Assembly: GCA_964399915.1 (NCBI GenBank)
Contig: CAYNRN010000003.1
Coordinates: 2,064 to 66,063, forward strand
Length of the DNA: 64,000 nt
Source of the DNA: an uncultured Planctomycetales bacterium
Lineage (GTDB): Bacteria; Omnitrophota; Gorgyraeia; Gygaellales; Profunditerraquicolaceae
Direction: 5' to 3'
The notes under the pieces are model-generated. The model saw nothing but the letters and a program-made list of their open reading frames with translations. It made no database searches and was not told the origin of the DNA. Positions 1 to 64,000 of the stretch are shown here, one piece after another (positions within the stretch are counted from its first letter, which is position 1; the number at the start of each line of letters is the position of its first letter). Made by a program: the position numbers and the translations under genes.

Positions 1-99
1 AGGTTAAGGAAGTTAGCAGAAGAAAGCGGCAGAAGCATAAGCGAATTAACAAGAGAAGCAATTGTCGGTTTTTTGAGAATGAGAGATATGTTGGCATAA
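1..99 (+). CDS. 3' end of a ribbon-helix-helix (CopG/Arc-type) DNA-binding protein; partial, gene starts upstream of the window
   Basis: Frame-1 translation ...RLRKLAEESGRSISELTREAIVGFLRMRDMLA* ends at TAA 97-99. The pattern (LxxLAEExGRSxSELxREAI) is typical of CopG-family RHH regulators/antitoxins. Confidence 0.45.
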   Translation, partial: RLRKLAEESGRSISELTREAIVGFLRMRDMLA

Positions 100-233
100 G
101 TTTCTATTTTTTCGTATACCGGCAAGACCCTATTCAAAAATTGACTTGAAATTTTATTGTAACCCGTTAGCTTATAAAAACATGCAGACTGTAGTCTGTT
201 CCAAGGCACATAATCGCGATTTCCGGCTTTAAT

Positions 234-983
234 GTGGGTATCGTCGCTTTTATAATCTTATTAATCATGAAGATAATAAGGATTCCCAGGAAGGCGCGGT
301 ATATCTTTGCGATATTTCTCTTAGTTGTTTACTGCATTCTAACCGGCTCAAATACGCCGGTAGTACGCGCAACCGTTATGGCGGTAATTTTTCTTTGCGC
401 CTGTCTTTCTGAAAGAGAGGTTAATATTTATAATTCCCTTTCGTTTACTACGCTGCTGATCCTTTTGGTCAACCCTCAGCAGCTTTTTGAGATTAGCTTT
501 CAGCTTTCATTTTTAAGCGTAATCTCGATTATATGGCTTTCTCCTAAAATAAAGTCTATCTTTCCGGATAAGGCCGATAAAATACCGCTGGTTCGTTTTT
601 TAATCATAACCTTTTCTGCTTCCAGCGCAGCCTGGATCGGCCTGATGCCCTTAATTGCCTATTATTTTAAGACCTTTACAACCATTACTGTGTTGGCAAA
701 TATGATCGTTGTCCCTTTTTCAGCCGTGATCACGGCTTCTGGCTTCAGTTTCGTGCTGATTGGCCTATTAATTCCTCCCCTGGCTGCAATATTTGCGGTA
801 AGTAACGAGATACTGATTTTAATATTATTTAAGATTCATAGCCTTTTAATCGGCCTGCCCGGGGCATACTTTAAATTACCCGAAATCCCTTTCGCTTATA
901 TCCTGCTTTATTATGCCGTGCTTATTTCCGTCCTGAACCTGCCTGAAATTCGCGCCTACGCAGAGCGCAGGTTTTTTAGTTAA
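234..983 (+). CDS. ComEC/Rec2-family competence-domain membrane protein (short; lacks the DUF4131 N-terminus and the metallo-beta-lactamase C-terminus)
   Basis: GTG start. Polytopic membrane protein with a ComEC competence-domain-like motif (PVVRATVMAVIFL) and multiple TM helices. Only 249 aa versus about 700-800 aa for full ComEC. Confidence 0.5.
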   Translation: MGIVAFIILLIMKIIRIPRKARYIFAIFLLVVYCILTGSNTPVVRATVMAVIFLCACLSEREVNIYNSLSFTTLLILLVNPQQLFEISFQLSFLSVISIIWLSPKIKSIFPDKADKIPLVRFLIITFSASSAAWIGLMPLIAYYFKTFTTITVLANMIVVPFSAVITASGFSFVLIGLLIPPLAAIFAVSNEILILILFKIHSLLIGLPGAYFKLPEIPFAYILLYYAVLISVLNLPEIRAYAERRFFS

Positions 984-1056
984 GGTAGCCTCCCCGGCCG
1001 CAGCAGAGGCGTGAATGTATTGACAAAGCCCCGCCGGTATGTTAATTTAATCTATT

Positions 1057-2019
1057 ATGAAACGGGTAATACTAATCATGCTGGCGCTGGGTTTGTTATT
1101 CTGGGCTACTCCACCGGCTTATCCCTACTGGATCTGGACCCCTAAGACCAAGAAATTCATTAATCCCAAGGCGATGCCTAAGGATACCCCCGGCGAGCAA
1201 TTTGCCTTTGCCAAGAGCTTGTATGACCTGAAGAAATACGAAGATGCCAAGAGGGAATTCAAGAAGCTCCTGAAGGCGTATCCAAAGTCAGCGGAAGCTG
1301 CGGAAGGCCAGTATTACCTGGGGAGATTGGAAGAGGGCCAGGGCAAGATATATGAGGCGTACCTGGCTTATCAGAAGGTTATCGATAAATACCCTTTTTC
1401 AGAAAGGATCCAGGAGATTATAGAACGTGAATATAAGATCGGCGAGCGTTTCATGGCCGGAGAAAAGCGGGAAGTGATGGGATTTGCGCTCCCGGTAGAA
1501 AACCCCGCTATCGAGATTTTTACTAAAGTGGTAGAAAATTCTACTTATGGCCCGCTGGCTCCGGTAGCCCAGTATAAACTGGGGTTAGTACTTAAGGGGC
1601 TGATGAGATATTATGAGGCAGAGGATGCTTTTAATAAGGTGATCGTCAATTATCCCACCAGCGAATGGGCGGACGCGGCCAAGTTCCAGATCGCCGCCTG
1701 CCGTGCCGCAGTTTCCCGCAGCCCGGCCTATGACCAGTGGGCGACCATGGAGGCAAAGGAGAAGTTTGAAGAGTTTGTCAGGGAGCATCCTGATGCCGTG
1801 CTCTCGCAAGAAGCCGAGAAGAATATCGAAAGGCTGCAGGAGAAAGAAGCCGAGGCGAATTTTGACATCGCCGTCTTCTACGAAAAGCAGAAGGCATATG
1901 ATGCGGCAGTGATTTATTACCGGGATGTGGTTGCCAATTACGCGGATAGCCAGTGGGCCGGCAAGGCGGCGCAGCGGCTTAAGGCGCTTGAAGAGAAGCA
2001 GGAGAAGGTGAAGAAATGA
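1057..2019 (+). CDS. TPR-repeat periplasmic protein (BamD/YfiO- or YbgF-like); no lipobox Cys
   Basis: N-terminal signal peptide. Repeated TPR-like helices (AKSLYDLKKYEDAKREF..., YKLGLVLKGLMRYYEAEDAFNKVIVNYPTSEWADAAKFQIAAC). Confidence 0.45.
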   Translation: MKRVILIMLALGLLFWATPPAYPYWIWTPKTKKFINPKAMPKDTPGEQFAFAKSLYDLKKYEDAKREFKKLLKAYPKSAEAAEGQYYLGRLEEGQGKIYEAYLAYQKVIDKYPFSERIQEIIEREYKIGERFMAGEKREVMGFALPVENPAIEIFTKVVENSTYGPLAPVAQYKLGLVLKGLMRYYEAEDAFNKVIVNYPTSEWADAAKFQIAACRAAVSRSPAYDQWATMEAKEKFEEFVREHPDAVLSQEAEKNIERLQEKEAEANFDIAVFYEKQKAYDAAVIYYRDVVANYADSQWAGKAAQRLKALEEKQEKVKK

Positions 2020-2567
2020 AGAAAACTTTAGGTTATCGGTTATCGGTTATCGGTTTGGGGTTTATGCTGCTTGCGGCAGGCTGCGGTTATACTACCCGTT
2101 CGGCAATCGCTAATAAATACCGGACTATCTATATCGATCCTTTTATCAACAAAATAGACATTACCAGCGATGCGAACGTGGGAAGCAAATACCGGCTTTA
2201 TCGTCCCCTGCTGGAGACAGACATCACTAAAGAGGTGGTAAATAAATTCCTCTTTGACGGCAATTTAAAGCCGGTAAAAACCGGCAGTGCCGACCTTACC
2301 CTTAAGGGGGAATTAATCGAGTTCCGTAAGGAGCCGTTAAGATACGATGATAACGATAATGTCACCGAATACCGCGTTGATATGGTGGTCAATATCGGAC
2401 TCTGGGATAACCTGGAAAACCGCCAGCTCTGGAAAGAAGACGGATTTACCGGAGAAACCAGTTACTTTACTACCGGCAATCAGACAAAAAGCGAAGCCCA
2501 GGCGATTAACGACTCGATTTCCGATTTAGCGCGCAGGATCGTGGAACGGGCAGTAGAAGAATGGTAA
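2016..2567 (+). CDS. lptE: LPS-assembly lipoprotein LptE-like
   Basis: Signal peptide with lipobox LAAGC followed by GYTTRS (LptE-like GCG[YFW]xLR context), about 180 aa. Immediately upstream of a holA-like gene, matching the proteobacterial lptE-holA arrangement. Confidence 0.5.
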   Translation: MKKTLGYRLSVIGLGFMLLAAGCGYTTRSAIANKYRTIYIDPFINKIDITSDANVGSKYRLYRPLLETDITKEVVNKFLFDGNLKPVKTGSADLTLKGELIEFRKEPLRYDDNDNVTEYRVDMVVNIGLWDNLENRQLWKEDGFTGETSYFTTGNQTKSEAQAINDSISDLARRIVERAVEEW

Positions 2568-3217
2568 CAGCAAAAGAACCCGCCGTCTACCTTTTCCTCG
2601 GGCAGGACAGCCTATCAAAAGAGGTAAAATTAAAGAAGCTCAGGCAGGAGTATTTGAATCCTGCGGTTGAGCATTTCAACCTTGATATCCTCTATGCCAA
2701 GGAACTCGACCTGCATAAAATACAGGAAAGGTTCCTCGCCCTCCCGGTTGGAGCAAAAAAACGCCTTATCGTAATCAAAGACGCGCAGCACTTAAAAGAA
2801 GAGGCCAAAGATTTTATCCTTGCTTTCGCAAAGAAGCCGTCTGCCCCGGTTGTCCTTTTCCTTGATTTTTACAGGCACGACTTAAAGGACTTATTTTTAA
2901 ATTCGCTTAAGAGGTACTCGGTCGTTTTTTATTTTAAAGAGGAGATTAAGGCGACATCCTTTACGTTGAGCCGCTCAATTAATATGAAAAAGGGCGCTTC
3001 CGCGCTTAGGCTCCTGAACAGATTATTGAGCGACGGAGAGGAACCGACAATGATACTCGGGGGGTTAAGGTACGGTGTCGAAAAAGATGCCTTGCGCCCG
3101 CAAGAGAAGAGGAAAAGGCTGCGCCTGCTCCTTGATTGCGATAGAGAAATAAAAACCGGAAAACTAAAAGCCCCCTTTGCGCTGGAAAAGCTTGTTGTCA
3201 GCCTCTGCAGGGTTTGA
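2561..3217 (+). CDS. holA: DNA polymerase III delta subunit-like (short, 218 aa)
   Basis: N-terminal HolA-like domain (VYLFLGQDSLSKEVKLKKLRQEY...KRLIVIKDAQHLKEEAKDFILAFAKKP...VVLFLDF). Synteny with the lptE-like gene. Shorter than the typical ~340 aa. Confidence 0.5.
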   Translation: MVTAKEPAVYLFLGQDSLSKEVKLKKLRQEYLNPAVEHFNLDILYAKELDLHKIQERFLALPVGAKKRLIVIKDAQHLKEEAKDFILAFAKKPSAPVVLFLDFYRHDLKDLFLNSLKRYSVVFYFKEEIKATSFTLSRSINMKKGASALRLLNRLLSDGEEPTMILGGLRYGVEKDALRPQEKRKRLRLLLDCDREIKTGKLKAPFALEKLVVSLCRV

Positions 3218-3478
3218 TCAGGCCGATTTAAGCTTTTTGCTTAAGCGGGATTTTCTGCGGCTTGCTAAGCTGGGATGGATAACTTTCTTTTTGGCGGCTT
3301 TATCCAGTTGAGAAAATACTTTATTCAGGAAAGCCTTGGCTTCATCGAGCTTTTTTTCCGAAATCAGCGCCTGGAACTTCTTTAAAGTCTTTTTAAGTTC
3401 TTTTTTGACCTTAAGGTTGCGCAGGCGTTTTTTCTTATCTTTGCGCTGCTGTTTTAGCGAAGTCTTTCGTCTAGGCAT
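3218..3478 (-). CDS. rpsT: 30S ribosomal protein S20
   Basis: 86-aa basic protein MPRRKTSLKQQRKDKKKRLRNLKVKKELKKTLKKF...ASRRKSRLSKKLKSA, a textbook S20. Confidence 0.9.
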   Translation of the reverse strand: MPRRKTSLKQQRKDKKKRLRNLKVKKELKKTLKKFQALISEKKLDEAKAFLNKVFSQLDKAAKKKVIHPSLASRRKSRLSKKLKSA

Positions 3479-3536
3479 ATCTTCTCCTTGTTTTTTTATC
3501 CGTTTCGTTTATAACATAATTAATTTGCAATGTCAA

Positions 3537-3582
3537 CCCCGTTACAAATACGATTCTTATCATAGCATAATTTGTAACGGGG
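3537..3582. repeat. Inverted repeat CCCCGTTACAAAT-N20-ATTTGTAACGGGG flanked by direct GTCAAC; copy 1, upstream of murJ
   Basis: Arms at 3537-3549 and 3570-3582 are exact reverse complements. A second copy with the identical 20-nt spacer length is at 57604-57649. Confidence 0.8.
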
Positions 3583-3595
3583 TCAACAAACAAAT

Positions 3596-5155
3596 ATGGA
3601 AAAATATTCCAATCGAAGTATAGCCAAATCTGCCGGCGTAATCGGCATAGCCACTTTCGCCAGCCGCTTACTGGGTTTTGCCCGGGATATCGTCATTGCC
3701 CGGCTTTTCGGAATCCGCATATATGCCCAGGCCTTTGTCATCGCTTTTAAGATCCCCAACCTCCTGCGCGACTTCTTAGGCGAGGGCGCTACCAACGCCG
3801 CTTTTGTTCCGGTCTTCAGCGACTACGCAGTGAAACATTCAAAAGAAGAATTCTGGCATCTGGCCAATGTCGTGCTGAACCTTCTGCTGATTGTACTTTC
3901 TTTATTGACTTTGGCAGGAATGTTGTTTTCTCCCCTGATTGTGCGCTTGATCGCTCCCGGTTTCATCGCCGATGCGGAAAAATTACAAGCCACGGTAAGG
4001 CTGACCAGGATAATCTTTCCCTATATCATGCTTATCGGTTTGGCCGCCTATTCAATGGGGATACTGAATTCGCTTAAACATTTCAGTGTCCCGGCGTTTG
4101 CTCCCTGCCTGCTGAACATCTCGATAATTATCTTCGCCAATATTTATTCGCAGGGGATAACCGGCCTTGCCTTGGGTGTTTTAGTCGGCGGATTCCTGCA
4201 GCTTGCGGTGCAGATCCCGGTTTTATACAGCAAAGGGATGCGCATCAAACTTTTTAAATCTTTCCGTCATCCGGCGGCTTTTGCCATCGGCAGATTAATG
4301 CTGCCGCGTGTTTTCAGCAGCACGATCTACCAGCTGAACAATTTCGTAGATTCTATATTCGGTTCTTTGGCTTTTATAGTCGGAGAGGGCGGTGTGGCGG
4401 TCTTATATTTCTCTTATCGGCTGATACAGTTTCCCATCGGGATATTCAGTAATGCCCTTTCTCAGGCGATGCTGCCCAGCCTCTCGGCGCAGGCAGCGCA
4501 GGACGAAAGGAAAGATTTAAAGCATACGTTTTCTTTCGGGCTGCGCGCGACTTTTTTTATGATGCTGCCGGCTTCCTTTGGTTTTATGGCATTGGCAAAA
4601 CCGATTATTTCGGTGCTTTTTCAGGGAGGCGAGTTTGATGCGGCCTCCGCAAAAGTCACTTCCAATGCCTTATTCTTTTACAGTATAGGCCTTTTTGCCT
4701 TCGGCGCCAAGAAAGTGATTCAAACGGTATTTTTCGCGCTTAAAGATACGGTTACCCCTGCCAGGGTCGCTTTTATTACCCTGATTATCAATATCGCTTT
4801 AAACGCTTGCCTGATGTTTCCCTTAAAGATTGCCGGGCTTGCTTTGGCGACTTCAGTATCGGGTATTATCGGTTTTCTGATTCTCTTTGCGGATTTAAAA
4901 AAGCGCTTGAGCCCCATTAACAGCGGAGAAATCATTGTTTCTTTCCTGCGGATCTTCTTGGCGAGTGCGGCGATGGCCCTTGTCTGTTACGCTCTGTCTT
5001 TAAGGCTTGCCCTGACCGGCAGCGTCATAAATAAAGCCCTCGGTTTAGCGGTGTTATTACTAAGCGGGGCAGCCTCGTATTTATTTTTCTGTTTTATTTT
5101 AAGGGTGGGAGAGTTAAAGGAGTTGTGCAGGTGGATAATCGCAACAAGGCGCTAA
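3596..5155 (+). CDS. murJ: Lipid II flippase MurJ (MviN)
   Basis: 519-aa polytopic protein. N-terminus SIAKSAGVIGIATFASRLLGFARDIVIARLFG is the MurJ signature. Confidence 0.9.
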   Translation: MEKYSNRSIAKSAGVIGIATFASRLLGFARDIVIARLFGIRIYAQAFVIAFKIPNLLRDFLGEGATNAAFVPVFSDYAVKHSKEEFWHLANVVLNLLLIVLSLLTLAGMLFSPLIVRLIAPGFIADAEKLQATVRLTRIIFPYIMLIGLAAYSMGILNSLKHFSVPAFAPCLLNISIIIFANIYSQGITGLALGVLVGGFLQLAVQIPVLYSKGMRIKLFKSFRHPAAFAIGRLMLPRVFSSTIYQLNNFVDSIFGSLAFIVGEGGVAVLYFSYRLIQFPIGIFSNALSQAMLPSLSAQAAQDERKDLKHTFSFGLRATFFMMLPASFGFMALAKPIISVLFQGGEFDAASAKVTSNALFFYSIGLFAFGAKKVIQTVFFALKDTVTPARVAFITLIINIALNACLMFPLKIAGLALATSVSGIIGFLILFADLKKRLSPINSGEIIVSFLRIFLASAAMALVCYALSLRLALTGSVINKALGLAVLLLSGAASYLFFCFILRVGELKELCRWIIATRR

Positions 5156-6396
5156 AAGAAAAAATCAACTCGCTTCCCGATGCCTGCGGGGTATACCTGT
5201 TTAAGGACGCAAGCGGAAAAATTATTTATGTCGGCAAGGCCAAATCCTTAAGGAAAAGGGTGCGTTCATATTTTGGCCGCCTGCTGGACGCTAAAACCCA
5301 GCTCTTAGTAGCCAAGATAGAAGATTTAGAATACCGGCTTACTTCTTCAGAGAGCCGGGCCGAGCTTTTGGAAGCTTCCCTGATCAAGGAGCATCTGCCG
5401 CATTACAACGTCAGCTTCAAAGACGATAAATCATTCCCCCTGATCAGGATTTCAGATGAAAAATTTCCTCTCCTTTCCGTGGTAAGGAATAAAAACAGGC
5501 CGGCGCACGATCGGAGCGTTTATTTCGGCCCTTATACCGACCCGCGGCTCTTGCGGCAGGCGATAAAGATGATCCGTAAGGTTTTCGGTTTCCGTTCTTG
5601 TAAGGCTTTGCCGAAGCAGCCCTGCCTGTATTACCGCCTGAAGTTGTGCCCTGCGCCCTGCGCCGGAAAAATTTCTCCCGGGCAATACAAAAGCATCATT
5701 AAACAGATCAGGATGTTTTTGGAATCCAAGTACGAAGAGTTATCTGACCAGTTACGCCGGCAGATGCATTCGGCTGCGCAGGAAAAGAGGTATGAAGACG
5801 CTGCTTCTTTACGCGACCGCATAGAAGCGCTGGCGATGTTTAGAGGGGAAGAGGCTTTTGACAGCAGGGAAGAATTAAACATCCTTAAAAGAGCGCTGCA
5901 ATTAAAGAAGCTGCCTGAAAGGATCGAGGCATTTGATATCTCCAACATCAGCGGCAAGGAAGCCTGCGGTTCAATGGTCGCCTTTTATAGGGGCAAGCCG
6001 GATAAAAATAATTACCGCCGCTTTAGAATTAAGGGTGTTGAGGGCATTGATGATTACGCGATGCTTCGCGAGGTAGTGCGCAGGCGTTATCGCAGGGTCA
6101 TAGAAGAGGGGCTGCCCTTTCCCGACCTGGTATTAATCGACGGGGGGAAAGCACACCTTGCTGCCGCCTCAGGCCAGATCAGTACGCTGGGGATTGATTT
6201 GGAGATTGCCAGTATCGCCAAAGAAAGAGAGAATATTTATACCACGGGCCGGCGCGCGCCGCTGAATCTTCAAAAGTATCCGCAGGCTTTAAATTTAATC
6301 CGCAGGGTCCGCGATGAGGCGCATCGGTTTGCGATTAATTATCATCATCTGCTACGCAAAAAAGCAATATTTAAAAATGAGGGACGTAACTCGTAA
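5125..6396 (+). CDS. uvrC: Excinuclease ABC subunit C (UvrC) lacking the C-terminal (HhH)2 domain
   Basis: GIY-YIG motif (GVYLFKDASGKIIYVGKAKSLRKRVRSYF), UVR domain (YEDAASLRDRIEAL) and the RNase H-like endonuclease domain are present. The protein ends at 423 aa with no HhH tail. GTG start at 5125, or alternatively 5131. Confidence 0.75.
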   Translation: MQVDNRNKALKEKINSLPDACGVYLFKDASGKIIYVGKAKSLRKRVRSYFGRLLDAKTQLLVAKIEDLEYRLTSSESRAELLEASLIKEHLPHYNVSFKDDKSFPLIRISDEKFPLLSVVRNKNRPAHDRSVYFGPYTDPRLLRQAIKMIRKVFGFRSCKALPKQPCLYYRLKLCPAPCAGKISPGQYKSIIKQIRMFLESKYEELSDQLRRQMHSAAQEKRYEDAASLRDRIEALAMFRGEEAFDSREELNILKRALQLKKLPERIEAFDISNISGKEACGSMVAFYRGKPDKNNYRRFRIKGVEGIDDYAMLREVVRRRYRRVIEEGLPFPDLVLIDGGKAHLAAASGQISTLGIDLEIASIAKERENIYTTGRRAPLNLQKYPQALNLIRRVRDEAHRFAINYHHLLRKKAIFKNEGRNS

Positions 6397-6485
6397 GCTC
6401 GTAACTAGTAACTCGTAATCAGGATAGTCCTTTTAAAACCTAACAAATTTCTAAAAATTACTAGTTACGAGTTACTAATTTACTA
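6384..6485. repeat. Inverted array of GTAACT hexamer repeats (about 5 forward copies, AT-rich spacer, about 4 reverse AGTTAC copies)
   Basis: cGTAACTcGTAAGctcGTAACTaGTAACTcGTAATc ... ttACTAGTTACgAGTTACtaatttACTAGTTACtaaac. Overlaps the uvrC stop codon and ends 10 nt before the next start. Confidence 0.75.
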
Positions 6486-6495
6486 GTTACTAAAC

Positions 6496-6795
6496 ATGAC
6501 TTCTTTCGCCGTAAAAGTCTATAAGGTAGTGCTAAAAATACCGCTGGGCCAGACGCGCACCTATAAATGGGTTGCAAAGAGGGCCGGTAGCCCTGGCGCA
6601 AGCCGCGCAGTCGGGCAGATCATGAAAAAGAACCCCTATCCTTTATTAATCCCCTGCCATAGGGTTGTTGCCTCTGGCGGAAAAATCGGAGGTTATAACC
6701 GGGGGGTCAAGGTTAAAAAAATGCTCCTGGATATTGAGAAACAGATAAAATCATGCCTGGAAAGCAGCGCTTGTGGTATAATTAAGAAAAAGTAA
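6496..6795 (+). CDS. Methylated-DNA--protein-cysteine methyltransferase (MGMT/Ogt) C-terminal domain protein
   Basis: Active-site motif PCHRVV (LLIPCHRVVASGGKIGGY). 99 aa, matching stand-alone MGMT DNA-binding/alkyl-acceptor domain proteins. Confidence 0.75.
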   Translation: MTSFAVKVYKVVLKIPLGQTRTYKWVAKRAGSPGASRAVGQIMKKNPYPLLIPCHRVVASGGKIGGYNRGVKVKKMLLDIEKQIKSCLESSACGIIKKK

Positions 6796-6814
6796 AATCA
6801 GCGGAGGTGGCGCG

Positions 6815-7888
6815 ATGAGTATAAAAAAGATGCTCGAGGAAATGGTCAAAAGGGACGCTTCCGACCTTTTTTACCGGGCCGGAGGAGTACCGCGGCTGAG
6901 GATCGACGGCAAGGTAGTGCCTTTATCGCAGGATAACCTTAGCACCGATGACGTTTTAAGAACGGTAGAGGAATTGACCCCCACGCGGCAGAAGGAGGTA
7001 TTTGAAAGTAGGTTCGATATAGACTTTGCGCTTTATCTGGAGGATTTTGACCGCCGTTTCCGCGTAAGCATCTTCATGCAGAGGAATTCTCCTTCTATAG
7101 TGATCAGAAACGTAATCCCCAAGGCAAAAAAGTTTGAAGAACTGAATCTGCCGGCGGATACTTTAAAGAAACTTTCACTGGAAACCAGAGGCCTGGTATT
7201 ACTGACAGGAAGCGCCGGGAGCGGCAAATCCACCACCATTGCCAGCATGATCGATTACATCAATGAAAACTGCCAGAAGCACATCCTCACCGCCGAAGAG
7301 CCGATTGAAGTAACGTTCAAGGATAAAAATTCGCTAATCAACCAAAGGGAGCTGGGTCTGGATGTCAGTTCTTATCAGGTAGCGCTGCGTTCATTCACCT
7401 TGCAGAGCCCGGATGTAATATATATCGGCAATATCAGGGATTTAGAAACTATGCAGGCGGCGCTGACTGCGGCAGAGACGGGCGTCCTGGTCTTAAGCAC
7501 CCTGCATACGATAAACGCCGCGCAGACCGTAGAGAGGATAATTAATTTTTTTCCTCCCTACCAGCATGAACAGGTGAGGCTGCAGCTTTCTTTTCTGCTT
7601 AAAGGCGTGATTTCGCTGAGGCTGGTTCCCATGAAGGATAAGCACGGCAGGATTCCCGCTTATGAATCTATGCTTTTAAGCCCGACGATCAGCCGCCTGA
7701 TCCGAGAGGGAAAAACCTGGGAGATCCCGCGTTATATAGAGGACGGCGCGGTTTTCGGGATGCAATCTTTTAACCAGTCATTGATCAAGTTGGCAAAGGA
7801 AAGCATGATTTCAGAGGAAGAGGCAGCTAATTTCGCGGATAACCGCGATGAATTTATGCTTTCTCTCAAGGGCATAAGAAAATCATAA
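6815..7888 (+). CDS. pilT: Type IV pilus retraction ATPase PilT/PilU family
   Basis: Walker A LLTGSAGSGKSTTIASMIDYINE and PilT-type architecture (357 aa). Confidence 0.8.
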   Translation: MSIKKMLEEMVKRDASDLFYRAGGVPRLRIDGKVVPLSQDNLSTDDVLRTVEELTPTRQKEVFESRFDIDFALYLEDFDRRFRVSIFMQRNSPSIVIRNVIPKAKKFEELNLPADTLKKLSLETRGLVLLTGSAGSGKSTTIASMIDYINENCQKHILTAEEPIEVTFKDKNSLINQRELGLDVSSYQVALRSFTLQSPDVIYIGNIRDLETMQAALTAAETGVLVLSTLHTINAAQTVERIINFFPPYQHEQVRLQLSFLLKGVISLRLVPMKDKHGRIPAYESMLLSPTISRLIREGKTWEIPRYIEDGAVFGMQSFNQSLIKLAKESMISEEEAANFADNRDEFMLSLKGIRKS

Positions 7889-7908
7889 TCGTCTTTTGAG
7901 GAGGAATA

Positions 7909-9010
7909 ATGCTGGATAATATTAAGTCGGAACTCTCGTCGATCCAGGCGCGGCTTGAGCAACTAAGAGGTTATCTTTGACGTCGATAAAACCCTAAAAG
8001 AAATTGAAGCGCTCACCGCTCAGATGTCTAATCCGCGTTTTTGGGATAATCAGGAATATTCCGCGCAAGTCGTTAAAAAGCTTAAATTTTTAAAGAGCAG
8101 GGTCGAGCCGTGGCAGGCAGCCTGGGATAAATCCCGGGAGCTTGCGGAATTATCAGGCATACTCAGCGAAGGCGAAACAGCTTTAACGCAGGAAGTGGCA
8201 GGCGGCTTAGGGGAACTTTCGCAACGCATTGAAAAACTGGAATTCAATGCCTTACTTTCCGGCGAATTTGATAAAAACAGCGCTATCTTAAGCATTAATT
8301 CCGGCGCCGGAGGCACTGAGTCCTGCGATTGGGCAGCGATGCTTTTGAGAATGTATTCCCGCTTCTGCGAAAAGCGTAATTGGAGCGTAAAAACTCTGGA
8401 TATCCTGGAGGGCGAAGAAGCGGGGATTAAGAATGTCACCCTGCTGATCGAAGGCCATTTTGCATACGGATATCTTAAGGCAGAGCGGGGAGTGCACCGC
8501 CTGGTGCGCATTTCTCCCTTTGATGCCAATAAGCGCCGCCATACCTCTTTTGCTTCAGTTGACGTAATACCCGAAATAGAGGAAGACGACGGTATCAAGA
8601 TCGAGGAGAAAGACCTGCGCATAGATGTCTACCGTTCAAAAGGGGCCGGCGGACAGAGCGTTAATACTACGGATTCGGCGGTAAGGATTACGCATATACC
8701 CAGCGGCCTGGTTGCCCAGTGCCAGAACGAGCGCTCGCAGCATCAGAATAAGCAGACCGCGCTTAAAATCCTTAAAGCGCGCCTTTATGAGCTGGAAAGA
8801 GAAAAAAAAGAGCAGGAACTGCTTAAACATTACGGTTCAGATAAGAAGAAGATAGAATGGGGCAGCCAGATCCGTTCTTATGTGATGCATCCGTATAATA
8901 TGGTCAAAGACCACCGTACGGCTCAGGAAACAGGGGATGTGGGAAAGGTGATGGACGGCGGACTCGATGAGTTTATAGAGGCGTATTTGAAATTGAAAGC
9001 TAACAGCTGA
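7909..9010 (+). CDS. prfB: Peptide chain release factor 2, with programmed +1 ribosomal frameshift at 7978
   Basis: ATG 7909 with RBS GAGGAGG. Frame 0 encodes [23 protein letters not shown] and then in-frame UGA at 7978-7980. The +1 frame continues [24 protein letters not shown]... (the ORF track's 8024-9010 ORF) and carries the RF2-family SPF motif region. Combined length is 366 aa, typical for RF2. Confidence 0.9.
7965..7981 (+). promoter_or_regulatory. prfB autoregulatory +1 frameshift site (SD-like AAGAGG, 4-nt spacer, CUU UGA C)
   Basis: The sequence aAGAGGttatCTTTGAC is near-identical to the E. coli prfB recoding site (AGGGGGUAUCUUUGAC). Confidence 0.85.
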
Positions 9011-9020
9011 TAGGAAAAAC

Positions 9021-11930
9021 ATGTTCGGATTTATAAAAAAACAACTTCTGCTGCAAAAACAGAATGCCATAAACAAGAAATATCCTTCGGTCAAGATGTC
9101 GTTGCACGCAGACCTGCCTAATCCGTCGGCAAATAAGATGGTTGAGCTTGCCGCTATCGTAGATAAAGTGAACGCTCTCGAACCTAAGATCAGTATGCTC
9201 TCCGACGCGCAGCTCAGGGGCAAGGCCGATGAATTCAGGCAGTTTGTACAGCGTAAGTCCCAGGAGTATAGCGGGCAGATAGAGGATTTAAGGGCCGCCC
9301 TGGAAGCAGCTGCGATCCAGGAGGAGAAGGACAGGATAAAAGATAAGTTGAAAGGCGCTACAAATAAAATTTTTGAGGATATCTTACCGGAGGCCTTTGC
9401 CGTAGTCAGAGAGGCGGCGAAGCGCTCGATTGGCATGAGGCATTTTGATGTACAGATTGCCGGCGGCATAGTCTTGCATGAGGGTAGAATCGCCGAAATG
9501 GCTACCGGTGAAGGCAAGACTTTAGTCGCTACCCTTCCGGCATACCTTAACGCGCTTTCCGGCAGGGGGGTGCATATAGTTACCGTTAACGATTACCTGG
9601 CGCGCAGGGATAGAGAATGGATGGGGCCGGCCTACGAGATGCTTGGCCTTACTGTCGGGGTAATCCAGCATGAGATGTCCGACGAAGAGAGGAGGATAGC
9701 TTATAACTGCGATATTACCTACGGCACTAATAACGAGTTTGGGTTTGATTACCTGCGCGACAATATGAAATACGATGTCCGGGACTTAGCGCAGCGGCCG
9801 TTTTCTTACGCTATCGTCGACGAAGTAGATTCGATTCTTATCGACGAGGCGCGTACGCCTTTAATCATCTCAGGCCCTGCCGAAGAATCCACAGATAAAT
9901 ATTATACCGTGGATAAAATCATTTCCCGGCTAAGCGTAAGAAAAATTCTCGAGAAAGAACAGATTGAGGCAAAATATAAAGGCGAAGACCTCTCAAAAGG
10001 ATTTGATGCCCTCGTTGATGAAAAGGCGCATACTGCCCATCTTACCGAAGAAGGGGAAACCAAGGCCTGCTCAATACTAGGCGTAGCCAGCCTCCATGAT
10101 ATTGAAACCATGGATTGGCGGCACCATATTATCCAGGCACTGCGCGCGCATCATCTCTATAAGAAAGATGTTGATTACGTAACCAAAGACGGGCAGGTTG
10201 TAATTGTGGACGAATTCACCGGAAGGATGATGCCGGGCAGGCGCTGGTCAGACGGTTTGCATCAGGCAGTAGAAGCAAAAGAAGGGTTAAAGATAGAGCG
10301 GGAAAATCAGACCCTGGCAACGGTTACCTTCCAGAATTACTTCAGGATGTACGAGAAGCTTGCCGGGATGACCGGAACCGCTTTCACCGAAGCAAACGAA
10401 TTCAAGGGGATTTATCAGCTTGACGTAGTAGCGATTCCCACCAACCAGCCGCTTGTGCGCACCAACTTCTCCGACTGCATCTATAAGACGGAAAAAGAAA
10501 AGTTTACTGCCGTAGTCGAAGAGATCGCTGAAATGCATAATGCCGGCAGGCCCGTGCTTGTCGGCACGATATCTATTGACAGGTCGGAACACCTCTCCGA
10601 GCTTTTGAAGAGGCGCGGTATACCTCACCAGGTGCTTAATGCCAAGTATCACGAGATGGAAGCGCAGATTGTCGCCCAGGCAGGGAGGTTTAAGGCCGTG
10701 ACTATCGCTACCAACATGGCAGGCAGGGGAACGGACATACTTTTAGGCGGTAATCCTGAATTTACGGCGCGCAGCGTAGCAAAGGCGGAGATCAAAGATG
10801 ATGATCCCGGATACGAAGAGAAATATAAAAAGATATTCGACGGGTTTAAGGCTCAGACGCAGGCCGAGCACGATAAAGTCGTTTCTCTGGGCGGGTTGCA
10901 TGTCTTAGGTACTGAGAGGCATGAGGCGCGCAGGATAGATAATCAGCTGCGCGGCCGCTGCGGCAGGCAGGGCGACCCGGGATCCTCAAGGTTTTACGTG
11001 GCGCTGGAAGATGACCTGATGCGTTTGTTCGGTTCGGATAAACTTGTGGGGGTGATGGATCGGCTGGGGTTGGAAGAGGGGCAGGTAATCGAACACCCCT
11101 GGGTTTCTAAATCCATAGAGATCGCCCAGAGGCGCGTAGAGCAGCATAATTTTGAGATCAGGAAACAACTCTTAGAATATGACAACGTGATGAATAAGCA
11201 GCGCGAAGTGATTTATGCTCGGCGCCGCCAGATACTTGCGGGAGAGTCATTAAAAGAGGATATTTTAGCCGCGGCGAGGAATTTGGCAGAAAGTTTAGTC
11301 AGCGAATATGCGCAGGATAACCTCCCGGCAGAAGAATGGAACTTTGCCGGTTTAGTTCAACAGGTCAAGCTGATCTTCGGAGTGGATTTAGGGGGCAGCT
11401 TATCCGGGATGAAGAATAAAGAAGAATTATGGCAGCTTATCGGCGCAAAGGCCGAAGAGTTCTACCGGCATAAAGAAGAGCAGCTCGGCAGCGACTTAAT
11501 GCGGCATATGGAGCGCATGGTTTTCCTGCAGGAGATAGATAGTAAATGGAAGGATCATCTTTACGCGATGGATAATCTGCGTGAGGGTATTGGTTTGCGC
11601 GCCTACGGCCAACGCGACCCGCTGGTCGAATACAAACGCGAAGCATATCAGATGTTCAGCCAGATGATCTCCGGCATTGAAGCAGAAGCAGTAGAGATGG
11701 TATTTAAACTGCAGCCCGCCCGCCCTGAAAGATTCAAAGGCGTATTCAGTTCTGTTTCTCAGCAGCTTCTGCATCCGCAAGCCAACACACCCGATATCTT
11801 AAGGCAGGAAGAGCCTTCGCAGGTGCCCGAAGTAAAACAAACCCCCCAGACCAGCGGTCCCAAGGTTGGACGTAATGACCCCTGTCCGTGCGGTTCCGGT
11901 AAAAAATATAAGAGATGTTGCGGAAGATAA
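9021..11930 (+). CDS. secA: Preprotein translocase ATPase SecA
   Basis: DEAD-like motor domains and the C-terminal zinc-binding motif [15 protein letters not shown] 40-aa N-terminal extension relative to canonical SecA suggests the real start may be the internal M of MVELAAIV... Confidence 0.93.
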
Positions 11931-13429
11931 GAGAGCTGACAGCTCATAATTCAAAACTGACCGGACGGGATTTTATCTATGCTATCCTCTCCGGGATACT
12001 TTTAACCCTTGCTTTCCCCCAAGCGGACTTCTGGCCTTTGGCCTGGGTGGCGTTTGTTCCGCTCTTTTTCGCTGCTCATAATAAAAGCGCAGGCAAAGCA
12101 TTTTTGTTGGGATATATTACAGGGATCGTCTTCTGGGCAGGGACAATTTACTGGTTAATCAACGTTACCCTGCCGGGATTAGTAATATTAGTAATCTACT
12201 TAGCGTTTTTTTTAGCCATATTCGCGGCGATCTTTTCCATATTGGCGCGCCGGCAGCTTCCCTACATCTTCATGTTTGTTTCCTCGGCATGGGTCCTCTT
12301 GGAATATATCCGCAGCCACTTATTCACCGGCTTTCCCTGGGCGCTGTTGGCCTACTCTCAATATACCAACCTCGAGCTGATCCAGGCCGCTGATATCAAC
12401 GGAGTCTGGGGAATTTCTTTTATCGTGATGACCGGCAATATCGTAGCCTATAATTTAGTGCGCCGTAAGTTTAACAAAAGGCTGCTTGTGCCGCTGGCAT
12501 TTTTGCTGATTGTTTTGTCTTACGGGCATTACAAGATTAATCACTGGCAAAAAATGTTAAACGGCCCGTCGGTCAGAATCGCCGTAATCCAACCCAACAT
12601 AGCGCAGGCGCTCAAGTGGCAACCCGGTTTGGAAGGCTTTATTATGGACAGGCAGATTTCTTTGACTATGGTTTCCCTGAAGCATAACCCTGACCTGGTA
12701 ATCTGGCCTGAAGCGGCACTGCCTTCTGTATATGGCGAGGATGAGCGTTATTATGCTGAGGCAATTGATTTATCCGCAAAAATAAAAAAGCCCCTGCTTT
12801 TAGGTGCGGTAAATAAAAGAGGAGACGATTATTATAACAGCGCTGACCTTATTGACGCGCAGGGCAGGTTTATCCTGCGATATGACAAGCTTCATCTGGT
12901 CCCGTTCGGAGAGTATATTCCTTTAAGAGGGCTATTCCCCTTTCTGGAAGGCATAGTCCCGATTGCCGATTTTACCGCCGGTAGCGAGTATACCGTATTT
13001 TCGCTGAGGGAAGGACGATTCGCGGTTTTGATTTGCTTTGAAGACTTATTTCCCGAGCTGGCGCGCCAATTCAGCCGCAGGGGCGCTCAGTTTCTGGTGA
13101 ACATTACCAATGATGCCTGGTTCGGCAGAAGCAGCGCTGCCCGGCAGCATTTGGCAGCTTCGGTTTTCCGGGCAGTAGAAAACCGCACTTTTGTCGTGCG
13201 TGCGGCGAATACCGGAATCTCCGGTTTTATTTCTCCCTACGGAAAGATCTCTTCTTTGGTAAGCGATAGTTCCGGGAAAGATATTTTTATATCCGGTTAT
13301 GGCCTAAATGAAGTATTTTTGCCGCAGAAAAGCCCTACGGGATACCAGCGCCGCGGAGACATCGCAATTATTATTTGCATACTTCTATTAGTTTATGCTA
13401 TATTCTTGCTTCGCAGGGCTAGCCGATGA
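11915..13429 (+). CDS. lnt: Apolipoprotein N-acyltransferase
   Basis: N-terminal multi-TM region plus a CN-hydrolase domain ([15 protein letters not shown]). 504 aa. Confidence 0.85.
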
Positions 13430-13914
13430 AAAAAATATTCCCGCTTATCTTTGTAAGTTTCCTGATATTCGCCTCTCTAAGCCTTTATTTCCTGGATAAG
13501 CAGTATTTTATTTCTCCCATAGCTTATAAGTGGGATATGCTTATCCGTACGGATATCCGCGGAGACGGCGTATTCGGCGCCCCGCGTAACGGCAGCCGCC
13601 TACATCAGGGAGTTGACCTTTTAGCCAGGCTCGGCACGCCGGTCTTAGCTGCCCGTTCAGGAATAGTAGTTGCTGCCCGCTCCAGCCGCGGCATGGGTAA
13701 CTACGTAATTATCGCCCACCGCGGGGATATCAAAACTATCTACGGGCATCTTTTAAAGATTTCTGTAAGAGAAGGTAGTTTTGTACGGCAGGGGCAGCTA
13801 ATCGGTTTGGTAGGTAAGACCGGTAACGCCAATCACCGCGCGATAAAGCCGCATTTACATTTTGAAGTGCGCAAGTCGAATGTTCCCCAGGATCCGCTCC
13901 GGTATCTGGATTAG
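13426..13914 (+). CDS. M23 family metallopeptidase (LytM-like)
   Basis: Signal/TM segment. M23 motifs HQGVDLLA...GTPVLAARSG and PHLHFEV. Confidence 0.8.
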   Translation: MKKIFPLIFVSFLIFASLSLYFLDKQYFISPIAYKWDMLIRTDIRGDGVFGAPRNGSRLHQGVDLLARLGTPVLAARSGIVVAARSSRGMGNYVIIAHRGDIKTIYGHLLKISVREGSFVRQGQLIGLVGKTGNANHRAIKPHLHFEVRKSNVPQDPLRYLD

Positions 13915-14804
13915 CCGATTTTTTCCTTAGGCTCGATATGCACGATTACGTCGTTAGCCTGCGGGATCCCTTTCTTAATCGCCTCTTCGATTTCATAACT
14001 TATCTTATGCGCTTTATCGACATGCATATCCGGATTGACCTGGACATGCAGGTCGATATGAATATCGTCCGGCCGGCCGCGCGTCCTGATTTTATGGCAG
14101 GCCTTTACCCCCCTGACTGCCAATACGATTCTGACAATCTCGTTTGGGTCGGTGATTATTGTGCTATCGCAGAGTACGCGCGAAGCTTCTTTAGTGATGC
14201 GGATTCCGCTGTAGGCGATAAAGCAGGAAATCAAGATAGTGATGATCGGGTCAATTAGGGGATACCCTATTTTTATCACTACTAGCGCTGCGATAACCGA
14301 GAGGCTGGTGAGAATATCGGCGCGGGTGTGCAGAGAATCAGAAACCAGTATATCGCTTTGCAGGGCTTTGCCTTTTGCGTATTCATATCTGGCAACCGCG
14401 ATATTCACCGCCAGGGTAGAAAACATAACCGCAAAACTAAAAATATCGACGCGGGGTAAACTTGCGCCATGCAGGCGGTTGATGCCTTCTTTTGCCAGGT
14501 TAAACGCTACAATAAAAAGAAGAAACGCTATCCCTAAGGAATAGAGAGTTTCATATTTGCGGTGGCCGTAAGGGTGGTCTGAATCTGTGGGTTGAGCGGC
14601 AAGCCGGATGCCTACTAATCCGATGATATTGGAGGCGCCATCGGAAAGAGAGTGGAAACCGTCGGCAGTGATGCTTGAGCAGTTGCTGAATAATCCATAG
14701 ATGATCTTAGCAAATGCAATTGCCCAGTTAAGCGCCAGTATTGCTATGAGGATTCTTTTTATCCTGAGGTAATGGTTTTTTAAGCCGAGCGGTTCCAGTT
14801 CCAT
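13911..14804 (-). CDS. Cation diffusion facilitator family transporter (CzcD/FieF-like)
   Basis: CDF signature region ADGFHSLSDGASNIIGL. Six TM helices plus a C-terminal cytoplasmic domain. Confidence 0.8.
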   Translation of the reverse strand: MELEPLGLKNHYLRIKRILIAILALNWAIAFAKIIYGLFSNCSSITADGFHSLSDGASNIIGLVGIRLAAQPTDSDHPYGHRKYETLYSLGIAFLLFIVAFNLAKEGINRLHGASLPRVDIFSFAVMFSTLAVNIAVARYEYAKGKALQSDILVSDSLHTRADILTSLSVIAALVVIKIGYPLIDPIITILISCFIAYSGIRITKEASRVLCDSTIITDPNEIVRIVLAVRGVKACHKIRTRGRPDDIHIDLHVQVNPDMHVDKAHKISYEIEEAIKKGIPQANDVIVHIEPKEKIG

Positions 14805-14889
14805 AAGGTTATTATATAACTAAATATAATTAGGTCAAGGCTAAGGATGCTTGATTCGGCAATCCTAGTGTGATAGAATACGCTTAATT

Positions 14890-16299
14890 ATGAGAAATAA
14901 AATTATTTTTTCATTTTATTTTTTATGCCTAAGCTTTGTATTGTGCGTTAGTGCTTACGCTTCTGACGGCAGCGTTATCAGACAGCTTGAGCCTTTTAAT
15001 CGGCATGACCGGATTCTCATCCTGGCGCCCCATCCCGACGACGAAACTATCGGCTGCGCGGGGATTATCCAGAAGGCCCGCGCTGCCAAAGCCAGGATAA
15101 AGGTAGTCTATCTGACTAACGGCGACCATAATGAATTCGCTTTTATCGTCTACGAAAAAAGGATGACCTTTAGAAAAGGCGAATTTCTTTATATGGGCGA
15201 GGTGCGTAAACAGGAATCCCGCAGGGCAATGGATTTCTTAGGCCTTAAGGATAAAGGCCTTGTTTTTCTAGGCTACCCGGACTTCGGGACGTTTACGATG
15301 TTCCGCCGTTATTGGCAGCAGAAGAGGCCGTTTCGCACTCTCTTGACCCGCGTCCAGAAGGTCCCCTATAAAGACAGCCCGTCGTTTGATGCCTCTTATT
15401 CTTCGGAGAATATCCTTGAGGATTTAAAAAGGCAGGTCTTAAGTTTTAGGCCGAATAAGATTTTTGTTTCGCATCCGGCAGATGTCAATTCCGACCATAA
15501 GTCGTTTTATCTCTTCCTTGAAGTTGCTCTGGCTGACCTGCGGTTTTTTATGCGCCGGCCAAAAGTCTATCCGTATCTTATTCATCATTCAGGCTGGCCA
15601 TTGCCGCGCCATTATCACCCTGATTTAATCCTGACTCCGCCGGAAAGATTTCAAAACTCTTCCATATCCTGGGTTCAGGCCGGGCTTAACAGGGAAGAGA
15701 CAGAGAATAAAGCCAATGCTACGCTTTGTTACAGGAGCCAGACTGCTTCCAGCGCGTTTTACCTCTTAGCTTTTGCCAGAGAGAACGAGTTATTCGGTGA
15801 TTATCCGGAATTGGACTTGAGGCCGAAGATTTCTGAATCGTTGCCTGAGATTTCAGCGACGTCGGTAATTAACCTTTTCCGCGGCATAAACGATTATTAT
15901 GCCGGGAGGTCTCAGCGCTATAAAGCGCAGGCAGAAGATAAGGCGCAGGGAGTATATTCCCTGAAGGACGGGGCTCTTTTAATCAGCATAAAAAAAGCAG
16001 GCGGGTTAGGCATCAATTCCAGCGTCAGAATTTATCTCTTCGGTTATAATTACGGCACGCCCTTTGCCTATATGCCGAAGGTCTGCATTATTGCCCAAGG
16101 CAGTAATTTTAAGGCATTCGATAAGAATAAGGTAATCCGCCCGCCGGGAATAATCTTGACCAGGACGCGCGATGAAATGCTTTTGAAGATTCCCCTGGAA
16201 GTGCTGGGTGAGCCGGATTTTGTAATTGCCCAGATCCAGGGGCATGCCGCGGTTTTGCCGGCGGATGTTACGGGTTTCAGGAAAATCCTGATCAGGTAA
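14890..16299 (+). CDS. Secreted PIG-L/LmbE family N-acetylglucosaminyl deacetylase with a ~200-aa C-terminal domain of unknown function
   Basis: Signal peptide. LmbE motifs LILAPHPDDETIGCAG and VSHPADVNSDHKSF. The C-terminal half has no recognisable similarity. Confidence 0.7.
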   Translation: MRNKIIFSFYFLCLSFVLCVSAYASDGSVIRQLEPFNRHDRILILAPHPDDETIGCAGIIQKARAAKARIKVVYLTNGDHNEFAFIVYEKRMTFRKGEFLYMGEVRKQESRRAMDFLGLKDKGLVFLGYPDFGTFTMFRRYWQQKRPFRTLLTRVQKVPYKDSPSFDASYSSENILEDLKRQVLSFRPNKIFVSHPADVNSDHKSFYLFLEVALADLRFFMRRPKVYPYLIHHSGWPLPRHYHPDLILTPPERFQNSSISWVQAGLNREETENKANATLCYRSQTASSAFYLLAFARENELFGDYPELDLRPKISESLPEISATSVINLFRGINDYYAGRSQRYKAQAEDKAQGVYSLKDGALLISIKKAGGLGINSSVRIYLFGYNYGTPFAYMPKVCIIAQGSNFKAFDKNKVIRPPGIILTRTRDEMLLKIPLEVLGEPDFVIAQIQGHAAVLPADVTGFRKILIR

Positions 16300-16307
16300 A
16301 TGAAGGC

Positions 16308-16407
16308 GAGACTTACGGAGCGAAGCGAACGTAAGTCTCTGCCTGAATTTATCCCGCACCCAGATAAGGAATGAGCCTGAATCATTGTTGTATTCTGGGT
16401 GCGGGAT
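16308..16407. repeat. Two consecutive perfect stem-loops (10-bp stem/12-nt loop at 16308-16339; 14-bp stem/29-nt loop at 16351-16407)
   Basis: GAGACTTACG/CGTAAGTCTC and ATCCCGCACCCAGA/TCTGGGTGCGGGAT. Neither is followed by a U-tract. Confidence 0.75.
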
Positions 16408-16451
16408 TCAATTCGCAGGCGCTTGAATAGACAACTGAAACGATGAACGCT

Positions 16452-16484
16452 ATAATACTTGACATTGAAAATGTCAAGTATTAT
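16452..16484. promoter_or_regulatory. Perfect 33-bp palindrome (15-bp arms, 3-nt spacer) overlapping TTGACA and TATTAT promoter-like hexamers; candidate operator
   Basis: ATAATACTTGACATT-GAA-AATGTCAAGTATTAT, 24 bp upstream of the 16508 start. Confidence 0.7.
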
Positions 16485-16507
16485 CTGCTCATTGAAGGAG
16501 GCAAAAG

Positions 16508-16990
16508 ATGGAATTTAAATCTGTGAAGATAAATAAACCGGATGATGTCAATTTGATCCTGGGGCAGAGCCATTTTATCAAGACCGTCGAAGATATATAC
16601 GAGGCAATGGTGAACAATGTCCCGGGTATAAAATTCGGCCTGGCGTTTGCGGAGTCCTCCGGCGCCTGCAAGGTAAGGTCTGAGGGTAATGATGCCGAGC
16701 TTAAAAGATTGGCGCAGGATAATGCCCTGGAGATAGGGGCAGGACATAGCTTTATCATCTTTATGAGGAATGGGTTTCCGATTAATGTTTTAAACGCGAT
16801 AAAGGCGGTTCCCGAAGTCTGTACGGTTTATTGCGCTACCGCCAATTCGGTGGAGGTAATCATCGCCGAAAGCGGTTCCGGCAGAGGGATAATGGGAGTG
16901 ATTGATGGAGCAAGGCCGTCCGGCAGGGAAGAGCAGCAGGATATTGCCTGGCGTAAGGATTTCCTGCGTAAGACCGGTTATAAGTTGTAA
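16508..16990 (+). CDS. Conserved hypothetical protein (possibly the PF04008 'adenosine-specific kinase'-like family)
   Basis: 160-aa soluble protein with good RBS GAAGGAGG. The family assignment is from memory and weak. Confidence 0.3.
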   Translation: MEFKSVKINKPDDVNLILGQSHFIKTVEDIYEAMVNNVPGIKFGLAFAESSGACKVRSEGNDAELKRLAQDNALEIGAGHSFIIFMRNGFPINVLNAIKAVPEVCTVYCATANSVEVIIAESGSGRGIMGVIDGARPSGREEQQDIAWRKDFLRKTGYKL

Positions 16991-16997
16991 TTTTTTC

Positions 16998-17025
16998 TTG
17001 AAAAAGCAGGCTGATTTGTTATAAT
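16998..17025 (+). promoter_or_regulatory. Sigma70-like promoter TTGAAA-16-TATAAT for the lpxL-family gene
   Basis: Hexamers at 16998-17003 and 17020-17025. Confidence 0.5.
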
Positions 17026-17039
17026 TCTCCGAGGGGATA

Positions 17040-17951
17040 ATGGATTTTAAAGCCATACGTAAAAAGACCGGGCGTTTTTTCGCCTGGGCGAGTTTGAATA
17101 TCAGTTCTTTGATTATTAGGGTATTGCCGGAACGTTGGCTGTATGGGTTTGCCAATCTGATTGCCGCAATCGGTTACCGCATTGCCGCTAAACAGCGCAG
17201 GATTGCGATGGAGAGCCTGGAAATAGCTTTTACCGGGGAGAAATCGGCTGAAGAAAAGAAGCGGATTGCCAGGGACTGCGTTACTTTTATGGCAAAGGGA
17301 GCGGTAGAATTGATGTTCTTGTTGGACCGGCCAGCCGCCCTGAGAGAGAGCGTGCATATTGAGGGCAGGGAGATTCTTGATACTGCATTAGCCCGCGGCA
17401 AGGGCGTGATCCTGGTAAGCGCCCACTTTGGAAATTTTCCTTTGATGATGGCGCGTATCGGCCTAGAAGGGTACAAGATATCCGGAATAATGCGGGCGAT
17501 GCGCGATGAAAGGGTTGAAAGATTCTTCTTTGGAAAACGCAGCCGTTTCAATATCAAGACGATTTACACCCAGCCGCGTAAGGCATGCGTGGAAGAATCC
17601 ATACGCGTATTAAGGGATAACGGCGCGCTCTTTATCCCGATAGACCAGAATTTCGGCACCGGGGGGGTATTTGTAGATTTTTTCGGCCATCAGGCGGCAA
17701 CTGCTACCGGGCCGGTAGTTTTAGCCAGGCGCACCCAGGCGGCGCTGATCCCCTGCTTTATCATCAGGCAGCCTGATGATACGCACCGGATCGTCTTTGA
17801 GCCGCCGATTGATATAAAAGAGGGCGCCAGCGACGAAGAGACAATAATTATTAATATCCAGAGGCTTACCGATATTATCGAGTCATATATCAGGCGTTAT
17901 CCGGCGCAGTGGGGGTGGATTCACCGCCGATGGAAGACAAAACCAAGTTAA
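17040..17951 (+). CDS. Lipid A biosynthesis lauroyl/myristoyl acyltransferase family (LpxL/LpxM/HtrB)
   Basis: N-terminal TM anchor. Catalytic-site context VSAHFGNFP (HxxxxD/HFGN-type acyltransferase motif). 303 aa. Confidence 0.7.
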   Translation: MDFKAIRKKTGRFFAWASLNISSLIIRVLPERWLYGFANLIAAIGYRIAAKQRRIAMESLEIAFTGEKSAEEKKRIARDCVTFMAKGAVELMFLLDRPAALRESVHIEGREILDTALARGKGVILVSAHFGNFPLMMARIGLEGYKISGIMRAMRDERVERFFFGKRSRFNIKTIYTQPRKACVEESIRVLRDNGALFIPIDQNFGTGGVFVDFFGHQAATATGPVVLARRTQAALIPCFIIRQPDDTHRIVFEPPIDIKEGASDEETIIINIQRLTDIIESYIRRYPAQWGWIHRRWKTKPS

Positions 17952-17963
17952 GGAGGTGTAGCA

Positions 17964-18176
17964 ATGGCAGAAGAGATTAAACAGGAAGAGAAGAAGTGTT
18001 CGGCTGCGAAAGCTTCTTCAGCAGTGATCAAGGTGGTCCTGGGGCTGGTATTTTTGGCTTTAGGCGCTCTGGCGATCATTAGCTGGTGGGGCGACCTTAT
18101 TATGGTAATAAAGGGATGCCTTGGGCCGTTCTTGCTTTTAGCCGGCGTGATTACTCTGGCAATAGCTAAAGAATAG
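17964..18176 (+). CDS. Small membrane protein (70 aa, 2 TM helices), unknown function
   Basis: Strong RBS AAGGAGG 7 nt upstream. Hydrophobic segments VIKVVLGLVFLALGALAII and LGPFLLLAGVITLAIA. Confidence 0.5.
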   Translation: MAEEIKQEEKKCSAAKASSAVIKVVLGLVFLALGALAIISWWGDLIMVIKGCLGPFLLLAGVITLAIAKE

Positions 18177-18198
18177 GCGGTTTCCAATACAGTTAGGA

Positions 18199-18240
18199 AT
18201 ACGGGGCTAGTCAGGTTGCACCGACTGCCCCCGTATTTTC
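18199..18240 (+). terminator. Putative intrinsic terminator (8-bp GC-rich stem ATACGGGG/CCCCGTAT followed by TTTTCTAAT)
   Basis: Hairpin plus a short U-tract directly downstream of the small membrane protein gene. Confidence 0.4.
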
Positions 18241-18330
18241 TAATAGCCGGGTGGTGAGTTTTCGGGTATAATACTACAATATATTTCATTGCTAAAGGGT
18301 AATTAGGTAAGTTATAAGAAAGGGGAGGAT

Positions 18331-18894
18331 ATGGAGGCAATATTAAGGAAAGAGGTCATTTCAGGCAGGATTGCCGTACGCTTAACCGGGTTGTCGGTAT
18401 TCATTGTATTGACTACCTTGGGTGCTTTTGTGCGCATACCTCTGCCTTTTAGCCCGGTTCCGGTTACCCTGCAGACATTCTTTGTCCTCCTGGCAGGGGC
18501 AAGTCTCGGCAGCGGGCTGGGAGCGCTTTCTCAGGCAGGATACATGTTATTAGGCGCTGCCGGAGTAACGGTTTTTACCGGAGCAGGCAGCGGCCTGCTT
18601 TATCTTAGCGGCCCTACCGGCGGGTATCTGGCAGGATTCATTGCCGCAAGTTTTTTCATCGGCTGTTTCATCGGGCGCGCAAAGAATTTAATTTCTGTCT
18701 TTGCATTATTCTGCCTGGCTTCGGCGACTATATTGGCCTGCGGCGTGCTTTGGTTGAAAGTGGTCCTGGGGTATTCGTTTCTTAAGCTGATGCTGATTGG
18801 ATTCCTGCCTTTTGTTCCCGGCGATATGCTTAAGGCGCTGTTTGCCGCTGCGATTTACATGAAACTGCGTACTCGCCTTAAGGAAATTTTTTAA
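18331..18894 (+). CDS. bioY: Biotin transporter BioY
   Basis: BioY signature PVPVTLQTFFVLLAGASLG. 187 aa, 5-6 TM helices. Confidence 0.85.
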   Translation: MEAILRKEVISGRIAVRLTGLSVFIVLTTLGAFVRIPLPFSPVPVTLQTFFVLLAGASLGSGLGALSQAGYMLLGAAGVTVFTGAGSGLLYLSGPTGGYLAGFIAASFFIGCFIGRAKNLISVFALFCLASATILACGVLWLKVVLGYSFLKLMLIGFLPFVPGDMLKALFAAAIYMKLRTRLKEIF

Positions 18895-18917
18895 ACTCCG
18901 CTTAAAAGGAGAGCTCT

Positions 18918-19367
18918 ATGAAGATAAAAGAGATTATGCGCAGGGATGTGGTCAGCGTTAAGCCCGATGATATTGCTTCAGGCGCTCTGGAGATGTTATT
19001 CAAGATGAGGATCAGCGGGTTGCCGGTCATAGACTCAGAGGGAAAACTTGTAGGGATGTTTACTGAGAAGGGGGTTTTGAGGTTTATCCTGCCCAGCTAT
19101 GTTGAAAAGGTCGGCAGGTTCATCTACGAAGAAAACCCAAAATCTACGAAGAAGAAATTCCACGACTTAAATAACGCTAAGGTTTCGCAGCTGATGCGTA
19201 AGGAGGTGGTGACTGCTTCCCAAGAGATTACCCTTTGTGAAGCAGCCAGAATTATGCTTACCCAGCATGCCCGGCGCCTGCCGGTAGTGGATGCTTCCTT
19301 AAAGGTAGTGGGCATCGTTGCCAGAGAGGATATACTTAAGGCACTGGCTAAGGAGGCGCAGGTTTAA
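18918..19367 (+). CDS. CBS domain pair protein
   Basis: Two CBS motifs (RDVVSVKPDD...GLPVIDSEGKLVGMFTEKGV; RKEVVTASQEITL...RLPVVDASLKVVGIVARED). Confidence 0.7.
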   Translation: MKIKEIMRRDVVSVKPDDIASGALEMLFKMRISGLPVIDSEGKLVGMFTEKGVLRFILPSYVEKVGRFIYEENPKSTKKKFHDLNNAKVSQLMRKEVVTASQEITLCEAARIMLTQHARRLPVVDASLKVVGIVAREDILKALAKEAQV

Positions 19368-20749
19368 TGTTAAAGAAGTTATCCGCCCTCATCTTTATTA
19401 CGGTTCTCGTAAATTTATTCAGCAGAGGCGTAGGCTTTAGCCCGACTCAGGCCTTAGCCCTTTCTATTTTTTCGGCTTCCATCTTAGGCACGCTTTTCTT
19501 CTGGGATTTCCGGCTTACCTTTGTATTTCTCGGTACCTCTATCCTGCTGATAACCCGGACCATTGATTTAGAGCATGTGATAAAGTTTTCATCGCTGGAA
19601 GTTATCCTCTTCCTAGTCGGGATGATGGTGCTGGTAGGCCAGCTTAAAAACGCCGGCGTCTTTGCCTGGATAGTCAGCCTAATCCTGCGCATCAAGAATC
19701 TCACCGCGAACAAATTCCTTCTGTTCATCTGTATAATATCGGCGCTTCTAGCCTGCGCCGTAGATGAAGTCACTTCTATAATTTTCATCGTCGCCGCGAT
19801 ATTTGAAATCTGCGATTACTTTGAAGTTGATCCCACGCCTTTTCTGATTATGTCCGTCCTCTCCACGAATATCGGTTCAAGCGGCACAGTGATGGGGAAC
19901 CCCATCGGTATATTAATCGCCTCAAAATCCGGACTGACTTTTGAAGATTTTATCTTAAAGGCCTTTCCGGTGATGCTGGTCTGCCTGATAACCGTAATAG
20001 TAATTTTCAGATTCTGGTACCGCAGGCAATTGGCTGAGTTCAATAAGAGAATAGGGGAGCTCGGGGATAATGAAATGCTGGTTAAGCTCATCTCCGTGCC
20101 TCCGGAGAAAGAGTTGAAAGTCAGCCTGCTTATCTTTGCAATAACTCTTGTCTTTATATCCTTACACCACCGCCTGGAACTGCTCCTGAACCTGGAAGGC
20201 AATACTATCCTTTTAACTATACCGCTTATCTCAAGCGGCCTGGTGATGGCATGGAAGTGGAAGAAGGCCAGAGAATTTATCGAGAAAGATGTAGAGTGGT
20301 GGACTTTATTATTCTTTATGCTCCTCTTTGCCCAGGCAGGGACGCTTAAATATACCGGAGCAACCGATGTAATAGCCAGAAGCCTTGCCAACCTTGCCAA
20401 TAATAGCTACGCTGCCTTAACCGGCATAGTGCTCTGGGTTTCTACAATAGGCTCAAGTGTCCTGGACAATGTGGTGTTGGTAGCAGCTTTTATTCCGGTA
20501 ATCCAGAGTTTTACGGGATTAAGCGTGAACCTTAAGCCGCTCTGGTGGGCATTGCTTTTCGGAGGATGTTTAGGCGGGAATATTACGATTGTCGGCTCAA
20601 CTGCCAACATCGTTGCTCTGGGGATTTTAGAGAAGGAAAAGCGGATCCATGTAAATTTCTTCAGCTGGCTGGGGATAGGGCTTATAGTCGGGATAATTAC
20701 TACCTCAATAGTCTGGCTGGCACTGGTACTGCTGCCTTTTTATAATTGA
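19367..20749 (+). CDS. ArsB/NhaD-superfamily (CitMHS/SLC13-like) anion permease
   Basis: 460-aa polytopic membrane protein with a duplicated hairpin-containing topology and Gly-rich re-entrant motifs (NIGSSGTVMGNP, GGNITIVGSTAN). Confidence 0.55.
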   Translation: MLKKLSALIFITVLVNLFSRGVGFSPTQALALSIFSASILGTLFFWDFRLTFVFLGTSILLITRTIDLEHVIKFSSLEVILFLVGMMVLVGQLKNAGVFAWIVSLILRIKNLTANKFLLFICIISALLACAVDEVTSIIFIVAAIFEICDYFEVDPTPFLIMSVLSTNIGSSGTVMGNPIGILIASKSGLTFEDFILKAFPVMLVCLITVIVIFRFWYRRQLAEFNKRIGELGDNEMLVKLISVPPEKELKVSLLIFAITLVFISLHHRLELLLNLEGNTILLTIPLISSGLVMAWKWKKAREFIEKDVEWWTLLFFMLLFAQAGTLKYTGATDVIARSLANLANNSYAALTGIVLWVSTIGSSVLDNVVLVAAFIPVIQSFTGLSVNLKPLWWALLFGGCLGGNITIVGSTANIVALGILEKEKRIHVNFFSWLGIGLIVGIITTSIVWLALVLLPFYN

Positions 20750-20764
20750 CAAACTTTAGATTCT

Positions 20765-21325
20765 GTGGCAAAATGCTTCCCAATAGACAGGAGGTGTCCG
20801 ATGGGGCACGCTAAAAGAATATTTTTGGCGCTGGGTATCACAGCGCTGGTTTTATTAGTTTCGCAGTCCGCTTTTTGCCAGGAGGCAGGCCCCGCGCAGC
20901 AGGCGGTTGGCCAGGACCAGACGCAGTGGGTCTGGGGGGAAGTGAGCGCCGTAGACACTGATAAAGGCGAACTCTCCGTAACTTACCTTGATTATGACAC
21001 TGATCAGGAGAAAAAAATAACTATCTCAACAGACGAGAAGACCGTTTATGAGAATATCAAAGCTTTGTCTGAGATAGAACAGCAGAACGCGGTAAGTATA
21101 GACTATGTGGTTTCCGGGGAAAAGAATATTGCCAAGAATATCAGTGTGGACAAAACCGACGAGATAGAGCCTCCGGAGACAGTTGCTTCTGAAGAGTTGC
21201 CGCAGGATGCGCCGGAAACAGTCTCTTCTGAAGAGTTGCCGCAGGATGCGCCGGCTGAGATTGCCAAAGAGGAAGTAGAAGGGGCAGCGGCAGGGCCGGC
21301 AGTAGAAGGGCAGAAAAAAGAATAA
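20765..21325 (+). CDS. Secreted acidic protein with a tandem ETV(A/S)SEELPQDAP repeat; unknown function
   Basis: Signal peptide (start more likely at the internal M of MGHAKRIFLALGITALVLLVSQSAFC). C-terminal 15-aa repeat x2. Very acidic tail. Confidence 0.45.
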   Translation: MAKCFPIDRRCPMGHAKRIFLALGITALVLLVSQSAFCQEAGPAQQAVGQDQTQWVWGEVSAVDTDKGELSVTYLDYDTDQEKKITISTDEKTVYENIKALSEIEQQNAVSIDYVVSGEKNIAKNISVDKTDEIEPPETVASEELPQDAPETVSSEELPQDAPAEIAKEEVEGAAAGPAVEGQKKE

Positions 21326-21354
21326 TCTGCGTTAGATTTAGCCAGCGGTTTTTA

Positions 21355-21387
21355 CGGCAGGGGCAAAACCCCTGCCGTTCTTTTTCC
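21355..21387 (+). terminator. Rho-independent terminator (CGGCAGGGG-caaaa-CCCCTGCCG followed by TTCTTTTTCC)
   Basis: Perfect 9-bp GC-rich stem with a 5-nt loop and a U-tract after the 20765 gene. A TTGAAG-17-TATAAT promoter follows. Confidence 0.8.
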
Positions 21388-21438
21388 GGAGGTTTGGCTT
21401 GAAGCGGCTAAGCTTTATTGTTATAATATCCCCATAAG

Positions 21439-22104
21439 ATGAAAAGATATTATTTAAATCTGGTTTTATTTTTCTACCTTGCGCTATCGGCAGGGTGCGC
21501 TTCTTCGGCCCACCCTAAGATTGAGCCGGCAGATAACTTGAACTCAGGTGTGCTTGCGGCTTATTCGGGAGCGAAAGCCCAGATACTTGTACCTGACTTT
21601 GGGATTGAATCAACCAAAGCCAATAACCAGGTCGGCGCAGGCTTACGCCAGATGCTCATCGAAGCGCTGAATACTGCCAACCGTTTTTCTGTCTCTCAGA
21701 AGCAGGATTCAGGCCCTCAGGCCGCAGACTTAATTATCAGCGCTACGGTTAGGGAGTTTGAGCCGCAGTCCTCAGGCGGCCGCGGCGGGTTAGGCGGAGG
21801 AGGAAGCGCAGCTAGCGGGATGCTGGGCGGGCTTCTGGGAGGAATTTTGAATAAGGCGCACATTGCTTTGGAGATACGCATTATTGACGCATCAACTTCT
21901 AAGGTGATTGCTTCAAGCAAAGTGCAGGGCCAGGCATCCGATACCAACGGCGGATTAATGACCGGTTCGCTTGGCGGCTGGGCCTTAGGAGCGCAGTTAT
22001 CGGTTTATTCCAATACGCCTATGGAAAAAGCGATTCGCATTTGCATTATAGAAGCCGCGCGTTTTATATCTCAGGCAGTACCGGCCGAATATTACAAATA
22101 TTAG
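21439..22104 (+). CDS. CsgG-family lipoprotein (curli-secretion-channel-like fold) with a Gly-rich insertion
   Basis: Lipobox LSAGC. Segments AQILVPDFGIESTK..., GAGLRQMLIEALNTANRFSV..., ADLIISATVREFEPQSSGGRGG... and ALEIRIIDASTSKVIAS align in pattern with CsgG (KIFVSVYNIQDET.../ATAMLVTALKDSRWF.../ANIMVEGSIIGYESNVKSGG...). Confidence 0.55.
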   Translation: MKRYYLNLVLFFYLALSAGCASSAHPKIEPADNLNSGVLAAYSGAKAQILVPDFGIESTKANNQVGAGLRQMLIEALNTANRFSVSQKQDSGPQAADLIISATVREFEPQSSGGRGGLGGGGSAASGMLGGLLGGILNKAHIALEIRIIDASTSKVIASSKVQGQASDTNGGLMTGSLGGWALGAQLSVYSNTPMEKAIRICIIEAARFISQAVPAEYYKY

Positions 22105-22222
22105 CCAGAGAATAGTTAGAAAGCAGGAGGGGGCATGGGAAAAAGAAAACGTAGAGGGAAATTGAATTGGCGTTCTAAGAAGGCGAATAAAGGCAGGAAA
22201 CCCTGTCTGGGGTAGCAAGGGG

Positions 22223-22978
22223 TTGCCTGGGGAGACTATGACGCTTGTCTGGATTATCATAAGCACATTTACGGTCAGCCTGATTTCTTTTGTCGGAGTA
22301 TTTGCCCTTGCCCTCAAGGATAAATTACTGCATAAAATCCTTTTTGGCCTGATCGGATTCTCTGCCGGGGCATTAATCGGAGGCGCTTTTCTGCATATCC
22401 TGCCTGAGAGCCTTGAGAAGATGCCCAGCATGCGGGTTTTTTCCTATCTGATCATCGGGATCACCCTATTTTTCATGATGGAACGGTACCTGCATTGGCG
22501 CCATTGCCATGAGGGAAAGTGCGATGTGCATCCGGTGACATACCTGAATCTTTTCGGCGACGGGTTCCATAATTTTATTGACGGCATGATCATCGCGGTC
22601 AGCTTTATAACTTCGCTGAAACTGGGCATAGTTACAACTATGGCGGTAATATTACATGAGATACCGCAGGAGTTGGGGGATTTTGGGGTATTAGTCTATG
22701 GCGGATTCACCAAGAAAAAAGCCCTTATCTGCAACTTCCTCTCGGCGCTTACGGCGATAATCGGCGCAATAATCGCTTATCTGATATCGGATGCCGTCAG
22801 TGGTTTTTCTAATTTTATCCTTCCTCTTACCGCAGGCGGATTTATCTATATCGCCACCTCCGATCTTATCCCCGAAATACACAAAGAGAGGGACCTCAGG
22901 CGCTCGACGCTGGCATTTGTCTCATTTTTGCTCGGTATAGCTTTTATGGCCGCGGCGCGCTTCTTTTTTGAGGTATAA
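22223..22978 (+). CDS. zupT: ZIP family metal (Zn/Fe) transporter ZupT-like
   Basis: ZIP motif HEIPQELGDFGVLV and His-rich loop HWRHCHEGKCDVH. 251 aa. Confidence 0.75.
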   Translation: MPGETMTLVWIIISTFTVSLISFVGVFALALKDKLLHKILFGLIGFSAGALIGGAFLHILPESLEKMPSMRVFSYLIIGITLFFMMERYLHWRHCHEGKCDVHPVTYLNLFGDGFHNFIDGMIIAVSFITSLKLGIVTTMAVILHEIPQELGDFGVLVYGGFTKKKALICNFLSALTAIIGAIIAYLISDAVSGFSNFILPLTAGGFIYIATSDLIPEIHKERDLRRSTLAFVSFLLGIAFMAAARFFFEV

Positions 22979-22980
22979 GA

Positions 22981-23217
22981 ATGAAAAAAATTCCTCTTAC
23001 TCAGGTGAAAACAAACCAAAAGGTGAAAGTGGCGGAAATTACCGGCGGCGGGCAGCTGCGCGATAAGCTGATGAGCCTAGGCATCTACACGGGGATAGAA
23101 ATCACAAAGCTTAGCCATTTTATGATGAAAGGCCCCGTGACTATAAAATCCGGCAGGAGCGTATTGGCCTTAGGCCATGGAATGGCGGCTAAGATTTTTG
23201 TTGAGAGCCATGATTAA
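22981..23217 (+). CDS. feoA: Ferrous iron transport protein A
   Basis: 78-aa SH3-like FeoA (KVKVAEITGGGQLRDKLMSLGIYTGIEI). Stop overlaps the feoB start. Confidence 0.7.
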   Translation: MKKIPLTQVKTNQKVKVAEITGGGQLRDKLMSLGIYTGIEITKLSHFMMKGPVTIKSGRSVLALGHGMAAKIFVESHD

Positions 23218-24940
23218 GAAGATATTTTTGATCGGGAATCCCAATGTGGGCAAGAGTGTGGTATTCTCCCGGCTTACCGGGGTAAGGGTAATGTCCTCTA
23301 ATTATCCCGGCACAACCGTAGAGATCACTAAGGGGTTTCTTGTTCACGGCCGGGAGAGGATAGAAGTCGTTGACCTGCCGGGGGCCTATTCTTTGAACCC
23401 GGCTTCGCAGGCAGAGGAGGTAGCGGTATCCTTACTTAAAGATTTTCCTAAAGAAGATTCCGTAGTAATAAATATCTTAGATTCCACAAACCTGGAAAGA
23501 AACCTCTATTTGACCCTGCAATTGATCGAAGAAGGTTACCGCGTCATCGTCTGCCTGAATATGTGCGATGAAACCGGGCACCGCGGCATAGAATTAGATA
23601 TAAAAAAATTAGAATCACTTTTGGGTGTGCCGGTTGTATCTGCCTGCGCGGTTACCGGCGTAGGGATTAAGTTTTTAATCGAAAGGATAGGGGAGGCCCG
23701 GGCAAAGCCCGCAAAGGCTACAGGCCACCTTGAGCGTTGGAGAGAGATAGGCCTGATTATAGAGCAGGTACAGCGTTTATCGCACCGGCATCATACCTTC
23801 AGGGAGATCTTAGAGGATGTTTCAGTCAGGCCTTTCACCGGGTTCCTTATCGGGGGTTTGGTGATATATCTTTCTTTTAAAATCGTGCGTTTTATCGGGG
23901 AATTTTTAATCAACAGCATCTCTGACCCTGTCTTTTATAATATTTATGAACCCCTATTGATGAGGTTAAGCCGGGTTTTCGGGCCGGAAAGTTTCCTGCA
24001 TCATCTTCTTATCGGAGATTTAATTAACGGGAAAATAGATTTCCAGCAGTCTATGGGAGTGCTTACTACTGCTCCTTACATAGAGTTTGCGATGGTCCTT
24101 CCTTATGTGCTGGCTTTTTATGTCATCCTTAGTGTTTTGGAAGACGTCGGTTACCTCCCGCGCCTGGCGATTCTGCTGGATAATCTGATGCATAAGTTAG
24201 GATTGCATGGCTACGCGATAATCCCGGTATTGCTTGGATTCGGCTGTAATATCCCCGGCATACTCTCTACAAGGATACTGGAATCAAGGCGGGAGAGGTT
24301 TATTACCTCAACGCTAATTTCTATAGGCGTACCCTGTGTCGCGCTGCAGGCGATGATTTTTGCGCTTCTCGGCCGCTTCTCCGGTTTTTACGTCGGAGGC
24401 GTATACTTGGTACTCTTCTCGGTATGGTTAATCTTAGGGGTGATTCTGAATAAAACCCTTAAGGGCTATAGCCCCGAGCTTCTGATTGAGATACCGCCTT
24501 ACAGGCTGCCGCCGGTTGGGGTGCTTTTCAGGAAAATATTCTACCGTGTATGCGGGTTCATCTTTGAGGCCGTGCCGATTGTATTATTAGGTGTTTTGGC
24601 GGTGAACCTGCTTTTATATTTTCATCTTTTTGATTTCATCTCCGCGATATCCGCCCCGGTGATTCATGGATTGTTCGGCTTGCCTAAAGAAACCGTGATT
24701 GCCCTGGCAATCGGATTTATCAGGAAAGATGTGGCTGCCGGAATGCTTATTCCGCTTGGGTTAAGCGCAAGGCAGATGTTCATCGCCGCTACGCTCCTGG
24801 CTGCGTCTTTTCCATGCGTAGCGACGTTCGTAATCCTGCTTAAAGAACTAGGCATCAGGGATTTTATCAAATCACTCTTAATCATGATTGCCACCGGATT
24901 CATTTTAGGGGCAGTACTCAACTTTTCCCTGTTAAGATAG
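23210..24940 (+). CDS. feoB: Ferrous iron transport protein B
   Basis: G-protein domain IFLIGNPNVGKSVVFSRLTG...DLPGAYSL followed by a polytopic Gate/nucleoside-recognition membrane domain. Start taken at ATG 23210 (MIKKIFLIGNPN...) rather than the ORF-track 23177. Confidence 0.85.
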   Translation: MIKKIFLIGNPNVGKSVVFSRLTGVRVMSSNYPGTTVEITKGFLVHGRERIEVVDLPGAYSLNPASQAEEVAVSLLKDFPKEDSVVINILDSTNLERNLYLTLQLIEEGYRVIVCLNMCDETGHRGIELDIKKLESLLGVPVVSACAVTGVGIKFLIERIGEARAKPAKATGHLERWREIGLIIEQVQRLSHRHHTFREILEDVSVRPFTGFLIGGLVIYLSFKIVRFIGEFLINSISDPVFYNIYEPLLMRLSRVFGPESFLHHLLIGDLINGKIDFQQSMGVLTTAPYIEFAMVLPYVLAFYVILSVLEDVGYLPRLAILLDNLMHKLGLHGYAIIPVLLGFGCNIPGILSTRILESRRERFITSTLISIGVPCVALQAMIFALLGRFSGFYVGGVYLVLFSVWLILGVILNKTLKGYSPELLIEIPPYRLPPVGVLFRKIFYRVCGFIFEAVPIVLLGVLAVNLLLYFHLFDFISAISAPVIHGLFGLPKETVIALAIGFIRKDVAAGMLIPLGLSARQMFIAATLLAASFPCVATFVILLKELGIRDFIKSLLIMIATGFILGAVLNFSLLR

Positions 24941-24988
24941 TTTTTCCTTCCTACGGCAATACTGGTTAAAAATAGATAAGGACCTCTG

Positions 24989-25957
24989 ATGAAAGCTGTA
25001 GCTTTGATTTCAGGCGGGCTGGATAGTCTATTGGCCGCAAAGCTTATACAAGGGCAGGGGGTAGAAGTATTAGCCCTGCATTTTCAGATGCCCTTTTGTG
25101 CAAGCAATGTTAAGGAAGCCGTAGCTGCCCTGGGGCTGTCCTTGAAGGAGGGAAGTATTGACGAGGAATTCATCGGCCTTATTCTTAAGCCTAAGCACGG
25201 CAGAGGTTCGCATATGAACCCTTGTATTGACTGCAAAATCCTGATGTTGCGCCGGGCAAAGGAGATGATGGCTTCTCTGGGGGCAGATTTTATTATCACC
25301 GGAGAGGTCCTGGGGCAACGTCCGATGTCGCAGCACAGGCAGAGCCTTGAGGTTATTGAGAGAGAATCAGGCCTGGAAGGCTTATTGCTACGGCCTTTAT
25401 CCGCGCGGCTGCTTGCGGAAACTCTCCCCGAAAAAAAAGGGTGGGTGAAGAGGGAGGAATTGCTCGCTTTTAACGGCAGGGCCCGTAAGCCACAGATTGA
25501 CCTTGCCGATAAATTAGGGATTCGTAATTACCGGCAGCCGGCAGGAGGCTGCCTGCTTACCGACGCAGCTTTTTCAGGCAGGATAAAAGATCTGATAAAA
25601 TATAACGAGCTTACACTGGATAACATTGAGCTTCTTAAAATCGGCAGGCATTTCAGGTTAAGCCAAACAGCCAAGCTGGTAGTAGGGAGGAATGAAATTG
25701 AGAATGGCCGCCTGATCCGCCTGAAGCAGAAAGATGACCTGATATTCATGCCTGAGATATTGGCAGGGCCTACGGCTTTAGGCAGAGGGACTTTCGATAA
25801 TGATTTGATAGAATTATCCTGCTCTATAGTCAGCCGCTACTGCGATTTAAACGGGGAAGCGGCAGCGGATATAATCTGTGAGAACGTATCCTGCGGCCAA
25901 AAAGTTTATAGCATTGCTGCGGCCAGAGAAGAACAGCTTGCTGCTTTAAGGAGATGA
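24989..25957 (+). CDS. PP-loop superfamily ATPase, ThiI/MnmA-like sulfurtransferase family (exact orthology uncertain)
   Basis: PP-loop ALISGGLDSLLAA. ThiI-like TGEVLGQRPMSQ and a CIDCK cysteine pair. Adjacent to thiM/thiE. Confidence 0.45.
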   Translation: MKAVALISGGLDSLLAAKLIQGQGVEVLALHFQMPFCASNVKEAVAALGLSLKEGSIDEEFIGLILKPKHGRGSHMNPCIDCKILMLRRAKEMMASLGADFIITGEVLGQRPMSQHRQSLEVIERESGLEGLLLRPLSARLLAETLPEKKGWVKREELLAFNGRARKPQIDLADKLGIRNYRQPAGGCLLTDAAFSGRIKDLIKYNELTLDNIELLKIGRHFRLSQTAKLVVGRNEIENGRLIRLKQKDDLIFMPEILAGPTALGRGTFDNDLIELSCSIVSRYCDLNGEAAADIICENVSCGQKVYSIAAAREEQLAALRR

Positions 25958-26006
25958 ACCCCGTTAGAAATTTTCATAACGGGAAATCGGAGGCGTTTCT
26001 AACGGG

Positions 26007-27020
26007 ATGAAGGAAGCCCTTTTTTATGAGAAACTGGATAGTCAGAGGGTGCGTTGTTTTCTCTGCGCCCACCGCTGCCACATAGAGCCGGATAAATTCG
26101 GTTTCTGCGGGGTGAGGCAGAATGTCAACGGTAAACTCTTTACTTATGCTTACGGAAAAGTCATTGCCGCTAATATCGATCCGATTGAAAAGAAACCGCT
26201 CTACCATTTTCTCCCCGGCTCAAAGAGTTTTTCCATAGCTACTATCGGCTGTAACTTCCGCTGCGGATTCTGTCAGAACTGGGAGATATCGCAGGCGTCT
26301 TTCAGGGCGCTGGATGTTTCGGGCGGCGGCCAGCTTTCTCCGGTTGATATAGTAAAACAGGCAACCGAAAATAAATGTGCCAGCATCTCTTATACCTATA
26401 CCGAACCGACGATATTCTTTGAATACGCGTATGACACCGCAAAAATAGCTAAAGAGAAAGGCCTGTTCAACAATTTCGTGACTAACGGATTCATGACAAA
26501 AGAGGCGCTGGAGATGATCAGGCCTTATCTGGATGCGGCTAACGTCGACCTTAAGTTCTTTAAAGAGAGTTCTTATCAGGAGGTTTGTTCGGGTAGACTG
26601 CAGCCGGTGCTTGACACTATACGCCTGATGAAGCGATATGGCATCTGGATTGAAGTAACTACCCTGGTTGTGCCCGGCAGTAATGACTCGCCCGAAGAAC
26701 TAAGCGCGATTGCCCGGTTTATCGCCGAGGTAGATAAAGGTATCCCCTGGCATATCTCAAGGTTTTATCCGGATTATAATTTTTCCGATAGGCAGGCTAC
26801 CCCATTGGGTAAATTAAAAGAAGCCGAGTCGCTCGGCCGCAAAGCCGGGCTAAACTACGTATACATAGGCAATGTCATAGGCGAAGGCAATGATACATAT
26901 TGCCCCAATTGTAAAAAATTATTGATTAGAAGAGAAGGCTTTTCGCTTTTAGAGTATAATATATCAGGAAACAAATGCCCCTATTGTAAGGTAGCTATAC
27001 CCGGAAGGTTTCATGGTTAA
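26007..27020 (+). CDS. Radical SAM enzyme, AmmeMemoRadiSam-system type (PFL-activase-like)
   Basis: CNFRCGFCQNW radical SAM cluster motif characteristic of this subfamily. C-terminal CPNCKK...CPYCK zinc-ribbon-like pairs. Confidence 0.6.
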   Translation: MKEALFYEKLDSQRVRCFLCAHRCHIEPDKFGFCGVRQNVNGKLFTYAYGKVIAANIDPIEKKPLYHFLPGSKSFSIATIGCNFRCGFCQNWEISQASFRALDVSGGGQLSPVDIVKQATENKCASISYTYTEPTIFFEYAYDTAKIAKEKGLFNNFVTNGFMTKEALEMIRPYLDAANVDLKFFKESSYQEVCSGRLQPVLDTIRLMKRYGIWIEVTTLVVPGSNDSPEELSAIARFIAEVDKGIPWHISRFYPDYNFSDRQATPLGKLKEAESLGRKAGLNYVYIGNVIGEGNDTYCPNCKKLLIRREGFSLLEYNISGNKCPYCKVAIPGRFHG

Positions 27021-27813
27021 GGCAAAAATCAACTCCTATACGCTGCTGGAAAGGATACGCCGGCAAAAACCCGTAATCCATCATCTGACCAACTGGGTAA
27101 CTATCTATGATTGCGCCAACATCGTCAAGGCCCTGGGGGCTTCCCCGGTAATGGCGCATGCCCCTGAGGAAGCGGCGGAGATGTCTGCTATTGCCTCGGC
27201 ACTGGTATTGAATATCGGCACACTCACAACAGATTTTATAGAGTCAATGAAGATAGCAGCTAAAAGCGCTAACAAGCATGGCATCCCGGTTATTCTTGAC
27301 CTCTGCGGCTGCGGAGCCACGCAATTACGCAATCAGAAGAGCCTTGAGCTCTTGGATCAAGTCAAAATTAATATTATCAAAGGCAATTCCTCCGAAGCGG
27401 CGAGAGCAAGCGGGGCAGATGTCAGGACTAAAGGCGTGGACGCGCTTGAGGTGAAACATAATTTGCGGGAATTAGCCGCTGCCTTTGCCCGCAAAAGGGG
27501 CTCTACGGTAGTGATAACAGGCAAAGAGGATATTGTTACAGACGGCAGAAAGGAATATATCGTAAAAAACGGCTCAGCGATGATGACGCATGTTGTGGGG
27601 ACCGGCTGTATGGCAGCTTCCGTAATCGGTACCTTTGCGGCAGTAGAAAAAGATTTAGCGCTCGCCGCAGCCTCAGGCCTATCCTGTTACGGTATTGCCG
27701 CAGAACTCGCCGCAAAGTTATCCAATGGCCCGGGTACTTTTAAGGAGAAATTATTTGATTGCATATTTAACCTGGATAAATCCGCTGTTTCTAAGATGCA
27801 AAGGATAGCATGA
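27013..27813 (+). CDS. thiM: Hydroxyethylthiazole kinase
   Basis: ThiM family pattern HHLTNWVTIYDCANIVKALGASPVMA and C-terminal GTGCM. Confidence 0.75.
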   Translation: MVKAKINSYTLLERIRRQKPVIHHLTNWVTIYDCANIVKALGASPVMAHAPEEAAEMSAIASALVLNIGTLTTDFIESMKIAAKSANKHGIPVILDLCGCGATQLRNQKSLELLDQVKINIIKGNSSEAARASGADVRTKGVDALEVKHNLRELAAAFARKRGSTVVITGKEDIVTDGRKEYIVKNGSAMMTHVVGTGCMAASVIGTFAAVEKDLALAAASGLSCYGIAAELAAKLSNGPGTFKEKLFDCIFNLDKSAVSKMQRIA

Positions 27814-28421
27814 TTAGCGGTTTTTATTTTATTACCGATGCGGTTTTAAGCAGAGCGGGTAACTACAACGATGTCAGAAGCGCTTTACAGGCAGGGGTAA
27901 GAGTTATTCAGTACCGCAATAAAAGCGCCAATACCAGAGAGATGTTTGAAGAGGCGCTGCGCCTGAAAAAAATCTGCGCTAAGGCGGTCTTCCTGGTCAA
28001 TGACCGTATTGATATCGCAATGGCAGTAGGCGCTGACGGCGTCCATATTGGTGAAGACGATATTCCTTATCCCGCCGCCAGAAAATTATTGGGGAGGAAG
28101 AAGATAATCGGAGTTACGGTGCACTCGCTGGAAGCTGCCAGGAAGGCGCAGGCAGCGGGAGCGGATTATCTGGGGGCATCTCCGATATTCGCCACAAAAA
28201 CTAAAAAAAACGCCGGCAGGCCGGTAGGCACTGTTCTGATTAAAAAGTTAAAAGAAGAACTTAATCTGCCGGTTGTCGCAATCGGAGGAATAAATTTAAA
28301 GAATGCGCCTGAGGTTATCCGCGCCGGAACTGATGGTTTATGCGCGATATCTGCGGTTGTGACTAAGCCAGATGTAGAAAGAGAAATAAAGAAATTCCAG
28401 GAGCTTTTTAATGGCTGTTGA
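27810..28421 (+). CDS. thiE: Thiamine-phosphate synthase
   Basis: TMP-TENI fold motifs GADGVHIGEDD and VVAIGGIN. 203 aa. Confidence 0.8.
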   Translation: MISGFYFITDAVLSRAGNYNDVRSALQAGVRVIQYRNKSANTREMFEEALRLKKICAKAVFLVNDRIDIAMAVGADGVHIGEDDIPYPAARKLLGRKKIIGVTVHSLEAARKAQAAGADYLGASPIFATKTKKNAGRPVGTVLIKKLKEELNLPVVAIGGINLKNAPEVIRAGTDGLCAISAVVTKPDVEREIKKFQELFNGC

Positions 28422-29529
28422 TCCGGTCTGCGGGATGCAGGTTGATGAAAAAACAGGGATCAGGGTTAGCAAGGGCGGAAAAGACTTATTTTTCTGCAGC
28501 TCAAATTGCAGGGATAGATTCACAGGAAAGCCTTTCTATAAAAATAAACTTTTTTTGCTATCCGGCATCTGCCTGCTGCTTCTGGGTTTTTCGTTTGTCT
28601 TCGCTATCCTGGAGCCTTTCAGGGAATCTTTCCTGAGCTATCTGAGATCTATCTGGTGGGCGGTGCTTTTAGGGCTGCTACTGGGAGGCGTCATCGATCA
28701 TTTTGTCCCCAGTGAGTATGTATCTAAGATCTTAGCCCGCAAGGGCGCGCGGACAATCTTTAATTCCGTATTTTTGGGGTTTTTAATGAGCGCCTGCAGC
28801 CACGGGATACTGGCGCTTTCCATACAGCTGCATAAGAAGGGTGCGTCGAACCCGGCAGTGGTAAGCTTCCTCCTGGCAAGCCCCTGGGCTAATTTTGCGG
28901 TTACAATGATGATTTTAAGCTTATTCGGCATCAAGGGGTTATTCATCATTATCGCCGCTTTGGTTATCGCGCTTAATACCGGATTTATCTTTATTCTGCT
29001 TGAAAAGAATAACCTTATAGAGAAAAATAAGAATATTACCGAAGTGCCTGAGAATTTTTCGATTATCAGAGATTTCAGGAGGCGCAGCGGGGATTATAAG
29101 TTTAACCTGTATACGCTGATCAACGATATTAAGGGGATCAGGGCAGGCGCGGTATCTCTGGCAGATATGGTTTTATGGTGGATTATCCTGGGAATGTTGC
29201 TGGCAAGTTTAGCCGGGGCATATATCCCGGTGCACTTTTTCCATAAGTTTATGGGGCCGACAATGCTCGGATTACTGGTGACGCTGGGTATCGCTACGGT
29301 TATAGAGGTTTGCTCCGAGGGGTCATCGCCTTTAGCTTTTGAGATCTACCGCCAGAGCGGAGCGTTGGGAAACAGTTTTACATTTCTTATGGCAGGAGTA
29401 GTAACGGATTATACCGAAATCGGGCTTCTCTGGACGAATGTCGGTAAAAAAACCGCGCTTTGGATGCCGGTAGTGGCTGTGCCGCAGGTGATTATCCTGG
29501 GATACCTGGCTAATCTATTCCTTAAATAA
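28411..29529 (+). CDS. YHS (TRASH-like metal-binding) domain fused to a DUF318/ArsP-type permease
   Basis: N-terminus DPVCGMQVDEKTGIRVSKGGKDLFFCSSNC is a YHS domain. The membrane body has two repeated halves with an MSACSHG motif resembling the ArsP TMCSCG region. Confidence 0.55.
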   Translation: MAVDPVCGMQVDEKTGIRVSKGGKDLFFCSSNCRDRFTGKPFYKNKLFLLSGICLLLLGFSFVFAILEPFRESFLSYLRSIWWAVLLGLLLGGVIDHFVPSEYVSKILARKGARTIFNSVFLGFLMSACSHGILALSIQLHKKGASNPAVVSFLLASPWANFAVTMMILSLFGIKGLFIIIAALVIALNTGFIFILLEKNNLIEKNKNITEVPENFSIIRDFRRRSGDYKFNLYTLINDIKGIRAGAVSLADMVLWWIILGMLLASLAGAYIPVHFFHKFMGPTMLGLLVTLGIATVIEVCSEGSSPLAFEIYRQSGALGNSFTFLMAGVVTDYTEIGLLWTNVGKKTALWMPVVAVPQVIILGYLANLFLK

Positions 29530-29546
29530 ACCCAAGGAGGGGCTCT

Positions 29547-30620
29547 GTGCCTAAAATTAAAAAAGTTCTTACAGTTTTTATCGCCGTATTTGCGTTGTTT
29601 TTTATTGCTTCGGCAGTATCGGTTGCCATGTTCGGCAAGAAGTTCGCCGAGGAACAGCTTGCAAAAAACCTAAAAGAAGAAGTCAGCTTAGGCGGCATCG
29701 GCCTGAGCCTGCCCTTTAATATCCGCATTGCAGATTTAAAAATCGGGGATTTATTCAGCGCAGAAAGGGTCTCTTTTATCCCTAACCTTGCGGGGTTATT
29801 TTCAGGCAGGATAGTTTTAAGCGGGGTCTCCCTGATAAATCCCGTAGTTAATTTTGTGCAGAACTCAGACGGGAGCAATAATTTACCCGCCCTAGATAAA
29901 GGGGGGAAACAACAGCAGATAATCCTCACCGGCCTTTCCGTAAAAAACGGAAAGTTCATTTATAATGATAAGAAGATCGCGCCGCAGGGTTTTGTAACCG
30001 AGGTCGACCAGATAAACATAGAGCTTTCCAGGGCAATGCTTCCCCTTGCCGGGCTGAAGGCCAGTTTTAAGATGAGCGCGCTGGTTTTGCAGCCCGACGG
30101 GGAAGTGCTGGGAGCGCTTAAGTTTAATGGGTGGGCTGATTTTATTTCTAAAAATATGGATGCAGCTCTCACAGCCACCGACCTTAACGTCGGTTATTTT
30201 GCTCCGTATTACGGAAACTTTATCTCCGAAAAAAAGCTCGTTTCGGCTAAGCTGAACTTAGAATCAAAACTTAAGTCAAAAGACAACGCCCTTGATATCA
30301 ATTCGAACCTGGTGCTTTCAGACCTGGTTTATGCCCGGCAGGAGGCTGCCGAGCCTCAGCAGGTCGACCTTAAGGAATTATTCAGCAATACCCTTGATTT
30401 ATTTGCCGATGAACGAGGCAATATCAAGCTGAATTTTGTGATCAAGACAGATTTCGATAATCCCCGCATAACAATAGCCGCATTAAAGAAAGCAGCGTTT
30501 GAGGCAGCAGCAAAGAACCTTATCTCTCAAAGGCCGAGCCTCCTTCAGGAAAAAGTCAACACCCTAATCGGTCAATTTAAATCCCTGCGAAAAGGCGCAG
30601 AAGCGGAACAGGCGCAATAA
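29547..30620 (+). CDS. AsmA-like/DUF748-like envelope protein, N-terminally anchored (tentative)
   Basis: N-terminal TM anchor followed by a beta-rich periplasmic region (VSLGGIGLSLPFNIRIADLKIGDLFSAERVSFIPNLAGLFSGRIVLSGVSL). Confidence 0.3.
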   Translation: MPKIKKVLTVFIAVFALFFIASAVSVAMFGKKFAEEQLAKNLKEEVSLGGIGLSLPFNIRIADLKIGDLFSAERVSFIPNLAGLFSGRIVLSGVSLINPVVNFVQNSDGSNNLPALDKGGKQQQIILTGLSVKNGKFIYNDKKIAPQGFVTEVDQINIELSRAMLPLAGLKASFKMSALVLQPDGEVLGALKFNGWADFISKNMDAALTATDLNVGYFAPYYGNFISEKKLVSAKLNLESKLKSKDNALDINSNLVLSDLVYARQEAAEPQQVDLKELFSNTLDLFADERGNIKLNFVIKTDFDNPRITIAALKKAAFEAAAKNLISQRPSLLQEKVNTLIGQFKSLRKGAEAEQAQ

Positions 30621-30645
30621 AACATTCTAAAAAATAAAAAAACTC

Positions 30646-30675
30646 TTGACAAATGATACTATTATGGTATCATTT
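30646..30675 (+). promoter_or_regulatory. Promoter (TTGACA-16-TATCAT/TATTAT) with a 9-bp-arm palindrome AAATGATAC-N7-GTATCATTT bracketing the -10; candidate Rrf2 operator
   Basis: Palindrome at 30651-30675 encloses the TATTAT at 30660-30665. It lies upstream of an Rrf2-family regulator gene. Confidence 0.55.
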
Positions 30676-30704
30676 ATGTAATCGAAAAGAAAGGAGAAGA
30701 AAAG

Positions 30705-30788
30705 ATGGATATTACCGTCAGATACATGCTTAGGCCGGTAGCCCACTGTAAAGAAGGCTGCCAGTTTTTGCCCCGGGCAAGGCGTTAA
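30705..30788 (+). CDS. Possible 27-aa leader/small ORF (MDITVRYMLRPVAHCKEGCQFLPRARR) upstream of the Rrf2 gene; speculative
   Basis: AAGGAG RBS 8 nt upstream of the ATG. Two Cys. A GC-rich hairpin TTGCCCCGGGCAA lies within its 3' end. Confidence 0.2.
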   Translation: MDITVRYMLRPVAHCKEGCQFLPRARR

Positions 30789-30821
30789 ACTGCCCATTTG
30801 TTTTTATTTTAAGGAGTATTT

Positions 30822-31226
30822 ATGAAACTGATTACCAGGGATACTGATTATGCGTTGAGGGCGGTTTGTTTTATCGCCGGTCAAAAGGAGAGGGTTGTTG
30901 CAGCCTCCGAATTAGCCGAGGCACTGAAAGTCCCGCGCCCTTTCTTGAGAAAACTGCTTCAGGTTTTGAACAGGAAGAATGTGCTTATATCTTTGCGCGG
31001 CATAGGCGGAGGATTCTTATTAGCCAGGACGGCAGATAAGATTTATCTAACTGAATTGATAAAGATATTCCAGGGGCCGTTTTCCCTGAACGAATGTTCC
31101 TTAAAGAAAAAGCCCTGCCCCGAAAGAAAAATCTGCCCTTTGAGAAAGAAAATATGCAGGATAGAACGCTATCTATTAAGGGAATTAAGCGCCGTCAGCG
31201 TAGGTTCTTTATTAAAGAGAAAGTAA
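30822..31226 (+). CDS. Rrf2 family transcriptional regulator (IscR/NsrR-like; three clustered Cys, likely Fe-S sensing)
   Basis: Rrf2 wHTH N-terminus (MKLITRDTDYALRAVCFIA...SELAEALKVPRPFLRKLLQVL). C-terminal CSLKKKPCPERKICP. Confidence 0.8.
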   Translation: MKLITRDTDYALRAVCFIAGQKERVVAASELAEALKVPRPFLRKLLQVLNRKNVLISLRGIGGGFLLARTADKIYLTELIKIFQGPFSLNECSLKKKPCPERKICPLRKKICRIERYLLRELSAVSVGSLLKRK

Positions 31227-31230
31227 TTCA

Positions 31231-32064
31231 ATGAACAAGAGGAAGATTATAAAAATAAACGAAGAAAAATGCAACGGCTGCGGCCTTTGCATCCCAAATT
31301 GCCCGGAAGGGGCATTACAGATTATTGACGGCAAAGCCCGGTTAATCAGCGACCTTTTCTGTGACGGCTTAGGGGCCTGTATCGGGCATTGCCCAGAGGG
31401 CGCCATTACTATAGTGGAGCGGGAGGCCGGAGAATACGAAGAGAAAAAGGTAATGGCCAATATCGTAAAGCAGGGTAAAAACGTGATCAAAGCCCATCTT
31501 AAGCACCTTAATGATCATAACGAAACCCGATATTTAAATCAGGCGCTTGCCTATTTGAAGGAAGAGGGCATTGAAAATCCTCTTGCTGATGAATCTAAGG
31601 GGAAGCCTGTTTTGCCTTGCGGTTGCCCCGGGACTAAAGTGGTTGACTTCAGGAAAGAAGGCGCCGCTAAAAAGCCAGAATCATCCCCGCGGCAGGAATC
31701 CGAATTAAGGCAGTGGCCGGTGCAGACCATGCTTGTGCCGGCGCACGCTCCTTATCTGGACGGCGCGGATTTACTGATTGCCGCAGACTGCGTGCCTTTT
31801 GCTTATGCCGGCTTCCATAATCAGCTGCTAAAGGATAAGATCCTGCTTGTGGGCTGCCCGAAGCTTGATGATATCGGCATATATGCGCAGAAGCTGAGAG
31901 AGATATTTAAGGGGCGCGATATCAAATCAGTAACCTACGCCCATATGGAAGTGCCTTGTTGTTTCGGCTTGGTAGAGACGATTAAATCGGCGATTTCCGA
32001 CTCCGGAAAAGCAATACCTTTCAAAGAAGCGATTATCAGCATAAAAGGAGAGAGGATTAAGTGA
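31231..32064 (+). CDS. 4Fe-4S dicluster ferredoxin-domain protein with a Cys-containing C-terminal domain of unknown function
   Basis: CNGCGLCIPNCP and CDGLGACIGHCP motifs. The C-terminal 180 aa (LVGCPKLDD...EVPCCFG) is unassigned. Confidence 0.6.
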   Translation: MNKRKIIKINEEKCNGCGLCIPNCPEGALQIIDGKARLISDLFCDGLGACIGHCPEGAITIVEREAGEYEEKKVMANIVKQGKNVIKAHLKHLNDHNETRYLNQALAYLKEEGIENPLADESKGKPVLPCGCPGTKVVDFRKEGAAKKPESSPRQESELRQWPVQTMLVPAHAPYLDGADLLIAADCVPFAYAGFHNQLLKDKILLVGCPKLDDIGIYAQKLREIFKGRDIKSVTYAHMEVPCCFGLVETIKSAISDSGKAIPFKEAIISIKGERIK

Positions 32065-32312
32065 TATTCAAGTGCCCGGGGCAGGACAGCAGGAATATAA
32101 AGGGAGAGGCAATAAAATGCCCCAAGTGCGGATATAGGGCAGAGATTTTCTCTGACGAGATAAAGGTCAGGTGCCCGGAGTGCAAGATTTTAATCTCCAG
32201 GCAGAGGCTGCCCTCATGCATTGACTGGTGTAAATCCGCCCGGGCGTGCCTTGGGCAAGAGAGGTGGAACAGGTTAAGCAAAGGTGGTATAATTGAAAAC
32301 AAGGGAGGATAA
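32061..32312 (+). CDS. Small Cys-rich zinc-ribbon protein
   Basis: CPGQ...CPKCG...CPECK...C..C..C pattern. 83 aa. Confidence 0.4.
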
Positions 32313-32317
32313 TTCAG

Positions 32318-32476
32318 ATGGAAAAATATAAGTGTACCGTCTGCAGTTATATCTATGACCCGGCAAAGGGCGATGATACTCAAGGGATTAAACCCGGAAC
32401 ACCATTCGCGGACTTACCGGATAGCTGGGTGTGCCCTGATTGCGGCGTGGGCAAGGACTTATTCGAAAAGCTATAA
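32318..32476 (+). CDS. rub: Rubredoxin (52 aa; not in the ORF track because it is <60 aa)
   Basis: [52 protein letters not shown], with canonical CxxC...CPxCG rubredoxin knuckles. RBS GGGAGG 8 nt upstream. Confidence 0.9.
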
Positions 32477-32485
32477 GAGTTCAAG

Positions 32486-33193
32486 ATGATAAAAGAATTA
32501 GAGGCCAGGATAAAAGAGATAATCCCGCGTACTTATAATGTGATAAGTTTCCGTGCAGAGGCTTCAGCCGGAGCCGATTTTAAAGCCGGACAGTTCATGG
32601 AGGTTTCCCTGAAAACAAAGCCGGTTTTAAAGAGATATCTGTCGATATCCAGTTCTCCTACCGAAAAGGGGTATCTTGAATTCACCAAAAAGATTACTCA
32701 GAGCGATTTTTGTAAGGCCCTGCAGAATTTAAAACCTGGAGATTTTCTGAATTTAAGATATCCGCTGGGTAAGTTTACCTTATCGGGAGGCGAGAAAAAG
32801 ATCGCTTTTTTATCGGGCGGCATAGGAATTACGCCGATCAGAAGCATAGTAAAATTTATTGTGGATACGAAATTAGGGCTTGATATGGTGCTGTTTTACG
32901 CCAACCGTTCAGCAAAAGATATCGCTTTCTGGGAAGATTTTGAGGATATGCAGCGTAGCTACGCCAAACTTAAAGTTATACATGTCATCAGCGAATTTTC
33001 CCAGGGCTTGACTGGCTGTAAATCCGGGATGATTAACGCAGAAATGATCAGAGAGTGCCTGTCGGATTACGCAGAGCGTAAATTCTATCTCTGCGGGCCT
33101 CCGGTAATGGTAAGCGCGATGCAGGCAATACTCTCCAAAGAGCTAAGCCTGCCCTACAGCCAAGTTATTACAGAGAATTTTCAAGGTTATTAA
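32486..33193 (+). CDS. FNR-like FAD/NAD(P)H oxidoreductase (candidate NAD(P)H:rubredoxin oxidoreductase)
   Basis: FAD-binding RYLSISS and NAD-binding AFLSGGIGITPIRS motifs. C-terminal YLCGPPVMV. Confidence 0.65.
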   Translation: MIKELEARIKEIIPRTYNVISFRAEASAGADFKAGQFMEVSLKTKPVLKRYLSISSSPTEKGYLEFTKKITQSDFCKALQNLKPGDFLNLRYPLGKFTLSGGEKKIAFLSGGIGITPIRSIVKFIVDTKLGLDMVLFYANRSAKDIAFWEDFEDMQRSYAKLKVIHVISEFSQGLTGCKSGMINAEMIRECLSDYAERKFYLCGPPVMVSAMQAILSKELSLPYSQVITENFQGY

Positions 33194-33203
33194 GGAGGTA
33201 AAT

Positions 33204-34397
33204 ATGCCGGTGCTTAAAATACTCCCCAATATTTATTCTGTGGGCGCAATAGACTGGGATGTGCGTAATTTTCACGGCCATACTTATACTACAAAAAGAG
33301 GCACTACCTATAATTCTTATCTTATAGTAGATGAGAAGATCGCCTTGGTAGATACGGTTTACGGGCCTTTCGCCGATGAACTGATTGAGAATATAAAGAG
33401 TATCGTCCTCCCGGAAAAAATAGATTTTGTGATTGCTAATCATGTGGAGACGGATCATTCAGGGGCGCTGCCTGCGATTATGAAGCTTTGCCCCAAAGCT
33501 AAAGTAATCGGGACTCAGAAATGCAAGGAAGGTTTATATAAGCATTATTACGGCAATTGGGATTTTCAGGTGGTAAAGACAGGCGATAAGATTAAACTCG
33601 GCTCGCGCAGCCTTACCTTTATGGAGGCGCCGATGATCCACTGGCCGGACAGTATGTTTACCTATTGTCCCGAAGAACAGCTGCTGCTTCCCAATGATGC
33701 TTTCGGGCAGCATTATGCCACAAGCGGGCGGTTTGACGACGAGGTAGACCAATGCGCGCTTATGGATGAGGCAAAAAAATATTACGCCAATATACTCTGG
33801 CCGTTAAGTTCCCTGATCCAGAGGAAGATTGAGGAAGTGCAGAAGTTAAATCTAGCGATCAAAATTATTGCCCCGAGCCACGGGGTGATCTGGCGCAAGG
33901 ACCCGATGAAGATTGTCAAGGCGTATCTGGCATGGGCTAAAAACGAAACTGTCCCTAAGGCGGTGATTGTTTATGAGACGATGTGGGGGGCAACCGAAAA
34001 GATGGCCCGCAGGATCACTGACGGCATAGTTGATTCCGGTGCCGAGGCTAAGGTTTATAATATCGCAACAAGCGACAGGACAGAAGTATTAAATGATATG
34101 CTTGACGCAAAAGGATTTTTGTTCGGCTCTTCTACTCACGATAATGATATGCTGCCTTCGATAGCAGCGTTTATGGAGCTTTTTAAAGGGTTAAAGCCGA
34201 AAAACCGCATTGCCGCTGTTTTCGGCTCGCATGGCTGGGCCGGCGGGGCAGTGAAAGAAATAGAGGCGGTAGCCAGGGAAGCGGGAGCCGAGGTTATCCA
34301 GCCCGGGCTTGCGCTGCAATACGTTCCGGATGCCCGGGAACTGGAAAACTGTTATGAATTCGGGAAGAGTTTTGCGCAAAGAATAAAAGGAGGATAA
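33204..34397 (+). CDS. Flavodiiron protein (rubredoxin:oxygen/NO oxidoreductase, FprA/ROO family)
   Basis: Metallo-beta-lactamase-like diiron domain (HVETDHSGALP) fused to a flavodoxin domain (AVIVYETMWGATEKMA). 397 aa. Confidence 0.8.
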   Translation: MPVLKILPNIYSVGAIDWDVRNFHGHTYTTKRGTTYNSYLIVDEKIALVDTVYGPFADELIENIKSIVLPEKIDFVIANHVETDHSGALPAIMKLCPKAKVIGTQKCKEGLYKHYYGNWDFQVVKTGDKIKLGSRSLTFMEAPMIHWPDSMFTYCPEEQLLLPNDAFGQHYATSGRFDDEVDQCALMDEAKKYYANILWPLSSLIQRKIEEVQKLNLAIKIIAPSHGVIWRKDPMKIVKAYLAWAKNETVPKAVIVYETMWGATEKMARRITDGIVDSGAEAKVYNIATSDRTEVLNDMLDAKGFLFGSSTHDNDMLPSIAAFMELFKGLKPKNRIAAVFGSHGWAGGAVKEIEAVAREAGAEVIQPGLALQYVPDARELENCYEFGKSFAQRIKGG

Positions 34398-34398
34398 G

Positions 34399-34839
34399 AT
34401 GAATACTTTTATCTGCGGTAAATGCGGGTACTTGGCTTTTGATCAGGCGCCGGATATCTGTCCGGTTTGCGGCGCTAAGAAAGAGGCCTTTGAAGCCGAT
34501 CCCTCTGCGATTAAAAAACCGGCCGATCCTAAAAGCCTTAATGATCTGGAGAAAAAGCATATCCCGGCTATAACGTTAGTCAGGAAATGCGGGCTGGTAC
34601 CTCAAGGCTGTATAGACGTACATATTAAGGTAGGGGAAATCCTGCACGTAATGGAAGCCAAACACTTTATTATGTACATAGATGTCTATCTGGATAAAAA
34701 TTTTATTGCCCGCTACCATATGACACCCGATAAATTAAACCCGGTTTTAAGCCTGCATCTTAAGGCCGACAAGGGAGAGTTGCTGGCGCTGGAAAATTGT
34801 AACCTCCACGGCAGGTGGGTTGCCGGGGCAACAATCTGA
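34399..34839 (+). CDS. Superoxide reductase (desulfoferrodoxin/neelaredoxin family) with N-terminal rubredoxin-like zinc ribbon
   Basis: N-terminal CGKCG...CPVCG. SOR-domain ligand pattern EKKHIPAI...H....H...C..H (CNLHGRW). Confidence 0.7.
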   Translation: MNTFICGKCGYLAFDQAPDICPVCGAKKEAFEADPSAIKKPADPKSLNDLEKKHIPAITLVRKCGLVPQGCIDVHIKVGEILHVMEAKHFIMYIDVYLDKNFIARYHMTPDKLNPVLSLHLKADKGELLALENCNLHGRWVAGATI

Positions 34840-35309
34840 TGGTTGCTTTAAGTGGCAGTATAATTAATTTTTTTCAGGATCAGGGGTGCGTTCTGGTCAA
34901 TAGTATCGATGAAAACGGCACGCCGCACAGCGCCTGTAAGGGGATAGTCGAGATAACGAAAAACGGGCGCGTTTTTCTATTCGACCTTTACCGGCAAAAG
35001 ACCCATAATAACCTACTGCTCAATCCTAAAATAAGTATCACCGCTTTCAACGAGCATAAGTTTATCGGTTATTGCCTTAAAGGCAGGGCCTCTGCTGTTA
35101 CCGCCGGAGAGATTAACGCCGACCTGATCAAGGCTTGGGAGGAACGGATTACCAGCAGGCTTACGCAGAGGTTATTAAAGAATATTCACGAAGAAAAGGG
35201 CCATCCGTATCATCCGGAAGCGCTCTTGCCTAAGCCGCAATATCTTATTGCAATGGATGTCGAAGAGATAGTGGATTTGACGCCGCAGCATATTAAAGAC
35301 AGGGGGTAG
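34839..35309 (+). CDS. Pyridoxamine 5'-phosphate oxidase-like FMN-binding split-barrel protein (tentative)
   Basis: Start chosen at ATG 34839 (overlapping the SOR stop as TGATG) instead of 34815. About 156 aa with an FMN-binding split-barrel-like pattern. Confidence 0.35.
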   Translation: MVALSGSIINFFQDQGCVLVNSIDENGTPHSACKGIVEITKNGRVFLFDLYRQKTHNNLLLNPKISITAFNEHKFIGYCLKGRASAVTAGEINADLIKAWEERITSRLTQRLLKNIHEEKGHPYHPEALLPKPQYLIAMDVEEIVDLTPQHIKDRG

Positions 35310-35312
35310 AAG

Positions 35313-35789
35313 ATGGGGAATATCTTTGCAGCCAGCGAGATCGTAGAGATAGGGATTCAGATCGAAAGAAACGGCAAAGATTTTTACGAAACTCTCAGCC
35401 GTAATAGCAAGGATCTCAAAGTGCAGGATACCTTCAATTTCCTTTCCGGCGAAGAAGCGAAACATATCGCTGCTTTCCAGAAGATACTCGGTTCGATAGG
35501 AAAATATGAGCCGCAGGGGCTGGATTCGGATGATTACTACGCCTATATGAATGCCTTATCTGCTGACAGCGTGTTTACCCAGAAAGATAAGGGAAGAGAA
35601 CTGGCAGCTAAGGTTAAAAACAATACCCAGGCGATTGATATGGGTATTCAGGCGGAGAAGGATTCAATTGTCTTTTATGAAGGGATAAAAAAGGCAGTAC
35701 CGGATTATGACCACAAGGCTGTAGATGAGATAATCCGTCAGGAGCAGGAACATTTAGGCATGTTATTGGGTTTAAAGAGAAAAATCTAA
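35313..35789 (+). CDS. Rubrerythrin-family ferritin-like diiron protein (no rubredoxin domain)
   Basis: Paired ExxH motifs (EEAKH; EQEH) plus E residues (IQIERNG, QAEKDS) of a four-helix-bundle diiron site. Confidence 0.6.
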   Translation: MGNIFAASEIVEIGIQIERNGKDFYETLSRNSKDLKVQDTFNFLSGEEAKHIAAFQKILGSIGKYEPQGLDSDDYYAYMNALSADSVFTQKDKGRELAAKVKNNTQAIDMGIQAEKDSIVFYEGIKKAVPDYDHKAVDEIIRQEQEHLGMLLGLKRKI

Positions 35790-35802
35790 GAGGAGGCTCT
35801 TA

Positions 35803-36039
35803 ATGGCTAAGTCGGTAAAAGTATACTCTACGCCAACTTGCCCCTGGTGCATTAAAGTTAAGCAGTTCCTTTCCGAAAATAATATCGCTTTTGAGAACTT
35901 TGATGTATCAAGCGATCAGGATAAAGCCCAGGAGATGATTAATAAAACCGGGCAGATGGGCGTGCCGGTTATCGACGTTGAAGGCGAGATCATCGTCGGG
36001 TTTGATAAAGATAAGATAAAACGAACCTTAGGAATATGA
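35803..36039 (+). CDS. Glutaredoxin-like protein (NrdH/YruB family)
   Basis: CPWC active site (VYSTPTCPWCIKVKQFL). GVPVI cis-Pro motif. 78 aa. Confidence 0.8.
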   Translation: MAKSVKVYSTPTCPWCIKVKQFLSENNIAFENFDVSSDQDKAQEMINKTGQMGVPVIDVEGEIIVGFDKDKIKRTLGI

Positions 36040-36953
36040 CCTACGATTTAGTCGTCATCGGCGCCGGGCCCGCTGGTATTACCGCAGCGATTTATGCAGC
36101 CAGAAAACGTTTAAATACCCTGGTGATTACCAAGGATATCGGGGGACAGGCGGCGTGGAGCGGGGATATCGAGAATTACATCGGATACCAATTTATCACT
36201 GGTCCTGACCTGGTAGAAAAGTTTGAAGAGCACCTGCGTAAATATGATATCGTTTTAAAAGAAAACGAAGCTGTTCAGACAGTAGAGAAACAAGGGAATA
36301 AAATTAAAGTCAAGACAGACAAGGCTGAATATGATTCCCGTACCGTGATTATTGCCTGCGGAAAGCGCTCTCGCGAATTGAATGTCCCGGGAGAAAAAGA
36401 ATTTAAGAATAAAGGCCTTACTTACTGCGCCACCTGTGACGGCCCGTTATTCAGCGGCAAAGATGTAGCGGTTATCGGAGGAGGTAATTCCGCCCTGGAT
36501 GCGGCACTGCAGTTAGCCAATATCGCTAGAAAAGTATATATTATCAATAATACCGTGCAGTTGGTAGGCGATGAAATAATGCTTGAGAAATTAACCGGTA
36601 ATACCAAAGTCGCGGTATTTAATGATGCCCGGGTTTTGGAGGTCTTTGGGGATAAATTTGTTAGCGGCCTGAAGATAAAACAGCAGGGTAGGGAGCAGGA
36701 ATTAACTGTTCAGGGCGTCTTTGTTGAAATCGGGCTCCTGCCTAACTCAAGGATCGTTCCGCAGGCGGCTAAGAACGTTTCTGCGGAAATTAAGGTTAAC
36801 TTTGCCAACGAAACCAGTATCCCGGCAGTATTCGCCGCCGGAGACGTAACCGATGTGCCGGAGAAACAAATCATTATTGCCGCCGGAGAAGGTGCTAAGG
36901 CCGCATTAAGCGCGTTCCGATATCTTGCCAGAAACAGGTTCAACCAGGAGTAA
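36036..36953 (+). CDS. trxB: Thioredoxin-disulfide reductase
   Basis: FAD motif VVIGAGPAG, redox-active CATCDG, NADPH motif GGGNSA. 305 aa. Confidence 0.8.
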   Translation: MTYDLVVIGAGPAGITAAIYAARKRLNTLVITKDIGGQAAWSGDIENYIGYQFITGPDLVEKFEEHLRKYDIVLKENEAVQTVEKQGNKIKVKTDKAEYDSRTVIIACGKRSRELNVPGEKEFKNKGLTYCATCDGPLFSGKDVAVIGGGNSALDAALQLANIARKVYIINNTVQLVGDEIMLEKLTGNTKVAVFNDARVLEVFGDKFVSGLKIKQQGREQELTVQGVFVEIGLLPNSRIVPQAAKNVSAEIKVNFANETSIPAVFAAGDVTDVPEKQIIIAAGEGAKAALSAFRYLARNRFNQE

Positions 36954-36966
36954 TTTTCAAAACCTC

Positions 36967-36995
36967 TTGCTAATTCTTTAAAGCGGTAATATAAT
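36967..36995 (+). promoter_or_regulatory. Sigma70-like promoter TTGCTA-17-TATAAT upstream of yggT
   Basis: Hexamers at 36967-36972 and 36990-36995. Confidence 0.5.
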
Positions 36996-37049
36996 AAAAA
37001 TGGGTCAGGTTTTTCCCCGGAGGGATTCGTCTAAGAGCCAATTAGCCGC

Positions 37050-37355
37050 ATGTCTATCTTCTCTAATCTAGTCTTTGCGCTGGCGCAGATAGTCAATATA
37101 CTCCTAACCGTGCTTTACTGGCTGATTTTGATCCGCGCTTTAATCAGCTGGGTAAACCCGGATCCCTATAACCCAATAGTCCAGTTTCTTTACAAGAGCA
37201 CCGAACCGATACTTTCTCCCATCCGCAGGCTGCTGCCTGTATCTTTGAAGTTCGGCATAGATATTTCTCCAATCATCGCGTTTTTCGTAATATTATTTTT
37301 TAAATCGTTTATAGTAAATAGCTTATTTGACCTTGCGTTACGGCTGAAATCATAA
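37050..37355 (+). CDS. yggT: YggT family membrane protein
   Basis: 101 aa. LIRALISWVNPDPYNPIVQFLYKSTEPILSPIRRLLP is the YggT signature. Confidence 0.75.
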   Translation: MSIFSNLVFALAQIVNILLTVLYWLILIRALISWVNPDPYNPIVQFLYKSTEPILSPIRRLLPVSLKFGIDISPIIAFFVILFFKSFIVNSLFDLALRLKS

Positions 37356-37443
37356 AAAAGGAGATAATGATTCTTGGATATAGCCATCGAAGAAGCGATG
37401 AGAATGATGGTTTCCGTCGGGTTGCTTAATCCGGGGAGGTAAG

Positions 37444-38889
37444 ATGCTGCAATATTTTATGGGGATGTTCAGGAGTATCCGGGTCATCGATTTTATTGAT
37501 ATTGCGATTATCGCGATTATGATTTATTTAGTGTTATTGTGGTTGAAAAAGGCCCGGGCGCGTTTTATCCTCATCGGCATGATCATTATCGGGCTGATCT
37601 ATGTTCTAGCAAAGATTTTCAGTCTTTATATGACAACCATGTTTTTCCAGGGGTTCTTCGCGATCCTGTTAATTATGGTGGTAATAATCTTCCAGGATGA
37701 ATTCCGCCACTTCTTTGAGAGAGTAGCGGTATTGGGGACGCAGAGAAGGCGCCGGGGCGTATCCTACGGGCAGGATATTGAAATTTTAAGCAGCGCTATA
37801 GCAAATCTGTCACGTAAACAAATCGGCGCACTGGTGGCTATCCGGGGCCGGGATCCGCTAGACCGCCACCTGGAAGCCGGTATCCGCGTTGACGGGCTTC
37901 TCAGCCAGGTATTGCTTGAAAGCCTGTTTGACCCGCATGCCCCGAGCCATGACGGGGCAGTGATTTTAGACGGCGGCAGGGTAGGGCGCTTTAGCGCTTA
38001 TCTCCCTCTTTCTACCAACGTCAATGAAATCGGCAGGTCCGGGACACGTCATGCCGCGGCCTTAGGCTTAACCGAGCGCTCGGATGCGCTTTGTATAGTA
38101 GTTTCCGAAGAGCGCGGCACAATTTCCGTTGCCGAAGCCGGACGTATCCGGGAATTATCCGATCCGGCCCAGCTTAATAGTATCTTGGCAGATTTTTACC
38201 GCAGCCGCTATCCGGAGAAAAAGGGGTCTACCCTTACGGATTTATTGGCCGGCCATCTTTCTGAGAAGATACTGGCAATTATATTGGCAGCGGCAATCTG
38301 GGCGATCTTCGGATATCAGAAAGACATCATCCGCCGCGATTTTGTGATTCCGGTAGAATACCGGAATCTTTCGCAGGATAGAATAATTGGCGAACCTAAA
38401 CCCAAAGAAGTAACTATTACTCTCAACGGCGCAGAGCGGGCCTTTAATATGGTCGACCCTAAAGAGCTTAAGCTTTCCCTGGATATGTCCAAGGTCCAAG
38501 ACGGAGAGAATAATATTATATTGAATGAGGAAATGGCACGTTACCCTGCCGGCTTCTCGGTATTAAACATTGAACCCGAACGAATCAAACTTAAGATTGA
38601 AAGGATGGTTACATTTACCGTTCCCGTAGAAGTAAAGACGCAAGGGACGCTTCCCGCGGGGTTGTCTTTAGTCCAGATAAAGGTTGAGCCTAAAGAGATA
38701 CAGGTAGTAGCCCCCAGCACGCTTCCTACGGGAAAAATCAATATCACTACCGACGTTATCGACTTAAAAACCATAACAGCAACCACAACGTTTACTCCTA
38801 AACTGATAGTCCCGCCGCAGGTGACTTTAACCGCGAATAAATATCTGGATATCAAAGTCACTGTCGAAGTGGAAACCAAGGAAAAATAG
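37444..38889 (+). CDS. cdaA: Diadenylate cyclase CdaA fused to a YbbR-like (CdaR regulator-type) C-terminal domain
   Basis: Three N-terminal TM helices. DAC domain (HDGAVILDGGRVGRFSAYLPLS...GTRHAAALGLTERSDALCIVVSEERGTISVA). Then a fourth TM and about 200 aa of beta-rich YbbR-like repeats. Confidence 0.7.
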   Translation: MLQYFMGMFRSIRVIDFIDIAIIAIMIYLVLLWLKKARARFILIGMIIIGLIYVLAKIFSLYMTTMFFQGFFAILLIMVVIIFQDEFRHFFERVAVLGTQRRRRGVSYGQDIEILSSAIANLSRKQIGALVAIRGRDPLDRHLEAGIRVDGLLSQVLLESLFDPHAPSHDGAVILDGGRVGRFSAYLPLSTNVNEIGRSGTRHAAALGLTERSDALCIVVSEERGTISVAEAGRIRELSDPAQLNSILADFYRSRYPEKKGSTLTDLLAGHLSEKILAIILAAAIWAIFGYQKDIIRRDFVIPVEYRNLSQDRIIGEPKPKEVTITLNGAERAFNMVDPKELKLSLDMSKVQDGENNIILNEEMARYPAGFSVLNIEPERIKLKIERMVTFTVPVEVKTQGTLPAGLSLVQIKVEPKEIQVVAPSTLPTGKINITTDVIDLKTITATTTFTPKLIVPPQVTLTANKYLDIKVTVEVETKEK

Positions 38890-38907
38890 CACGAGCAGGG
38901 AAGAATT

Positions 38908-40386
38908 ATGTGGACAAAAGAAAGCCTGCAGGCATTGATTAAAGAGAAGCTGGAAGATTACCTCTTTGTGGTTGTTTCTAACCGGCAGCCTTATGTGCAT
39001 ACTTTTAAAAGAGGCAGGGTTGAATACCGGAGAGGCGCCGGCGGAGTAGTTACTGCCCTTGACCCGGTAATGCAGGCCTGCCACGGGCTTTGGGTAGCGT
39101 TCGGCAGCGGAGACGCTGACAGGAAGGTAAGCGACGCGCAGGGTAAGTTAGGAGTTCCCCCTGAAAGCCCCAACTATACCCTCAGGAGAGTATGGCTTAC
39201 TAAGGAGGAAGAAAACGGTTATTATTTCGGGTATTCCAACGAGGCACTCTGGCCGCTTTGCCATATGGCATTTCAGCGCCCGGTGTTCCGCAAAGAAGAC
39301 TGGGAATATTATGTCAAGGTAAATAAAAAATTCGCCCAGGCAGTAGCCGAAGAGGTAAATCATAAGAAGGCATTTATCTGGATACAGGATTACCATCTTT
39401 GCCTACTGGGAAAATTTTTAAAAGAGCTCCTGCCGGGCAAGATCATTGTTTCGCACTTCTGGCATATTCCCTGGCCGAATTATGAAACTTTCCGCATCTG
39501 TCCGCAAAAGAAAGAGATACTCGAGGGGCTCCTGGCGAATGATTTGATGGGTTTTCATATCCGCAACCACTGCGCTAATTTTATCGAGGCAATAGACAGA
39601 GAGATAGAAAGCAAGATAGACCGCGAACGTTTTTCCGTTATCCGCGGCGGGCACGAAACCATTGTCCGGCCGTATCCGATCAGCGTAGATTTTGAAGGGA
39701 TCAGCAGTTTTTCTGCTGCCGGAGAAGCGGATAAAATAGGGCAGGCGCTGATTGAAGAATTCAGCCTCAGCGGTCTAAAAGTTATGCTGGGCTTAGACCG
39801 CATAGATTATACAAAAGGTATTCCGGAGAGGTTACTGGCGATAGACGCGCTTTTTGAGGCGCACCCGGAGTTGAAAGAAAAGATTGTTTTTCTGCAGATG
39901 GGGGAGATCAGCCGTATCCATATACCTAAATATAAGGAATTGAACGATGAAATTAACGCTCTGGTCGAACAGATAAACTGGAAACACTCTACCGGTGAGT
40001 GGAGGCCGGTAATTTTAGTAAGGAGGCACCTTTCATTCAAGGAACTGGCGGGTTTCTACCGGATGGGGGAGGTATGTATTGTCAGCTCTTTACATGACGG
40101 CATGAACTTGGTAGCTAAAGAGTTTATTTCCTCGCGTTCGGATGAGAATGGCATGCTGGTCTTAAGTCAATTTACCGGCGCTGCGCGCGAATTGACCGAC
40201 GCGATACTGGTTAATCCCTTTGACCGCCATCAGTTCAGTGAAGGCATCTACCAGGCATTGAATCTGCCTTCGGAAGAAAAGCAGAAGAGGATGAATAAGA
40301 TGCGCGCCATAATCCAGCAGAATAATATCTTCCGTTGGGCAGGCAAGGTGCTTTCAGAACTTTTAAAGTTTGAGTTTAAGGAATGA
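38908..40386 (+). CDS. otsA: Alpha,alpha-trehalose-phosphate synthase (GT20)
   Basis: GT20 family motifs (LWVAFGSGD, IWIQDYHL, HFWHIPWP, SLHDGMNLVAKEF). 492 aa. Confidence 0.85.
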   Translation: MWTKESLQALIKEKLEDYLFVVVSNRQPYVHTFKRGRVEYRRGAGGVVTALDPVMQACHGLWVAFGSGDADRKVSDAQGKLGVPPESPNYTLRRVWLTKEEENGYYFGYSNEALWPLCHMAFQRPVFRKEDWEYYVKVNKKFAQAVAEEVNHKKAFIWIQDYHLCLLGKFLKELLPGKIIVSHFWHIPWPNYETFRICPQKKEILEGLLANDLMGFHIRNHCANFIEAIDREIESKIDRERFSVIRGGHETIVRPYPISVDFEGISSFSAAGEADKIGQALIEEFSLSGLKVMLGLDRIDYTKGIPERLLAIDALFEAHPELKEKIVFLQMGEISRIHIPKYKELNDEINALVEQINWKHSTGEWRPVILVRRHLSFKELAGFYRMGEVCIVSSLHDGMNLVAKEFISSRSDENGMLVLSQFTGAARELTDAILVNPFDRHQFSEGIYQALNLPSEEKQKRMNKMRAIIQQNNIFRWAGKVLSELLKFEFKE

Positions 40387-41186
40387 AGTATCTCTTACGC
40401 TATTGGCGCGTTTTGCCCGGGAAGGCCCGCGCTAAATATAAAGTTTTATTTTTAGATTTTGACGGTACTCTGGCGAAGATTGTAAAAAGCCCCCGTAAGG
40501 CCAGGATTGAGCCGTCAATTAAACTTTTATTGCTCCGAATAACGCAGGATAAGGCATACAGGGTTGCAGTTATCAGCGGTAGGGCGCTTGGCGACATCAA
40601 GAAGAGGGTCGGGATTAAAGGCATTGTTTATATCGGGAATCACGGTTTGGAAATTGACGGCTCCAAGATCAGGTTCTCTGGCTTTCAAATTGATAAATTC
40701 AGGTTAACGCTCAAACGGCTGAAGGCAAAACTGAAACAGAGGTTAGATCCGATAAAAGGGATTTTTATAGAAGATAAAGGATTAAGCTTGAGTGTACATT
40801 ACCGCTTGGTTAAAAAAAAGGACTTGGCCTTTTTTAAAGCCGCTTTTGCACAGATAACTGCTGAATATGCCTCCGGCAATAAAATAAAAATCCATCCGGG
40901 GAAGAAAGTTTTTGAGATCCGCCCTCCTCTGCAATGGGATAAAGGCAAAGTTGCGCTCTGGCTTTTAGCCAGATGGAAGTCCGCTTTTGCGGATAAGGAG
41001 GTATTGACGGTTTACATCGGAGATGATCTCACCGATGAAGATGCTTTCCGGGCTCTCGCGGGTAAGGCTATAACGGCGGTAGTGGGTAAAAGGAAAGATT
41101 CGGCAGCCGCTTACTATTTAAATAACGTAGGGGAAGTAGCAAGATTCTTAAACGTTCTGGGGCCGGCAAAATGCCTAAAATTATAA
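40383..41186 (+). CDS. otsB: Trehalose-6-phosphate phosphatase (HAD-IIB)
   Basis: HAD motif I FLDFDGTLA, motif IV GDDLTDEDAF. Start overlaps the otsA stop (ATGA). Confidence 0.8.
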   Translation: MKYLLRYWRVLPGKARAKYKVLFLDFDGTLAKIVKSPRKARIEPSIKLLLLRITQDKAYRVAVISGRALGDIKKRVGIKGIVYIGNHGLEIDGSKIRFSGFQIDKFRLTLKRLKAKLKQRLDPIKGIFIEDKGLSLSVHYRLVKKKDLAFFKAAFAQITAEYASGNKIKIHPGKKVFEIRPPLQWDKGKVALWLLARWKSAFADKEVLTVYIGDDLTDEDAFRALAGKAITAVVGKRKDSAAAYYLNNVGEVARFLNVLGPAKCLKL

Positions 41187-41842
41187 AAGCTAAAGAGCCG
41201 TTTAGGTTTTACACGCGTTTGCATTTATCAGAACTGACCGGATTAAAGGCGGTTAATCTCTCTCAACTTCTGGGAATCTTAAAAGAAGTTCCCGGTTCAA
41301 GCATATACCATCATACGCACAGGTTCCTACAGCAGCACCAATATCTTTCTCCCGAGCCTCCGAATGATTTTGCCTACTGGGTTTCCAGCGTCCTTGCCGA
41401 AGATGCCCTTGCCGAAGAACTGGCCAGTATCGATACCATCCAGTATTCTAATATCCGCAGCCTCAGGGAGAAGATAATCCAGACTATAGAAGATTACCTT
41501 AAAGAACACCCTATGGCAAAGTTGAAATTCGCCAACGAAGAGGAAGCTTTTTATTTTATCAAATCAATCAGTTTCGTTGTGCCGACAAAATACGTGGCGC
41601 ATGATTTAAAAGAGTTCATCAGCATCCTGGAAAGAGTGACCGTAGATTCGATATATTTCCATATCTTTGAGGCCCGCCTGAGGCTTGAGAAGCAGACTAA
41701 TGACTTCTCTTTATGGATCGAGACCTCTTTAGGCGATAAGCCGCTGGCGGATAGAATCGCCAATATTGACCCATATACGCGCACGCTTGAAGACTTACGC
41801 AGAACCTTAATCCGCATAATCGAAAGGAAGGTTTCATCATAA
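41171..41842 (+). CDS. Hypothetical protein conserved in the trehalose locus (223 aa, soluble)
   Basis: No recognisable catalytic motif. Overlaps both the otsB end and the treT start, implying co-translation with them. Confidence 0.4.
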   Translation: MPKIIKAKEPFRFYTRLHLSELTGLKAVNLSQLLGILKEVPGSSIYHHTHRFLQQHQYLSPEPPNDFAYWVSSVLAEDALAEELASIDTIQYSNIRSLREKIIQTIEDYLKEHPMAKLKFANEEEAFYFIKSISFVVPTKYVAHDLKEFISILERVTVDSIYFHIFEARLRLEKQTNDFSLWIETSLGDKPLADRIANIDPYTRTLEDLRRTLIRIIERKVSS

Positions 41843-41845
41843 AGC

Positions 41846-43057
41846 ATGGCACGCATCGACGAATATATCCCAATTGTCGGAGAATCAATTATCGATGACC
41901 TTCGGCTGATCGCCGAAAAGCTTAAAGGTAAAGTCATCCAGCATATAAATTCTACACCGGTAGGCGGAGGGGTCGCCGAGATTCTCAATTGCATGGTCCC
42001 GCTCCTAAAGGAGCTTGGCGTTGATACCCGATGGGATGTGATTAAGGGGGGTGAACAGTTTTTTAGTACGACTAAGAAATTCCATAACGCCCTGCACGGA
42101 AGGCGCGAAAACATTACTGACAGGGATTTTGAGGTTTTTCTTGAAACGAGCAACCACAATATTGAAGAAGTAAATACTTACGGGGATATTGTCTTTGTGC
42201 ACGACCCCCAACCGATTGCGCTGATAAGGAAGAAGGCCGAAAACAAATGGATCTGGCGTTGTCATATCGACGTATCAAATCCTGACAGTAAAGTCTGGAG
42301 TTTTCTCCGCGATTTCGTGGTTAAATACGATTCAGCGGTATTTTCAGCGCCCGGATTTTCACAGCCGCTGCCGATCAGGCAATTCCTGATTTCGCCTTCC
42401 GTCGACCCTTTAAGCGATAAAAATAAGGAATTGCCTCAAGCTGATGTTGAAGCAGTGATGAAGAAGCACGGGATACGTAAAAATAAGCCGGTAATCACTC
42501 AGATCTCGCGTTTTGACCGGCTAAAGGATCCGCTGGGGGTAATCCAGACATATAAACTGGTAAAAAAATATACCGATTGCCAACTGGTGCTTGCCGGAGG
42601 CACTGCTTCTGATGACCCGGAAGGGGCGCAGGTCCTGGAAGAGGTAAGGGAGGCAGCTAAAGGGGATTCCGATATCCATATTTTACTCTTACCGCAGAAC
42701 GACCTGGAGATAAACGCACTGCAAAGGGGCTCTACGGTTATCATGCAGAAATCCCTGAGAGAGGGGTTTGGCCTTACGGTTTCAGAGGCGCTCTGGAAGG
42801 CAAAACCTGTGGTTGCTTCCCATGTCGGAGGCATCCCGCTTCAGATAAAGCATAAATATTCCGGGCTTCTCTGCCATTCTATAGAAGGCGCCGCCTTTGC
42901 CCTCAAACAACTTTTAAACAGCCCGGAATACGCAAAGAAGCTGGGCGCAAACGGGAAGGAGCATATCCGCAATAACTTTTTGATCACCCGGCACCTGAGG
43001 GATTATATACTTTTATTTCTCTCGCTTTTTCATCCCGAAGACATCGTTAACCTTTAA
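41846..43057 (+). CDS. treT: Trehalose glycosyltransferring synthase TreT-like GT4 glycosyltransferase
   Basis: The N-terminus (IPIVGESIIDDLRLIAEKLKGKVIQHINSTPVGGGVAEILNCMVPLLKELGVDTRWDVIKGG..FF..TKKFHNALHG) closely mirrors archaeal TreT. GT4 C-terminal EGFGLTVSEAL. Confidence 0.65.
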   Translation: MARIDEYIPIVGESIIDDLRLIAEKLKGKVIQHINSTPVGGGVAEILNCMVPLLKELGVDTRWDVIKGGEQFFSTTKKFHNALHGRRENITDRDFEVFLETSNHNIEEVNTYGDIVFVHDPQPIALIRKKAENKWIWRCHIDVSNPDSKVWSFLRDFVVKYDSAVFSAPGFSQPLPIRQFLISPSVDPLSDKNKELPQADVEAVMKKHGIRKNKPVITQISRFDRLKDPLGVIQTYKLVKKYTDCQLVLAGGTASDDPEGAQVLEEVREAAKGDSDIHILLLPQNDLEINALQRGSTVIMQKSLREGFGLTVSEALWKAKPVVASHVGGIPLQIKHKYSGLLCHSIEGAAFALKQLLNSPEYAKKLGANGKEHIRNNFLITRHLRDYILLFLSLFHPEDIVNL

Positions 43058-43077
43058 TCGGGATTACAATAAAAAAA

Positions 43078-43105
43078 CTTGACAAATACGCTAAATTGTG
43101 TATAC
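43078..43105 (+). promoter_or_regulatory. Promoter TTGACA-16-TATACT upstream of the second Rrf2 regulator; it shares its -35 context (AAAAAcTCTTGACAAAT) with the first Rrf2 promoter
   Basis: cTTGACAAATacgctaaattgtgTATACT. Confidence 0.5.
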
Positions 43106-43136
43106 TCTACTAAGATAATAGAGATTATAGGATAAT

Positions 43137-43577
43137 ATGAGGATAACCTATAAAGGGGATTACGCCTTAAAAGTTATTTTGAATTTAAGCCTGCATTACG
43201 GCGGCGGCCTGGTGACGATTCATGATTTAGCCAGGCGACTGGACATACCGGTCAAGTTCCTTGAGCAGATACTGCTGGATTTAAAAAGAGGCGGTTTCCT
43301 CCAGAGCAGGCGCGGTAAAATCGGAGGTTATTCTTTGGCTAAAGCCCCGGCTAAAATAAAGCTGGGGGAGGTAATCAGGTTTATTGACGGGCCGGTCAGC
43401 CCGGTTGCCTGTGTAGATAAGAGTTATAAGGGGTGCAGTGATATCACCACCTGCGTATTCAGGGAAATCTGGCAGCGCATCGCCGCTTCAACTGCCGCGA
43501 TAATCGATAATATCACTTTTGAAGACCTGACGAAGAAGATCAAAAGGGCGGGCAAGGCACTGGTTTATCAAATTTAA
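43137..43577 (+). CDS. Rrf2 family transcriptional regulator, CymR-like (cysteine-metabolism repressor type)
   Basis: Rrf2 wHTH ([23 protein letters not shown]...[42 protein letters not shown]). Directly precedes cysK, as in the Firmicutes cymR-cysK arrangement. Confidence 0.7.
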
Positions 43578-43581
43578 AACT

Positions 43582-44505
43582 ATGCGCATAGCTAAAAATA
43601 TTACAGAATTAATCGGCAATACTCCTTTGGTGAGGTTAAACAGGGCCACTGAAGGCTGTGTTGCAGAGGTGGTCGCGAAATTAGAGTCCTTTAATCCCTG
43701 CTCTTCGGTGAAGGACCGTATCGGCCTGAGTATGATTGAGGCAGCGGAAAAGGAAGGCAGGATTAAAAAAGGCGCTGTGATCATAGAGCCCACCTCCGGT
43801 AATACCGGCATTGCCTTGGCTTTTGTCTGCGCGGTGAAAGGCTATAAACTGATCCTGACTATGCCCGAGACGATGAGTACGGAGCGCAGGCAGCTTTTGA
43901 CCGCTTTTGGCGCGGAGATTATCTTAACGCCCGGGGCGGAGGGGATGTCCGGGGCAGTCAGGAGAGCGGAAGAACTGGCAAAAAAAGAAAAGAACTATTT
44001 TATATTACAGCAATTCAGGAATCCGGCTAACCCAGAAATCCACCGGAAAACCACAGCCGTTGAAATCTGGCAGGATACCGGAGGAAAAGTTGATATTCTG
44101 GTAGCGGGAATCGGCACAGGAGGCACAATCACCGGCGTATCAGAAGTAATCAAGAGGAAAAAACCTTCACTTAAGGTAATCGCCGTAGAGCCGAAAGATT
44201 CTCCGGTGCTTTCCGGAGGCAAGCCCGGCCCCCATAAGATCCAGGGTATAGGCGCGGGGTTTGTTCCTGAAATCCTGAATAGCAAAATAATCGATGAAAT
44301 TATTCAGGTCTCTAATGAAGAAGCGATAGAGGCATCCAGGCAGCTTGCCAAGAAAGAGGGGATTTTGGCGGGTATTTCTTCCGGGGCGGCTGTCTTTGCG
44401 GCGCTTGAAGCCGCCCGCAGGAAAGAAAACAGAGATAAACTGATAGTAGTCATTCTTCCGGATACCGGAGAGCGCTATCTCAGCACTGAATTATTCAAAG
44501 AATAG
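43582..44505 (+). CDS. cysK: Cysteine synthase A (O-acetylserine sulfhydrylase)
   Basis: PLP-lysine motif [25 protein letters not shown]. Confidence 0.9.
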
Positions 44506-44517
44506 AAAGGAGATCCC

Positions 44518-44745
44518 ATGGCCATAAAAGATAAGGTTGAGCAAGCGTTGAACAAAGTGCGCCCGATGCTGGCAGCCGACGGCGGCAACGTAGAGTTAGT
44601 AGATGTCAGCGCAGACGGAGTCGTAAAATTAAAGCTTACCGGAAGCTGCGGCTGTTGCCCGATGTCGCAGATGACGCTGAAGATGGGGGTAGAAAAGATA
44701 ATCAAAAAAGACGTGCCGGAGGTAAAAGAAGTAATCGCTATCTGA
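44518..44745 (+). CDS. NifU-like Fe-S cluster carrier domain protein (Nfu)
   Basis: 75 aa with GSCGCCPMS (CxxC cluster-binding) and the NifU C-terminal-domain pattern. Confidence 0.75.
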   Translation: MAIKDKVEQALNKVRPMLAADGGNVELVDVSADGVVKLKLTGSCGCCPMSQMTLKMGVEKIIKKDVPEVKEVIAI

Positions 44746-44798
44746 AATTGAGGGCAGGAGCTACCATATAGATCATCCAAGAGTTTACGGGAGAGTCC

Positions 44799-46001
44799 AT
44801 GAAAACAATTAAAGAAATCAATGATAAGATAAAGAAGGGCCAGGCGGTAGTGGTTACGGCCGAAGAGATTATAGATCTGGTTGATAAGAAGGGGCCAAAG
44901 AAGGCCGCTGAAGAAGTCGACGTAGTCACTACCGGCACCTTCGGCCCGATGTGTTCTTCCGGGGCATATTTTAATATCGGGCATTCGAAACCCAGGATAA
45001 AGTTAGGAGGAGGAAGCTGTAAGCTTAATGATGTTCCGGCTTACTGCGGATTCGCCGCGGTAGACATTTATCTGGGAGCGACTGCCGTGCCGGATGACGA
45101 CCCTTTGAACAAGGTATTCCCCGGTGAATTTAAATATGGCGGCGCCCATGTGATAAATGAGATTGTCGCAGGGCGCGATGTGCGCCTTCAGGCAACGGCA
45201 TACGGGACAGATTGTTATCCCAGGAAGAAACTGGAAACCATGGTCAATATCAGGGATTTAAACGAAGCAGTATTATTTAATATCCGCAACTGCTATCAGA
45301 ACTATAATGTGGCGGTAAATCTCTCGGATAAGATAATCTATACCTATATGGGGGTATTGAAGCCTAACCTGGGTAACGCCAACTATTGCTCAGCAGGGCA
45401 GCTTTCCCCGCTTTTGAAAGACCCTCACTATAAAACAATCGGCATCGGGACAAAGATATTTCTAGGCGGGGGTATCGGATATGTAGCATGGCAGGGGACT
45501 CAGCATAACCCAAGCGTAAAGAGGAAAGAAAACGGGATACCTCAGGCGCCTGCCGGCACACTTGCGGTAATCGGCGACTTGAAACAGATGAAACAGGAAT
45601 GGCTTACGGGAATCAGTATGCTTGGTTACGGAGTTACGCTAACCGTGGGCATAGGGGTCCCTATTCCGGTGCTTGATGAGGAGATAGTTAAATACGCGGC
45701 GGCAGGTGACGAACAGATATTCGCGCAGGTAGTGGATTACGGCAAGAGTTATCCGGAGTGCGTACCGGGGTCGTTGGCAGAAGTCAATTATGCCCAGCTG
45801 AAAACCGGCAAGATTACCGTTCAGGGTAAAAGTATCCCTACAGGCAACTTATCCAGCTATTCCAAGGCGCGCGAGATCGCCGAGGAGCTGAAGTCATGGA
45901 TTAAGAAAGGCGATTTCCTGCTTAGCGAGCCGGTAGCAAGATTGCCCGGCGCAGAATCCGGGTATACCTTTAAGATGCTCAACGAAAGGCCGATAGTATA
46001 A
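44799..46001 (+). CDS. DUF39/COG1900 homocysteine-biosynthesis protein (MA1821-type L-aspartate-semialdehyde sulfurtransferase family)
   Basis: 400 aa with a characteristic N-terminus (KTIKEINDKIKKGQAVVVTAEEIIDLV...VDVVTTGTFGPMCSSGAYFN). Immediately followed by an NIL-ferredoxin partner. Confidence 0.6.
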   Translation: MKTIKEINDKIKKGQAVVVTAEEIIDLVDKKGPKKAAEEVDVVTTGTFGPMCSSGAYFNIGHSKPRIKLGGGSCKLNDVPAYCGFAAVDIYLGATAVPDDDPLNKVFPGEFKYGGAHVINEIVAGRDVRLQATAYGTDCYPRKKLETMVNIRDLNEAVLFNIRNCYQNYNVAVNLSDKIIYTYMGVLKPNLGNANYCSAGQLSPLLKDPHYKTIGIGTKIFLGGGIGYVAWQGTQHNPSVKRKENGIPQAPAGTLAVIGDLKQMKQEWLTGISMLGYGVTLTVGIGVPIPVLDEEIVKYAAAGDEQIFAQVVDYGKSYPECVPGSLAEVNYAQLKTGKITVQGKSIPTGNLSSYSKAREIAEELKSWIKKGDFLLSEPVARLPGAESGYTFKMLNERPIV

Positions 46002-46028
46002 CCTATTGCGGTATTTAAGAGGTGAGAA

Positions 46029-46436
46029 ATGACCCGTAAAAGAATTGTTTTGCATTTCCCCCACAGATTGGTTGATCAGCCGATTATCTATAAGTTGGTC
46101 AAAGAGCATGACCTGCAGTTTAATATCCTCAAGGCCTATGTTACGCCGCAGGAGGAAGGGCTGATGGTCCTGGAACTATCCGGCAAAAAAGAGAATTTTG
46201 AAAAGGGGATACAATATCTGGAATCCTGCGGGGTAAAGATTCAGCCTCTGAGCCAGGATGTGATCCGCAATGAAACCAAATGCACCGATTGCGGCGTATG
46301 CGTGCCGATCTGTCCGACGGCAGCCCTGGCCATCGATCCGATAACCCGCAAAGTGCACTTCTACGATAATAAATGTATCGCCTGCGAGCTCTGCGTAAAG
46401 GTTTGCCCTGCCCGCGCCATGGAAGTACGCTTCTAA
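46029..46436 (+). CDS. NIL domain + 2x[4Fe-4S] ferredoxin protein (MA1822-type partner)
   Basis: N-terminal NIL-like domain (IVLHFPHRLVDQPIIYKLVKEHDLQFNILKAYVTPQEEGLMVLEL). C-terminal CTDCGVCVPICP and CIACELCVKVCP. Confidence 0.65.
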   Translation: MTRKRIVLHFPHRLVDQPIIYKLVKEHDLQFNILKAYVTPQEEGLMVLELSGKKENFEKGIQYLESCGVKIQPLSQDVIRNETKCTDCGVCVPICPTAALAIDPITRKVHFYDNKCIACELCVKVCPARAMEVRF

Positions 46437-47273
46437 ATGAATAAACTGAAAAAATTAAGGTCGATAATCAGAAACGCGGGTTCTCTGCTGATTGCTTTTT
46501 CCGGCGGCGTTGACAGCACATTCCTGCTTAAGGTTGCCTCCGAAGTTTTGCCTCGAGACAAGCTACTTGCTGTTACAGCCGATTCCGCTACTTATCCGGC
46601 CGAAGAATTATTATCCGCTAAATGCAGCGTAAAAAGATTAGGCGTAAGGCATAAAATTGTAAAGACAAAAGAGCTCAAGGATAGTAGATTTTCGGCAAAT
46701 CCGGTAAATCGCTGTTATTTCTGTAAAAGCGAACTTTTTCTCAGGCTAAAAAAGCTCGCTAAAGAAGAAAAATTAAATTTTGTAGCCGATGCCAGTAATA
46801 CCTCGGATAAATTTGATTTTCGTCCGGGCGCTAGAGCGAAAACTGAGCTGAAGATACGCTCTCCGCTGGCTGAGGCAGGGTTGGCCAAGAGAGATATCCG
46901 CATGCTTAGTAAAAAGATAGGGTTAGATACCTGGGATAAGCCGGCATTGGCCTGCCTGGCCTCAAGGGTTCACTACGGAATCAAAATAGACCAGCGGCTT
47001 TTAAACAAGATAAATCAGGCAGAGAATTTAATACGCAGGGACGGTTTCAGGCAGGTGAGGGTTAGGCATTATAATAACGGGCTTTGCCGGATAGAGGTGC
47101 CTAAGAAAGAGGTCGGCCTGTTGATTAAGAGGGGTAATTTGCTGGTAGAAAAGCTCAAAAAATTAGGATATAATTATGTAACCGTAGATTTAGAAGGTTA
47201 TCGCACGGGAAGCATGAATCCAACCCTTCCTAAGGCAAGGGCCGGGTTCATTAAGAGAGGAAGGACTGGGTGA
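46437..47273 (+). CDS. LarE-like PP-loop ATPase (COG1606 ATP-dependent sulfur transferase family)
   Basis: PP-loop AFSGGVDSTFLLKVA, CYFCK, and an ACLASR conserved-Cys region like the LarE Cys176 context. Confidence 0.6.
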   Translation: MNKLKKLRSIIRNAGSLLIAFSGGVDSTFLLKVASEVLPRDKLLAVTADSATYPAEELLSAKCSVKRLGVRHKIVKTKELKDSRFSANPVNRCYFCKSELFLRLKKLAKEEKLNFVADASNTSDKFDFRPGARAKTELKIRSPLAEAGLAKRDIRMLSKKIGLDTWDKPALACLASRVHYGIKIDQRLLNKINQAENLIRRDGFRQVRVRHYNNGLCRIEVPKKEVGLLIKRGNLLVEKLKKLGYNYVTVDLEGYRTGSMNPTLPKARAGFIKRGRTG

Positions 47274-48436
47274 AAAGAGTATATTTAGATTATTCGGCTA
47301 CTGCGCCGACTGACCCGCGGGTAATTAAGGCGATGCAGCCTTACTTTTTTGAGGCCTTCGGCAACCCCGCCAGTATCCATTCTTTCGGACAGGAGGCAAA
47401 GAAGGCGATAGAAGATGCGCGGGAGAAGACGGCCGGATTCCTCGGCGCTAATCCCGCTGAGATAATCTTTACTTCCGGAGGCACCGAATCGGATAATTTT
47501 GCGCTTTTTGGGGTAGCCCGCGCCATGAAAGGCAAAGGCAACCATATTATTACCAGCGCAATCGAACACCATGCTGTCAGCGAACCCTGTAAATTCCTGC
47601 AGAAAGAGGGTTTTCAGATTACCGCTGTTAAACCGGATACCAGCGGTATAGTTTCTCCGGATGATGTCAAAAAAGCGATTACCGCAAAAACTATCCTCAT
47701 CTCGGTGATGCATGCTAATAATGAAATCGGCACAATCCAACCGATAGCAGAAATAGGAAAAATTGCCAGGGGCAAAGGCATCTATTTTCACAGCGATGCC
47801 GTGCAGAGCGTAGGGCATATTCCCGTAAACGTTGACGAGTTAAACGTCGACCTGCTGTCGCTTTCCGCCCATAAATTTTACGGCCCTAAGGGCGTAGGCG
47901 CATTATATATAAGGAAAGGCACGCGCATAGAGGCTTTTTTACACGGCGGAGACCAGGAAAAAGGCAGAAGGGCCTCGACGCAGAATACGCCCGGTATCGC
48001 CGGCCTGGCAGAAGCCCTGGTTATCTGTTCGAAAGAGATGGAGCAAGAAGCGCGTTTCCAGTCCGGCCTGCGCGATAAATTAATCAAAGAAATACCAAAA
48101 AGGATTAGCGAAGTTATTCTAAACGGGCATCCCGTAAAGCGCCTTCCTAACAACGTCAACTTCTCGATGAGATATATTGAGGGCGAGTCGATTCTGCTTA
48201 ATCTTGATCTGCTCGGTATCGCCGCTTCTACGGGGTCCGCCTGTACTTCTACCAGCCTTGAGCCTTCACACGTCTTGCTGGCGATAGGGCTTACTGCCGA
48301 TGTAGCTCATGGTTCCCTGAGGATCACCATGGGCAGATGGACCAAAGAAAGCGATATTGATTATCTCCTGGAACAGCTGCCGCCGGTTGTGCAGAAACTG
48401 CGTTCAATGTCGCCTCTCTACGAAAAGAAACAATAA
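47270..48436 (+). CDS. nifS: Cysteine desulfurase (NifS/IscS class)
   Basis: PLP-lysine SAHKFYGPKGVGALYIRKG. Active-site loop STGSACTS. 388 aa. Confidence 0.85.
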   Translation: MKRVYLDYSATAPTDPRVIKAMQPYFFEAFGNPASIHSFGQEAKKAIEDAREKTAGFLGANPAEIIFTSGGTESDNFALFGVARAMKGKGNHIITSAIEHHAVSEPCKFLQKEGFQITAVKPDTSGIVSPDDVKKAITAKTILISVMHANNEIGTIQPIAEIGKIARGKGIYFHSDAVQSVGHIPVNVDELNVDLLSLSAHKFYGPKGVGALYIRKGTRIEAFLHGGDQEKGRRASTQNTPGIAGLAEALVICSKEMEQEARFQSGLRDKLIKEIPKRISEVILNGHPVKRLPNNVNFSMRYIEGESILLNLDLLGIAASTGSACTSTSLEPSHVLLAIGLTADVAHGSLRITMGRWTKESDIDYLLEQLPPVVQKLRSMSPLYEKKQ

Positions 48437-48438
48437 TC

Positions 48439-49395
48439 ATGCAGGAAAAGATCATTGATTTCCTAAAATCCAAACAGGGCTATGCCTCAGGCGAAGAGAT
48501 CAGCCAGCGCTTGAGAATCAGCAGGCAGGCGCTTTGGAAGCATATACAACACCTTAAAGACTCAGGTTACGGCATCGAAGCAGTCCCGCATCTGGGATAT
48601 CAGCTTTGCGGCCTTCCTGACAGGTTATTCCCCTTGGAGATTTCAAGTTCTCTTCAGACAAAGATTATCGGTAAAAAGATTTATTACTTTGACCTGGTGC
48701 ATTCTACTATGGATAGCGCGGCAGAATTGGCCCGGAAAAATTGCCCCGAGGGCACGCTGGTGGTGGCGGAATCCCAATCTAAAGGCAGGGGGAGGCTGGG
48801 CAGAGAATGGTCTTCCCCAAAATATAAAGGCATATATATATCTTTGATCCTGCGCCCTAAAATCTTGCCTTCTCAGGCCCCGGTATTCACTCTCCTATCG
48901 GCAGTAAGCGCCTGCGAAGCGCTGAAGGAAGCCTGCGCTTTAAGCGCGCAGATAAAGTGGCCTAATGATTTAATGGTAAACAATAAAAAGATCGGCGGAA
49001 TTCTCACTGAACTTAATGCCGAAACCGACGAAGTGCATTCTCTGATTATCGGCATCGGCATTAATGTGAATAACGATAGAAAATCTCTGCTTAACCAGGC
49101 TACCTCCGTAAAAGAGGAGAAGGGCCAGGCAGCCAGCAGGATAGGCCTGCTGCAGGAATTGCTGCGTAAACTGGAAGTTAATTATCTAACGCTGCAGGAA
49201 GAGGGCACGCAGCCGATTATTGAGAAATGGCGCCTGCTCAATATTACTTTAGGCAGAAGGATAAAGATATCCTCCCACAACCGGCTGATAGAAGGAGAGG
49301 CTTCGGACATAGATGCCGACGGGGCGTTATTATTAAGAAAGGATTCCGGGTTAACCCAGAGAATAACTTCCGGCGATGTAATGCATTGCCGATAA
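48439..49395 (+). CDS. birA: Bifunctional biotin--[acetyl-CoA-carboxylase] ligase / biotin operon repressor BirA
   Basis: N-terminal HTH (YASGEEISQRLRISRQALWKHIQHLKDSGYGIE), BPL catalytic domain (GRGRLGREWSSP) and C-terminal SH3-like domain. Confidence 0.8.
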   Translation: MQEKIIDFLKSKQGYASGEEISQRLRISRQALWKHIQHLKDSGYGIEAVPHLGYQLCGLPDRLFPLEISSSLQTKIIGKKIYYFDLVHSTMDSAAELARKNCPEGTLVVAESQSKGRGRLGREWSSPKYKGIYISLILRPKILPSQAPVFTLLSAVSACEALKEACALSAQIKWPNDLMVNNKKIGGILTELNAETDEVHSLIIGIGINVNNDRKSLLNQATSVKEEKGQAASRIGLLQELLRKLEVNYLTLQEEGTQPIIEKWRLLNITLGRRIKISSHNRLIEGEASDIDADGALLLRKDSGLTQRITSGDVMHCR

Positions 49396-49419
49396 TGTCA
49401 ACTTTTAATAAAATATTGG

Positions 49420-49448
49420 TTGACGATTGAACCGCACCGGATTATAAT
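49420..49448 (+). promoter_or_regulatory. Near-consensus sigma70 promoter TTGACG-17-TATAAT for the TonB-dependent receptor
   Basis: Hexamers at 49420-49425 and 49443-49448. Embedded in the loop of a terminator-like hairpin (AACCGCAC 49430-49437 / GTGCGGTT 49472-49479 + T7). Confidence 0.55.
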
Positions 49449-49589
49449 TATTCAGCTTAGATTATGAAAAAGTGCGGTTTTTTTATACATTCGCGGCCCA
49501 AGAACCCCATCCCGGAAGAGGAGGGTAAAAAAGGGCCGCTCAGTATCAACCATAACAGGTCTCGGCTTAAAATCCGAGGGAGCTATTGG

Positions 49590-51362
49590 TTGATTTTTAT
49601 TTTTCTTTGTTGCTATCGGTGCCTCTGGGCGCAGGATAATAGCCTAGAAGACTTAGAGCGCATCGTGGTTACTAAAAGCAAAATCCACCTCTATAAAACC
49701 TACGACCTCGATCAAGACGACCTAAAGGACCTCCCTTTTAATTCCCCTCTGGAAACCCTTACTTTAACCGAATTAGATTTGCAGGCGCGCGCGGCCAAGG
49801 GCGCGATTCAGGATGATTTTTCTCTGCGTGGCTCGACCTTCCAGGGGGTCTTAGTATTATTTAACGGACAGCGTATTAATGATCCCCAGACCGGACACCA
49901 CAATAGCGATATCCCGCTTACCCGCGCAGATATCAAAAGGATAGAAATAACTCCGGGTGTCAGTTCCGCGGTATTCGGGCCCGATGCAATAGGGGGGGCG
50001 TTGAATTTTATCCTGAAAAAACCCGAAGAAAATAAGCTCCTTCTGGAGTTTAGCGGCGGCCAGCATACCAGCCACTCTTCGCTTTTCAGTATTACCCGCA
50101 GAATCGATCAGGCAGGAATCAGGGTTTCCGTCGAGAATAACCAGTCCGACGGATACCGCGAAGATACCGATTTCAAAAAGTTTAATGCGACAGCGGATTC
50201 AACTATCGGTATACCGTTAGGAGAAATCCGGGCAAGCTACGGATATCAGGAGAAAGAGTTCGGCGCCCCGGACTTTTATACTCCCGGCAGCAACTATCTT
50301 TCGCAGGAATGGACTAAGACGCATCTTTTAAACGCCGGAGCAAATATCATCAAGGAAGGATTGTTGATCAGGCCGAATTTTCTCTGGCGCCGGCACTTTG
50401 ACAAATTTTTACTGGATAAGACGCTGATACGCAGCAGTTATCTGAATCATCACCGCACGGATATGCTGACACCCAATATTTACCTGCAAAAAGAGCTTGT
50501 CCCTCTAGGCAGGGTAGGGTTTGGCCTTGAATACGGCCAGGAGCTTATAAACTCTACTAATCTGGGAAAGCACGGCAGGGCCCATACAAGCGTTTACCTT
50601 GACCAGAGCAAAGATTTAATGCAGGGTTTCTCTTTTGGCTTGGCTGCGCGCAGCGACGATTTTGAAGGGTTTGACCGCAAGTTCTCCGGCTCCGGTAGCC
50701 TGCGCTACAGTTTTTTAACCGCCAGTTCCCTTACTTTAGGGTTATCCCGCAGCATCCGCGTTCCCTCTTTTACTGAGCTTTACTACAGCGATCCTACTAC
50801 CGAAGGAAATCCCGATCTCAGCGCGGAAAAATCCGTCAATTACCAGCTGGAGTATAATTACGCAGGAGAAGATTTTTCTTTCTCTCTGGCGGCTTTTTTA
50901 CGCGATGAAGACGAATTTATAGATTGGGTAAAACGCGCGCCCTCCCAGAGCAAGTGGGTGGCGGAGAATATCGGCGAGGCGTATGTTTCGGGATTCGAAA
51001 ACAACTTATCCCTGAAGATAAATCAATACCTGGAATTGAAGGCAAACTATACCTATACCGATAAGAATATCCGCGAGAAACAATATCTTTATAAATACGG
51101 GCCTAATTATGCGCGCCACCTATTGAATAACCTGCTTGAATTTAATCTGCCTTTCGGCAGGCAGGTGGTTAGCTACAGCTACAAGAAAAAAGACGGCCGC
51201 GGCGGCTGGTCGCTGTTAAATTTATCCCTTTCCTATGGCCTCCTTAAGCATTCCCGCATCTTTTTTAAAGCCACGAATATCCTGGATAAACGCTATGAAG
51301 AGATACTCGGCGTGCCGCAGCCCGGCCGTTGGCTTGAAGGCGGCTTAAGCTTTGAGTGGTAA
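49590..51362 (+). CDS. TonB-dependent outer-membrane receptor
   Basis: Plug-domain motifs (TonB box-like DLERIVVT; LRGSTFQGVLVLFNGQRINDP), 22-strand barrel length, C-terminal aromatic GLSFEW. Start is uncertain: TTG 49590 follows RBS GAGGGA and gives a short signal peptide, whereas the ORF-track ATG 49464 lies inside the terminator hairpin. Confidence 0.8.
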   Translation: MIFIFLCCYRCLWAQDNSLEDLERIVVTKSKIHLYKTYDLDQDDLKDLPFNSPLETLTLTELDLQARAAKGAIQDDFSLRGSTFQGVLVLFNGQRINDPQTGHHNSDIPLTRADIKRIEITPGVSSAVFGPDAIGGALNFILKKPEENKLLLEFSGGQHTSHSSLFSITRRIDQAGIRVSVENNQSDGYREDTDFKKFNATADSTIGIPLGEIRASYGYQEKEFGAPDFYTPGSNYLSQEWTKTHLLNAGANIIKEGLLIRPNFLWRRHFDKFLLDKTLIRSSYLNHHRTDMLTPNIYLQKELVPLGRVGFGLEYGQELINSTNLGKHGRAHTSVYLDQSKDLMQGFSFGLAARSDDFEGFDRKFSGSGSLRYSFLTASSLTLGLSRSIRVPSFTELYYSDPTTEGNPDLSAEKSVNYQLEYNYAGEDFSFSLAAFLRDEDEFIDWVKRAPSQSKWVAENIGEAYVSGFENNLSLKINQYLELKANYTYTDKNIREKQYLYKYGPNYARHLLNNLLEFNLPFGRQVVSYSYKKKDGRGGWSLLNLSLSYGLLKHSRIFFKATNILDKRYEEILGVPQPGRWLEGGLSFEW

Positions 51363-51402
51363 AAAGCGTTGGAAATTTAATTTTTGGTAGTATAATAGCG
51401 CT

Positions 51403-51693
51403 ATGTTTATTCATACGGTTTTATTCAAAATACAGCCTTCCCAGGTCAATGCCTATAGGAATGACAGCAAAATGTGGGCGCGTAGGGCCAGGGAAGCGAA
51501 GGGTTTTGTCGCTTATTTTACGATGAAGCGGATAAACGGCAAAAACGAATATGCTTCGGTTTATGAGTGGAGATCGCAATCCTTCCATAGCCGCTTTATG
51601 AAAAAATACCACGAAGAGCTGGTAGCAAAATCCCGCGCCAAGGTGAAAGTTCTGGGTTATTTTAACCTCAAGACAATCGACAGGCTGAAATAG
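51403..51693 (+). CDS. Small alpha+beta-barrel protein (ABM/Dabb-like, tentative)
   Basis: 96 aa, (beta-alpha-beta)2-compatible pattern. Weak call. Confidence 0.3.
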   Translation: MFIHTVLFKIQPSQVNAYRNDSKMWARRAREAKGFVAYFTMKRINGKNEYASVYEWRSQSFHSRFMKKYHEELVAKSRAKVKVLGYFNLKTIDRLK

Positions 51694-51706
51694 GATTTTA
51701 AAACAA

Positions 51707-52798
51707 ATGAACAAACGCGCAGTCGTTGCGATGAGCGGAGGGGTAGATTCTTCAGTTGCCGCGGCGATTTTAAAAAGCAAGGGTTTTGAAGTAATCGGGA
51801 TGACAATGTGTTTTGGATTAAGCGAACAGGCGCGCCGTAAACCTTCCTGCTGCGGTATCAGGGGCATTGAGGATGCCCGGCGTGTTGCCGATAAGCTGGG
51901 CATCAGGCATTATGCCGTGAATATGCACAGGCACCTGGAAAAATTCGTGATCAGCGATTTTTGCCATGAATATCTTTCCGGGAGAACGCCGAATCCTTGC
52001 GTACGCTGCAATCAGTTCTTGAAATTCTCAATTCTTCTGGATAAGGCGCGCGCCCTGGGAGCGGATTTTCTTGCCACGGGGCATTACGCCCGTATAGCAA
52101 AATCCCGGGCCGCAAACCGCAAACCGCAAACTTATTTACTCAAAAAAGCCAGGGATAAAAGCAAAGACCAGTCGTATTTTTTATACCGCTTAACCCAGAA
52201 ACAGCTAAAACAGGTACTATTCCCGCTGGGAAATTATACAAAACCTCAGGTCCGCCTCTTGGCAGGGAAGTTTGGCCTGCCGGTAGCTGATAAAAAAGCA
52301 AGCCAGGAGATATGTTTTTTGGGGGACGATGATTACCGTAATTTTTTGCGTAAGCAGATGGGAAGGCAAATCTATCCCGGCGAAATCTTAGACAGCGCAG
52401 GAAAACCGCTCGGCTGCCATAAAGGGATCGCTTATTACACCATCGGGCAGCGCCAGGGTTTAGGCATAGCTTTCGGAAAACCGGCATACATCAGCCGTAT
52501 TGACGCTGCTAATAACCGTATTACTATCGGCCCGAAAGAGGAGGTGGTCAGCTCTGATTTTCTGGTTAGAGAAGTTAATTTTGTCTCTGAGCCGATAAAA
52601 AAGAAAATTGTGCTTAATGTTAAAATACGCTATAATCATAAAGAAGCGCCTGCAGAAGTTTCATCTGCCAGGGGCGTACTAAAAGCGCATTTTAAAATTC
52701 CGCAGTTTGCGATTACCCCGGGCCAATCAGCGGTATTCTATAAATCCGACAGGTTAATCGGCGGAGGGATAATAGAGAAGGTGTTAAACCATGATTAA
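51707..52798 (+). CDS. mnmA: tRNA-specific 2-thiouridylase MnmA
   Basis: PP-loop VAMSGGVDSSVAA and catalytic-Cys contexts (PNPCVRCN, EICFL). 363 aa. Confidence 0.85.
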   Translation: MNKRAVVAMSGGVDSSVAAAILKSKGFEVIGMTMCFGLSEQARRKPSCCGIRGIEDARRVADKLGIRHYAVNMHRHLEKFVISDFCHEYLSGRTPNPCVRCNQFLKFSILLDKARALGADFLATGHYARIAKSRAANRKPQTYLLKKARDKSKDQSYFLYRLTQKQLKQVLFPLGNYTKPQVRLLAGKFGLPVADKKASQEICFLGDDDYRNFLRKQMGRQIYPGEILDSAGKPLGCHKGIAYYTIGQRQGLGIAFGKPAYISRIDAANNRITIGPKEEVVSSDFLVREVNFVSEPIKKKIVLNVKIRYNHKEAPAEVSSARGVLKAHFKIPQFAITPGQSAVFYKSDRLIGGGIIEKVLNHD

Positions 52799-53714
52799 GA
52801 AAAAGAATTGGGGAGGGCTGGAGGATAAAATCGCCGCTTTAAAAAAGAAGCGCGATGCCGTGATCCTGGCGCATAATTACCAACTGCCCGAAGTGCAGGA
52901 TGTGGCTGATTACCGGGGCGATTCGCTGGAGTTAAGCCGTATTGCCGCCAAGACAGATGCCAAGGTAATCGTCTTCTGCGGCGTGCATTTCATGGCGGAA
53001 ACTGCTTCCATACTCTGCCCGAAAAAGAAAGTCATCATGCCGGATATCCATTCCGGATGCCCGATGGCAGATATGATTACCGCCCAGCAATTAAGGGGGC
53101 TTAAAGAGGAACATCCCCGGGCAGTGACCGTCGGCTATGTAAATACCTCCGCCGAAGTAAAGGCGGAACTCGACGTCTGCTGCACGTCTACCAATGCCGT
53201 AGCCGTAGTCAACGCTTTTAAGGCAAGCGAAGAAATTATTTTCGTTCCTGATAAATATTTGGCGGATTACGTCTCTAAACAGGCCGGAAGAAAACTTATC
53301 TCCTGGAGAGGCTTCTGCCCCACCCATATTAAAATCCTGCCGCAGGATATCGAAAGGGAAAGGAAATTTCACCCTTTTGCCAAGGTGGTTGTCCACCCTG
53401 AATGCCTGCCGGCGGTAGTGGCTTTAGCTGATGCCGCGCTTTCTACCAGCCAGATGTCCAAATACGCCCGGGAGAGCGAGGCCAAGGAATTCATCGTCGG
53501 CACAGAAGTCGGCCTGATCTACCGCCTGAAGAAGGATAATCCGGCAAAGGAATTTTACCCGGCAAGCGAGGCAGCAGTCTGCCCTAATATGAAACGGACT
53601 ACCCAGGAGAAGATCGTCTGGGCGCTTGAAGAGCTGAAGGAAGAGGTCAGGGTATCCGATGAGCTGCGCAGGCGCGCCAAAAAAGCAATAGACAGGATGC
53701 TGGAAATAATCTGA
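52791..53714 (+). CDS. nadA: Quinolinate synthase A
   Basis: NadA pattern ILAHNYQ, three-fold repeat with conserved Cys (FCGVHFMAE, CCTSTNA, VCPNM). 307 aa. Confidence 0.85.
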   Translation: MIKKKNWGGLEDKIAALKKKRDAVILAHNYQLPEVQDVADYRGDSLELSRIAAKTDAKVIVFCGVHFMAETASILCPKKKVIMPDIHSGCPMADMITAQQLRGLKEEHPRAVTVGYVNTSAEVKAELDVCCTSTNAVAVVNAFKASEEIIFVPDKYLADYVSKQAGRKLISWRGFCPTHIKILPQDIERERKFHPFAKVVVHPECLPAVVALADAALSTSQMSKYARESEAKEFIVGTEVGLIYRLKKDNPAKEFYPASEAAVCPNMKRTTQEKIVWALEELKEEVRVSDELRRRAKKAIDRMLEII

Positions 53715-54337
53715 TGCCGGAAGTTGTTTACGAAGATGATTGGCTGATAGTCCTGAATAAGCCGGCAGGCCTTTTAACCATCCCTACGCCGAAGAAAGAA
53801 AGCCGCACCCTCGTAAGCATCCTCAATGATGGAATTAAAGCGCAGGGCGCGCCTTACCGCCTGCATCTCTGCCACCGGTTGGATAGGGAAACTTCCGGAT
53901 TGATCATCTTCGCCAAGGGTAAATCCCCGCAGAAGAAGATGATGGAACTCTTCAGGCAACGGAGAGTAAAAAAGACCTATATTGCATTCGTGCAGGGTAT
54001 GCCTAAGCCGAAGGCATCCCGTATAATCAGCCGCATAGAGGGCTTAAGCGCAATAACCGAGTATAGGGTAATAGAGAGGAAAAGCAGTTTTTCCGTGGCA
54101 GAGGCGCGGCCTCTGACCGGCCGCACCAACCAGATCAGGATACATTTTAAATCTATCGGGCATCCTATCGTCGGGGAGGACAAATATGCCTTTCGCAGGG
54201 ATTTCCCGCTTAAGGCGAAGAGGCTTTGCCTGCATGCTGCGGGGCTTGAATTTGAGCATCCCGTAACCAGAGAGAAGATCAGGCTTGTTTCGCACCTCCC
54301 CTCTTATATGAAGGAGTTTCTCGCCAAACATGCTTAA
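53714..54337 (+). CDS. RluA-family pseudouridine synthase
   Basis: Catalytic motif HRLDRETSGLIIFAK. 207 aa (no S4 domain). Confidence 0.8.
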   Translation: MPEVVYEDDWLIVLNKPAGLLTIPTPKKESRTLVSILNDGIKAQGAPYRLHLCHRLDRETSGLIIFAKGKSPQKKMMELFRQRRVKKTYIAFVQGMPKPKASRIISRIEGLSAITEYRVIERKSSFSVAEARPLTGRTNQIRIHFKSIGHPIVGEDKYAFRRDFPLKAKRLCLHAAGLEFEHPVTREKIRLVSHLPSYMKEFLAKHA

Positions 54338-55073
54338 ATATATTATTCTGGGGATAATACAGGGATTAACCGAGTTTCTGCCGGTAAGCAGCTCAGGCCA
54401 TCTGGTCGTCTTGCAGAGGATATTCGGGATGACAAACGGCCAGGTAGCAACTTCGGTTATCTTGCACATGGGTACGCTTATGTCCCTGTGTATTTTCTTC
54501 TTCGGCGATATCTTGGCCCTGTTGCGGGATTTAAAGTCATTGCTGCTGATATTTATCGCGACCTTTATTACAGGCGTCATCGGTATCTGCGGCAAAGGGT
54601 TTTTTGAGGAATTATTCTCAAGCCCTGAATTTGTGGCCTTTGCCTGGCTTGTGACAGGCGCGGTACTTATATTGAGCAAAAAATTTATGCAGGCAAAAAG
54701 GCATACAGTGAGCCTTAAAGACGCCTCGATGCTTGGAGCAACCCAGGGGCTGGCGATTATTCCGGGGCTTTCCCGTTCGGGTATCACCATATCAACGCTC
54801 TTATTCAGGGGAATAGACAGAGAAACGAGTTTCCGCTTTTCTTTTCTGGCTTCCGTCCCGGCAATTGCCGGAGCCGCGTTTGTTGAAGCAAAAGATATCC
54901 ATTTTATTTTTCAGGGGGATACGAAAAATTTTATCATTGGTTTTTTCTGCAGCCTGATCGTCGGCTTAATCTCTCTGAAGTTTCTGCGCTCTATTATACA
55001 CAGGTCGAAATTTCATTATTTCGGGTATTATTGTATATTTGCCGCAACAATTACGTTGATATTACTGAGATAA
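54330..55073 (+). CDS. uppP: Undecaprenyl-diphosphatase (BacA/UppP)
   Basis: QGLTEFLPVSSSGHL signature and PGLSRSG second motif. Confidence 0.85.
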   Translation: MLKYIILGIIQGLTEFLPVSSSGHLVVLQRIFGMTNGQVATSVILHMGTLMSLCIFFFGDILALLRDLKSLLLIFIATFITGVIGICGKGFFEELFSSPEFVAFAWLVTGAVLILSKKFMQAKRHTVSLKDASMLGATQGLAIIPGLSRSGITISTLLFRGIDRETSFRFSFLASVPAIAGAAFVEAKDIHFIFQGDTKNFIIGFFCSLIVGLISLKFLRSIIHRSKFHYFGYYCIFAATITLILLR

Positions 55074-55074
55074 A

Positions 55075-55974
55075 ATGAGCATTCTTGTTTTAGGCACCGT
55101 AGCCCTTGATTCGGTAAAGACCCCTTTCGGGTTAAGGAAGGACATTTTGGGGGGCTCGGCGGTGCATTTCGCCATGGGCGCCCGGATTTTTACCAGGGTA
55201 AACCTTGTGGCAATAGTCGGGAAAGACTTTCCTGAAAAACATATCCGTTTCCTTCATAAGAAAGGCATTATCCTTACCTCATTGGCCAAAGAGCACGGCC
55301 ATACCTTCAGGTGGGAGGGAGAATATAGAGGCAACCTTGACTGCGCCCTTACCTTAAATACGGAACTGGGGGTACTCTCCGCATTCAGGCCTTCAATTCA
55401 GCGCAGCCAGCGGGATATAGGTTATATTTTTCTGGCAAACGTTGACCCGGATATACAGAGGCGCCTTTTAGAAAATATGCGTTTGCCTAAACTCATAGGG
55501 CTGGATAGCATGAATTACTGGATTAAGCATAAGCGGCGCAGCCTGCTTCGGCTTTTGAAGAGAGTCGATATTTTTGTGGCTAACGAAGAAGAGGCCAAGA
55601 GCCTTACCGGGGAACACTCTTTGATCAATGCCGCAAAAGGGCTTCATTGCCGCGGAGCGCGGATGGTCCTGATCAAAAAGGGCGAACACGGAGTGCTTTT
55701 ATATGCCGATAATTTTATTTTTTCCGTACCGGCATATCCTACGGCCCGGGTAATTGACCCGACCGGAGCAGGCGATACTTTTGCCGGAGGGTTTATGGGG
55801 TATCTGGCAATGAAGGGAAAAGTGAATCAGGCAAATATTAAAAAAGCGGCGGCATACGGCACAGTTGCCGCATCATTTAATATAGAGGGTTTCGGCGTGG
55901 AACGCAGCGCCCGCCTTGGCAGAAGAGATCTGGAGCAGAGGCTGAAGAAGCTTAGAAGCTTTACCTCGTTCTGA
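55075..55974 (+). CDS. PfkB-family carbohydrate/nucleoside kinase (ribokinase-like)
   Basis: DPTGAGDTFAGGF anion-hole/ATP motif. N-terminal GG di-glycine region. Confidence 0.7.
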   Translation: MSILVLGTVALDSVKTPFGLRKDILGGSAVHFAMGARIFTRVNLVAIVGKDFPEKHIRFLHKKGIILTSLAKEHGHTFRWEGEYRGNLDCALTLNTELGVLSAFRPSIQRSQRDIGYIFLANVDPDIQRRLLENMRLPKLIGLDSMNYWIKHKRRSLLRLLKRVDIFVANEEEAKSLTGEHSLINAAKGLHCRGARMVLIKKGEHGVLLYADNFIFSVPAYPTARVIDPTGAGDTFAGGFMGYLAMKGKVNQANIKKAAAYGTVAASFNIEGFGVERSARLGRRDLEQRLKKLRSFTSF

Positions 55975-55988
55975 TAAAGGAGGCAATT

Positions 55989-56441
55989 ATGCTTGAGGAA
56001 AAAATACTTAATGATTATAAGGCGGCAATGAAAGCCAAAGACGCCTTGGCGACTTCAGTTTTAAGCTTCCTGCGCGCGGAGATGATTAACACGGCGATTG
56101 CCAAAAAGAAGAAACAGCTTGATGACCCCGAAGTTGTTTCCGTGATCAGAAAACAGATAAAGGCCCGCCAGGACGCAATCCTGCAATTTGAAAAGGGCAA
56201 TCGCCAGGACCTTGCCCAAAAGGAGGCTTCTGAGATAGAATTGCTTAAGAAATATCTCCCCGCAGAAATAACGCCTGAAGAGATAAAAAAGATGATTGAA
56301 GAGGCGGTTATTGCCTGCGCTGCCTCCGGCATTAAGGATATGGGCAGGGTGATGAAAGAGCTTGGCAGCAAAGTCGCAGGCCGCGCTGACGGCAAGCTGT
56401 TAAGCGATTTAGTCAGGGAAAGGCTCTCAAAAACCACCTGA
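55989..56441 (+). CDS. yqeY: GatB/YqeY domain protein
   Basis: 150-aa all-helical protein. LNDYKAAMKAKD...LSFLRAEM pattern of the YqeY family. Confidence 0.7.
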   Translation: MLEEKILNDYKAAMKAKDALATSVLSFLRAEMINTAIAKKKKQLDDPEVVSVIRKQIKARQDAILQFEKGNRQDLAQKEASEIELLKKYLPAEITPEEIKKMIEEAVIACAASGIKDMGRVMKELGSKVAGRADGKLLSDLVRERLSKTT

Positions 56442-56493
56442 TTTCTTCTTGACAGGGCAGCCAAATTATAGTATTTTATTGTATCTTTTACTT

Positions 56494-56545
56494 TTCAGGA
56501 AATATCGTATCTTTACGATCTAAATCCCTCCTGAAATCGTATTCC
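56494..56545 (+). promoter_or_regulatory. Direct repeat GGAAATATCGTAT / TGAAAT-CGTAT plus ATCGTA-N4-TACGAT palindrome between a TTGACA promoter (56449) and the hydrogenase operon start
   Basis: tcaGGAAATATCGTATctttACGATctaaatccctccTGAAATCGTATtcc. Confidence 0.4.
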
Positions 56546-56555
56546 CTTTTAAGAA

Positions 56556-57602
56556 ATGCTCAAAACTTATTATTGCGAATCCGCCCAACTCAAGACTTTC
56601 TATAACCTCTTAATAAAGAGTTTCCGCGTATTTTCGCCCGCCCCCAAAGAGTCCGTAAAAGGAGAAAAAGATTATTATTACCGCTTGGCCTCAGGCGAAG
56701 AGGAGCTTGTCTTTAACCCCTACAGGGTAGTTGAGCCGCTGAAATCGTTTTTTACCGCCCCCTTAGAAAAAGTAACGGATTATTTTACCCCCCAGGAAGA
56801 TGCCTCCCGGATAAATGAGAGAACAATCATCTTCGGGGTAAAGAGCTGCGATCTCCACGGCCATAAAATCCAGGATTATGTTTTTCTTGAAGGCGTGGAG
56901 GTAGATTCTTTATACGCCTTACGCAGGGAAAACACAATCCTCATCTCTTCCGATTGCACAGATTATAAGCAAGTCTGCCATTGCCTTGCCTGGTCGGTAA
57001 TGCCTTATCCCACGGAGGGATTTGATCTAAACCTAAGCCCCCTCAACGACGGATTCCTGGTTGATCTGGGTAGCTCCAAAGGGGAAGAGCTAATTGAGAA
57101 ATATAAAGAATTCTTTATGCTTGCTAAAGACAGCCAGATAGCCGCGCGCAAGGTCAAGCGACAGAATCTGGTAGAATGCCTCAAGAGGCACCTTTTGCCT
57201 CAAGGCCTGGTGGCGCAGGATAAAGCCCAGGAGGTCGTACGTTCGGGCTTTAGTTCCGAGACATGGAAAAAGTTTATGCTTACCTGCGTTGAGTGCGGAG
57301 GGTGTAACCTGATTTGCGACACCTGCCATTGTTTTCTGCTTGGCGACGCAAAGGCAGGCAATATAAACAAGAAGCTCAGGGTTTGGGATTCGTGTCTTTA
57401 CGCTAATTATGCCCGGGTTGCAGGAGGCGCAAACCCATTAAAAACCAGGGCGCAGCGTTTAAGGAACCGCTTTATCAAGAAGTTTGATTTTTTCGTGGAT
57501 AATATGGGTATTCCTGCCTGTTGCGGATGCGGCAGGTGTATCGAAGTCTGCCCGGGCAAGATCGATATCAGGGAAGTTTTGAAGGATTTAGCCAAGAAAT
57601 GA
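56556..57602 (+). CDS. Fe-S subunit resembling anaerobic sulfite reductase AsrA / sulfhydrogenase beta (HydB)
   Basis: Cys clusters CVECGGCNLICDTCHCF and CCGCGRCIEVCP. 348 aa, matching AsrA/HydB size. Confidence 0.6.
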   Translation: MLKTYYCESAQLKTFYNLLIKSFRVFSPAPKESVKGEKDYYYRLASGEEELVFNPYRVVEPLKSFFTAPLEKVTDYFTPQEDASRINERTIIFGVKSCDLHGHKIQDYVFLEGVEVDSLYALRRENTILISSDCTDYKQVCHCLAWSVMPYPTEGFDLNLSPLNDGFLVDLGSSKGEELIEKYKEFFMLAKDSQIAARKVKRQNLVECLKRHLLPQGLVAQDKAQEVVRSGFSSETWKKFMLTCVECGGCNLICDTCHCFLLGDAKAGNINKKLRVWDSCLYANYARVAGGANPLKTRAQRLRNRFIKKFDFFVDNMGIPACCGCGRCIEVCPGKIDIREVLKDLAKK

Positions 57603-57603
57603 A

Positions 57604-57649
57604 CCCTGTTACAAATATGTAGCGGGGGAAGGAAGGATTTGTAACGGGG
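57604..57649. repeat. Inverted repeat CCCTGTTACAAAT-N20-ATTTGTAACGGGG, copy 2 (1 mismatch between arms), ending at the start codon of the next gene
   Basis: Same arm sequence and exact 20-nt spacer as 3537-3582. Confidence 0.8.
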
Positions 57650-58464
57650 TGAAAAATATCTACCGGCCGATAGAGGGGACAATCGAAGAGATCATTGTCG
57701 AATCGCCGACAATAAAGACCTTCGTGATCAGGCCGAAGGAGGGTTTTTCCTTCAGGACCGGCCAGTTCGTAGAACTTACGCTCCCCGGCTTAGGCGAAGC
57801 GCCGTTTACCCCTTCGTCCGATCCCAATATCAAGGATAAGATTGATGTGACAATCATGAAGGCCGGGCATGTCACCTCGCTATTACACGCTGCCTCAAAG
57901 AATATCTCAGTAGGAATCCGCGGGCCCTACGGTAAGGGCTATCCTCTGGAGAGTTTCCAGGGTAAGGACATCTTAATCGTAGGCGGCGGAGTGGGGTTAG
58001 CGCCCCTGCGCTCTCTATTATTCAGCCTGTTTGCTACTATCGACCTTTATAATAAGGTAGTGCTGCGTTATGGTTCACGTTCGCCTGCGGATATAATCTA
58101 TAAAGGGGCTATCCCGCAATGGGGCAAAATGAAGAAAGTGGATGTGGTTACCTCGGTTGATGTGGGTTCGCCCGAATGGAAGGGGAACGTCGGTTTGGTC
58201 ACCACGATTTTAAACGACCTGCCGGTAGACCTAAAAAAAGCGGTAGCGATAGTCTGCGGCCCGCCGATTATGATGAAATTCGTGACCTTGAAGTTACTGG
58301 ATGTAGGTTTTAAGCCGAAGGATATATATCTTTCTATGGAGAAGAGTATGTCCTGCGGATTAGGTAAGTGCGGCCACTGCCGTATTGGCAAATATTACAT
58401 CTGTAAAGACGGCCCGGTGTTTACTTACGAGCAGTTGAAGGATGTGCACGATATCTGGGATTGA
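57649..58464 (+). CDS. FAD/NAD(P)H-binding [2Fe-2S] subunit resembling AsrB / sulfhydrogenase gamma (HydG) / PyrK
   Basis: FNR-like N-terminus (TGQFVEL), NAD-binding ILIVGGGVGLAPL, C-terminal CGLGKCGHCRIGKYYICKDGPVF 2Fe-2S motif. GTG start. Confidence 0.65.
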   Translation: MKNIYRPIEGTIEEIIVESPTIKTFVIRPKEGFSFRTGQFVELTLPGLGEAPFTPSSDPNIKDKIDVTIMKAGHVTSLLHAASKNISVGIRGPYGKGYPLESFQGKDILIVGGGVGLAPLRSLLFSLFATIDLYNKVVLRYGSRSPADIIYKGAIPQWGKMKKVDVVTSVDVGSPEWKGNVGLVTTILNDLPVDLKKAVAIVCGPPIMMKFVTLKLLDVGFKPKDIYLSMEKSMSCGLGKCGHCRIGKYYICKDGPVFTYEQLKDVHDIWD

Positions 58465-58958
58465 TGAAAAGACTATTCGTTGACCTCGACGTCTGTAACA
58501 GTTGTAAAGAATGCGTGGTACTTTGCGATTATTTTTACCATCCGCAGAACAACGGCATTGCTTCGCTTCGGGAATATGCCACCTTTGCGACGATTTGCCG
58601 CCATTGCGACGAGGCGCCCTGCGTCAACGCCTGCTATCATAATGCCCTGGAGCGAGCCGCAGACGGACACCTTAAGAGGTATAAGATGCGTTGCACCAGC
58701 TGTAAGGCCTGCAGCCTGGCTTGTCCGTTCGGTATAATCTTCCAAGATTTCATACCTTATCTTGACTCGCGCTGCGATTATTGCATAGGTTCAAAAGGCA
58801 GGCTTCCTAAATGCGTAACCAGCTGTACGCACAAAGCGGTTGAAATAAGGGAAGTAGAAGAGAGCTTAGAGAATAATATCTTTTTTGTGGGAGAACATCT
58901 GGCAGTACATTCGCGTAAGTGGTTGCGCGAAGATCTACAGCTGCCCAGAAAGAAGTAG
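58461..58958 (+). CDS. Poly-[4Fe-4S] ferredoxin (EchF/HycB/NuoI-like)
   Basis: Motifs CNSCKECVVLC, CRHCDEAPCVNAC, CTSCKACSLACP plus an extra CDYC...C..C cluster. Confidence 0.65.
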   Translation: MMKRLFVDLDVCNSCKECVVLCDYFYHPQNNGIASLREYATFATICRHCDEAPCVNACYHNALERAADGHLKRYKMRCTSCKACSLACPFGIIFQDFIPYLDSRCDYCIGSKGRLPKCVTSCTHKAVEIREVEESLENNIFFVGEHLAVHSRKWLREDLQLPRKK

Positions 58959-59023
58959 CCAGGGATGAGTAGTGGGTATTGAGGGCGGCCCTAACCCCTC
59001 ACTACTGGCTACTCACTACTAAC

Positions 59024-59938
59024 ATGTTGAAATCATTTTTTTATTATTTTATATTTCCCGGTTTCCTCTTTGCCGCCTCTGTCGGCTTAATCGCCGGCTG
59101 GGTTGACAGAAAGGTCACCGCGCGGCTGCAGTGGCGTAAAGGCCCGCCATGGCATCAGAATTTTACTGATATTGTCAAGTTAATAGGCAAGGAAGTAATC
59201 GTGCCTGCCAACGGCAGGTGGGTATTTTTACTTGCCCCTTTTATCGGGTTACTGGCTGCTTCTCTTGTGGCTGCGCTAGTCGGGGTCTCTATAATTCATC
59301 CTCAGCAGAGTTTTGTCGGAGACTTGATCGTAGTGCTCTACCTTTTAACCATTCCGGCGATATCCATGATTATTGCCGCCTCGAGCTGCGGTAATCCGCT
59401 TGCTTCCGTAGGCGCTTCCCGGGAGATAAAGCTAGTCTTAGGATATGAATTACCTTTTATAATTTCTATAGTGGCGATGGCCATTAAATCATCCGGCGCC
59501 ATCCAGCTGGGTTCAATTCTTAATATCCAGGCTGCTTATGGTTCAAACATAGCCTCCTGGTCGGGATTCTTCGCCTTTATAGTTGTCATTTTCTGTATTC
59601 AGGCGAAACTTGGGTTTGTCCCCTTTGACGCTTCCGAGGCGGAGCAGGAGATTGTCGGAGGCGTTTTGATAGACTATTCCGGAGTACTGCTTGCGTTATT
59701 CAAGCTTACCAAGGCAGTGCTTCTATATACGCTGCCGCTCTTTATGATAATACTTTTCATGGGTAAAGATTTGAGCCTGTTGTTTCTGGCGCTTAAATAT
59801 ACGGGTATACTGGTAATCATTATCCTGATAAAAAATACCAATCCCCGATTGCGCATTGATCAGGCAATGAGGTTTTTCTGGGGGCCGGTAACGCTATTAG
59901 CGATAGCAGCATTAATACTGGCGTCAATTGGACTATAA
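59024..59938 (+). CDS. Membrane subunit of group-4 hydrogenase (NuoH/EchB/HycD family)
   Basis: NuoH-like pattern (RKVTARLQWRKGPP). 8 TM helices. Start taken at ATG 59024 (MLKSFFYY...); the ORF track extends to 58979 through an intergenic palindrome. Confidence 0.7.
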   Translation: MLKSFFYYFIFPGFLFAASVGLIAGWVDRKVTARLQWRKGPPWHQNFTDIVKLIGKEVIVPANGRWVFLLAPFIGLLAASLVAALVGVSIIHPQQSFVGDLIVVLYLLTIPAISMIIAASSCGNPLASVGASREIKLVLGYELPFIISIVAMAIKSSGAIQLGSILNIQAAYGSNIASWSGFFAFIVVIFCIQAKLGFVPFDASEAEQEIVGGVLIDYSGVLLALFKLTKAVLLYTLPLFMIILFMGKDLSLLFLALKYTGILVIIILIKNTNPRLRIDQAMRFFWGPVTLLAIAALILASIGL

Positions 59939-60010
59939 TATATAACCGCAGGTCAAGGTTAAGGTTGGGGTCGAGAAATAAAACCTAGACCTTGACCTAG
60001 GCCTTAGAAT

Positions 60011-60433
60011 ATGAATCTTACATCAAAAGCACTAACCAAATCAATCGGGGTATTCCACGCGGCCTGCTCTCCGTGCAATAACTGCGATATCGAGATACTG
60101 GATGCGCTCACCCCGAAACACGACCTTGAGCGGTTTGGGATTACCCTTGTGGGCAGCGCCCGCCATGCAGATGTGCTTTTAGTTACCGGTGTGCCGAACT
60201 ATAAAACCGCCGAGAGGCTGAAAAAACTTTATTTACAGACCGCAAAGCCGTGTCTGGTAGTTGCCGTCGGAGGCTGTGCCTGCGGGAGGATCATGTTCAG
60301 GGATTCATACAATAGCCCCTGCGCTGTTGACGAAATCGTGCCGGTAGACCTTTACATACCGGGTTGTCCGCCGAAGCCGGAGGCGTTGATTGCCGGAGTA
60401 GTGAAGTTACTCGCCAAGCTTAGAGGAAAATAA
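60011..60433 (+). CDS. [NiFe] hydrogenase small subunit (NuoB/EchC/HycG family)
   Basis: Proximal-cluster Cys (CSPCNNC, GGCACG, IPGCPPKPE). 140 aa. Confidence 0.75.
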   Translation: MNLTSKALTKSIGVFHAACSPCNNCDIEILDALTPKHDLERFGITLVGSARHADVLLVTGVPNYKTAERLKKLYLQTAKPCLVVAVGGCACGRIMFRDSYNSPCAVDEIVPVDLYIPGCPPKPEALIAGVVKLLAKLRGK

Positions 60434-60435
60434 AT

Positions 60436-60867
60436 ATGCAGGAAACAGTAGCGAAATTCCGGGAAAAATTCAGCAATCAGGTTATAAAGTCGCAAGAGAA
60501 ATCAACCCGCAGGCAGTATATAGAATTTTTACCACCGGATATTCCGGAGGCAGCGCGTTTTTTGTTCAAAGACCTCAATTGCCGTTTTGCCACTGCCAGC
60601 GGCATCGATACCCCCGAAGGAATAGAAATATTGTATCATTTCTCCGATGACCATACCGGAGAGGTGATCAGTCTGCGCACTATACTTACCGATAAAAAGG
60701 ACCCTCAGATACATTCCATCGCGACAATATTTCCGGCAGCGGAATGGATAGAGAGGGAAATCTGGGAATTGTTGGGAGTAAAATTTATCGGCCATCCCAA
60801 TTTGAAGCACCTGCTTTTAATTGACGATTGGCCGGAAGGAAAACACCCTTTGAGGAAGAAAGAATGA
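60436..60867 (+). CDS. NuoC/EchD-like hydrogenase subunit
   Basis: 143-aa NuoC-fold protein (IEILYHFSDDH...EREIWELLGVKFIGHPNL). Confidence 0.65.
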   Translation: MQETVAKFREKFSNQVIKSQEKSTRRQYIEFLPPDIPEAARFLFKDLNCRFATASGIDTPEGIEILYHFSDDHTGEVISLRTILTDKKDPQIHSIATIFPAAEWIEREIWELLGVKFIGHPNLKHLLLIDDWPEGKHPLRKKE

Positions 60868-62069
60868 GCCATAAAGTCATCGTACCCATAGGCCCGTACC
60901 ACCCTTTGCAGGAAGAGCCGGAATTTTTCCGCCTTTATGTGGAAGGGGAGAAGGTAGTTGATATTGATATCGTAATCGGATATATGCACCGCGGGATAGA
61001 GGAGCTTTCTGAGCATAAACACTTTGATCAGGTAGCTTTTTTAGTAGAGCGTATCTGCGGGATCTGTTCTTCGAGCCACCCCTATGCCTTTGTACTGGCA
61101 GTGGAAGATATTTTAGGAGGAGAGAGGAATGTCGTTCCGGAAAGGGCACTCTACATCCGCACCATAGTAGATGAGATGCAGCGTATCCACAGCCACCTGC
61201 TTTGGCTTGGGCTTGCGGGCCATTTTATCGGTTATAACACGGTATGGATGTGGGCATGGAAATACCGCGAGCCGCTGTTAGAGTGTTTTGAAGCGATCTG
61301 CGGCAACCGCAACCACTATGCGATGAGTAAGATCGGAGGCGTGCGCCGCGACATAGGAGAAGCGCATATACCGGTACTTGAAAAGACCTTAGATGAATTA
61401 AGCAGGGCAAGTGATATGTTCAAGGGCGCTGTGATGGATGACCCGGTGATTCAGGCGCGGCTTAAAGGCGTGGGGGTATTGACGCATAAGCAGGCAATTG
61501 ACTGGGGTACCGTAGGCCCTACTGCAAGGGCTTCCGGCGTAAACATCGACGTGCGCAGGGATGATCCTTACGGTGTTTACGACAGGGTAAGCTGGAATGT
61601 AATTTTACAGAAGGAAGGGGATGTCTTTGCCAAGACCATAGTCCGGATACTGGAGCTTTACGAATCGATCAGCATTATCCGCCAGTGCCTTAAAAAGATG
61701 CCTGCCGGAGCGATTGACGCCGATATTAAAGATATCCCTGCGGGAGAGGGGATAGGCAGGGTAGAGGCTCCGCGCGGAGAGTGCTTCCACTATATCAGGA
61801 GCGACGGCACAAACCGCCCGCTCAGGCATAAGATACGCGCCCCCAGCTACATGAACGTTGCTTCTAATAAAGTAGCGGCAATAGGCCAGACTATTTCCGA
61901 CACTACGATTACCTTAGCGGCAGTCGATCCCTGTTATTGCTGTACTGAGCGTGTAGCGGTATTGGATAAAGTCAACGATAAGAAGATCATGAACGGATGG
62001 GACCTGATTAAATTATCGCAAGGCAAGACAAAGCAGGTCCGGGAGAGCTTAAGTGCAAAACCTGAATAA
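60864..62069 (+). CDS. [NiFe] hydrogenase large subunit, group-4 type (EchE/NuoD-like)
   Basis: N-terminal Ni-Fe ligand motif RICGICSSSH (RxCGxCxxxH) and C-terminal DPCYCCTER (DPCxxCxxR). Start at ATG 60864 (RBS GAGGAAG, overlaps the upstream stop as ATGA); the ORF track's longer start is 60828. Confidence 0.8.
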   Translation: MSHKVIVPIGPYHPLQEEPEFFRLYVEGEKVVDIDIVIGYMHRGIEELSEHKHFDQVAFLVERICGICSSSHPYAFVLAVEDILGGERNVVPERALYIRTIVDEMQRIHSHLLWLGLAGHFIGYNTVWMWAWKYREPLLECFEAICGNRNHYAMSKIGGVRRDIGEAHIPVLEKTLDELSRASDMFKGAVMDDPVIQARLKGVGVLTHKQAIDWGTVGPTARASGVNIDVRRDDPYGVYDRVSWNVILQKEGDVFAKTIVRILELYESISIIRQCLKKMPAGAIDADIKDIPAGEGIGRVEAPRGECFHYIRSDGTNRPLRHKIRAPSYMNVASNKVAAIGQTISDTTITLAAVDPCYCCTERVAVLDKVNDKKIMNGWDLIKLSQGKTKQVRESLSAKPE

Positions 62070-62670
62070 TATAAAATCAGAGATTGTCGGCATGGCAAAG
62101 ATCGCGCTGGAGATGTGGAGGATAACCTTTCAATCCTTCATGGAGCATGACCCGGAACTCTTCCCGCAGATTACCGAAAGGGAGAATAAGCTCAATGACC
62201 TGGAAAAGAGCCTGACTCAGCAGCTGGTGGAACTGAGCAAGGCCACAAAGGATAAGGCCGAAAAAGAAAATATCGCGCTTTTTACGGGAATAGTCGGCGA
62301 TATTGAGCTGATCGGAGATTACTGCAAGGATATCCTTGAACGGATAGAGATCAAGGTTCAGGAAAAGCTGCTCTTTAGCGAAGACGCAGTAGCCGAATAT
62401 AAAGAATTGTACCAGAAAACAGCGGATGCCCTTGAGGAAGTAGTGCGTGCGCTTGAAAAGGGGCGCCTTACTTTGGCAAAAGAGATAGTCAGGGAATCCG
62501 CGGATATAGAGCGGCTCGTCGAACATTACCGTAAGCATCATAATCAGAGGCTGCTTGAAGGTATCTGCAGTCCGTTTGCCTGTAATATGTTTTTAAACAT
62601 GATAGATTTTACCGCGGCTATCTACTTCCATACTAAGAAGATAGCAGAGAATTTGACCAGGATAAAATAA
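62053..62670 (+). CDS. PhoU-domain-like protein embedded in the hydrogenase operon
   Basis: 205-aa all-helical protein with PhoU-like repeats (…DIELIGDYCKDILERI…). Overlaps the large-subunit 3' end by 17 nt. Confidence 0.4.
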   Translation: MQNLNNIKSEIVGMAKIALEMWRITFQSFMEHDPELFPQITERENKLNDLEKSLTQQLVELSKATKDKAEKENIALFTGIVGDIELIGDYCKDILERIEIKVQEKLLFSEDAVAEYKELYQKTADALEEVVRALEKGRLTLAKEIVRESADIERLVEHYRKHHNQRLLEGICSPFACNMFLNMIDFTAAIYFHTKKIAENLTRIK

Positions 62671-64000
62671 TGAATTATATGTTTTCGGCTATAGCGATTC
62701 CGCTTCTGGGGGCTTTTCTGATTATCCTGCTGCCCGGGAGGATTAAGGCTTATGCTTCGGTATCGGCTTTAGGTTTGAGCTGTTTTTTCAGCGTGCTTGC
62801 CGCCGTAAGCGTGCTTAAGCTAAAGGTATTCGTTTCCGAAAGATACATCACAGACTGGCTGAGCATATCTTTTGCCGCAGACGGTACGGCGGTTTTCATG
62901 GCGATAGTTTCATCGTTTGTAGCGTTTTTAATCTCTCTCTATTCCCTGGAGTACATGAAGGATTACGAAAACAGGGGAGAGTTCTATTTCTGGATGGTTT
63001 TATTCGTAGGCTCGATGATGGGGTTGATCTTCAGCGCCAACCTTATGCTCTTATACTGTTTCTGGGAGATTACCGCAGTCTGTTCTTGGAGGCTGATCGG
63101 GTTCTACAGGAAAGAAAAGGACCTTAAAGCGGCAGACAGGGCGTTTATGATTACCTTTTTCGGGGCATCGCTTTTGCTGGTGGGGATAGTTTTAACTTAC
63201 CTTAATTATTCAAGCACCGACATGTTTTTCTTAAGAGATAAGGCGCTGGTGAATACGGTCGCCTTTTTATTTTTAGCGGGGATAATCTCTAAGTCAGCGC
63301 AATTGCCGCTGCAGACCTGGCTTCCCGATGCCGGTGTCGCCCCGACGCCGGTTACCGCGCTTTTACACGCTGCAGTCCTGGTCAAAATCGGGGTTTATGT
63401 CTTTGCCCGGCTTTTTAACCTCACCTTTATTGCCTCTCCTTTATTTATGAACACCGCAATTTTTATCTCGGTATCCACGATAATCGTGGCAGGGGCTTGT
63501 GCCTTGATAGAGAATAATCTGAAAAAAATCCTGGCGTATTCTACGATCAGCCAGCTGGGCTATATCCTGCTTGCTTTGTCTTTAAACTCGGCGCTTTCCC
63601 TTAAGATCGCCCTGCTTTATATCCTGGCGCATTCTTTAGCTAAAGCCGGGCTGTTTCTTTGCGCCGGCATAGTTGAACACGAAAGCGGCACTAAGGATAT
63701 CAACGAGCTGGGAGGCCTGGCTAAGACCATGCCCCTTACTGCAACAGCCTTTCTTTTATCGGCTTTTTCTATCGTCGGAATCCCTCCTTTTTTAGGATTT
63801 TGGCCGAAGTTTATGGTAGTGGTTACGGCGCTGACAACCGGACATGCCATCGCCGGCGTATTTGCGATAATCGGGGCGCTCTTTACGCTGCTCTATCTTT
63901 TTAGGTTATTTGATAAGGTATTTTTAGGCGGTCAAAAGATCAGCGCCCGTGAAGGCAAAAACTCATTGATGGTATTAGTGGTGATGATTCTTGGCGTCCT
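62670..64000 (+). CDS. NuoL/NuoM/MrpD-family antiporter-like membrane subunit (EchA-like); 3' partial, runs off the window
   Basis: ATG 62670 overlaps the upstream TAA (TAATG). Motifs WLPDAGVAPTPVTALLHAAVLVKIGVY and ILAYSTISQLGYI are typical of NuoL/M/N. Not in the ORF track because no stop falls inside the window. Confidence 0.75.
   Translation, partial: MNYMFSAIAIPLLGAFLIILLPGRIKAYASVSALGLSCFFSVLAAVSVLKLKVFVSERYITDWLSISFAADGTAVFMAIVSSFVAFLISLYSLEYMKDYENRGEFYFWMVLFVGSMMGLIFSANLMLLYCFWEITAVCSWRLIGFYRKEKDLKAADRAFMITFFGASLLLVGIVLTYLNYSSTDMFFLRDKALVNTVAFLFLAGIISKSAQLPLQTWLPDAGVAPTPVTALLHAAVLVKIGVYVFARLFNLTFIASPLFMNTAIFISVSTIIVAGACALIENNLKKILAYSTISQLGYILLALSLNSALSLKIALLYILAHSLAKAGLFLCAGIVEHESGTKDINELGGLAKTMPLTATAFLLSAFSIVGIPPFLGFWPKFMVVVTALTTGHAIAGVFAIIGALFTLLYLFRLFDKVFLGGQKISAREGKNSLMVLVVMILGV

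Follow-up and report, generated by a model that had tools for sequence, protein, structure and literature searches.

Between uvrC and the following MGMT-domain gene of an uncultured Omnitrophota bacterium lies an AT-rich insert of about 115 nt (6381-6495), which is built from a tandemly repeated 7-base unit, first in one orientation and then in the other. What kind of element is this, how did it come to stand between the two genes, and what might it do there? The window, that is, the whole 64-kb stretch of DNA analysed, has a GC content of 47%, against 32% in the insert and 27% in the spacer between its two arrays. All features of the locus are given on the + strand.

The arrays were located by tandem-repeat and inverted-repeat searches. 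The forward array (6385-6420) has the five units CGTAACT, CGTAAGCT, CGTAACT, AGTAACT, and CGTAATC. The inverted array (6456-6492) also has five units, which read AGTAACT, AGTAAATT, AGTAACT, CGTAACT, and AGTAATT in reverse complement. The unit lengths of the forward array, 7-8-7-7-7, are mirrored in the inverted one. TRF placed CGTAACT, with a period of 7, at 6385-6418 (4.7 copies) and, inverted, at 6458-6492 (4.9 copies). The arrays are separated by an AT-rich spacer of 37 nt (6420-6456), which forms the loop of the predicted hairpin and contains neither a family match nor a promoter-like site. The arms found by the inverted-repeat search, 6386-6419 and 6457-6490, are 34 nt long, 82% complementary, and 37 nt apart; the innermost pairing, 6398-6411 with 6458-6471, is perfect over 14 nt. 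Six of the 23 GTAACT/AGTTAC hexamers of the window lie inside 105 nt here, and shuffled sequence would contain about 15 over the whole 64 kb. The insert has the same sequence in independent metagenome assemblies, and therefore it is not an assembly artefact. Other assemblies of the organism, which represent near-identical strains only, are 99.98-100% identical, with no indels.

The original prediction, made from the sequence alone, had described the forward array correctly as about five units at 7-8 bp overlapping the uvrC stop; the stop lies in unit 2. It was also right that the spacer is AT-rich, but not that it measures 40 nt. The far side of the element had been cut short: instead of about four reverse units there are five, running to 6490-6492, which places the predicted end at 6485 about 7 nt too early. 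The last unit ends 3-5 nt, not 10 nt, upstream of the MGMT ATG at 6496.

Having at least three head-to-tail 7-nt units and two close intergenic arrays of one unit on opposite strands, the element belongs to a known class of bacterial repeats, the inverted heptamer pairs, as found in Xanthomonas. The genomes of X. campestris and X. axonopodis each carry 70-75 convergent inverted pairs of GGGAATC, a G-rich heptamer with G-quadruplex potential that occurs at about 186 loci per genome; between related genomes the repeat type is kept and the length changes (Rehm et al. 2015, PMC4692102). The present element shares with these pairs the tandem 7-nt units, the intergenic position, the close arrays on opposite strands, and the potential to form a stem-loop or cruciform. 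It differs in its AT-rich unit, NGTAACT, and in its single locus within the 75 kb of genome available (the window and an 11-kb extension); the other hairpins of this genome have other units. Heptamers are described as the commonest long SSRs in prokaryotes (Mrazek et al. 2007, as summarised in PMC4679880) and are known as STRR sequences in cyanobacteria (Mazel et al. 1990, as cited in PMC4692102). As represented in those two papers, these surveys deal with 7-nt units in mostly non-coding positions, as here, and 7 was also the modal tandem period in our own census of 1.4 Mb of fetched loci; what they describe, to the same extent, is direct arrays and not inverted pairing or recurrent birth at one junction.

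Both flanking genes were confirmed by their Pfam domains as those originally named. uvrC (5125-6396) encodes a protein of 423 aa with GIY-YIG, UVR, and RNase H domains, which according to Pfam and a comparison of tails is without the C-terminal HhH. The last 5-6 codons (NEGRNS) and the stop codon come from the insert. This means that uvrC reads 5 codons further and ends at a TAA of the repeat (6394-6396). The tail that follows YHH is 12-14 aa long in 117 of 120 UvrC homologues, and 18 aa long in this protein only. The MGMT-domain gene (6496-6795) encodes 99 aa (PF01035, E=2e-31) and retains the cysteine of the active-site PCHRV. Its start no longer touches the coding sequence of uvrC, and the 25 nt before it contain no Shine-Dalgarno sequence. 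The anti-SD energy there, +0.8, is the weakest among the 65 genes of the window, about 18% of which are equally Shine-Dalgarno-less; overall, 18-50% lack such a sequence. Insertion of DNA into an overlap of two genes removes the Shine-Dalgarno sequence automatically, so that this loss is not independent evidence of function.

Phase variation was considered and rejected. Each of the three frames meets a stop codon in the forward array (6385-6420), and the inverted array lies wholly 5' of the ATG; a change in copy number therefore cannot switch the frame of either gene.

A similar position has been described for the TAACTGA heptamer arrays of marine Beggiatoaceae, cyanobacteria, and Bacteroidetes, which end within a few nt of Shine-Dalgarno-less starts and in some cases overlap the end of the upstream ORF (MacGregor 2015, PMC4679880). 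They consist of a single fixed unit, directly repeated, at about 170 loci, one inverted case having been reported, and a role in translation has been proposed for them (PMC4679880). The present element resembles them in its TAACT core, in the stops in all frames of the forward unit, and in ending 3-5 nt from a start without a Shine-Dalgarno sequence. It is not of the TAACTGA type, however: it has NGTAACT as its unit, and the array next to the start reads in the reverse-complement orientation (AGTTACN) and is paired with a forward array.

The same junction in relatives indicates how the insert arose. In the closest relative, L203 (UvrC 75% identical), uvrC and the MGMT gene abut with no insert. 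The two genes overlap by ATGA in L204, L205-207, L208, L006, L008, and L015, and ATGA is also the overlap in most other Omnitrophota compared. In the genome under study, an ATGA at 6377-6380, out of the uvrC frame, lines up with the ATGA overlap of L204, L205, L208, and L008 and, in L203, with the TAA and ATG that abut; it is a relic of the ancestral stop/start overlap. The ATGA at the MGMT start (6496-6499) repeats it. In at least 15 orthologous junctions the insert is absent, or unrelated repeats stand in its place, with the gene order unchanged. From these alignments the insert is judged to be recent and lineage-specific, and to have split two genes that once overlapped.

This distribution bears directly on a possible role at the DNA level. 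The original prediction had offered the arrays as a multi-site target for a regulator, with Ada-like control as one possibility; another candidate would be a ribbon-helix-helix protein that recognises heptads in the manner of the omega repressor. Omega-type heptad operators show a seven-base periodicity in direct and inverted orientation, and the element resembles them in this respect. But it is missing from close relatives whose gene order is identical, while other lineages have unrelated units there; it shows neither overlap with a promoter nor orthologous conservation, there being no promoter-like site in or beside the arrays. There is no further GTAACT cluster in the 75 kb, and the MGMT protein consists of the alkyltransferase C-terminal domain only, with no Ada N-terminal or HTH domain detected by Pfam. 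Absence from relatives without a change in gene order was the very outcome that the prediction had named as speaking against it, and it rules out a conserved regulatory site. A DNA-level regulator array is thus scarcely credible.

The RNA fold of the element has a predicted energy of -27.6 kcal/mol; compared with dinucleotide shuffles this corresponds to z = -3.15, and the intergenic stretch by itself gives z = -4.75. The long imperfect hairpin first proposed is upheld. The z value is about -3 on either strand, and the antisense strand folds slightly better (-31.5 kcal/mol). A G-U signature on the sense strand, as selection on the RNA would leave, is thus lacking. A bidirectional intrinsic terminator or attenuator between the two genes, as had been suggested, would fit a hairpin on both strands, and on the minus strand the hairpin is followed by a TCATTTTTAAA run. 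However, in place of the GC-rich stem, 3-8 nt loop, and T-run of intrinsic terminators, the element has an AU-rich stem, a loop of 37 nt, and no T-run on the sense strand, where TAAACATG follows the stem. A consensus scan found no promoter or terminator in the element, and there is no convergent gene at the site. The canonical form, a GC stem with a T-run, is used elsewhere in the window (21354-21390), and relatives keep uvrC and the MGMT gene next to each other as an overlap with translational coupling. Termination here is extremely unlikely, and the element is considered to be neither a terminator, nor a promoter, nor a regulator-binding array. The window gave no Rfam match at gathering thresholds; the sub-threshold matches were generic miRNA-precursor hairpins only.

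The 5' foot of the hairpin suggests a different role. It contains GAGGG (6379-6383), a putative Shine-Dalgarno-like element with an anti-SD duplex energy of -6.5 kcal/mol, which lies inside the uvrC coding sequence. In the predicted fold, the uvrC stop is placed in the lower stem, and GAGGG and the AUG are bridged across the stem foot by 2 + 5 nt, about 7 nt in all when folded. By geometry alone this has the layout of a split ribosome-binding site, with a Shine-Dalgarno-like element 5-9 nt from the start after folding. Phage T4 genes 38 and 25 have hairpin-bridged ribosome-binding sites of this kind, and ATGA overlaps couple genes via termination-reinitiation. The modelled structure would be like the T4 sites in that GAGGG and AUG flank a stem-loop and come to lie close together, and the ancestral state of the junction, the ATGA overlap, is that of termination-reinitiation systems. 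It is unlike the T4 sites in that the stem-loop, about 105 nt, is far larger and the GAGGG is inside a coding sequence.

The best explanation, to which we give somewhat less than even weight, is that the element is an inversely duplicated heptanucleotide SSR, co-transcribed in the uvrC-MGMT operon, whose stem-loop could keep the coupling to the MGMT start. Replication slippage would have built a short NGTAACT array inside the ATGA overlap, and an inverted duplication by template switch would then have made the second arm. The element may be transcribed within the uvrC-MGMT co-transcript and fold as a stem-loop, the foot of which would bring the uvrC stop and GAGGG 6379-6383 within a few nt of AUG 6496. 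Translation of the MGMT gene might then be coupled to that of uvrC via termination-reinitiation or via a hairpin-bridged ribosome-binding site.

Further observations concern the origin of the arms. Both have one unit-by-unit layout, the odd 8-nt unit included, and AGTAACT differs by a single base from its own reverse complement; these features accompany the proposed route of slippage and inverted duplication. Derivation of the units from the local ATGAC start region is plausible for two relatives that carry other repeats at this junction, L209 (ATGAGCY units) and L005 (TTATG-containing units), and weak for the locus under study.

The same origin by SSR growth and inverted duplication could equally have left a hairpin without a role, with the MGMT gene translated independently of a Shine-Dalgarno sequence, as many genes of this organism are. 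The insert would then persist only because it chances to provide uvrC with a stop and the MGMT gene with a start. We regard this as possible though doubtful. The recent origin of the insert, its absence from the closest relative, and the lack of strand bias in folding agree with it, as does the share of Shine-Dalgarno-less genes in the window. It also agrees with the model in which a ribosome was placed on the uvrC stop: by partition function, the accessibility of the start went from 0.49 to 0.51, with no opening, as the repetitive arms re-pair in another register. In addition, heptamer arrays of arbitrary sequence are widespread, and the published cases have no established function (PMC4692102, PMC4679880).

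What a neutral by-product does not readily account for is the kind of insert seen at the junction in other lineages. L209 has inverted AGCTCAT heptamers and L005 has inverted units of about 10 nt, GTTNCATAAG, both of the hairpin type, whereas L003, L004, and L007 have direct AAGGYY hexamers, which are Shine-Dalgarno-like and form no hairpin. The lineages that bear repeats sit at different places on the UvrC tree, and unlike repeats at one junction in separate relatives mean that repeats arose there repeatedly and independently. The three independent hairpin-type inserts all run from stop to start, with no Shine-Dalgarno sequence between hairpin and ATG, and the sole non-hairpin insert is made of Shine-Dalgarno-like units. 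That the inserts are all either hairpins or Shine-Dalgarno-like suggests a filter on those that are tolerated. The hairpin of L012 is followed by a normal Shine-Dalgarno sequence, which counts against a bridged site.

The census also speaks against neutrality. Among 274 heptamer arrays, 53 had an inverted partner and 23 a direct one, that is, inverted partners were twice as frequent. The class is general: inverted heptamer pairs occur in unrelated metagenome contigs, and 58 inverted pairs, each with one unit in both arrays and with units that vary widely from pair to pair, were counted in the 1.4 Mb. Most of these 58 stand between co-directional genes and start a few nt from the upstream stop; the array was at most 17 nt from that stop in 12 of 17 co-directional cases. 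Four more stop-to-start hairpins were found in the window (25958-26006, 57603-57648, 58954-59020, and 59950-60001; z = -3.1 to -4.4). Those at 58954-59020 and 59950-60001 are built from other units, and the bridged Shine-Dalgarno geometry is not clear at these two; it is clear at the uvrC-MGMT locus only.

Arrays that hug the upstream stop occupy the typical position of a REP-type stabiliser. The element could accordingly be an mRNA 3'-end stabiliser or an RNase III processing site, which would uncouple the levels of the two messages as REP sequences do in enterobacterial operons, and a duplex of such length and with so few breaks would be well suited to RNase III. This seems improbable, however, in view of the AU-rich stem with an in-register mismatch every 7 nt. 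Moreover, the uvrC stop is inside the stem, so that terminating ribosomes would melt the stem base. In being a small intergenic palindrome just after a stop in an operon, with a short flanking direct repeat (ATGA), the element is like REP/BIME sequences and MITEs. Those are multi-copy conserved families, and REP/BIME elements are conserved imperfect palindromes of 20-40 nt in high copy number that come with a RAYT transposase; the present element has internally repetitive arms of 35 nt, a single copy in the DNA available, and no family match.

The remaining question is whether the element came from elsewhere, as a miniature fold-back MITE with heptamer terminal inverted repeats that inserted at ATGA with a 4-bp target duplication. 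The inverted arms and the ATGA on both sides (6377-6380 and 6496-6499) would fit a MITE, and the insert of L005 is likewise flanked by ATGAG...ATGAC. The ATGA duplication is, however, what selection for two intact genes would require of any insert, MITE or not. A genuine small palindromic family does exist in this genome: CCCGTTACAAAT...ATTTGTAACGGG, whose 3 copies lie between direct repeats of 5-6 nt. The element itself has no second copy in the 75 kb, and homologous copies sharing arms and internal sequence were found neither there nor in the relatives, which are without the insert or have unrelated units at the same site. The 11-kb extension contained no further GTAACT array and no additional copy of the CCCGTTAC hairpin. 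The search for clustered GTAACT/AGTTAC repeats proposed with the original prediction thus returned, over 75 kb, this one cluster and not many loci.

A metagenome search with GTAACTNGTAACTNGTAA as query, whose figures refer to the matches listed and do not yield copy numbers, gave inverted GTAACT arrays in 13 of 120 unrelated contigs, and such arrays also occur in 8 viral contigs. Among the matches listed, the heptamer was common to these foreign arrays, but the spacer and flanks were not, and target duplications did not occur. GTAACT arrays in viral contigs were 1.4-3.4 times as frequent as those of three permuted control heptamers. Inverted partners were found there for 8 of 101 GTAACT arrays, against 2 of 134 for the controls; this surplus is explained at least in part by AGTAACT being one base away from its own reverse complement. 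GTAACT as a shared mobile element was rejected on these grounds, and a MITE at the locus is very unlikely. The early description of a fold-back repeat remains apt; mobility is not supported.

With local origin preferred, the junction can be read more broadly. It is conceivable, though unlikely, that evolution has repeatedly used inverted SSR hairpins to mend gene overlaps that were split. Slippage would insert DNA into an ATGA overlap, and the survivors would be Shine-Dalgarno-like arrays or stem-loops. A stem-loop would take the insert out of the way and so keep the downstream AUG beside the terminating ribosome or an upstream Shine-Dalgarno sequence.

The record of heptamer repeats gains a phylum, Omnitrophota. 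For annotation, arrays of this kind should be labelled neither terminators nor operator sites. One conserved junction offers a natural comparison: the ATGA overlap, a direct repeat of Shine-Dalgarno-like units, and hairpins of unrelated units that arose three times independently. This comparison points to local, repeated birth of hairpins rather than to the spread of a mobile sequence, and it suggests a constraint that the downstream gene stay translatable. If inverted SSR hairpins do patch split overlaps, they would correspond, in bacteria, to termination-dependent ribosome shunting, and the inverted heptamer pairs of many bacteria would have a concrete function.

The stretch of about 115 nt between uvrC and the MGMT-domain gene (6381-6495) is an inverted pair of heptanucleotide simple-sequence-repeat arrays. 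The forward array (6385-6420) reads CGTAACT CGTAAGCT CGTAACT AGTAACT CGTAATC and the inverted array (6456-6492) reads ATTACT AGTTACG AGTTACT AATTTACT AGTTACT; they are separated by a spacer of 37 nt with 27% GC. TRF gave period 7 for both runs, with 4.7 and 4.9 copies, respectively. The arms found by the repeat search are 34 nt long with a complementarity of 82%, and an inner pairing of 14 nt becomes perfect once the register is moved by one unit. Six of the 23 GTAACT/AGTTAC hexamers in the window fall within the element's 105 nt. Read as its reverse complement, AGTAACT AGTAAATT AGTAACT CGTAACT AGTAATT, the right arm has the same unit layout as the left arm, including one 8-nt unit, second from the outside. 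As whole arrays, the arms seem to have been copied from each other, rather than expanded separately.

The element folds as RNA at -27.6 kcal/mol (z = -3.15; the intergenic stretch alone, z = -4.75), its antisense strand at -31.5 and its single-stranded DNA at -15.6. Its GC content is 32%, against 47% for the window. The same sequence recurs in independent JGI, ENA and Logan assemblies with 99.98-100% identity, so that it is not an artefact. The arrays, the fold and the repeat search bear out the hairpin or fold-back repeat of the original prediction. That prediction correctly placed an inverted array close before the next ATG, but the array has five units instead of four, and the gap to the ATG at 6496 is 3-5 nt instead of 10 nt.

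The window is compact and plus-strand nearly throughout, and its closest UvrC relatives place the source organism in Candidatus Omnitrophota. UvrC (423 aa) contains GIY-YIG, UVR and RNase H domains; the downstream protein (99 aa) consists of an alkyltransferase C-terminal domain in which the PCHRV cysteine is preserved. The uvrC stop codon TAA (6394-6396) is supplied by the insert: it falls within the second forward unit, and the forward array as a whole contains a stop in each of the three frames. In L203, the closest relative found (UvrC 75% identical), the MGMT ATG directly follows the uvrC TAA. The two genes overlap by ATGA in the relatives L204, L205-207, L208, L006, L008 and L015, and are 3 nt apart in L211. 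The ATGA at 6377-6380 of the window aligns with this ancestral overlap and is now out of frame, so that uvrC runs on through the codons NEGRNS and ends inside the repeat. The UvrC tail after the YHH motif has 12-14 residues in 117 of 120 homologues, and 18 only in the window's protein. The ATGA relic, the insert-free relatives and the unique tail together indicate that 6381-6495 is a recent insertion particular to this lineage. Confidence in this identity and origin is high.

Other relatives carry unrelated arrays at the same junction. That of L005 is a 115-nt hairpin of four to five units of about 10 nt (GTTNCATAAG and its complement), that of L209 has AGCTCAT ×3 opposite ATGAGCY ×5, and those of L003, L004 and L007 are runs of five AAGGYY hexamers in direct orientation, reaching to the ATG. 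In a neighbour-joining UvrC tree, the window is paired with the insert-free L203, L005 and L209 stand among overlap-type relatives, and L003, L004 and L007 form their own clade. This placement implies independent births, at least two to three of the inverted type and one of the direct type. Direct AAGGYY runs (AGGTCAAGGCTAAGG and similar) occur just upstream of starts in several Omnitrophota (window 14832-14846; L003 1792-1825; the L004 and L007 junctions) and look like tandem Shine-Dalgarno-like units.

The functional readings of the original prediction, a terminator or attenuator and a regulator array, possibly Ada-like, were not supported. A consensus scan found no promoter-like or terminator-like site within the element; no sense-strand T-run follows the stem, which is AU-rich and closed by a 37-nt loop. 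The window does have a canonical terminator with GC stem and T-run at another place, 21354-21390. A conserved regulator site is contradicted by its absence from close relatives and by the unrelated units in its place in others, and Ada-like control by the lack of an Ada-type regulatory domain in the downstream protein. A known RNA family was rejected, since no Rfam family matches the element and only generic hairpin models appeared below threshold. ATGA flanks the element on both sides, much as a target duplication would, but no insert could leave both genes intact without duplicating ATGA. A classical MITE was rejected, as no second copy was found in 75 kb of the source genome and inverted GTAACT arrays elsewhere have only the heptamer in common. 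Phase variation was also rejected: a change in unit number cannot shift either reading frame.

In a TRF census of 1.4 Mb of fetched loci, the modal tandem period was 7, also in loci picked by UvrC homology only (18 of 55 arrays with three or more copies). Inverted same-unit pairs numbered 58, almost all of period 7, with diverse units (AATTACG, CAAGTAG, GGTACAA, CGGGGCG, AGTCGTT and others). Of 274 arrays, 53 had an inverted partner and 23 a direct one, a ratio of about two to one. Among the 26 inverted pairs with two callable neighbours, 23 were flanked by co-directional genes and none sat in a divergent region; most arrays start no more than a few nt from the upstream stop. Inverted GTAACT arrays were present in 13 of 120 metagenome contigs among the matches listed for a tandem-GTAACT pattern, with very different host GC contents and unrelated spacers and flanks. 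In viral contigs, GTAACT arrays were only 1.4-3.4 times commoner than three permuted control heptamers, and had inverted partners in 8 of 101 cases vs 2 of 134 for the controls. This excess fits the near-self-complementarity of AGTAACT, which differs from its reverse complement AGTTACT in one central base.

A termite-gut metagenome contig (L201, 1-330) has an inverted AGTTAC/GTAACT heptamer pair directly upstream of a gene whose product, judged by its sequence, resembles the four-helix-bundle proteins of the "23S rRNA intervening sequence" family. Perfect tandem heptamers also occur in coding sequence of the window (GGTTATC ×3.6 in a signal-peptide-like N-terminus, 2031-2055; CCGCAAA ×3.1, 52110-52131), and another ORF contains a 39-nt tandem repeat ×2.1 (21173-21254).

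Among the long simple-sequence repeats of prokaryotes, heptanucleotides are the most abundant class, and polymerase slippage with a 7-nt footprint was proposed as the cause (Mrazek 2007, as summarised in PMC4679880). Xanthomonas genomes each have 70-75 convergent inverted GGGAATC array pairs with stem-loop potential, whose type is kept across species while length varies, and to which no function was assigned (PMC4692102). In marine Beggiatoaceae, TAACTGA arrays stop about 1 nt before starts of Shine-Dalgarno-less genes, some overlapping the end of the upstream ORF, and a translational role was put forward as a hypothesis (PMC4679880). The element therefore belongs to a kind already described, though unexplained. 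Repeated independent birth of inverted-array hairpins at one ATGA junction is the sole feature found beyond this literature.

Several other structures were observed in the window. A palindromic family, CCC[C/T]GTTA[C/G]AAAT...loop...[A/G]TTT[G/C]TAACGGG with unrelated loops, has three copies (3531-3588, in the divergent rpsT-murJ region; 25955-26010; 57599-57652) and is absent from all other fetched Omnitrophota loci. Its flanking 5-6-nt direct repeats (GTCAAC/GTCAAC, ATGAA/ATGAA, ATGAA/GTGAA) resemble the target duplications that a very small MITE would leave. Two of the three copies split ATGA-type junctions, and in these the loop carries GGAGG or GGAAGGAAGG in its 3' portion. Hairpins of short tandem units reach from stop to start at 58954-59020 (CTCACTA heptamers; z = -4.2) and 59950-60001 (AAGGTY hexamers and complement; z = -4.4), ahead of the Shine-Dalgarno-less starts 59024 and 60011, and are unchanged in an independent assembly (L429). 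The intergenic block 16300-16507 is strongly structured (-91 kcal/mol, z = -8) and has no Rfam match. Its first hairpin GAGACTTACGGAGCGAAGCGAACGTAAGTCTC and next motif GAAYTTATCCCG recur at different genomic positions in other Omnitrophota (L209 5413-5600; L210 5321-5500; L204 7893-8044), for example between pilT and prfB; the block may represent either a conserved repeat element or a non-coding RNA. The window's prfB (RF2; 7909-9010) starts at 7909, not at 8024 as in the mechanical ORF list, and has CTT TGA C at 7975, the classical site of +1 programmed frameshifting, which follows AGAGG and is conserved in L203, L204 and L209-L211. The minus strand encodes rpsT (ribosomal protein S20) at 3218-3478 (start codon complement 3476-3478), so the 378-nt "intergenic" gap before murJ is mostly gene.

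The ancestral uvrC-MGMT pair overlapped and hence was translationally coupled; the insert created a separation of 99 nt. The MGMT start has the weakest anti-Shine-Dalgarno complementarity of 65 window genes (+0.8 kcal/mol; median -5.9), and GAGGG at 6379-6383 gives -6.5 kcal/mol. The element would be transcribed within a uvrC-MGMT co-transcript and fold. Across the stem foot, the fold would bring both GAGGG and the uvrC stop, which lies on the 5' side of the lower stem, within about 7 nt of the AUG. Reinitiation or a hairpin-bridged ribosome-binding site might then keep MGMT translation tied to uvrC. The three independent hairpin-type inserts at the junction all extend from the stop codon and come within 5-10 nt of the start codon; this geometry, with four further stop-to-start hairpins in the window (z = -3.1 to -4.4), was counted as support. 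None of the three has a Shine-Dalgarno sequence after the hairpin, and the sole non-hairpin insert is built of Shine-Dalgarno-like units. The main rival is that the element is a purely neutral by-product. Several points count against a role. Shine-Dalgarno loss is automatic when insertion goes into an overlap. The start region was not opened in the ribosome-on-stop folding model (0.49 to 0.51), no sense-strand folding bias was found, and the bridged geometry was not seen at other simple-sequence-repeat hairpins. A translational role is thus proposed with moderate-to-low confidence.

Within the Omnitrophota clade (L003-L008, L015, L203-L211 and the window, 5125-6795), UvrC is about 413-416 aa and ends directly after the RNase H domain, without the C-terminal HhH domain; more distant relatives are 50-60 residues longer. 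The short-form gene is nearly always followed by a stand-alone MGMT C-terminal-domain gene, mostly via an ATGA overlap. This pairing suggests that alkyl-lesion recognition is functionally linked to excision repair.

Follow-up and report, generated by a model that had tools for sequence, protein, structure and literature searches.

A predicted Rrf2-controlled oxygen-defence operon in Omnitrophota with a conserved operator and a leader sORF–RNA element

Between positions 30822 and 36953 of the 64-kb stretch of DNA from an uncultured Omnitrophota bacterium analysed here (the window), eleven co-directional ORFs lie on the + strand, among them genes for rubredoxin (Rd), a flavodiiron protein (FDP) and superoxide reductase (SOR). 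This arrangement raises the question of whether the genes form one unit and, if so, what controls it. Re-checking of the ORF coordinates recovered each of the eleven consecutive genes listed in a preliminary description of the region; the intergenic gaps run from −4 to +13 nt, with some genes overlapping, and internal promoter-like or terminator-like sites in the operon showed no excess over shuffled sequence. We consider it probable (about 0.75, for the explanation as a whole) that the region is a single defence operon against oxygen, reactive oxygen species (ROS) and probably NO under the control of an Rrf2 repressor, and that its first long gene encodes this predicted repressor. The enzymes of the operon are ordinary; its regulation is the new part.

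Enzymes and electron carriers of the operon

Pfam and NCBIfam profiles bore out the earlier FDP, SOR and Rd calls, as well as the Rrf2, ferredoxin-domain, rubrerythrin-like, glutaredoxin-like and thioredoxin reductase-like assignments. Rd (52 aa, 32318–32476) matches PF00301 with 87 bits and NF045768 with 92.9 bits (cut-off 90). It is followed by a 235-residue NAD(P)H flavoenzyme of the FNR superfamily (32486–33193), which is composed of FAD_binding_6 and NAD_binding_1 domains without an Fe-S domain and has NADH-cytochrome b5 reductase (2eix) as its best PDB relative. Its orthologues (at least 50% identity) are encoded downstream of Rd in nearly all loci that have them, usually directly upstream of FDP, and this FNR-like protein is our candidate rubredoxin reductase. 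The known reductases NROR, RubB and NorW are Pyr_redox_2 enzymes, and we know of no rubredoxin reductase in the same family as the FNR-like protein. A canonical NROR-family enzyme was thus ruled out by the FNR/cytochrome-b5-reductase fold of the candidate. Of the canonical NAD(P)H to Rd to FDP/SOR chain that had been proposed, Rd, FDP and SOR stand, while the place of the canonical reductase is taken by the FNR-fold protein, so that the electron-transfer step from NAD(P)H to Rd is one that we infer.

The flavodiiron protein (397 aa, 33204–34397; ODP/Lactamase_B and Flavodoxin_1) belongs to class A and is predicted to reduce O2 and/or NO. Its HxExDH motif reads HVETDH, further ligand motifs are present, and it scores 499 bits against NF008887, under the cut-off of 635. 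The SOR (146 aa, 34399–34839) combines a Desulfoferrodox domain (66.8 bits) with an N-terminal rubrerythrin-type rubredoxin-like domain (RUBY_RBDX). Residues H54, H83, H89, C134 and H137, together with C6, C9, C21 and C24, are invariant in 34 homologues. A desulforedoxin assignment for the N-terminal domain was rejected, as the domain is of the rubrerythrin CxxC…CxxC type. The same two-domain architecture was found in all 120 matches listed of 285, and nearly every named homologue among these 120 is from Omnitrophota.

The remaining genes encode a protein with a 2×[4Fe-4S] ferredoxin domain and a Cys-rich C-terminal AF_0155 domain (277 aa, 31231–32064), the latter being on record as PF27217 for an identical protein; a Cys-rich zinc-ribbon protein (83 aa, 32061–32312) with weak Zn_ribbon matches only; and a PNPOx-like FMN-binding protein (34839–35309; PNPOx_N, 41 bits). 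For the last of these the family stood, but the start moved from GTG 34815 to, most likely, ATG 34839, which gives 156 aa as on an identical public contig. Next come a ferritin-like di-iron protein with a rubrerythrin domain (158 aa, 35313–35789; PF02915, 42 bits), which has two ExxH motifs and no RUBY_RBDX match, i.e., no rubredoxin domain; a glutaredoxin-like protein of the YruB family with a CPWC motif (78 aa, 35803–36039; TIGR02196, GlrX_YruB, 99.7 bits, cut-off 88.6); and a Pyr_redox_2 flavoprotein disulfide reductase with a CATC motif (305 aa, 36036–36953). This thioredoxin reductase-like protein is nearest to the C-terminal half of AhpF (positions 212–514, 327 bits) and to TRX_reduct (298 bits), under the cut-offs of both. 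Its gene directly follows that of the glutaredoxin-like protein in 15 loci, and no peroxiredoxin partner for the pair was found in the window.

The Rrf2 regulator and its putative operator

The first long gene (30822–31226) has its own Shine-Dalgarno sequence and encodes a 134-residue Rrf2-family transcription factor and predicted Fe-S sensor (PF02082, 97 bits; TIGR00738, 94.6 bits, cut-off 73). It falls below the NCBIfam cut-offs of the NsrR, IscR, RirA, SUF-regulator and CymR equivalogs and thus under every named Rrf2 equivalog cut-off, so its signal is not transferable by homology. The three-Cys cluster noticed earlier corresponds to C92, C99 and C105, and D9 completes a 3 Cys + Asp ligand set of the NsrR type; these four residues are invariant in an alignment of 26 orthologues and align with C93, C99, C105 and D8 of Streptomyces coelicolor NsrR (5n07). 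Because this ligand set is accompanied by the hybrid-cluster protein (Hcp) in related operons, Rrf2 may sense NO as well as O2/ROS.

In 80 other Omnitrophota genomes, an orthologous Rrf2 gene is followed on the same strand by a version of this gene set, and the named homologues at 55–65% identity are all labelled Omnitrophota or Omnitrophica. Where 8 kb or more of sequence was available downstream of Rrf2 (43 loci), we counted same-strand genes for the zinc-ribbon protein in 34, FDP in 30, Rd in 29, the Fer4/AF_0155 protein in 28, the FNR-like protein in 27, the PNPOx-like protein in 22, the glutaredoxin-like protein in 21, the thioredoxin reductase-like protein in 20 and the rubrerythrin-domain protein in 18. 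The zinc-ribbon protein carries a fused, longer C-terminal extension in three loci. Almost all of the extra genes inserted in related operons are stress genes: Hcp (30 loci), 1Fe-SOR (23), Redoxin plus Pterin_4a (16), ferritin (7), classical rubrerythrin (7), flavin reductase (6) and DJ-1/PfpI (6). Tpx or Prx genes are present in some related loci, and in one (L057) a peroxiredoxin gene is the first of the operon.

Upstream lies a sigma-70-like promoter on the + strand (30646–30673), with TTGACA at 30646–30651, a 16-nt spacer and an extended −10, TGgTATCAT, ending at 30673. It matches at 11 of 12 positions, with the TG, and is the best promoter-like site in 30000–37600. The palindrome at 30651–30675, to which Rrf2 binding had been tentatively ascribed, proved to be a perfect 9-7-9 inverted repeat of 25 bp (AAATGATAC-TATTATG-GTATCATTT) that occurs once in the whole window. 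Joined to the TTGAC of the −35 box, it fills the promoter spacer and covers the −10; we presume it to be the operator bound by the Rrf2 dimer.

We surveyed ±10 kb around each Rrf2 gene (1.18 Mb in 80 loci) and scored conservation within 320 nt of Rrf2 in 81 sequences, the 80 loci and the window. The consensus cTTGAC-AAATGATAC-N7-GTATCATT(A/T) is matched at 16 or more of its 18 specified positions in 70 of the 81 sequences, and cTTGAC and the −10 are kept in about 70. The survey returned 82 sites, with one site in 77 of the 80 loci, two in two and none in one; save for one or two weak extras in the 1.18 Mb, all lie 27–715 nt upstream of Rrf2. In 79 of 80 loci the site is found together with the Rrf2 gene, and this holds also for loci in which further genes intervene. 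The right half coincides with the −10 hexamer and may therefore owe some of its conservation to promoter function; the left half sits in the spacer, the sequence of which is normally not conserved. The earlier proposal of one stress operon under an upstream Rrf2 acting at this palindrome is thus strongly supported by comparative genomics.

A leader sORF fused to a conserved RNA element

A twelfth gene, absent from the earlier list and from the annotation of an identical public JGI contig, lies between the promoter and Rrf2. This leader sORF of 27 codons (MDITVRYMLRPVAHCKEGCQFLPRARR, 30705–30788, + strand) begins MDITVRYMLRPVAHCKEGC and is preceded by a strong Shine-Dalgarno sequence, AAAGGAG, at 30691–30697. 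It has 50 instances in the 81 sequences and no Pfam or NCBIfam match. Across codons 1–19 the entropy by codon position is 0.30/0.12/1.17 bits and there are Arg and Leu codon-family switches, which together indicate that the sORF is coding; R10, H14, C15, E17, G18 and C19 are invariant.

Past codon 19, conservation flips abruptly to the nucleotide level. The 27-nt element (TTGCCCCGGGCAAGGCGTTAAACTGCCC, 30768–30795, + strand; consensus uuGUCCyGGGyAnGACnnUAAACUGCC) runs across the final codons of the sORF and its stop, and is conserved without 3-periodicity and independently of where that stop falls; in most loci it ends exactly 34 nt past the Cys19 codon. All 45 occurrences in 2.35 Mb lie behind the sORF. 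The element has no Rfam match. It could fold into either of two mutually exclusive hairpins, in which 86% and 98% of cells are paired and covariation is not significant; natural insertions affect the apical loop of one hairpin or the stretches that separate conserved blocks. A terminator stem past the element scores no higher than one in shuffled sequence (2.82 versus 2.67 ± 0.18 pairs). The module directly precedes Rd in L080, at 71 nt, and lies farther upstream of the next recognised gene in L078 (Rd) and L045 (an ArsP/YHS permease gene), thus behaving like a portable 5′ leader. Upstream of Rrf2 it is missing from 31 of the 81 sequences, which still have the operator. We take the sORF and RNA element to be a putative second, post-initiation control device, or else to encode a co-functioning microprotein.

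Proposed mechanism, alternatives and related systems

In the mechanism that we propose, the Rrf2 dimer would bind a [4Fe-4S] cluster in the manner of NsrR, with C92, C99 and C105 of one subunit and D9 of its partner as ligands, and in its reduced holo form would sit on the operator and shut out RNA polymerase. Once O2, ROS or NO had damaged the cluster, Rrf2 would leave the DNA and the whole unit would be derepressed, Rrf2 itself included, which would amount to autoregulation; the transcript would begin with the translated 27-codon sORF fused to the 27-nt element, followed by Rrf2. Electrons would pass from NAD(P)H through the FNR-like flavoenzyme to Rd. Rd would in turn supply FDP (O2 to H2O, or NO to N2O), the rubrerythrin-domain protein (H2O2 to H2O) and SOR (superoxide to H2O2), the last by way of the rubredoxin-like domain that SOR itself contains. 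The thioredoxin reductase-like and YruB glutaredoxin-like pair would form a second, thiol-based branch, and the Fer4/AF_0155, zinc-ribbon and PNPOx-like proteins may bring in or carry electrons.

The NsrR-type ligands also permit the reading that Rrf2 is a functional NsrR and the operon mainly NO-responsive, with FDP as an NO reductase and the ROS genes as passengers. The best NCBIfam model for FDP, anaerobic NO reductase flavorubredoxin, albeit under its cut-off, and the Hcp (Prismane) gene in 30 orthologous loci speak for this. However, the NsrR equivalog score is 52 bits against a cut-off of 182, the window contains no Hcp, and the cargo is mostly O2/ROS-specific, comprising two kinds of SOR, rubrerythrins, peroxiredoxins/Tpx, ferritin and DJ-1. 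We regard a mainly NO-directed operon as unlikely. The NO and O2/ROS readings are compatible, since [4Fe-4S] sensors of the Rrf2 family react with NO and O2 alike.

Similarly unlikely, in our estimate, is that the leader exerts the main control, whereby sORF translation, perhaps with the ribosome stalling on the conserved nascent chain RPVAHCKEGC, would switch the RNA element between its two hairpins and set downstream expression. The switch from coding selection over 19 codons to nucleotide-level conservation whatever the stop position, the constant company of the sORF, the portability of the module, the fit of both hairpins to almost all sequences and the confinement of insertions all favour it. 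Against it are the lack of significant covariation and of a convincing terminator stem, the Shine-Dalgarno sequence of Rrf2 itself, and the 31 sequences that retain the operator and lack the module; moreover, the peptide may be just a functional microprotein. It is far less probable that the palindrome is bound by another regulator, or represents no more than a promoter of exceptional conservation, and that Rrf2 controls, for example, Fe-S assembly in the manner of IscR/SufR. In favour of this, the SUF-system regulator (81.5 bits) ranks second among the NCBIfam matches of Rrf2, the window has a cysteine desulfurase-like gene at 47270–48436, and the right half-site overlaps the −10. Yet the SUF-regulator match is under its cut-off of 110.65, no operator occurs elsewhere in the window, no isc or suf genes adjoin Rrf2 in the 80 loci, and the operator follows Rrf2 despite inserted genes; its dyad symmetry and 25-bp length also suit a wHTH dimer.

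A close counterpart of the predicted Rrf2-controlled operon is the O2-responsive nror-fprA2-dsr operon of Clostridium acetobutylicum, which, with rubredoxin and rubperoxin, is reportedly repressed by PerR (Kawasaki et al., 2009, cited in PMC3116461). Both have clustered genes, here inferred to be derepressed as a unit in an anaerobe, for NAD(P)H-driven, Rd-centred reduction of O2, superoxide and H2O2 by FDP, SOR and a rubrerythrin-type protein, functions that are predicted in our case. By contrast, the regulator here is a predicted Fe-S Rrf2 rather than Fur-family PerR, the reductase has an FNR fold rather than being a Pyr_redox_2 NROR, and the SOR has a rubrerythrin-type rubredoxin domain rather than desulforedoxin; the Omnitrophota operon also adds the Fer4/AF_0155, zinc-ribbon, PNPOx-like and thioredoxin reductase/glutaredoxin genes and the leader sORF. 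Like desulfoferrodoxin (2Fe-SOR, Dx-SOR of SORGOdb), the SOR is a two-domain protein in which a Cys4 metal site on the N-terminal side is paired with a C-terminal Fe(His)4Cys centre II. Its N-terminal domain is CxxC-x11-CxxC (PF21349), whereas desulforedoxin is CxxC-x15-CC; it scores 38 bits against the dfx_rbo equivalog (cut-off 147), and its architecture was not found among the named SORGOdb classes. The rubredoxin locus of Clostridium pasteurianum encodes the Cp34/Cp9/Cp20 system, to which the TIGR02196 (YruB) family description is presumably tied. There, too, a thioredoxin reductase-like flavoprotein stands beside a small glutaredoxin-like CxxC protein near Rd, but an equivalent of Cp20, a peroxiredoxin, is absent from the operon and window.

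NsrR is a [4Fe-4S] Rrf2 repressor of NO-detoxification genes. The Omnitrophota Rrf2 shares with the S. coelicolor protein the winged-helix Rrf2 fold, the aligned three Cys and N-terminal Asp ligands, and a palindromic operator overlapping the promoter of detoxification genes. It differs in its low equivalog score and in a cargo of mainly O2/ROS enzymes, where that of NsrR is flavohaemoglobin, and its presumed operator (ATGATAC-N7-GTATCAT) is unlike known NsrR sites. In a preprint (bioRxiv 2026, PMC13404960), the Lachnospiraceae Rrf2 protein C0FN14 is described as an uncharacterised 3-Cys + Asp8 regulator, proposed to leave DNA upon ROS/RNS damage to its cluster, that adjoins the BOOR system (BCR and FDP), rubrerythrin and RNR. 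By that description it too is a 3-Cys + Asp Rrf2 beside FDP and anaerobic oxidative-stress genes, a purely hypothetical parallel, in another phylum and with butyryl-CoA-driven rather than NAD(P)H/Rd-driven cargo.

Obligate anaerobiosis is predicted for some Omnitrophota classes (PMC10066038) and an aerobic lifestyle for other members of the phylum. HcyBio and a NiFe-hydrogenase-like subunit are also encoded within the window. Together with SOR, FDP and Rd, and within the 64 kb covered, they make it plausible that the host is an oxygen-sensitive anaerobe.

Gene content and enzymes of the probable operon

All eleven + strand genes that the preliminary description had placed at 30822-36953 are present as ORFs, and profile searches confirmed every family call: an Rrf2 regulator, a Fer4/AF_0155 protein, a Zn-ribbon protein, rubredoxin (Rd), an FNR-like protein, a flavodiiron protein (FDP), superoxide reductase (SOR), a PNPOx-like protein, a rubrerythrin-domain protein, and Grx-like and TrxR-like proteins. 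The FDP, SOR and rubredoxin calls, on which its interpretation turned, were each upheld by HMM annotation of the ORFs. The gaps between the ORFs run from -4 to +13 nt, promoter-like and terminator-like sites inside the island are no commoner than in shuffled sequence, and its single strong promoter bears the putative operator. The Fer4 protein has two 4Fe-4S ferredoxin motifs, and its C-terminal 120 residues form the recently defined AF_0155 domain (PF27217, as assigned in the database record of the identical public protein); the Zn-ribbon protein is Cys-rich and 83 aa long. For the PNPOx-like gene, ATG 34839 is the probable start; it shares 1 base with the SOR stop codon and is also the start called on an identical JGI contig. 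Contigs of at least five metagenomes encode the FDP in identical sequence. Directly 3' of the operon (37444-43057) lies the gene for a diadenylate cyclase of the CdaA type with fused YbbR domains, along with a trehalose cluster (OtsA, trehalose phosphatase, DUF5752 and a TreT-like glycosyltransferase, from the gene calls of an identical public contig); osmotic and c-di-AMP stress genes adjoin the redox-stress operon in the window.

The 52-aa rubredoxin, with two CxxCG knuckles, scored above the NCBIfam equivalog cut-off (NF045768, 92.9 against 90; PF00301, 87 bits). The FDP (397 aa) belongs to class A: ODP/Lactamase_B spans residues 36-227, Flavodoxin_1 spans 255-387, there are no extra domains, and an HxExDH motif is readable in the translation. 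The SOR matched PF01880 with 66.8 bits, and 34 homologues all share its centre II residues (H54, H83-x5-H89 and C134-x2-H137). Its N-terminus is a rubrerythrin-type rubredoxin-like domain (C6, C9, C21, C24; RUBY_RBDX, 39 bits), which in the PDB is best matched by the C-terminal domain of rubrerythrin 3mps. This architecture is common to all 120 listed of 285 homologues, nearly every named one of which is from Omnitrophota, is absent from the named SORGOdb classes, and is annotated at source simply as SOR or desulfoferrodoxin. A desulforedoxin domain, and with it a desulfoferrodoxin (2Fe-SOR) identity, was ruled out (TIGR00320, 38 bits against 146.9). AlphaFold modelled the SOR catalytic domain with a pLDDT of 50-60.

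These proteins had been read as the canonical chain from NAD(P)H through a rubredoxin reductase to rubredoxin, FDP and SOR. The last three members are indeed there, but the reductase candidate is of the FNR fold (FAD_binding_6 and NAD_binding_1) and not of the NROR type: the FNR-like gene next to rubredoxin lacks the Pyr_redox_2 signature of NROR, RubB and NorW, and the closest solved relative of its product is a cytochrome b5 reductase. To our knowledge, the NAD(P)H:rubredoxin oxidoreductases described so far (NROR of clostridia and Pyrococcus, RubB of Pseudomonas and NorW of E. coli) are Pyr_redox_2 flavoproteins. Orthologues of the FNR-like protein with at least 50% identity are encoded 3' of rubredoxin in nearly every locus having them, usually directly 5' of FDP, and this conserved Rd...FNR-FDP gene order backs, without proving, a possible role as rubredoxin reductase. 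Electrons would then pass from NAD(P)H to the FNR-like flavoenzyme, on to rubredoxin, and from there to FDP, SOR and the rubrerythrin-domain protein.

The rubrerythrin-domain protein itself is not a classical rubrerythrin, as it matched PF02915 alone (42 bits), with no RUBY_RBDX or NF045767 match. The Grx-like protein scored above the cut-off of TIGR02196 (YruB family), and the CATC flavoprotein disulfide reductase whose gene adjoins it, with overlapping stop and start codons, most resembles TrxR and the C-terminal half of AhpF, with scores below both cut-offs. This TrxR-like/YruB-Grx-like pair, a candidate Cp9/Cp34 type, recalls the Clostridium pasteurianum system at its rubredoxin locus. The pair would serve thiol targets; the window holds no peroxiredoxin partner for it.

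The Rrf2 regulator and its putative operator

The winged helix-turn-helix Rrf2 domain covers the full length of the regulator (PF02082, 97.4 bits, cut-off 30; TIGR00738, 94.6, cut-off 73.3). Its previously noted three-Cys cluster, C92-x6-C99-x5-C105, proved invariant in 26 orthologues, as did D9, and the fourth Cys is not conserved among them. In a profile alignment, D9, C92, C99 and C105 match, by residue identity alone, D8, C93, C99 and C105 of S. coelicolor NsrR (5n07), the four ligands of the [4Fe-4S] cluster in that protein. The NsrR equivalog model gave only 52 bits (NF008240, cut-off 182), the IscR model 47.5 (TIGR02010, cut-off 207.6) and the SUF regulator model 81.5 (TIGR02944, cut-off 110.7), and the protein fell far below the curated cut-offs of both RirA and CymR. 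It lies far below the cut-offs of all five, and we would place it, on sequence, in an Rrf2 subfamily of its own with an NsrR-like ligand set. An IscR/SufR-like role in Fe-S assembly was rejected on these scores together with gene context, as Fe-S assembly genes occur beside Rrf2 in none of 80 orthologous loci, found by scanning a single genome for each species. Seven of these loci have another, distant Rrf2 paralogue (~30% identity) where the island ends downstream (L014 at 15268, L021 at 15590, L022 at 19808, L039 at 15411, L046 at 7063, L075 at 20073 and L081 at 17184); the window has none.

The palindrome at 30651-30675, pointed out in the preliminary description, is a perfect 9-7-9 inverted repeat that is unique in the window, where no second operator was found with up to 3 mismatches allowed. 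It falls within the region's best sigma-70-like promoter, which begins with TTGACA at 30646, has a spacer of 16 nt and finishes with TGgTATCAT at 30673. Within 320 nt upstream of Rrf2, the pattern cTTGAC-AAATGATAC-N7-GTATCATT(A/T) is kept at 16 or more of its 18 specified positions in 70 of 81 sequences (the 80 loci and the window), among which the Rrf2 proteins are only ~60% identical and the DNA flanking the operator is not alignable. When ATGATAC-N7-GTATCAT was counted with two mismatches allowed, exactly one site was present in 77 of the 80 loci, two each in L056 and L067, and none in L013, for a total of 82 sites in 1.18 Mb, with two extra weak ones. At every site but one weak extra in L067, the operator is positioned 27-715 nt upstream of Rrf2; the long distances are filled by small genes (the leader sORF, YHS-domain proteins, a peroxiredoxin), without a second promoter-like gap.

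Such conservation might reflect the promoter rather than a bound regulator. The right half-site is the -10 hexamer, and its conservation is thus confounded with that of the promoter. The left half-site, however, lies in the promoter spacer, where promoters are free to vary, and is as invariant as the right half, which leads us to read the palindrome as a putative repressor operator that would occlude the promoter. Strict co-occurrence and the dyad geometry point to this Rrf2 as the protein that would bind it.

In the mechanism that we propose, a holo-Rrf2 dimer would occupy the operator and block the promoter in anoxic, unstressed cells, oxidative or nitrosative damage to its predicted cluster would release it, and derepression would yield one transcript, starting near 30681 and running to 36953. 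As the signal, oxygen and ROS are favoured by a cargo that is mainly O2/ROS-specific, while the ligand set, the likeness of the FDP to NO-reducing flavorubredoxins, and the frequent presence of hybrid-cluster protein (Hcp) in related operons argue for NO sensing as well.

A leader sORF joined to a conserved RNA element

Behind the operator, 50 of the 81 sequences have an sORF with a strong Shine-Dalgarno sequence (in the window 27 codons at 30705-30788, MDITVRYMLRPVAHCKEGCQFLPRARR). The sORF, of pattern MDITV[RK]YMLRPVAHCKEGC..., is fused to a 27-nt element whose conservation is at the nucleotide level; neither the preliminary gene list nor public gene calls, those for the identical JGI contig among them, included it. 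Over codons 1-19 of 24 aligned leaders, the entropy at codon positions 1, 2 and 3 is 0.30, 0.12 and 1.17 bits, and Arg10 and Leu9 switch codon families; together these form a signature of selection on the protein, in which R10, H14, C15, E17, G18 and C19 are invariant. An antisense ORF at 30627-30797 was treated as spurious, as the codon-family switches fit the + strand frame alone. Searches of Pfam and NCBIfam with three sORF variants gave no match even at E=10 and E=1.

From codon 22 the conservation loses its three-base periodicity and follows uuGUCC-yGGGyA-nGAC-nn-UAAACUGCC (window 30768-30795). It is independent of the stop, which falls right after Cys19, as UGA inside GCAUGAC, or as UAA inside GUUAAAC, and in most loci the element ends exactly 34 nt past the Cys19 codon. 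The element occurs 45 times in 2.35 Mb, never without the sORF. Variants carry hairpin insertions at two sites, the GUCC/GGGCA junction and the stretch between GAC and UAAACUGCC, and GGGCA could pair with either the upstream UGUCC or the downstream UGCCC; both candidate helices fit nearly all sequences (86% and 98% of cells paired). No covariation measure for the two hairpins rose above shuffles, because the element is nearly invariant. Rfam 15 returned nothing relevant at E up to 10, the best scores being those of rli33 (16.3 bits, gathering 46) and NsiR4 (10.5, gathering 40). We dismissed a general terminator stem formed by the conserved (A)WGACG with a complement further downstream, since the sequences gave 2.82 contiguous pairs and their shuffled tails 2.67 +/- 0.18.

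The module usually stands before Rrf2 (for example, L011 4648-4741). In L080 (about 13030-13130) it is located 71 nt 5' of the rubredoxin gene, in L078 and L045 (about 3100-3700) it lies 0.5-0.6 kb before the next recognised gene, rubredoxin and an ArsP/YHS permease, respectively, and in L058, L074 and L083 it is within the operon, kilobases from the next recognised island gene. We conclude that the module is real, and that it is one of two things: a regulatory 5' leader of a portable kind, or the gene of a microprotein to which an RNA signal is attached. A more specific proposal, to which we would give about one chance in five, is that the module (30705-30795) is an undescribed cis-regulatory leader in which a translated 19-residue His/Cys nascent peptide (RPxxHCKEGC) and the adjoining two-hairpin RNA switch tune the oxidative-stress genes. 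While still inside the ribosome, the peptide might detect a metal or a redox-active ligand, and this control would be layered on that of an Fe-S Rrf2 repressor with an operator virtually invariant across Omnitrophota.

Comparison with known systems and related loci

Clostridia and Desulfovibrio have a rubredoxin-centred oxygen defence under the regulator PerR. The enzymology of the window matches theirs, and its parts are those of an ordinary, textbook anaerobe oxygen defence; in place of PerR the window has an NsrR-like Rrf2, a candidate O2/NO sensor. What is new is the pairing of this regulator with its putative operator, a sharply defined, phylum-wide site that should make the regulon readable directly from genomes. 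Two enzyme architectures, the FNR-fold candidate rubredoxin reductase and the rubredoxin-domain SOR, are uncharacterised variants open to test, and the leader microprotein and its RNA are unannotated and were missed by automated pipelines.

Omnitrophota have not been cultured, occur widely and include many ultra-small inhabitants of anoxic waters and sediments. Among the papers covered by our literature search, one brings together the phylum, oxidative stress and rubrerythrin (PMC10742547) and none ties Omnitrophota to superoxide reductase, and the main genomics paper on the phylum makes no mention of oxidative stress, rubredoxin or rubrerythrin, superoxide, or Rrf2 (PMC10066038). The one similar proposal that we found, in a July 2026 preprint, concerns an uncharacterised Lachnospiraceae Rrf2 beside FDP and rubrerythrin genes (PMC13404960). 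Predictions for Omnitrophota range from obligate anaerobiosis in some classes to aerobic life in others (PMC10066038). An HcyBio homocysteine-synthesis enzyme (44799-46001) and a Complex-I 49 kDa/NiFe-hydrogenase large-subunit-like gene (60828-62069) in the window are consistent with an anaerobic lifestyle, and the earlier suggestion of an oxygen-sensitive anaerobe seems reasonable from the gene content.

The Rrf2 protein has hundreds of homologues at 55-65% identity, all named ones labelled Candidatus Omnitrophota or Omnitrophica. Nearly all of the 80 loci are likewise from Omnitrophota MAGs or single-cell genomes, with a few labelled Planctomycetes or 'bacterium'. Searching them with the window proteins (tblastn) revealed variants of the window gene set behind the Rrf2 orthologue on the same strand. 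Counted on that strand in the 43 loci where the sequence extends 8 kb or more past Rrf2, the Zn-ribbon gene is present in 34, FDP in 30, rubredoxin in 29, Fer4/AF_0155 in 28, FNR-like in 27, PNPOx-like in 22, Grx-like in 21, TrxR-like in 20, the rubrerythrin-domain gene in 18, and the rubredoxin-domain SOR in 9. The head, Rrf2 followed by Fer4/AF_0155 and the Zn-ribbon gene, is the most constant part of the cluster.

Genes inserted into the operons of other genomes are, as checked with Pfam, overwhelmingly redox-stress and iron genes. They encode Hcp (Prismane family; 30 loci, e.g., L042 11988-13283), 1Fe-SOR (23 loci), a fusion of Redoxin with pterin-4a-carbinolamine dehydratase (16 loci, e.g., L075 14410-15261), ferritin and classical rubrerythrin (7 loci each), flavin reductase and DJ-1/PfpI (6 loci each), a VIT1-rubrerythrin fusion (4 loci) and, in L057, a peroxiredoxin whose gene comes first after the operator. 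Eight loci have genes that by eye resemble 2-oxoacid:ferredoxin oxidoreductase alpha and beta subunits (e.g., L062 5277-6953 and L079 15615-16469). The cluster thus looks like a stress regulon with variable cargo. None of Hcp, 1Fe-SOR, Tpx, AhpC, ferritin or classical rubrerythrin is encoded within the window.

Several of these genes merit separate comment. Hcp, present in orthologous Rrf2 operons but not in the window, points to a nitrosative-stress side of the regulon. The 2-oxoacid:ferredoxin oxidoreductase-like subunits suggest reduced ferredoxin as an alternative electron source, perhaps via the Fer4/AF_0155 protein. The Redoxin part of the dehydratase fusion is a thiol peroxidase (Redoxin/AhpC-TSA), encoded in L075 between rubredoxin and the FNR-like gene; we know of no precedent for this fusion. 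Three loci, among them L024 (11233-11949), encode a Zn-ribbon protein with a C-terminal extension of ~150 aa that by eye resembles an HD-type phosphohydrolase. Finally, an ArsP-type permease with an N-terminal YHS domain (window 28411-29529) is encoded just 5' of the operon in ~19 loci and has its gene within or behind the operon in 3, and small secreted YHS-domain proteins are the first gene product behind the operator in three loci (L061 1895-2221, L064 9438-9821 and L070 1648-1941), which hints at a link between metal transport and the regulon.

Follow-up and report, generated by a model that had tools for sequence, protein, structure and literature searches.

A DUF5752 protein as a candidate TreT accessory in an Omnitrophota operon predicted to encode two trehalose routes

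INTRODUCTION

Trehalose is a major stress protectant. In Thermoproteus tenax, the enzyme TPSP requires a non-catalytic glycosyltransferase (GT) partner, and the operon includes a mechanosensitive channel (PMC3634074). The TreT pathway of the same species has been described as unidirectional (PMC3634074; PMC7688234). In the Thermococcales, treT lies in the maltose/trehalose ABC transporter cluster (TM cluster) malE-malF-malG-treT-trmB-malK, for which no DUF5752 gene is listed (PMC4158304). Passages on TreT in a 2024 review of TreT-type enzymes name no partner protein (PMC11046441).

Here we analyze a trehalose locus in a 64-kb stretch of DNA (the window) from an uncultured bacterium of the Omnitrophota. 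We propose that the DUF5752 protein encoded in this locus may be functionally tied to TreT and not to OtsAB.

RESULTS

A four-gene operon for trehalose synthesis. Four close-packed genes, otsA, otsB, an ORF for a 223-aa DUF5752 protein and treT, occupy positions 38908-43057 on the + strand, with the anatomy proposed in an earlier reading of the sequence alone (hereafter the sequence-only reading). The operon and its surroundings contain the following features.

36967..36995, + strand: promoter-like site by consensus match alone, TTGCTA-17-TATAAT (10/12), upstream of the YGGT gene
37050..37355, + strand: YGGT-family small membrane protein (PF02325, E 5e-23)
37444..38889, + strand: diadenylate cyclase CdaA, C-terminally fused to a YbbR domain (PF02457, E 1.4e-33; PF07949; PF19293)
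38908..40386, + strand: otsA, putative GT20 trehalose-6-phosphate synthase, 492 aa (PF00982 Glyco_transf_20, E 1.4e-125, residues 20-485)
40383..41186, + strand: otsB, trehalose-6-phosphate phosphatase (HAD-IIB), 267 aa (PF02358 Trehalose_PPase, E 4.6e-39)
41171..41842, + strand: DUF5752/OrfY-family protein, 223 aa (PF19027, E 5.2e-71)
41846..43057, + strand: treT, predicted GT4 trehalose glycosyltransferring synthase, 403 aa (PF21269 TreT_GT1 and PF00534)
43079..43106, + strand: strong promoter-like site TTGACA-16-TATACT (11/12), within the 79-nt gap after treT

The otsA and otsB genes share an ATGA overlap (40383-40386), otsB overlaps the DUF5752 gene by 16 nt, and the DUF5752 stop codon is separated by 3 nt from the treT ATG, which has a Shine-Dalgarno-like run, AAGGAAGG, upstream. 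These junctions are compatible with translational coupling. Minus-strand ORFs overlap the region as well, one of them at 41551-42159. The profile E-values of the four proteins lie far outside the chance range, and an independent JGI contig (L001) carries the same gene order.

The promoter-like site after treT appears to start the next unit (Rrf2-cysK-HcyBio) and would therefore mark the 3' boundary of the operon, and a longer transcription unit may have its 5' boundary at the site upstream of the YGGT gene; the count of promoter-like sites in the region is not above that in shuffled sequence. Only 18 nt separate the end of cdaA from otsA, and a terminator scan found no terminator-like site between them. 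We rejected the YGGT gene as a part of the module, as it lies upstream of DUF5752 in only 3/43 Omnitrophota loci, and likewise a conserved c-di-AMP link via cdaA, which is adjacent in only 2/43. No Rfam family of known RNAs or riboswitches matched the window at gathering thresholds.

OtsA is the best reading of the GT20 protein, a reading supported by the adjacent OtsB. Its best single-function NCBIfam match is TIGR02400 (442.6 bits; cutoff, 564.85), the fused TPS/TPP model NF011071 gives 490.8 bits and the glucosylglycerol-phosphate synthase model a lower 314 bits, every NCBIfam match being under its equivalog cutoff. OtsB passes the equivalog cutoff of TIGR00685 (T6PP) with 158.7 bits versus 68.05.

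The GT4 protein belongs to the TreT family. The sequence-only reading had noted a resemblance at the N-terminus, and the match in fact extends over the full length. Besides the domains PF21269 (E 5.5e-55, residues 33-172) and PF00534 (E 6e-24), the protein matches the solved TreT of T. uzoniensis (6zj4) over residues 4-394 (E 1.5e-126), with 48% identity in the pairwise alignment (E 1e-141), and that of P. horikoshii (2x6q; E 1e-102); it does not cluster with generic GT4 enzymes. The segments NSTpvGGGVAEIL, SRFDRLKDP and REGFGLTVSEALWK align with the corresponding motifs of 6zj4, and they contain the donor-site motifs of GT4 enzymes, namely, a glycine-rich loop, an R/K pair and E-x7-E. The score against NF041139 (TreT_Thcocales equivalog), 369.2 bits, is under the cutoff of 775, and this model is still the top NCBIfam match by ~300 bits. 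Hence, we assign the protein as a TreT-type synthase (EC 2.4.1.245), predicted to use NDP-glucose plus glucose to make trehalose. This reaction would provide a second route beside OtsAB, and the region reads as a compatible-solute operon encoding two trehalose routes.

Because TreT can be reversible, the locus had also been suggested to serve trehalose breakdown. We find no support for this idea, because the nearest solved TreT comes from Thermoproteus, the genus whose T. tenax enzyme is described as unidirectional; directionality is not readable from sequence. Kouril and colleagues reportedly established the unidirectional pathway of T. tenax in 2008, and the reversible TreT described by Qu and colleagues in 2004 is said to be that of the Thermococcales.

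DUF5752 is a catalogued family with a solved homologue. The protein encoded between otsB and treT had been put forward as an unknown protein and a candidate new accessory factor. Its conservation with the locus held up (see below), but the family is not new: a profile search of 41171-41842 gave a clear match to DUF5752, PF19027, with 238.7 bits against a gathering cutoff of 23 and with model positions 2-208 of 208 covered. The protein is a sequence and fold homologue of T. tenax OrfY (PDB 4CSO), with only ~25% identity, and its best relatives (66-85% identity) are proteins from Omnitrophota MAGs and genomes. DUF5752 consists of an internal tandem duplication; one conserved His and one N-D-F-x-x-W motif recur in each of the two repeats, and there are nearly invariant aromatic and acidic residues. 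A full-text literature search returned no relevant paper on DUF5752, T. tenax OrfY or 4CSO and no established role for OrfY.

The conserved partner of DUF5752 is treT. A TreT N-terminus lies within 500 nt downstream, on the same strand, of 161/161 DUF5752 copies in related loci with at least 400 nt of downstream sequence; this is not an unbiased survey, because the loci were retrieved via DUF5752 and two clades dominate, the Omnitrophota and the clade with the MscS fusion described below. The median gap between the alignment ends is 9 nt. In the best 80 genome loci the order otsA-otsB-DUF5752-treT is kept wherever the contig permits, and otsB-DUF5752-treT is found in all Omnitrophota genome loci with sufficient flank; the 223-aa ORF is thus conserved with its locus. 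The DUF5752-treT pair also occurs in Thermoproteus (L085), Pyrobaculum (L086), an unclassified bacterium (L087), a marine contig (L088) and two further loci (L172 and L173), and in L088 and L172 it stands without otsAB. In the OrfY locus itself (L174), the protein identical to residues 6-213 of the 216-residue 4CSO chain is encoded directly upstream of treT, and orfY overlaps treT. Hence, the conserved partner of DUF5752 is specifically treT, with otsAB as optional neighbors, and DUF5752-treT is a mobile two-gene module of Bacteria and Archaea that is joined to otsAB in the Omnitrophota lineage. The locus in the window is a bacterial instance of this known module.

Does treT also occur without DUF5752? 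A search of plasmids for DUF5752 gave no match, and low sensitivity was possibly part of the cause. We therefore looked directly at what lies upstream of treT homologues on two plasmids, one haloarchaeal and one from Streptomyces; both are PF21269 TreT genes, and neither comes with DUF5752. The Thermococcales, whose TM cluster lists no DUF5752 gene, are a further group with treT alone.

Across 76 loci, the correlation between pairwise-distance matrices is r = 0.935 for DUF5752 with TreT, compared with r of 0.67-0.80 for every other protein pair among the four; such a correlation may come from joint inheritance of neighboring genes instead of contact. Mean pairwise identity is 64% for DUF5752, 72% for TreT, 64% for OtsA and 47% for OtsB, which places DUF5752 close to OtsA in conservation and far above OtsB.

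Domain fusions and alternative roles. In ~60 metagenome loci DUF5752 is the C-terminal part of an MscS protein (TM and beta-domain), and treT lies directly downstream in each of these loci with sufficient flank. In Methylomirabilota, genes for fusions of maltokinase (Mak) and DUF5752 overlap treT within GlgE-TreS-GT4 clusters; their products carry the JGI label 'trehalose synthase-fused probable maltokinase'. Free, MscS-fused and Mak-fused DUF5752 are all followed by treT, so that three architectures share one downstream gene. OtsB is fused to DUF5752 in a single protein, P0201, in which the initial ~53 positions of the DUF5752 profile are missing and which may be a gene-call artefact. No natural DUF5752::TreT fusion was found among the 150 best representatives.

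The MscS fusion raises the question of whether DUF5752 serves MscS-like channels as a detachable subunit on the cytoplasmic side, with the adjacency to treT being only a by-product of the location of both in osmoadaptation islands. In the fusion, DUF5752 directly follows the MscS beta-domain, at the position expected for the usual third (alpha-beta) domain, which was not detected; unfused DUF5752-treT pairs have short MS-channel-like genes beside them in L087, L169-L171 and L173, and an MscS gene lies at most 8 kb upstream in 15/43 Omnitrophota loci. However, the channel-protein queries used match nothing in the window, gene calls in the flanks retrieved for the L088 and L172 modules include no channel, the maltokinase fusions are not channels, and treT is the sole constant neighbor. 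We consider such a subunit very improbable.

The depositors of 4CSO labeled OrfY a "transcription factor", and DUF5752 could accordingly be a DNA-binding protein that autoregulates the treT operon. We found no recognizable DNA-binding domain or fold: no Pfam DNA-binding domain reaches threshold, traces of HTH_20 appear in two members only (E 0.026 and 0.6), one of the CtsR matches is to the isolated C-terminal domain (6fh4), and the weak structural matches are all short helical segments. The median pI is 6.3, the gene sits in mid-operon, with translational coupling likely between two enzyme genes, and a C-terminal cytoplasmic domain of MscS or a fusion to a kinase would be odd for a DNA binder. 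Hence, a role as a transcription factor is improbable.

The same fusions could also point to a small-molecule sensor for trehalose, glucose or maltose that would allosterically control its fusion partners (MscS gating, maltokinase and possibly OtsB), with the free form buffering or sensing sugar and with no need for TreT binding. The partners MscS, Mak and, in one case, OtsB all either act on trehalose or its derivatives or let solutes out. Along with the His and the N-D-F-x-x-W motif of each repeat, there are nearly invariant aromatic and acidic residues of a kind common in sugar sites, and pseudo-twofold symmetry in the protein would match a disaccharide that is itself symmetric. We regard a pure sensor as rather unlikely; its function would overlap with that of a TreT partner and does not exclude it.

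DISCUSSION

What, then, does DUF5752 do next to TreT? We hypothesize that it is an accessory dedicated to TreT, acting as a docking or regulatory module. Stated more specifically, DUF5752 would have no catalytic role and would bind TreT, regulating it when free and tethering it when fused, a proposal to which we give an even chance. Recombinant Thermoproteus TreTs are active alone, and DUF5752 is therefore presumably dispensable for catalysis. The free protein would bind and regulate TreT, and its two conserved His...NDFxxW motifs may bind a sugar. Fused DUF5752 would hold TreT at an MscS-type mechanosensitive channel, coupling trehalose synthesis to the osmotic or membrane-tension state, or at maltokinase, coupling it to further flux toward the GlgE alpha-glucan pathway.

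In its most concrete form, which we find possible and somewhat doubtful, DUF5752 docks TreT on the cytoplasmic side of MscS in a large uncultivated clade and on maltokinase in Methylomirabilota, and the protein in the window is the unfused adaptor. If the docking on MscS is true, one tension-sensing complex controls both the synthesis of a compatible solute and solute release; if that on maltokinase is true, trehalose is channelled into the GlgE alpha-glucan pathway.

With this analysis, an uncharacterized family whose crystal structure had stood as an orphan for ten years becomes a concrete candidate for a TreT accessory. Its fusions to MscS and to maltokinase suggest a possible direct link between compatible-solute synthesis and a mechanosensitive channel; if true, such a link would add a new principle of regulation to osmoadaptation. 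An accessory protein could also be relevant to the biocatalytic use of TreT enzymes.

How does the locus compare with known systems? The nearest counterpart of its DUF5752-treT pair, orfY-treT of T. tenax, is crenarchaeal, whereas the window locus is bacterial and has the pair directly after otsA-otsB in one operon. With the msc-gt-tpsp operon of T. tenax (Zaparty et al. 2013, PMC3634074) the DUF5752 systems share the pairing of a trehalose enzyme with a non-catalytic partner, the genetic link between a mechanosensitive channel and trehalose synthesis, and a GT20 TPS with a TPP. However, T. tenax has a fused TPS-TPP with a GT4 protein as its partner, whereas the window has separate otsA and otsB genes, with DUF5752 as the candidate partner. 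The GT4 protein of the window is a bona fide TreT with a TreT_GT1 domain, and this domain is missing from the activator GT's homologue in Pyrobaculum. We thus rejected the GT4 protein as a TPS activator of the T. tenax type, and also a complex of that type (TPSP, activator GT and MSC), as the Pyrobaculum activator GT and the channel-protein queries used match nothing in the window.

The TreT of the Thermococcales TM cluster belongs to the same enzyme family (2x6q), but that cluster serves sugar uptake and use with the regulator TrmB, unlike the operon described here. Successive enzymes from trehalose to glucan are known to be physically coupled, as in TreS-maltokinase (Pep2) of the GlgE pathway. 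The maltokinase of Methylomirabilota likewise carries an extra module beside the gene of a trehalose-forming enzyme; this module is DUF5752 and not TreS, and the adjoining enzyme is TreT, an architecture absent from the window. Finally, the osmoregulatory otsBA operon of E. coli also encodes a GT20 synthase and a HAD phosphatase together. The window has the order otsA-otsB and is extended by DUF5752-treT, and this extension would therefore allow a second route, with no phosphorylated intermediate, to be co-expressed with the first.

Organization of the trehalose operon

Two complete trehalose routes, OtsA-OtsB and TreT, are encoded together in the window. The sequence-only reading had placed the four open reading frames exactly, and all lie on the forward strand, behind a gene for a cyclic-di-AMP enzyme:

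37444-38889, CdaA diadenylate cyclase fused to its usual partner domain YbbR (CdaR-like), 481 aa
38908-40386, + strand, otsA, GT20 family, 492 aa; PF00982 over the full length, E = 1.4e-125
40383-41186, + strand, otsB, trehalose-6-phosphate phosphatase, 267 aa; PF02358, E = 4.6e-39
41171-41842, + strand, DUF5752 gene, 223 aa; PF19027 end to end, E = 5.2e-71
41846-43057, + strand, treT, 403 aa; N-terminal PF21269, E = 5.5e-55, and C-terminal GT4 domain PF00534, E = 6e-24

The top single-function NCBIfam model for the otsA product was TIGR02400 (OtsA; 442.6 bits, versus 314 bits for glucosylglycerol-phosphate synthase), and the fused TPS/TPP model NF011071 scored slightly higher at 490.8 bits; all three scores lie below the equivalog cutoffs. 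The otsB product reached 158.7 bits with TIGR00685, exceeding the cutoff of 68. The otsA and otsB genes share an ATGA overlap, otsB and the DUF5752 gene overlap by 16 nt, and a 3-nt spacer with a purine-rich Shine-Dalgarno-like run leads into treT; both overlaps and the spacer are consistent with the translational coupling that had been proposed.

We place the end of the operon at treT because a sigma-70-like promoter (11/12) precedes the next unit within the 79-nt gap that follows. That unit (43137-46001) encodes an Rrf2-family regulator, CysK, and HcyBio (homocysteine biosynthesis, PF01837); the same trio follows treT in comparison locus L048, and Rrf2-cysK does so in L070. At the other end, the CdaA-YbbR gene stops 18 nt before otsA and a terminator scan detected no terminator-like site in between; hence, transcription may start further upstream, and a promoter-like site at 36967 (10/12, a consensus-level match) is a possible origin. 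c-di-AMP is a known signal in osmolyte homeostasis. Among 43 related Omnitrophota loci with at least 6 kb of upstream sequence, neither cdaA (2 loci) nor YGGT (3 loci) is a conserved neighbor, and a separate MscS gene is common in these free-DUF5752 operons (15 loci). Further upstream (approximately 30831-36953, mapped from positions 1-5783 of L001) lies a long same-strand oxidative-stress cluster encoding an Rrf2 regulator, a ferredoxin-like protein, rubredoxin, an FAD/NAD reductase, a flavodiiron protein (Lactamase_B, ODP, and flavodoxin domains), desulfoferrodoxin, a PNPOx-like protein, rubrerythrin, glutaredoxin, and a thioredoxin-reductase-like protein.

Identity and direction of TreT

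The resemblance to TreT, at first claimed for the N terminus of the GT4 protein, extends across its entire length. In phmmer searches of PDB sequences, residues 4 to 394 matched the Thermoproteus uzoniensis "trehalose phosphorylase/synthase" (6zj4) with an E-value of 1.5e-126 and the Pyrococcus horikoshii TreT (2x6q) followed at 1e-102, while generic GT4 matches began at 4e-14 and covered only the C-terminal half. BLASTP aligned the protein with the T. uzoniensis enzyme at 48% identity, and the glycine-rich loop, the SRxDRxKD segment, and the E-x7-E segment line up with their counterparts in 6zj4. The narrow Thermococcales TreT equivalog was not reached (369 bits versus a cutoff of 775), which places the enzyme nearer the Thermoproteus type. 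We also considered the "activator GT" of the Thermoproteus tenax type and rejected it: a Pyrobaculum homologue of this activator has no TreT_GT1 domain, and a search of the window with it gave no match.

A reversible TreT that also breaks down trehalose, as first suggested for this locus, is not what these relationships favor, as the nearest solved TreT is that of Thermoproteus and the co-expressed OtsAB pathway is synthetic. Thermococcales TreT is said to be reversible (work of Qu et al. in 2004). Its gene belongs to a sugar-uptake cluster, the TM cluster malE-malF-malG-treT-trmB-malK, for which no DUF5752 gene is listed (PMC4158304), while the T. tenax TreT pathway has been described as unidirectional (PMC3634074, PMC7688234). 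Because the window enzyme is Thermoproteus-like and co-expressed with OtsAB, and because the reversible type sits in an uptake cluster without DUF5752, the locus would be read as synthetic, with glucose-6-phosphate and free glucose as its two acceptors, and not as a combination of synthesis and breakdown, the direction itself being beyond the reach of sequence.

DUF5752 is an internally duplicated protein encoded next to treT

The 223-aa protein, initially called unknown, is no orphan but a full-length member of Pfam family DUF5752. Relatives number 4866 in a 90%-identity protein collection and 868 clusters (E ≤ 1e-3) in an exhaustive HMMER scan of 50%-identity representatives, they are encoded in at least 585 species-level genomes, and the nearest (66 to 85% identity) come from Candidatus Omnitrophota metagenome-assembled genomes (MAGs), thereby identifying the lineage from which the window derives. 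Internally, the protein is tandemly duplicated (half against half, E = 1e-10, 28% identity): each half consists of a beta-hairpin followed by helices and bears one conserved His and one N-D-F-x-x-W motif, and residues 51 to 64 form a low-confidence loop. Among 57 diverse members, H48 and W70 never vary, and conservation is 90% or higher at F11, F13, D66, F67, E82, F127, H164, D178, F179, and W182. This conserved, mostly helical protein gave no detectable DNA-binding or catalytic domain. The paired His/NDFxxW motifs might bind sugar and make DUF5752 a trehalose sensor, a role that we find possible but doubtful, and that would be compatible with binding to TreT.

DUF5752 lies immediately 5' of treT at every locus examined. 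The order otsA-otsB-DUF5752-treT is intact, wherever the contig permits, in the top 80 genome loci, which all come from Omnitrophota or from MAGs similar to them in sequence. Beyond the phylum, the co-occurrence with treT remained constant, but that with otsAB did not. A Thermoproteus sp. (L085) has DUF5752-treT with a 4-nt overlap and without otsAB, in a Pyrobaculum sp. (L086) the pair adjoins a divergent TPSP-GT-small-protein cluster, and an unclassified bacterium (L087) has otsA-otsB-DUF5752-treT-MscS. The pair stands alone as two genes in a marine contig (L088) and in L172, follows an MS-channel-like gene in L173, and overlaps by 4 nt in L174, whose DUF5752 protein is identical to the aligned residues (6 to 213 of 216) of the T. 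tenax OrfY structure 4CSO. A TreT N terminus is encoded within 500 nt downstream on the same strand in 161 of 161 DUF5752 copies with at least 400 nt of downstream sequence, a sample biased by retrieval via DUF5752 and dominated by two clades but still covering Bacteria, Archaea, and three protein architectures.

In 76 nonredundant loci carrying all four genes, pairwise distance matrices correlated best between DUF5752 and TreT (r = 0.935; all other pairs, 0.67 to 0.80), and mean pairwise identities were 72% for TreT, 64% for DUF5752, 64% for OtsA, and 47% for OtsB. This fits a unit that is inherited and constrained together, although correlation does not prove contact. The Omnitrophota operons (L005 to L084) contain two OtsA types, approximately 50% (e.g., L012, L041, and L072) or 76% (e.g., L010, L047, and L083) identical to the window OtsA, and several have an MscS gene between otsA and otsB, which suggests that otsA was replaced and a channel gene inserted while DUF5752-treT remained unchanged.

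TreT also occurs without DUF5752. When 72,556 plasmids were searched by tblastn, a TreT homologue turned up in 23 records and a DUF5752 match in none. On Natrialba magadii pNMAG01 (L175, 3244-5224), the gene upstream of the PF21269-containing TreT encodes an HVO_A0563_N plus HTH_10 regulator, not DUF5752, and a universal stress protein gene follows. On Streptomyces pFRL4 (L176, 3968-5434), TreT carries a fused C-terminal YHS metal-binding domain and its upstream neighbor is a divergent universal stress protein gene, again not DUF5752. In our sample DUF5752 never occurs without treT, and this asymmetry is the pattern expected for an accessory protein.

DUF5752 is repeatedly fused to channels and maltokinases

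Many longer proteins from the exhaustive scan end in a DUF5752 domain, which is repeatedly joined to a partner that releases solutes (MscS) or acts in trehalose-derived flux (maltokinase). The MscS fusions (approximately 300 to 600 aa) have transmembrane segments and the MscS beta-domain (PF00924) with DUF5752 immediately after it; the alpha-beta MS_channel_3rd domain was not detected in them. A metagenome scan queried with fusions gave approximately 60 full-length cases (L089 to L150, e.g., L092, 7001-8365), each with treT immediately 3' where the flank suffices and with otsA-otsB upstream or downstream. The maltokinase fusions (approximately 700 to 750 aa, Mak_N_cap, with the kinase motif HGDYHLGQ) come from Methylomirabilota (NC10), and their stop codon overlaps treT in clusters of the order GlgE, TreS-like, GlgM-like GT4, maltokinase::DUF5752, and TreT, followed by a 415-aa protein without a strong Pfam match and a 233-aa MS_channel_1st-like protein:

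L169, 8001-13412
L170, 8001-15234, with an additional free DUF5752-treT pair
L171, 8001-13425, with an added GH15 trehalase

In a neighbor-joining tree of the DUF5752 domain the maltokinase fusions group in one clade and the majority of MscS fusions in another, which implies at least two independent fusion events. Two further proteins join a partial DUF5752, missing the first 50 to 65 profile positions, to OtsB (Trehalose_PPase; P0201, 485 aa) or to a Mem_trans transporter fragment (P0228, 285 aa), and these may be gene-call or assembly artifacts.

The PDB entry 4CSO is labeled "transcription factor." We consider this role unlikely, as DUF5752 occurs fused to a channel and a kinase, is encoded mid-operon, lacks an HTH, and has a median pI of 6.3. 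We give even chances to the hypothesis that DUF5752 binds TreT and serves it as a regulatory or docking subunit. The T. tenax TPSP-GT complex, with its linked channel (PMC3634074), offers the analogy, and tight translational coupling would supply the two proteins in matched amounts.

Relation to known systems

Neither the strict DUF5752-treT coupling, seen at all examined loci across Bacteria and Archaea, nor the recurrent fusion to MscS channels and maltokinase was found described in the searchable literature; together they make the function of DUF5752 directly testable, and tethering of TreT to a channel, if true, would raise the importance of the locus. The enzymes themselves are unremarkable. 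T. tenax orfY-treT, with its deposited structure, already represents the DUF5752-treT pair, and in Pyrobaculum, too, TPS/TPP genes lie beside the pair; hence, the window locus is an added bacterial member of a known module.
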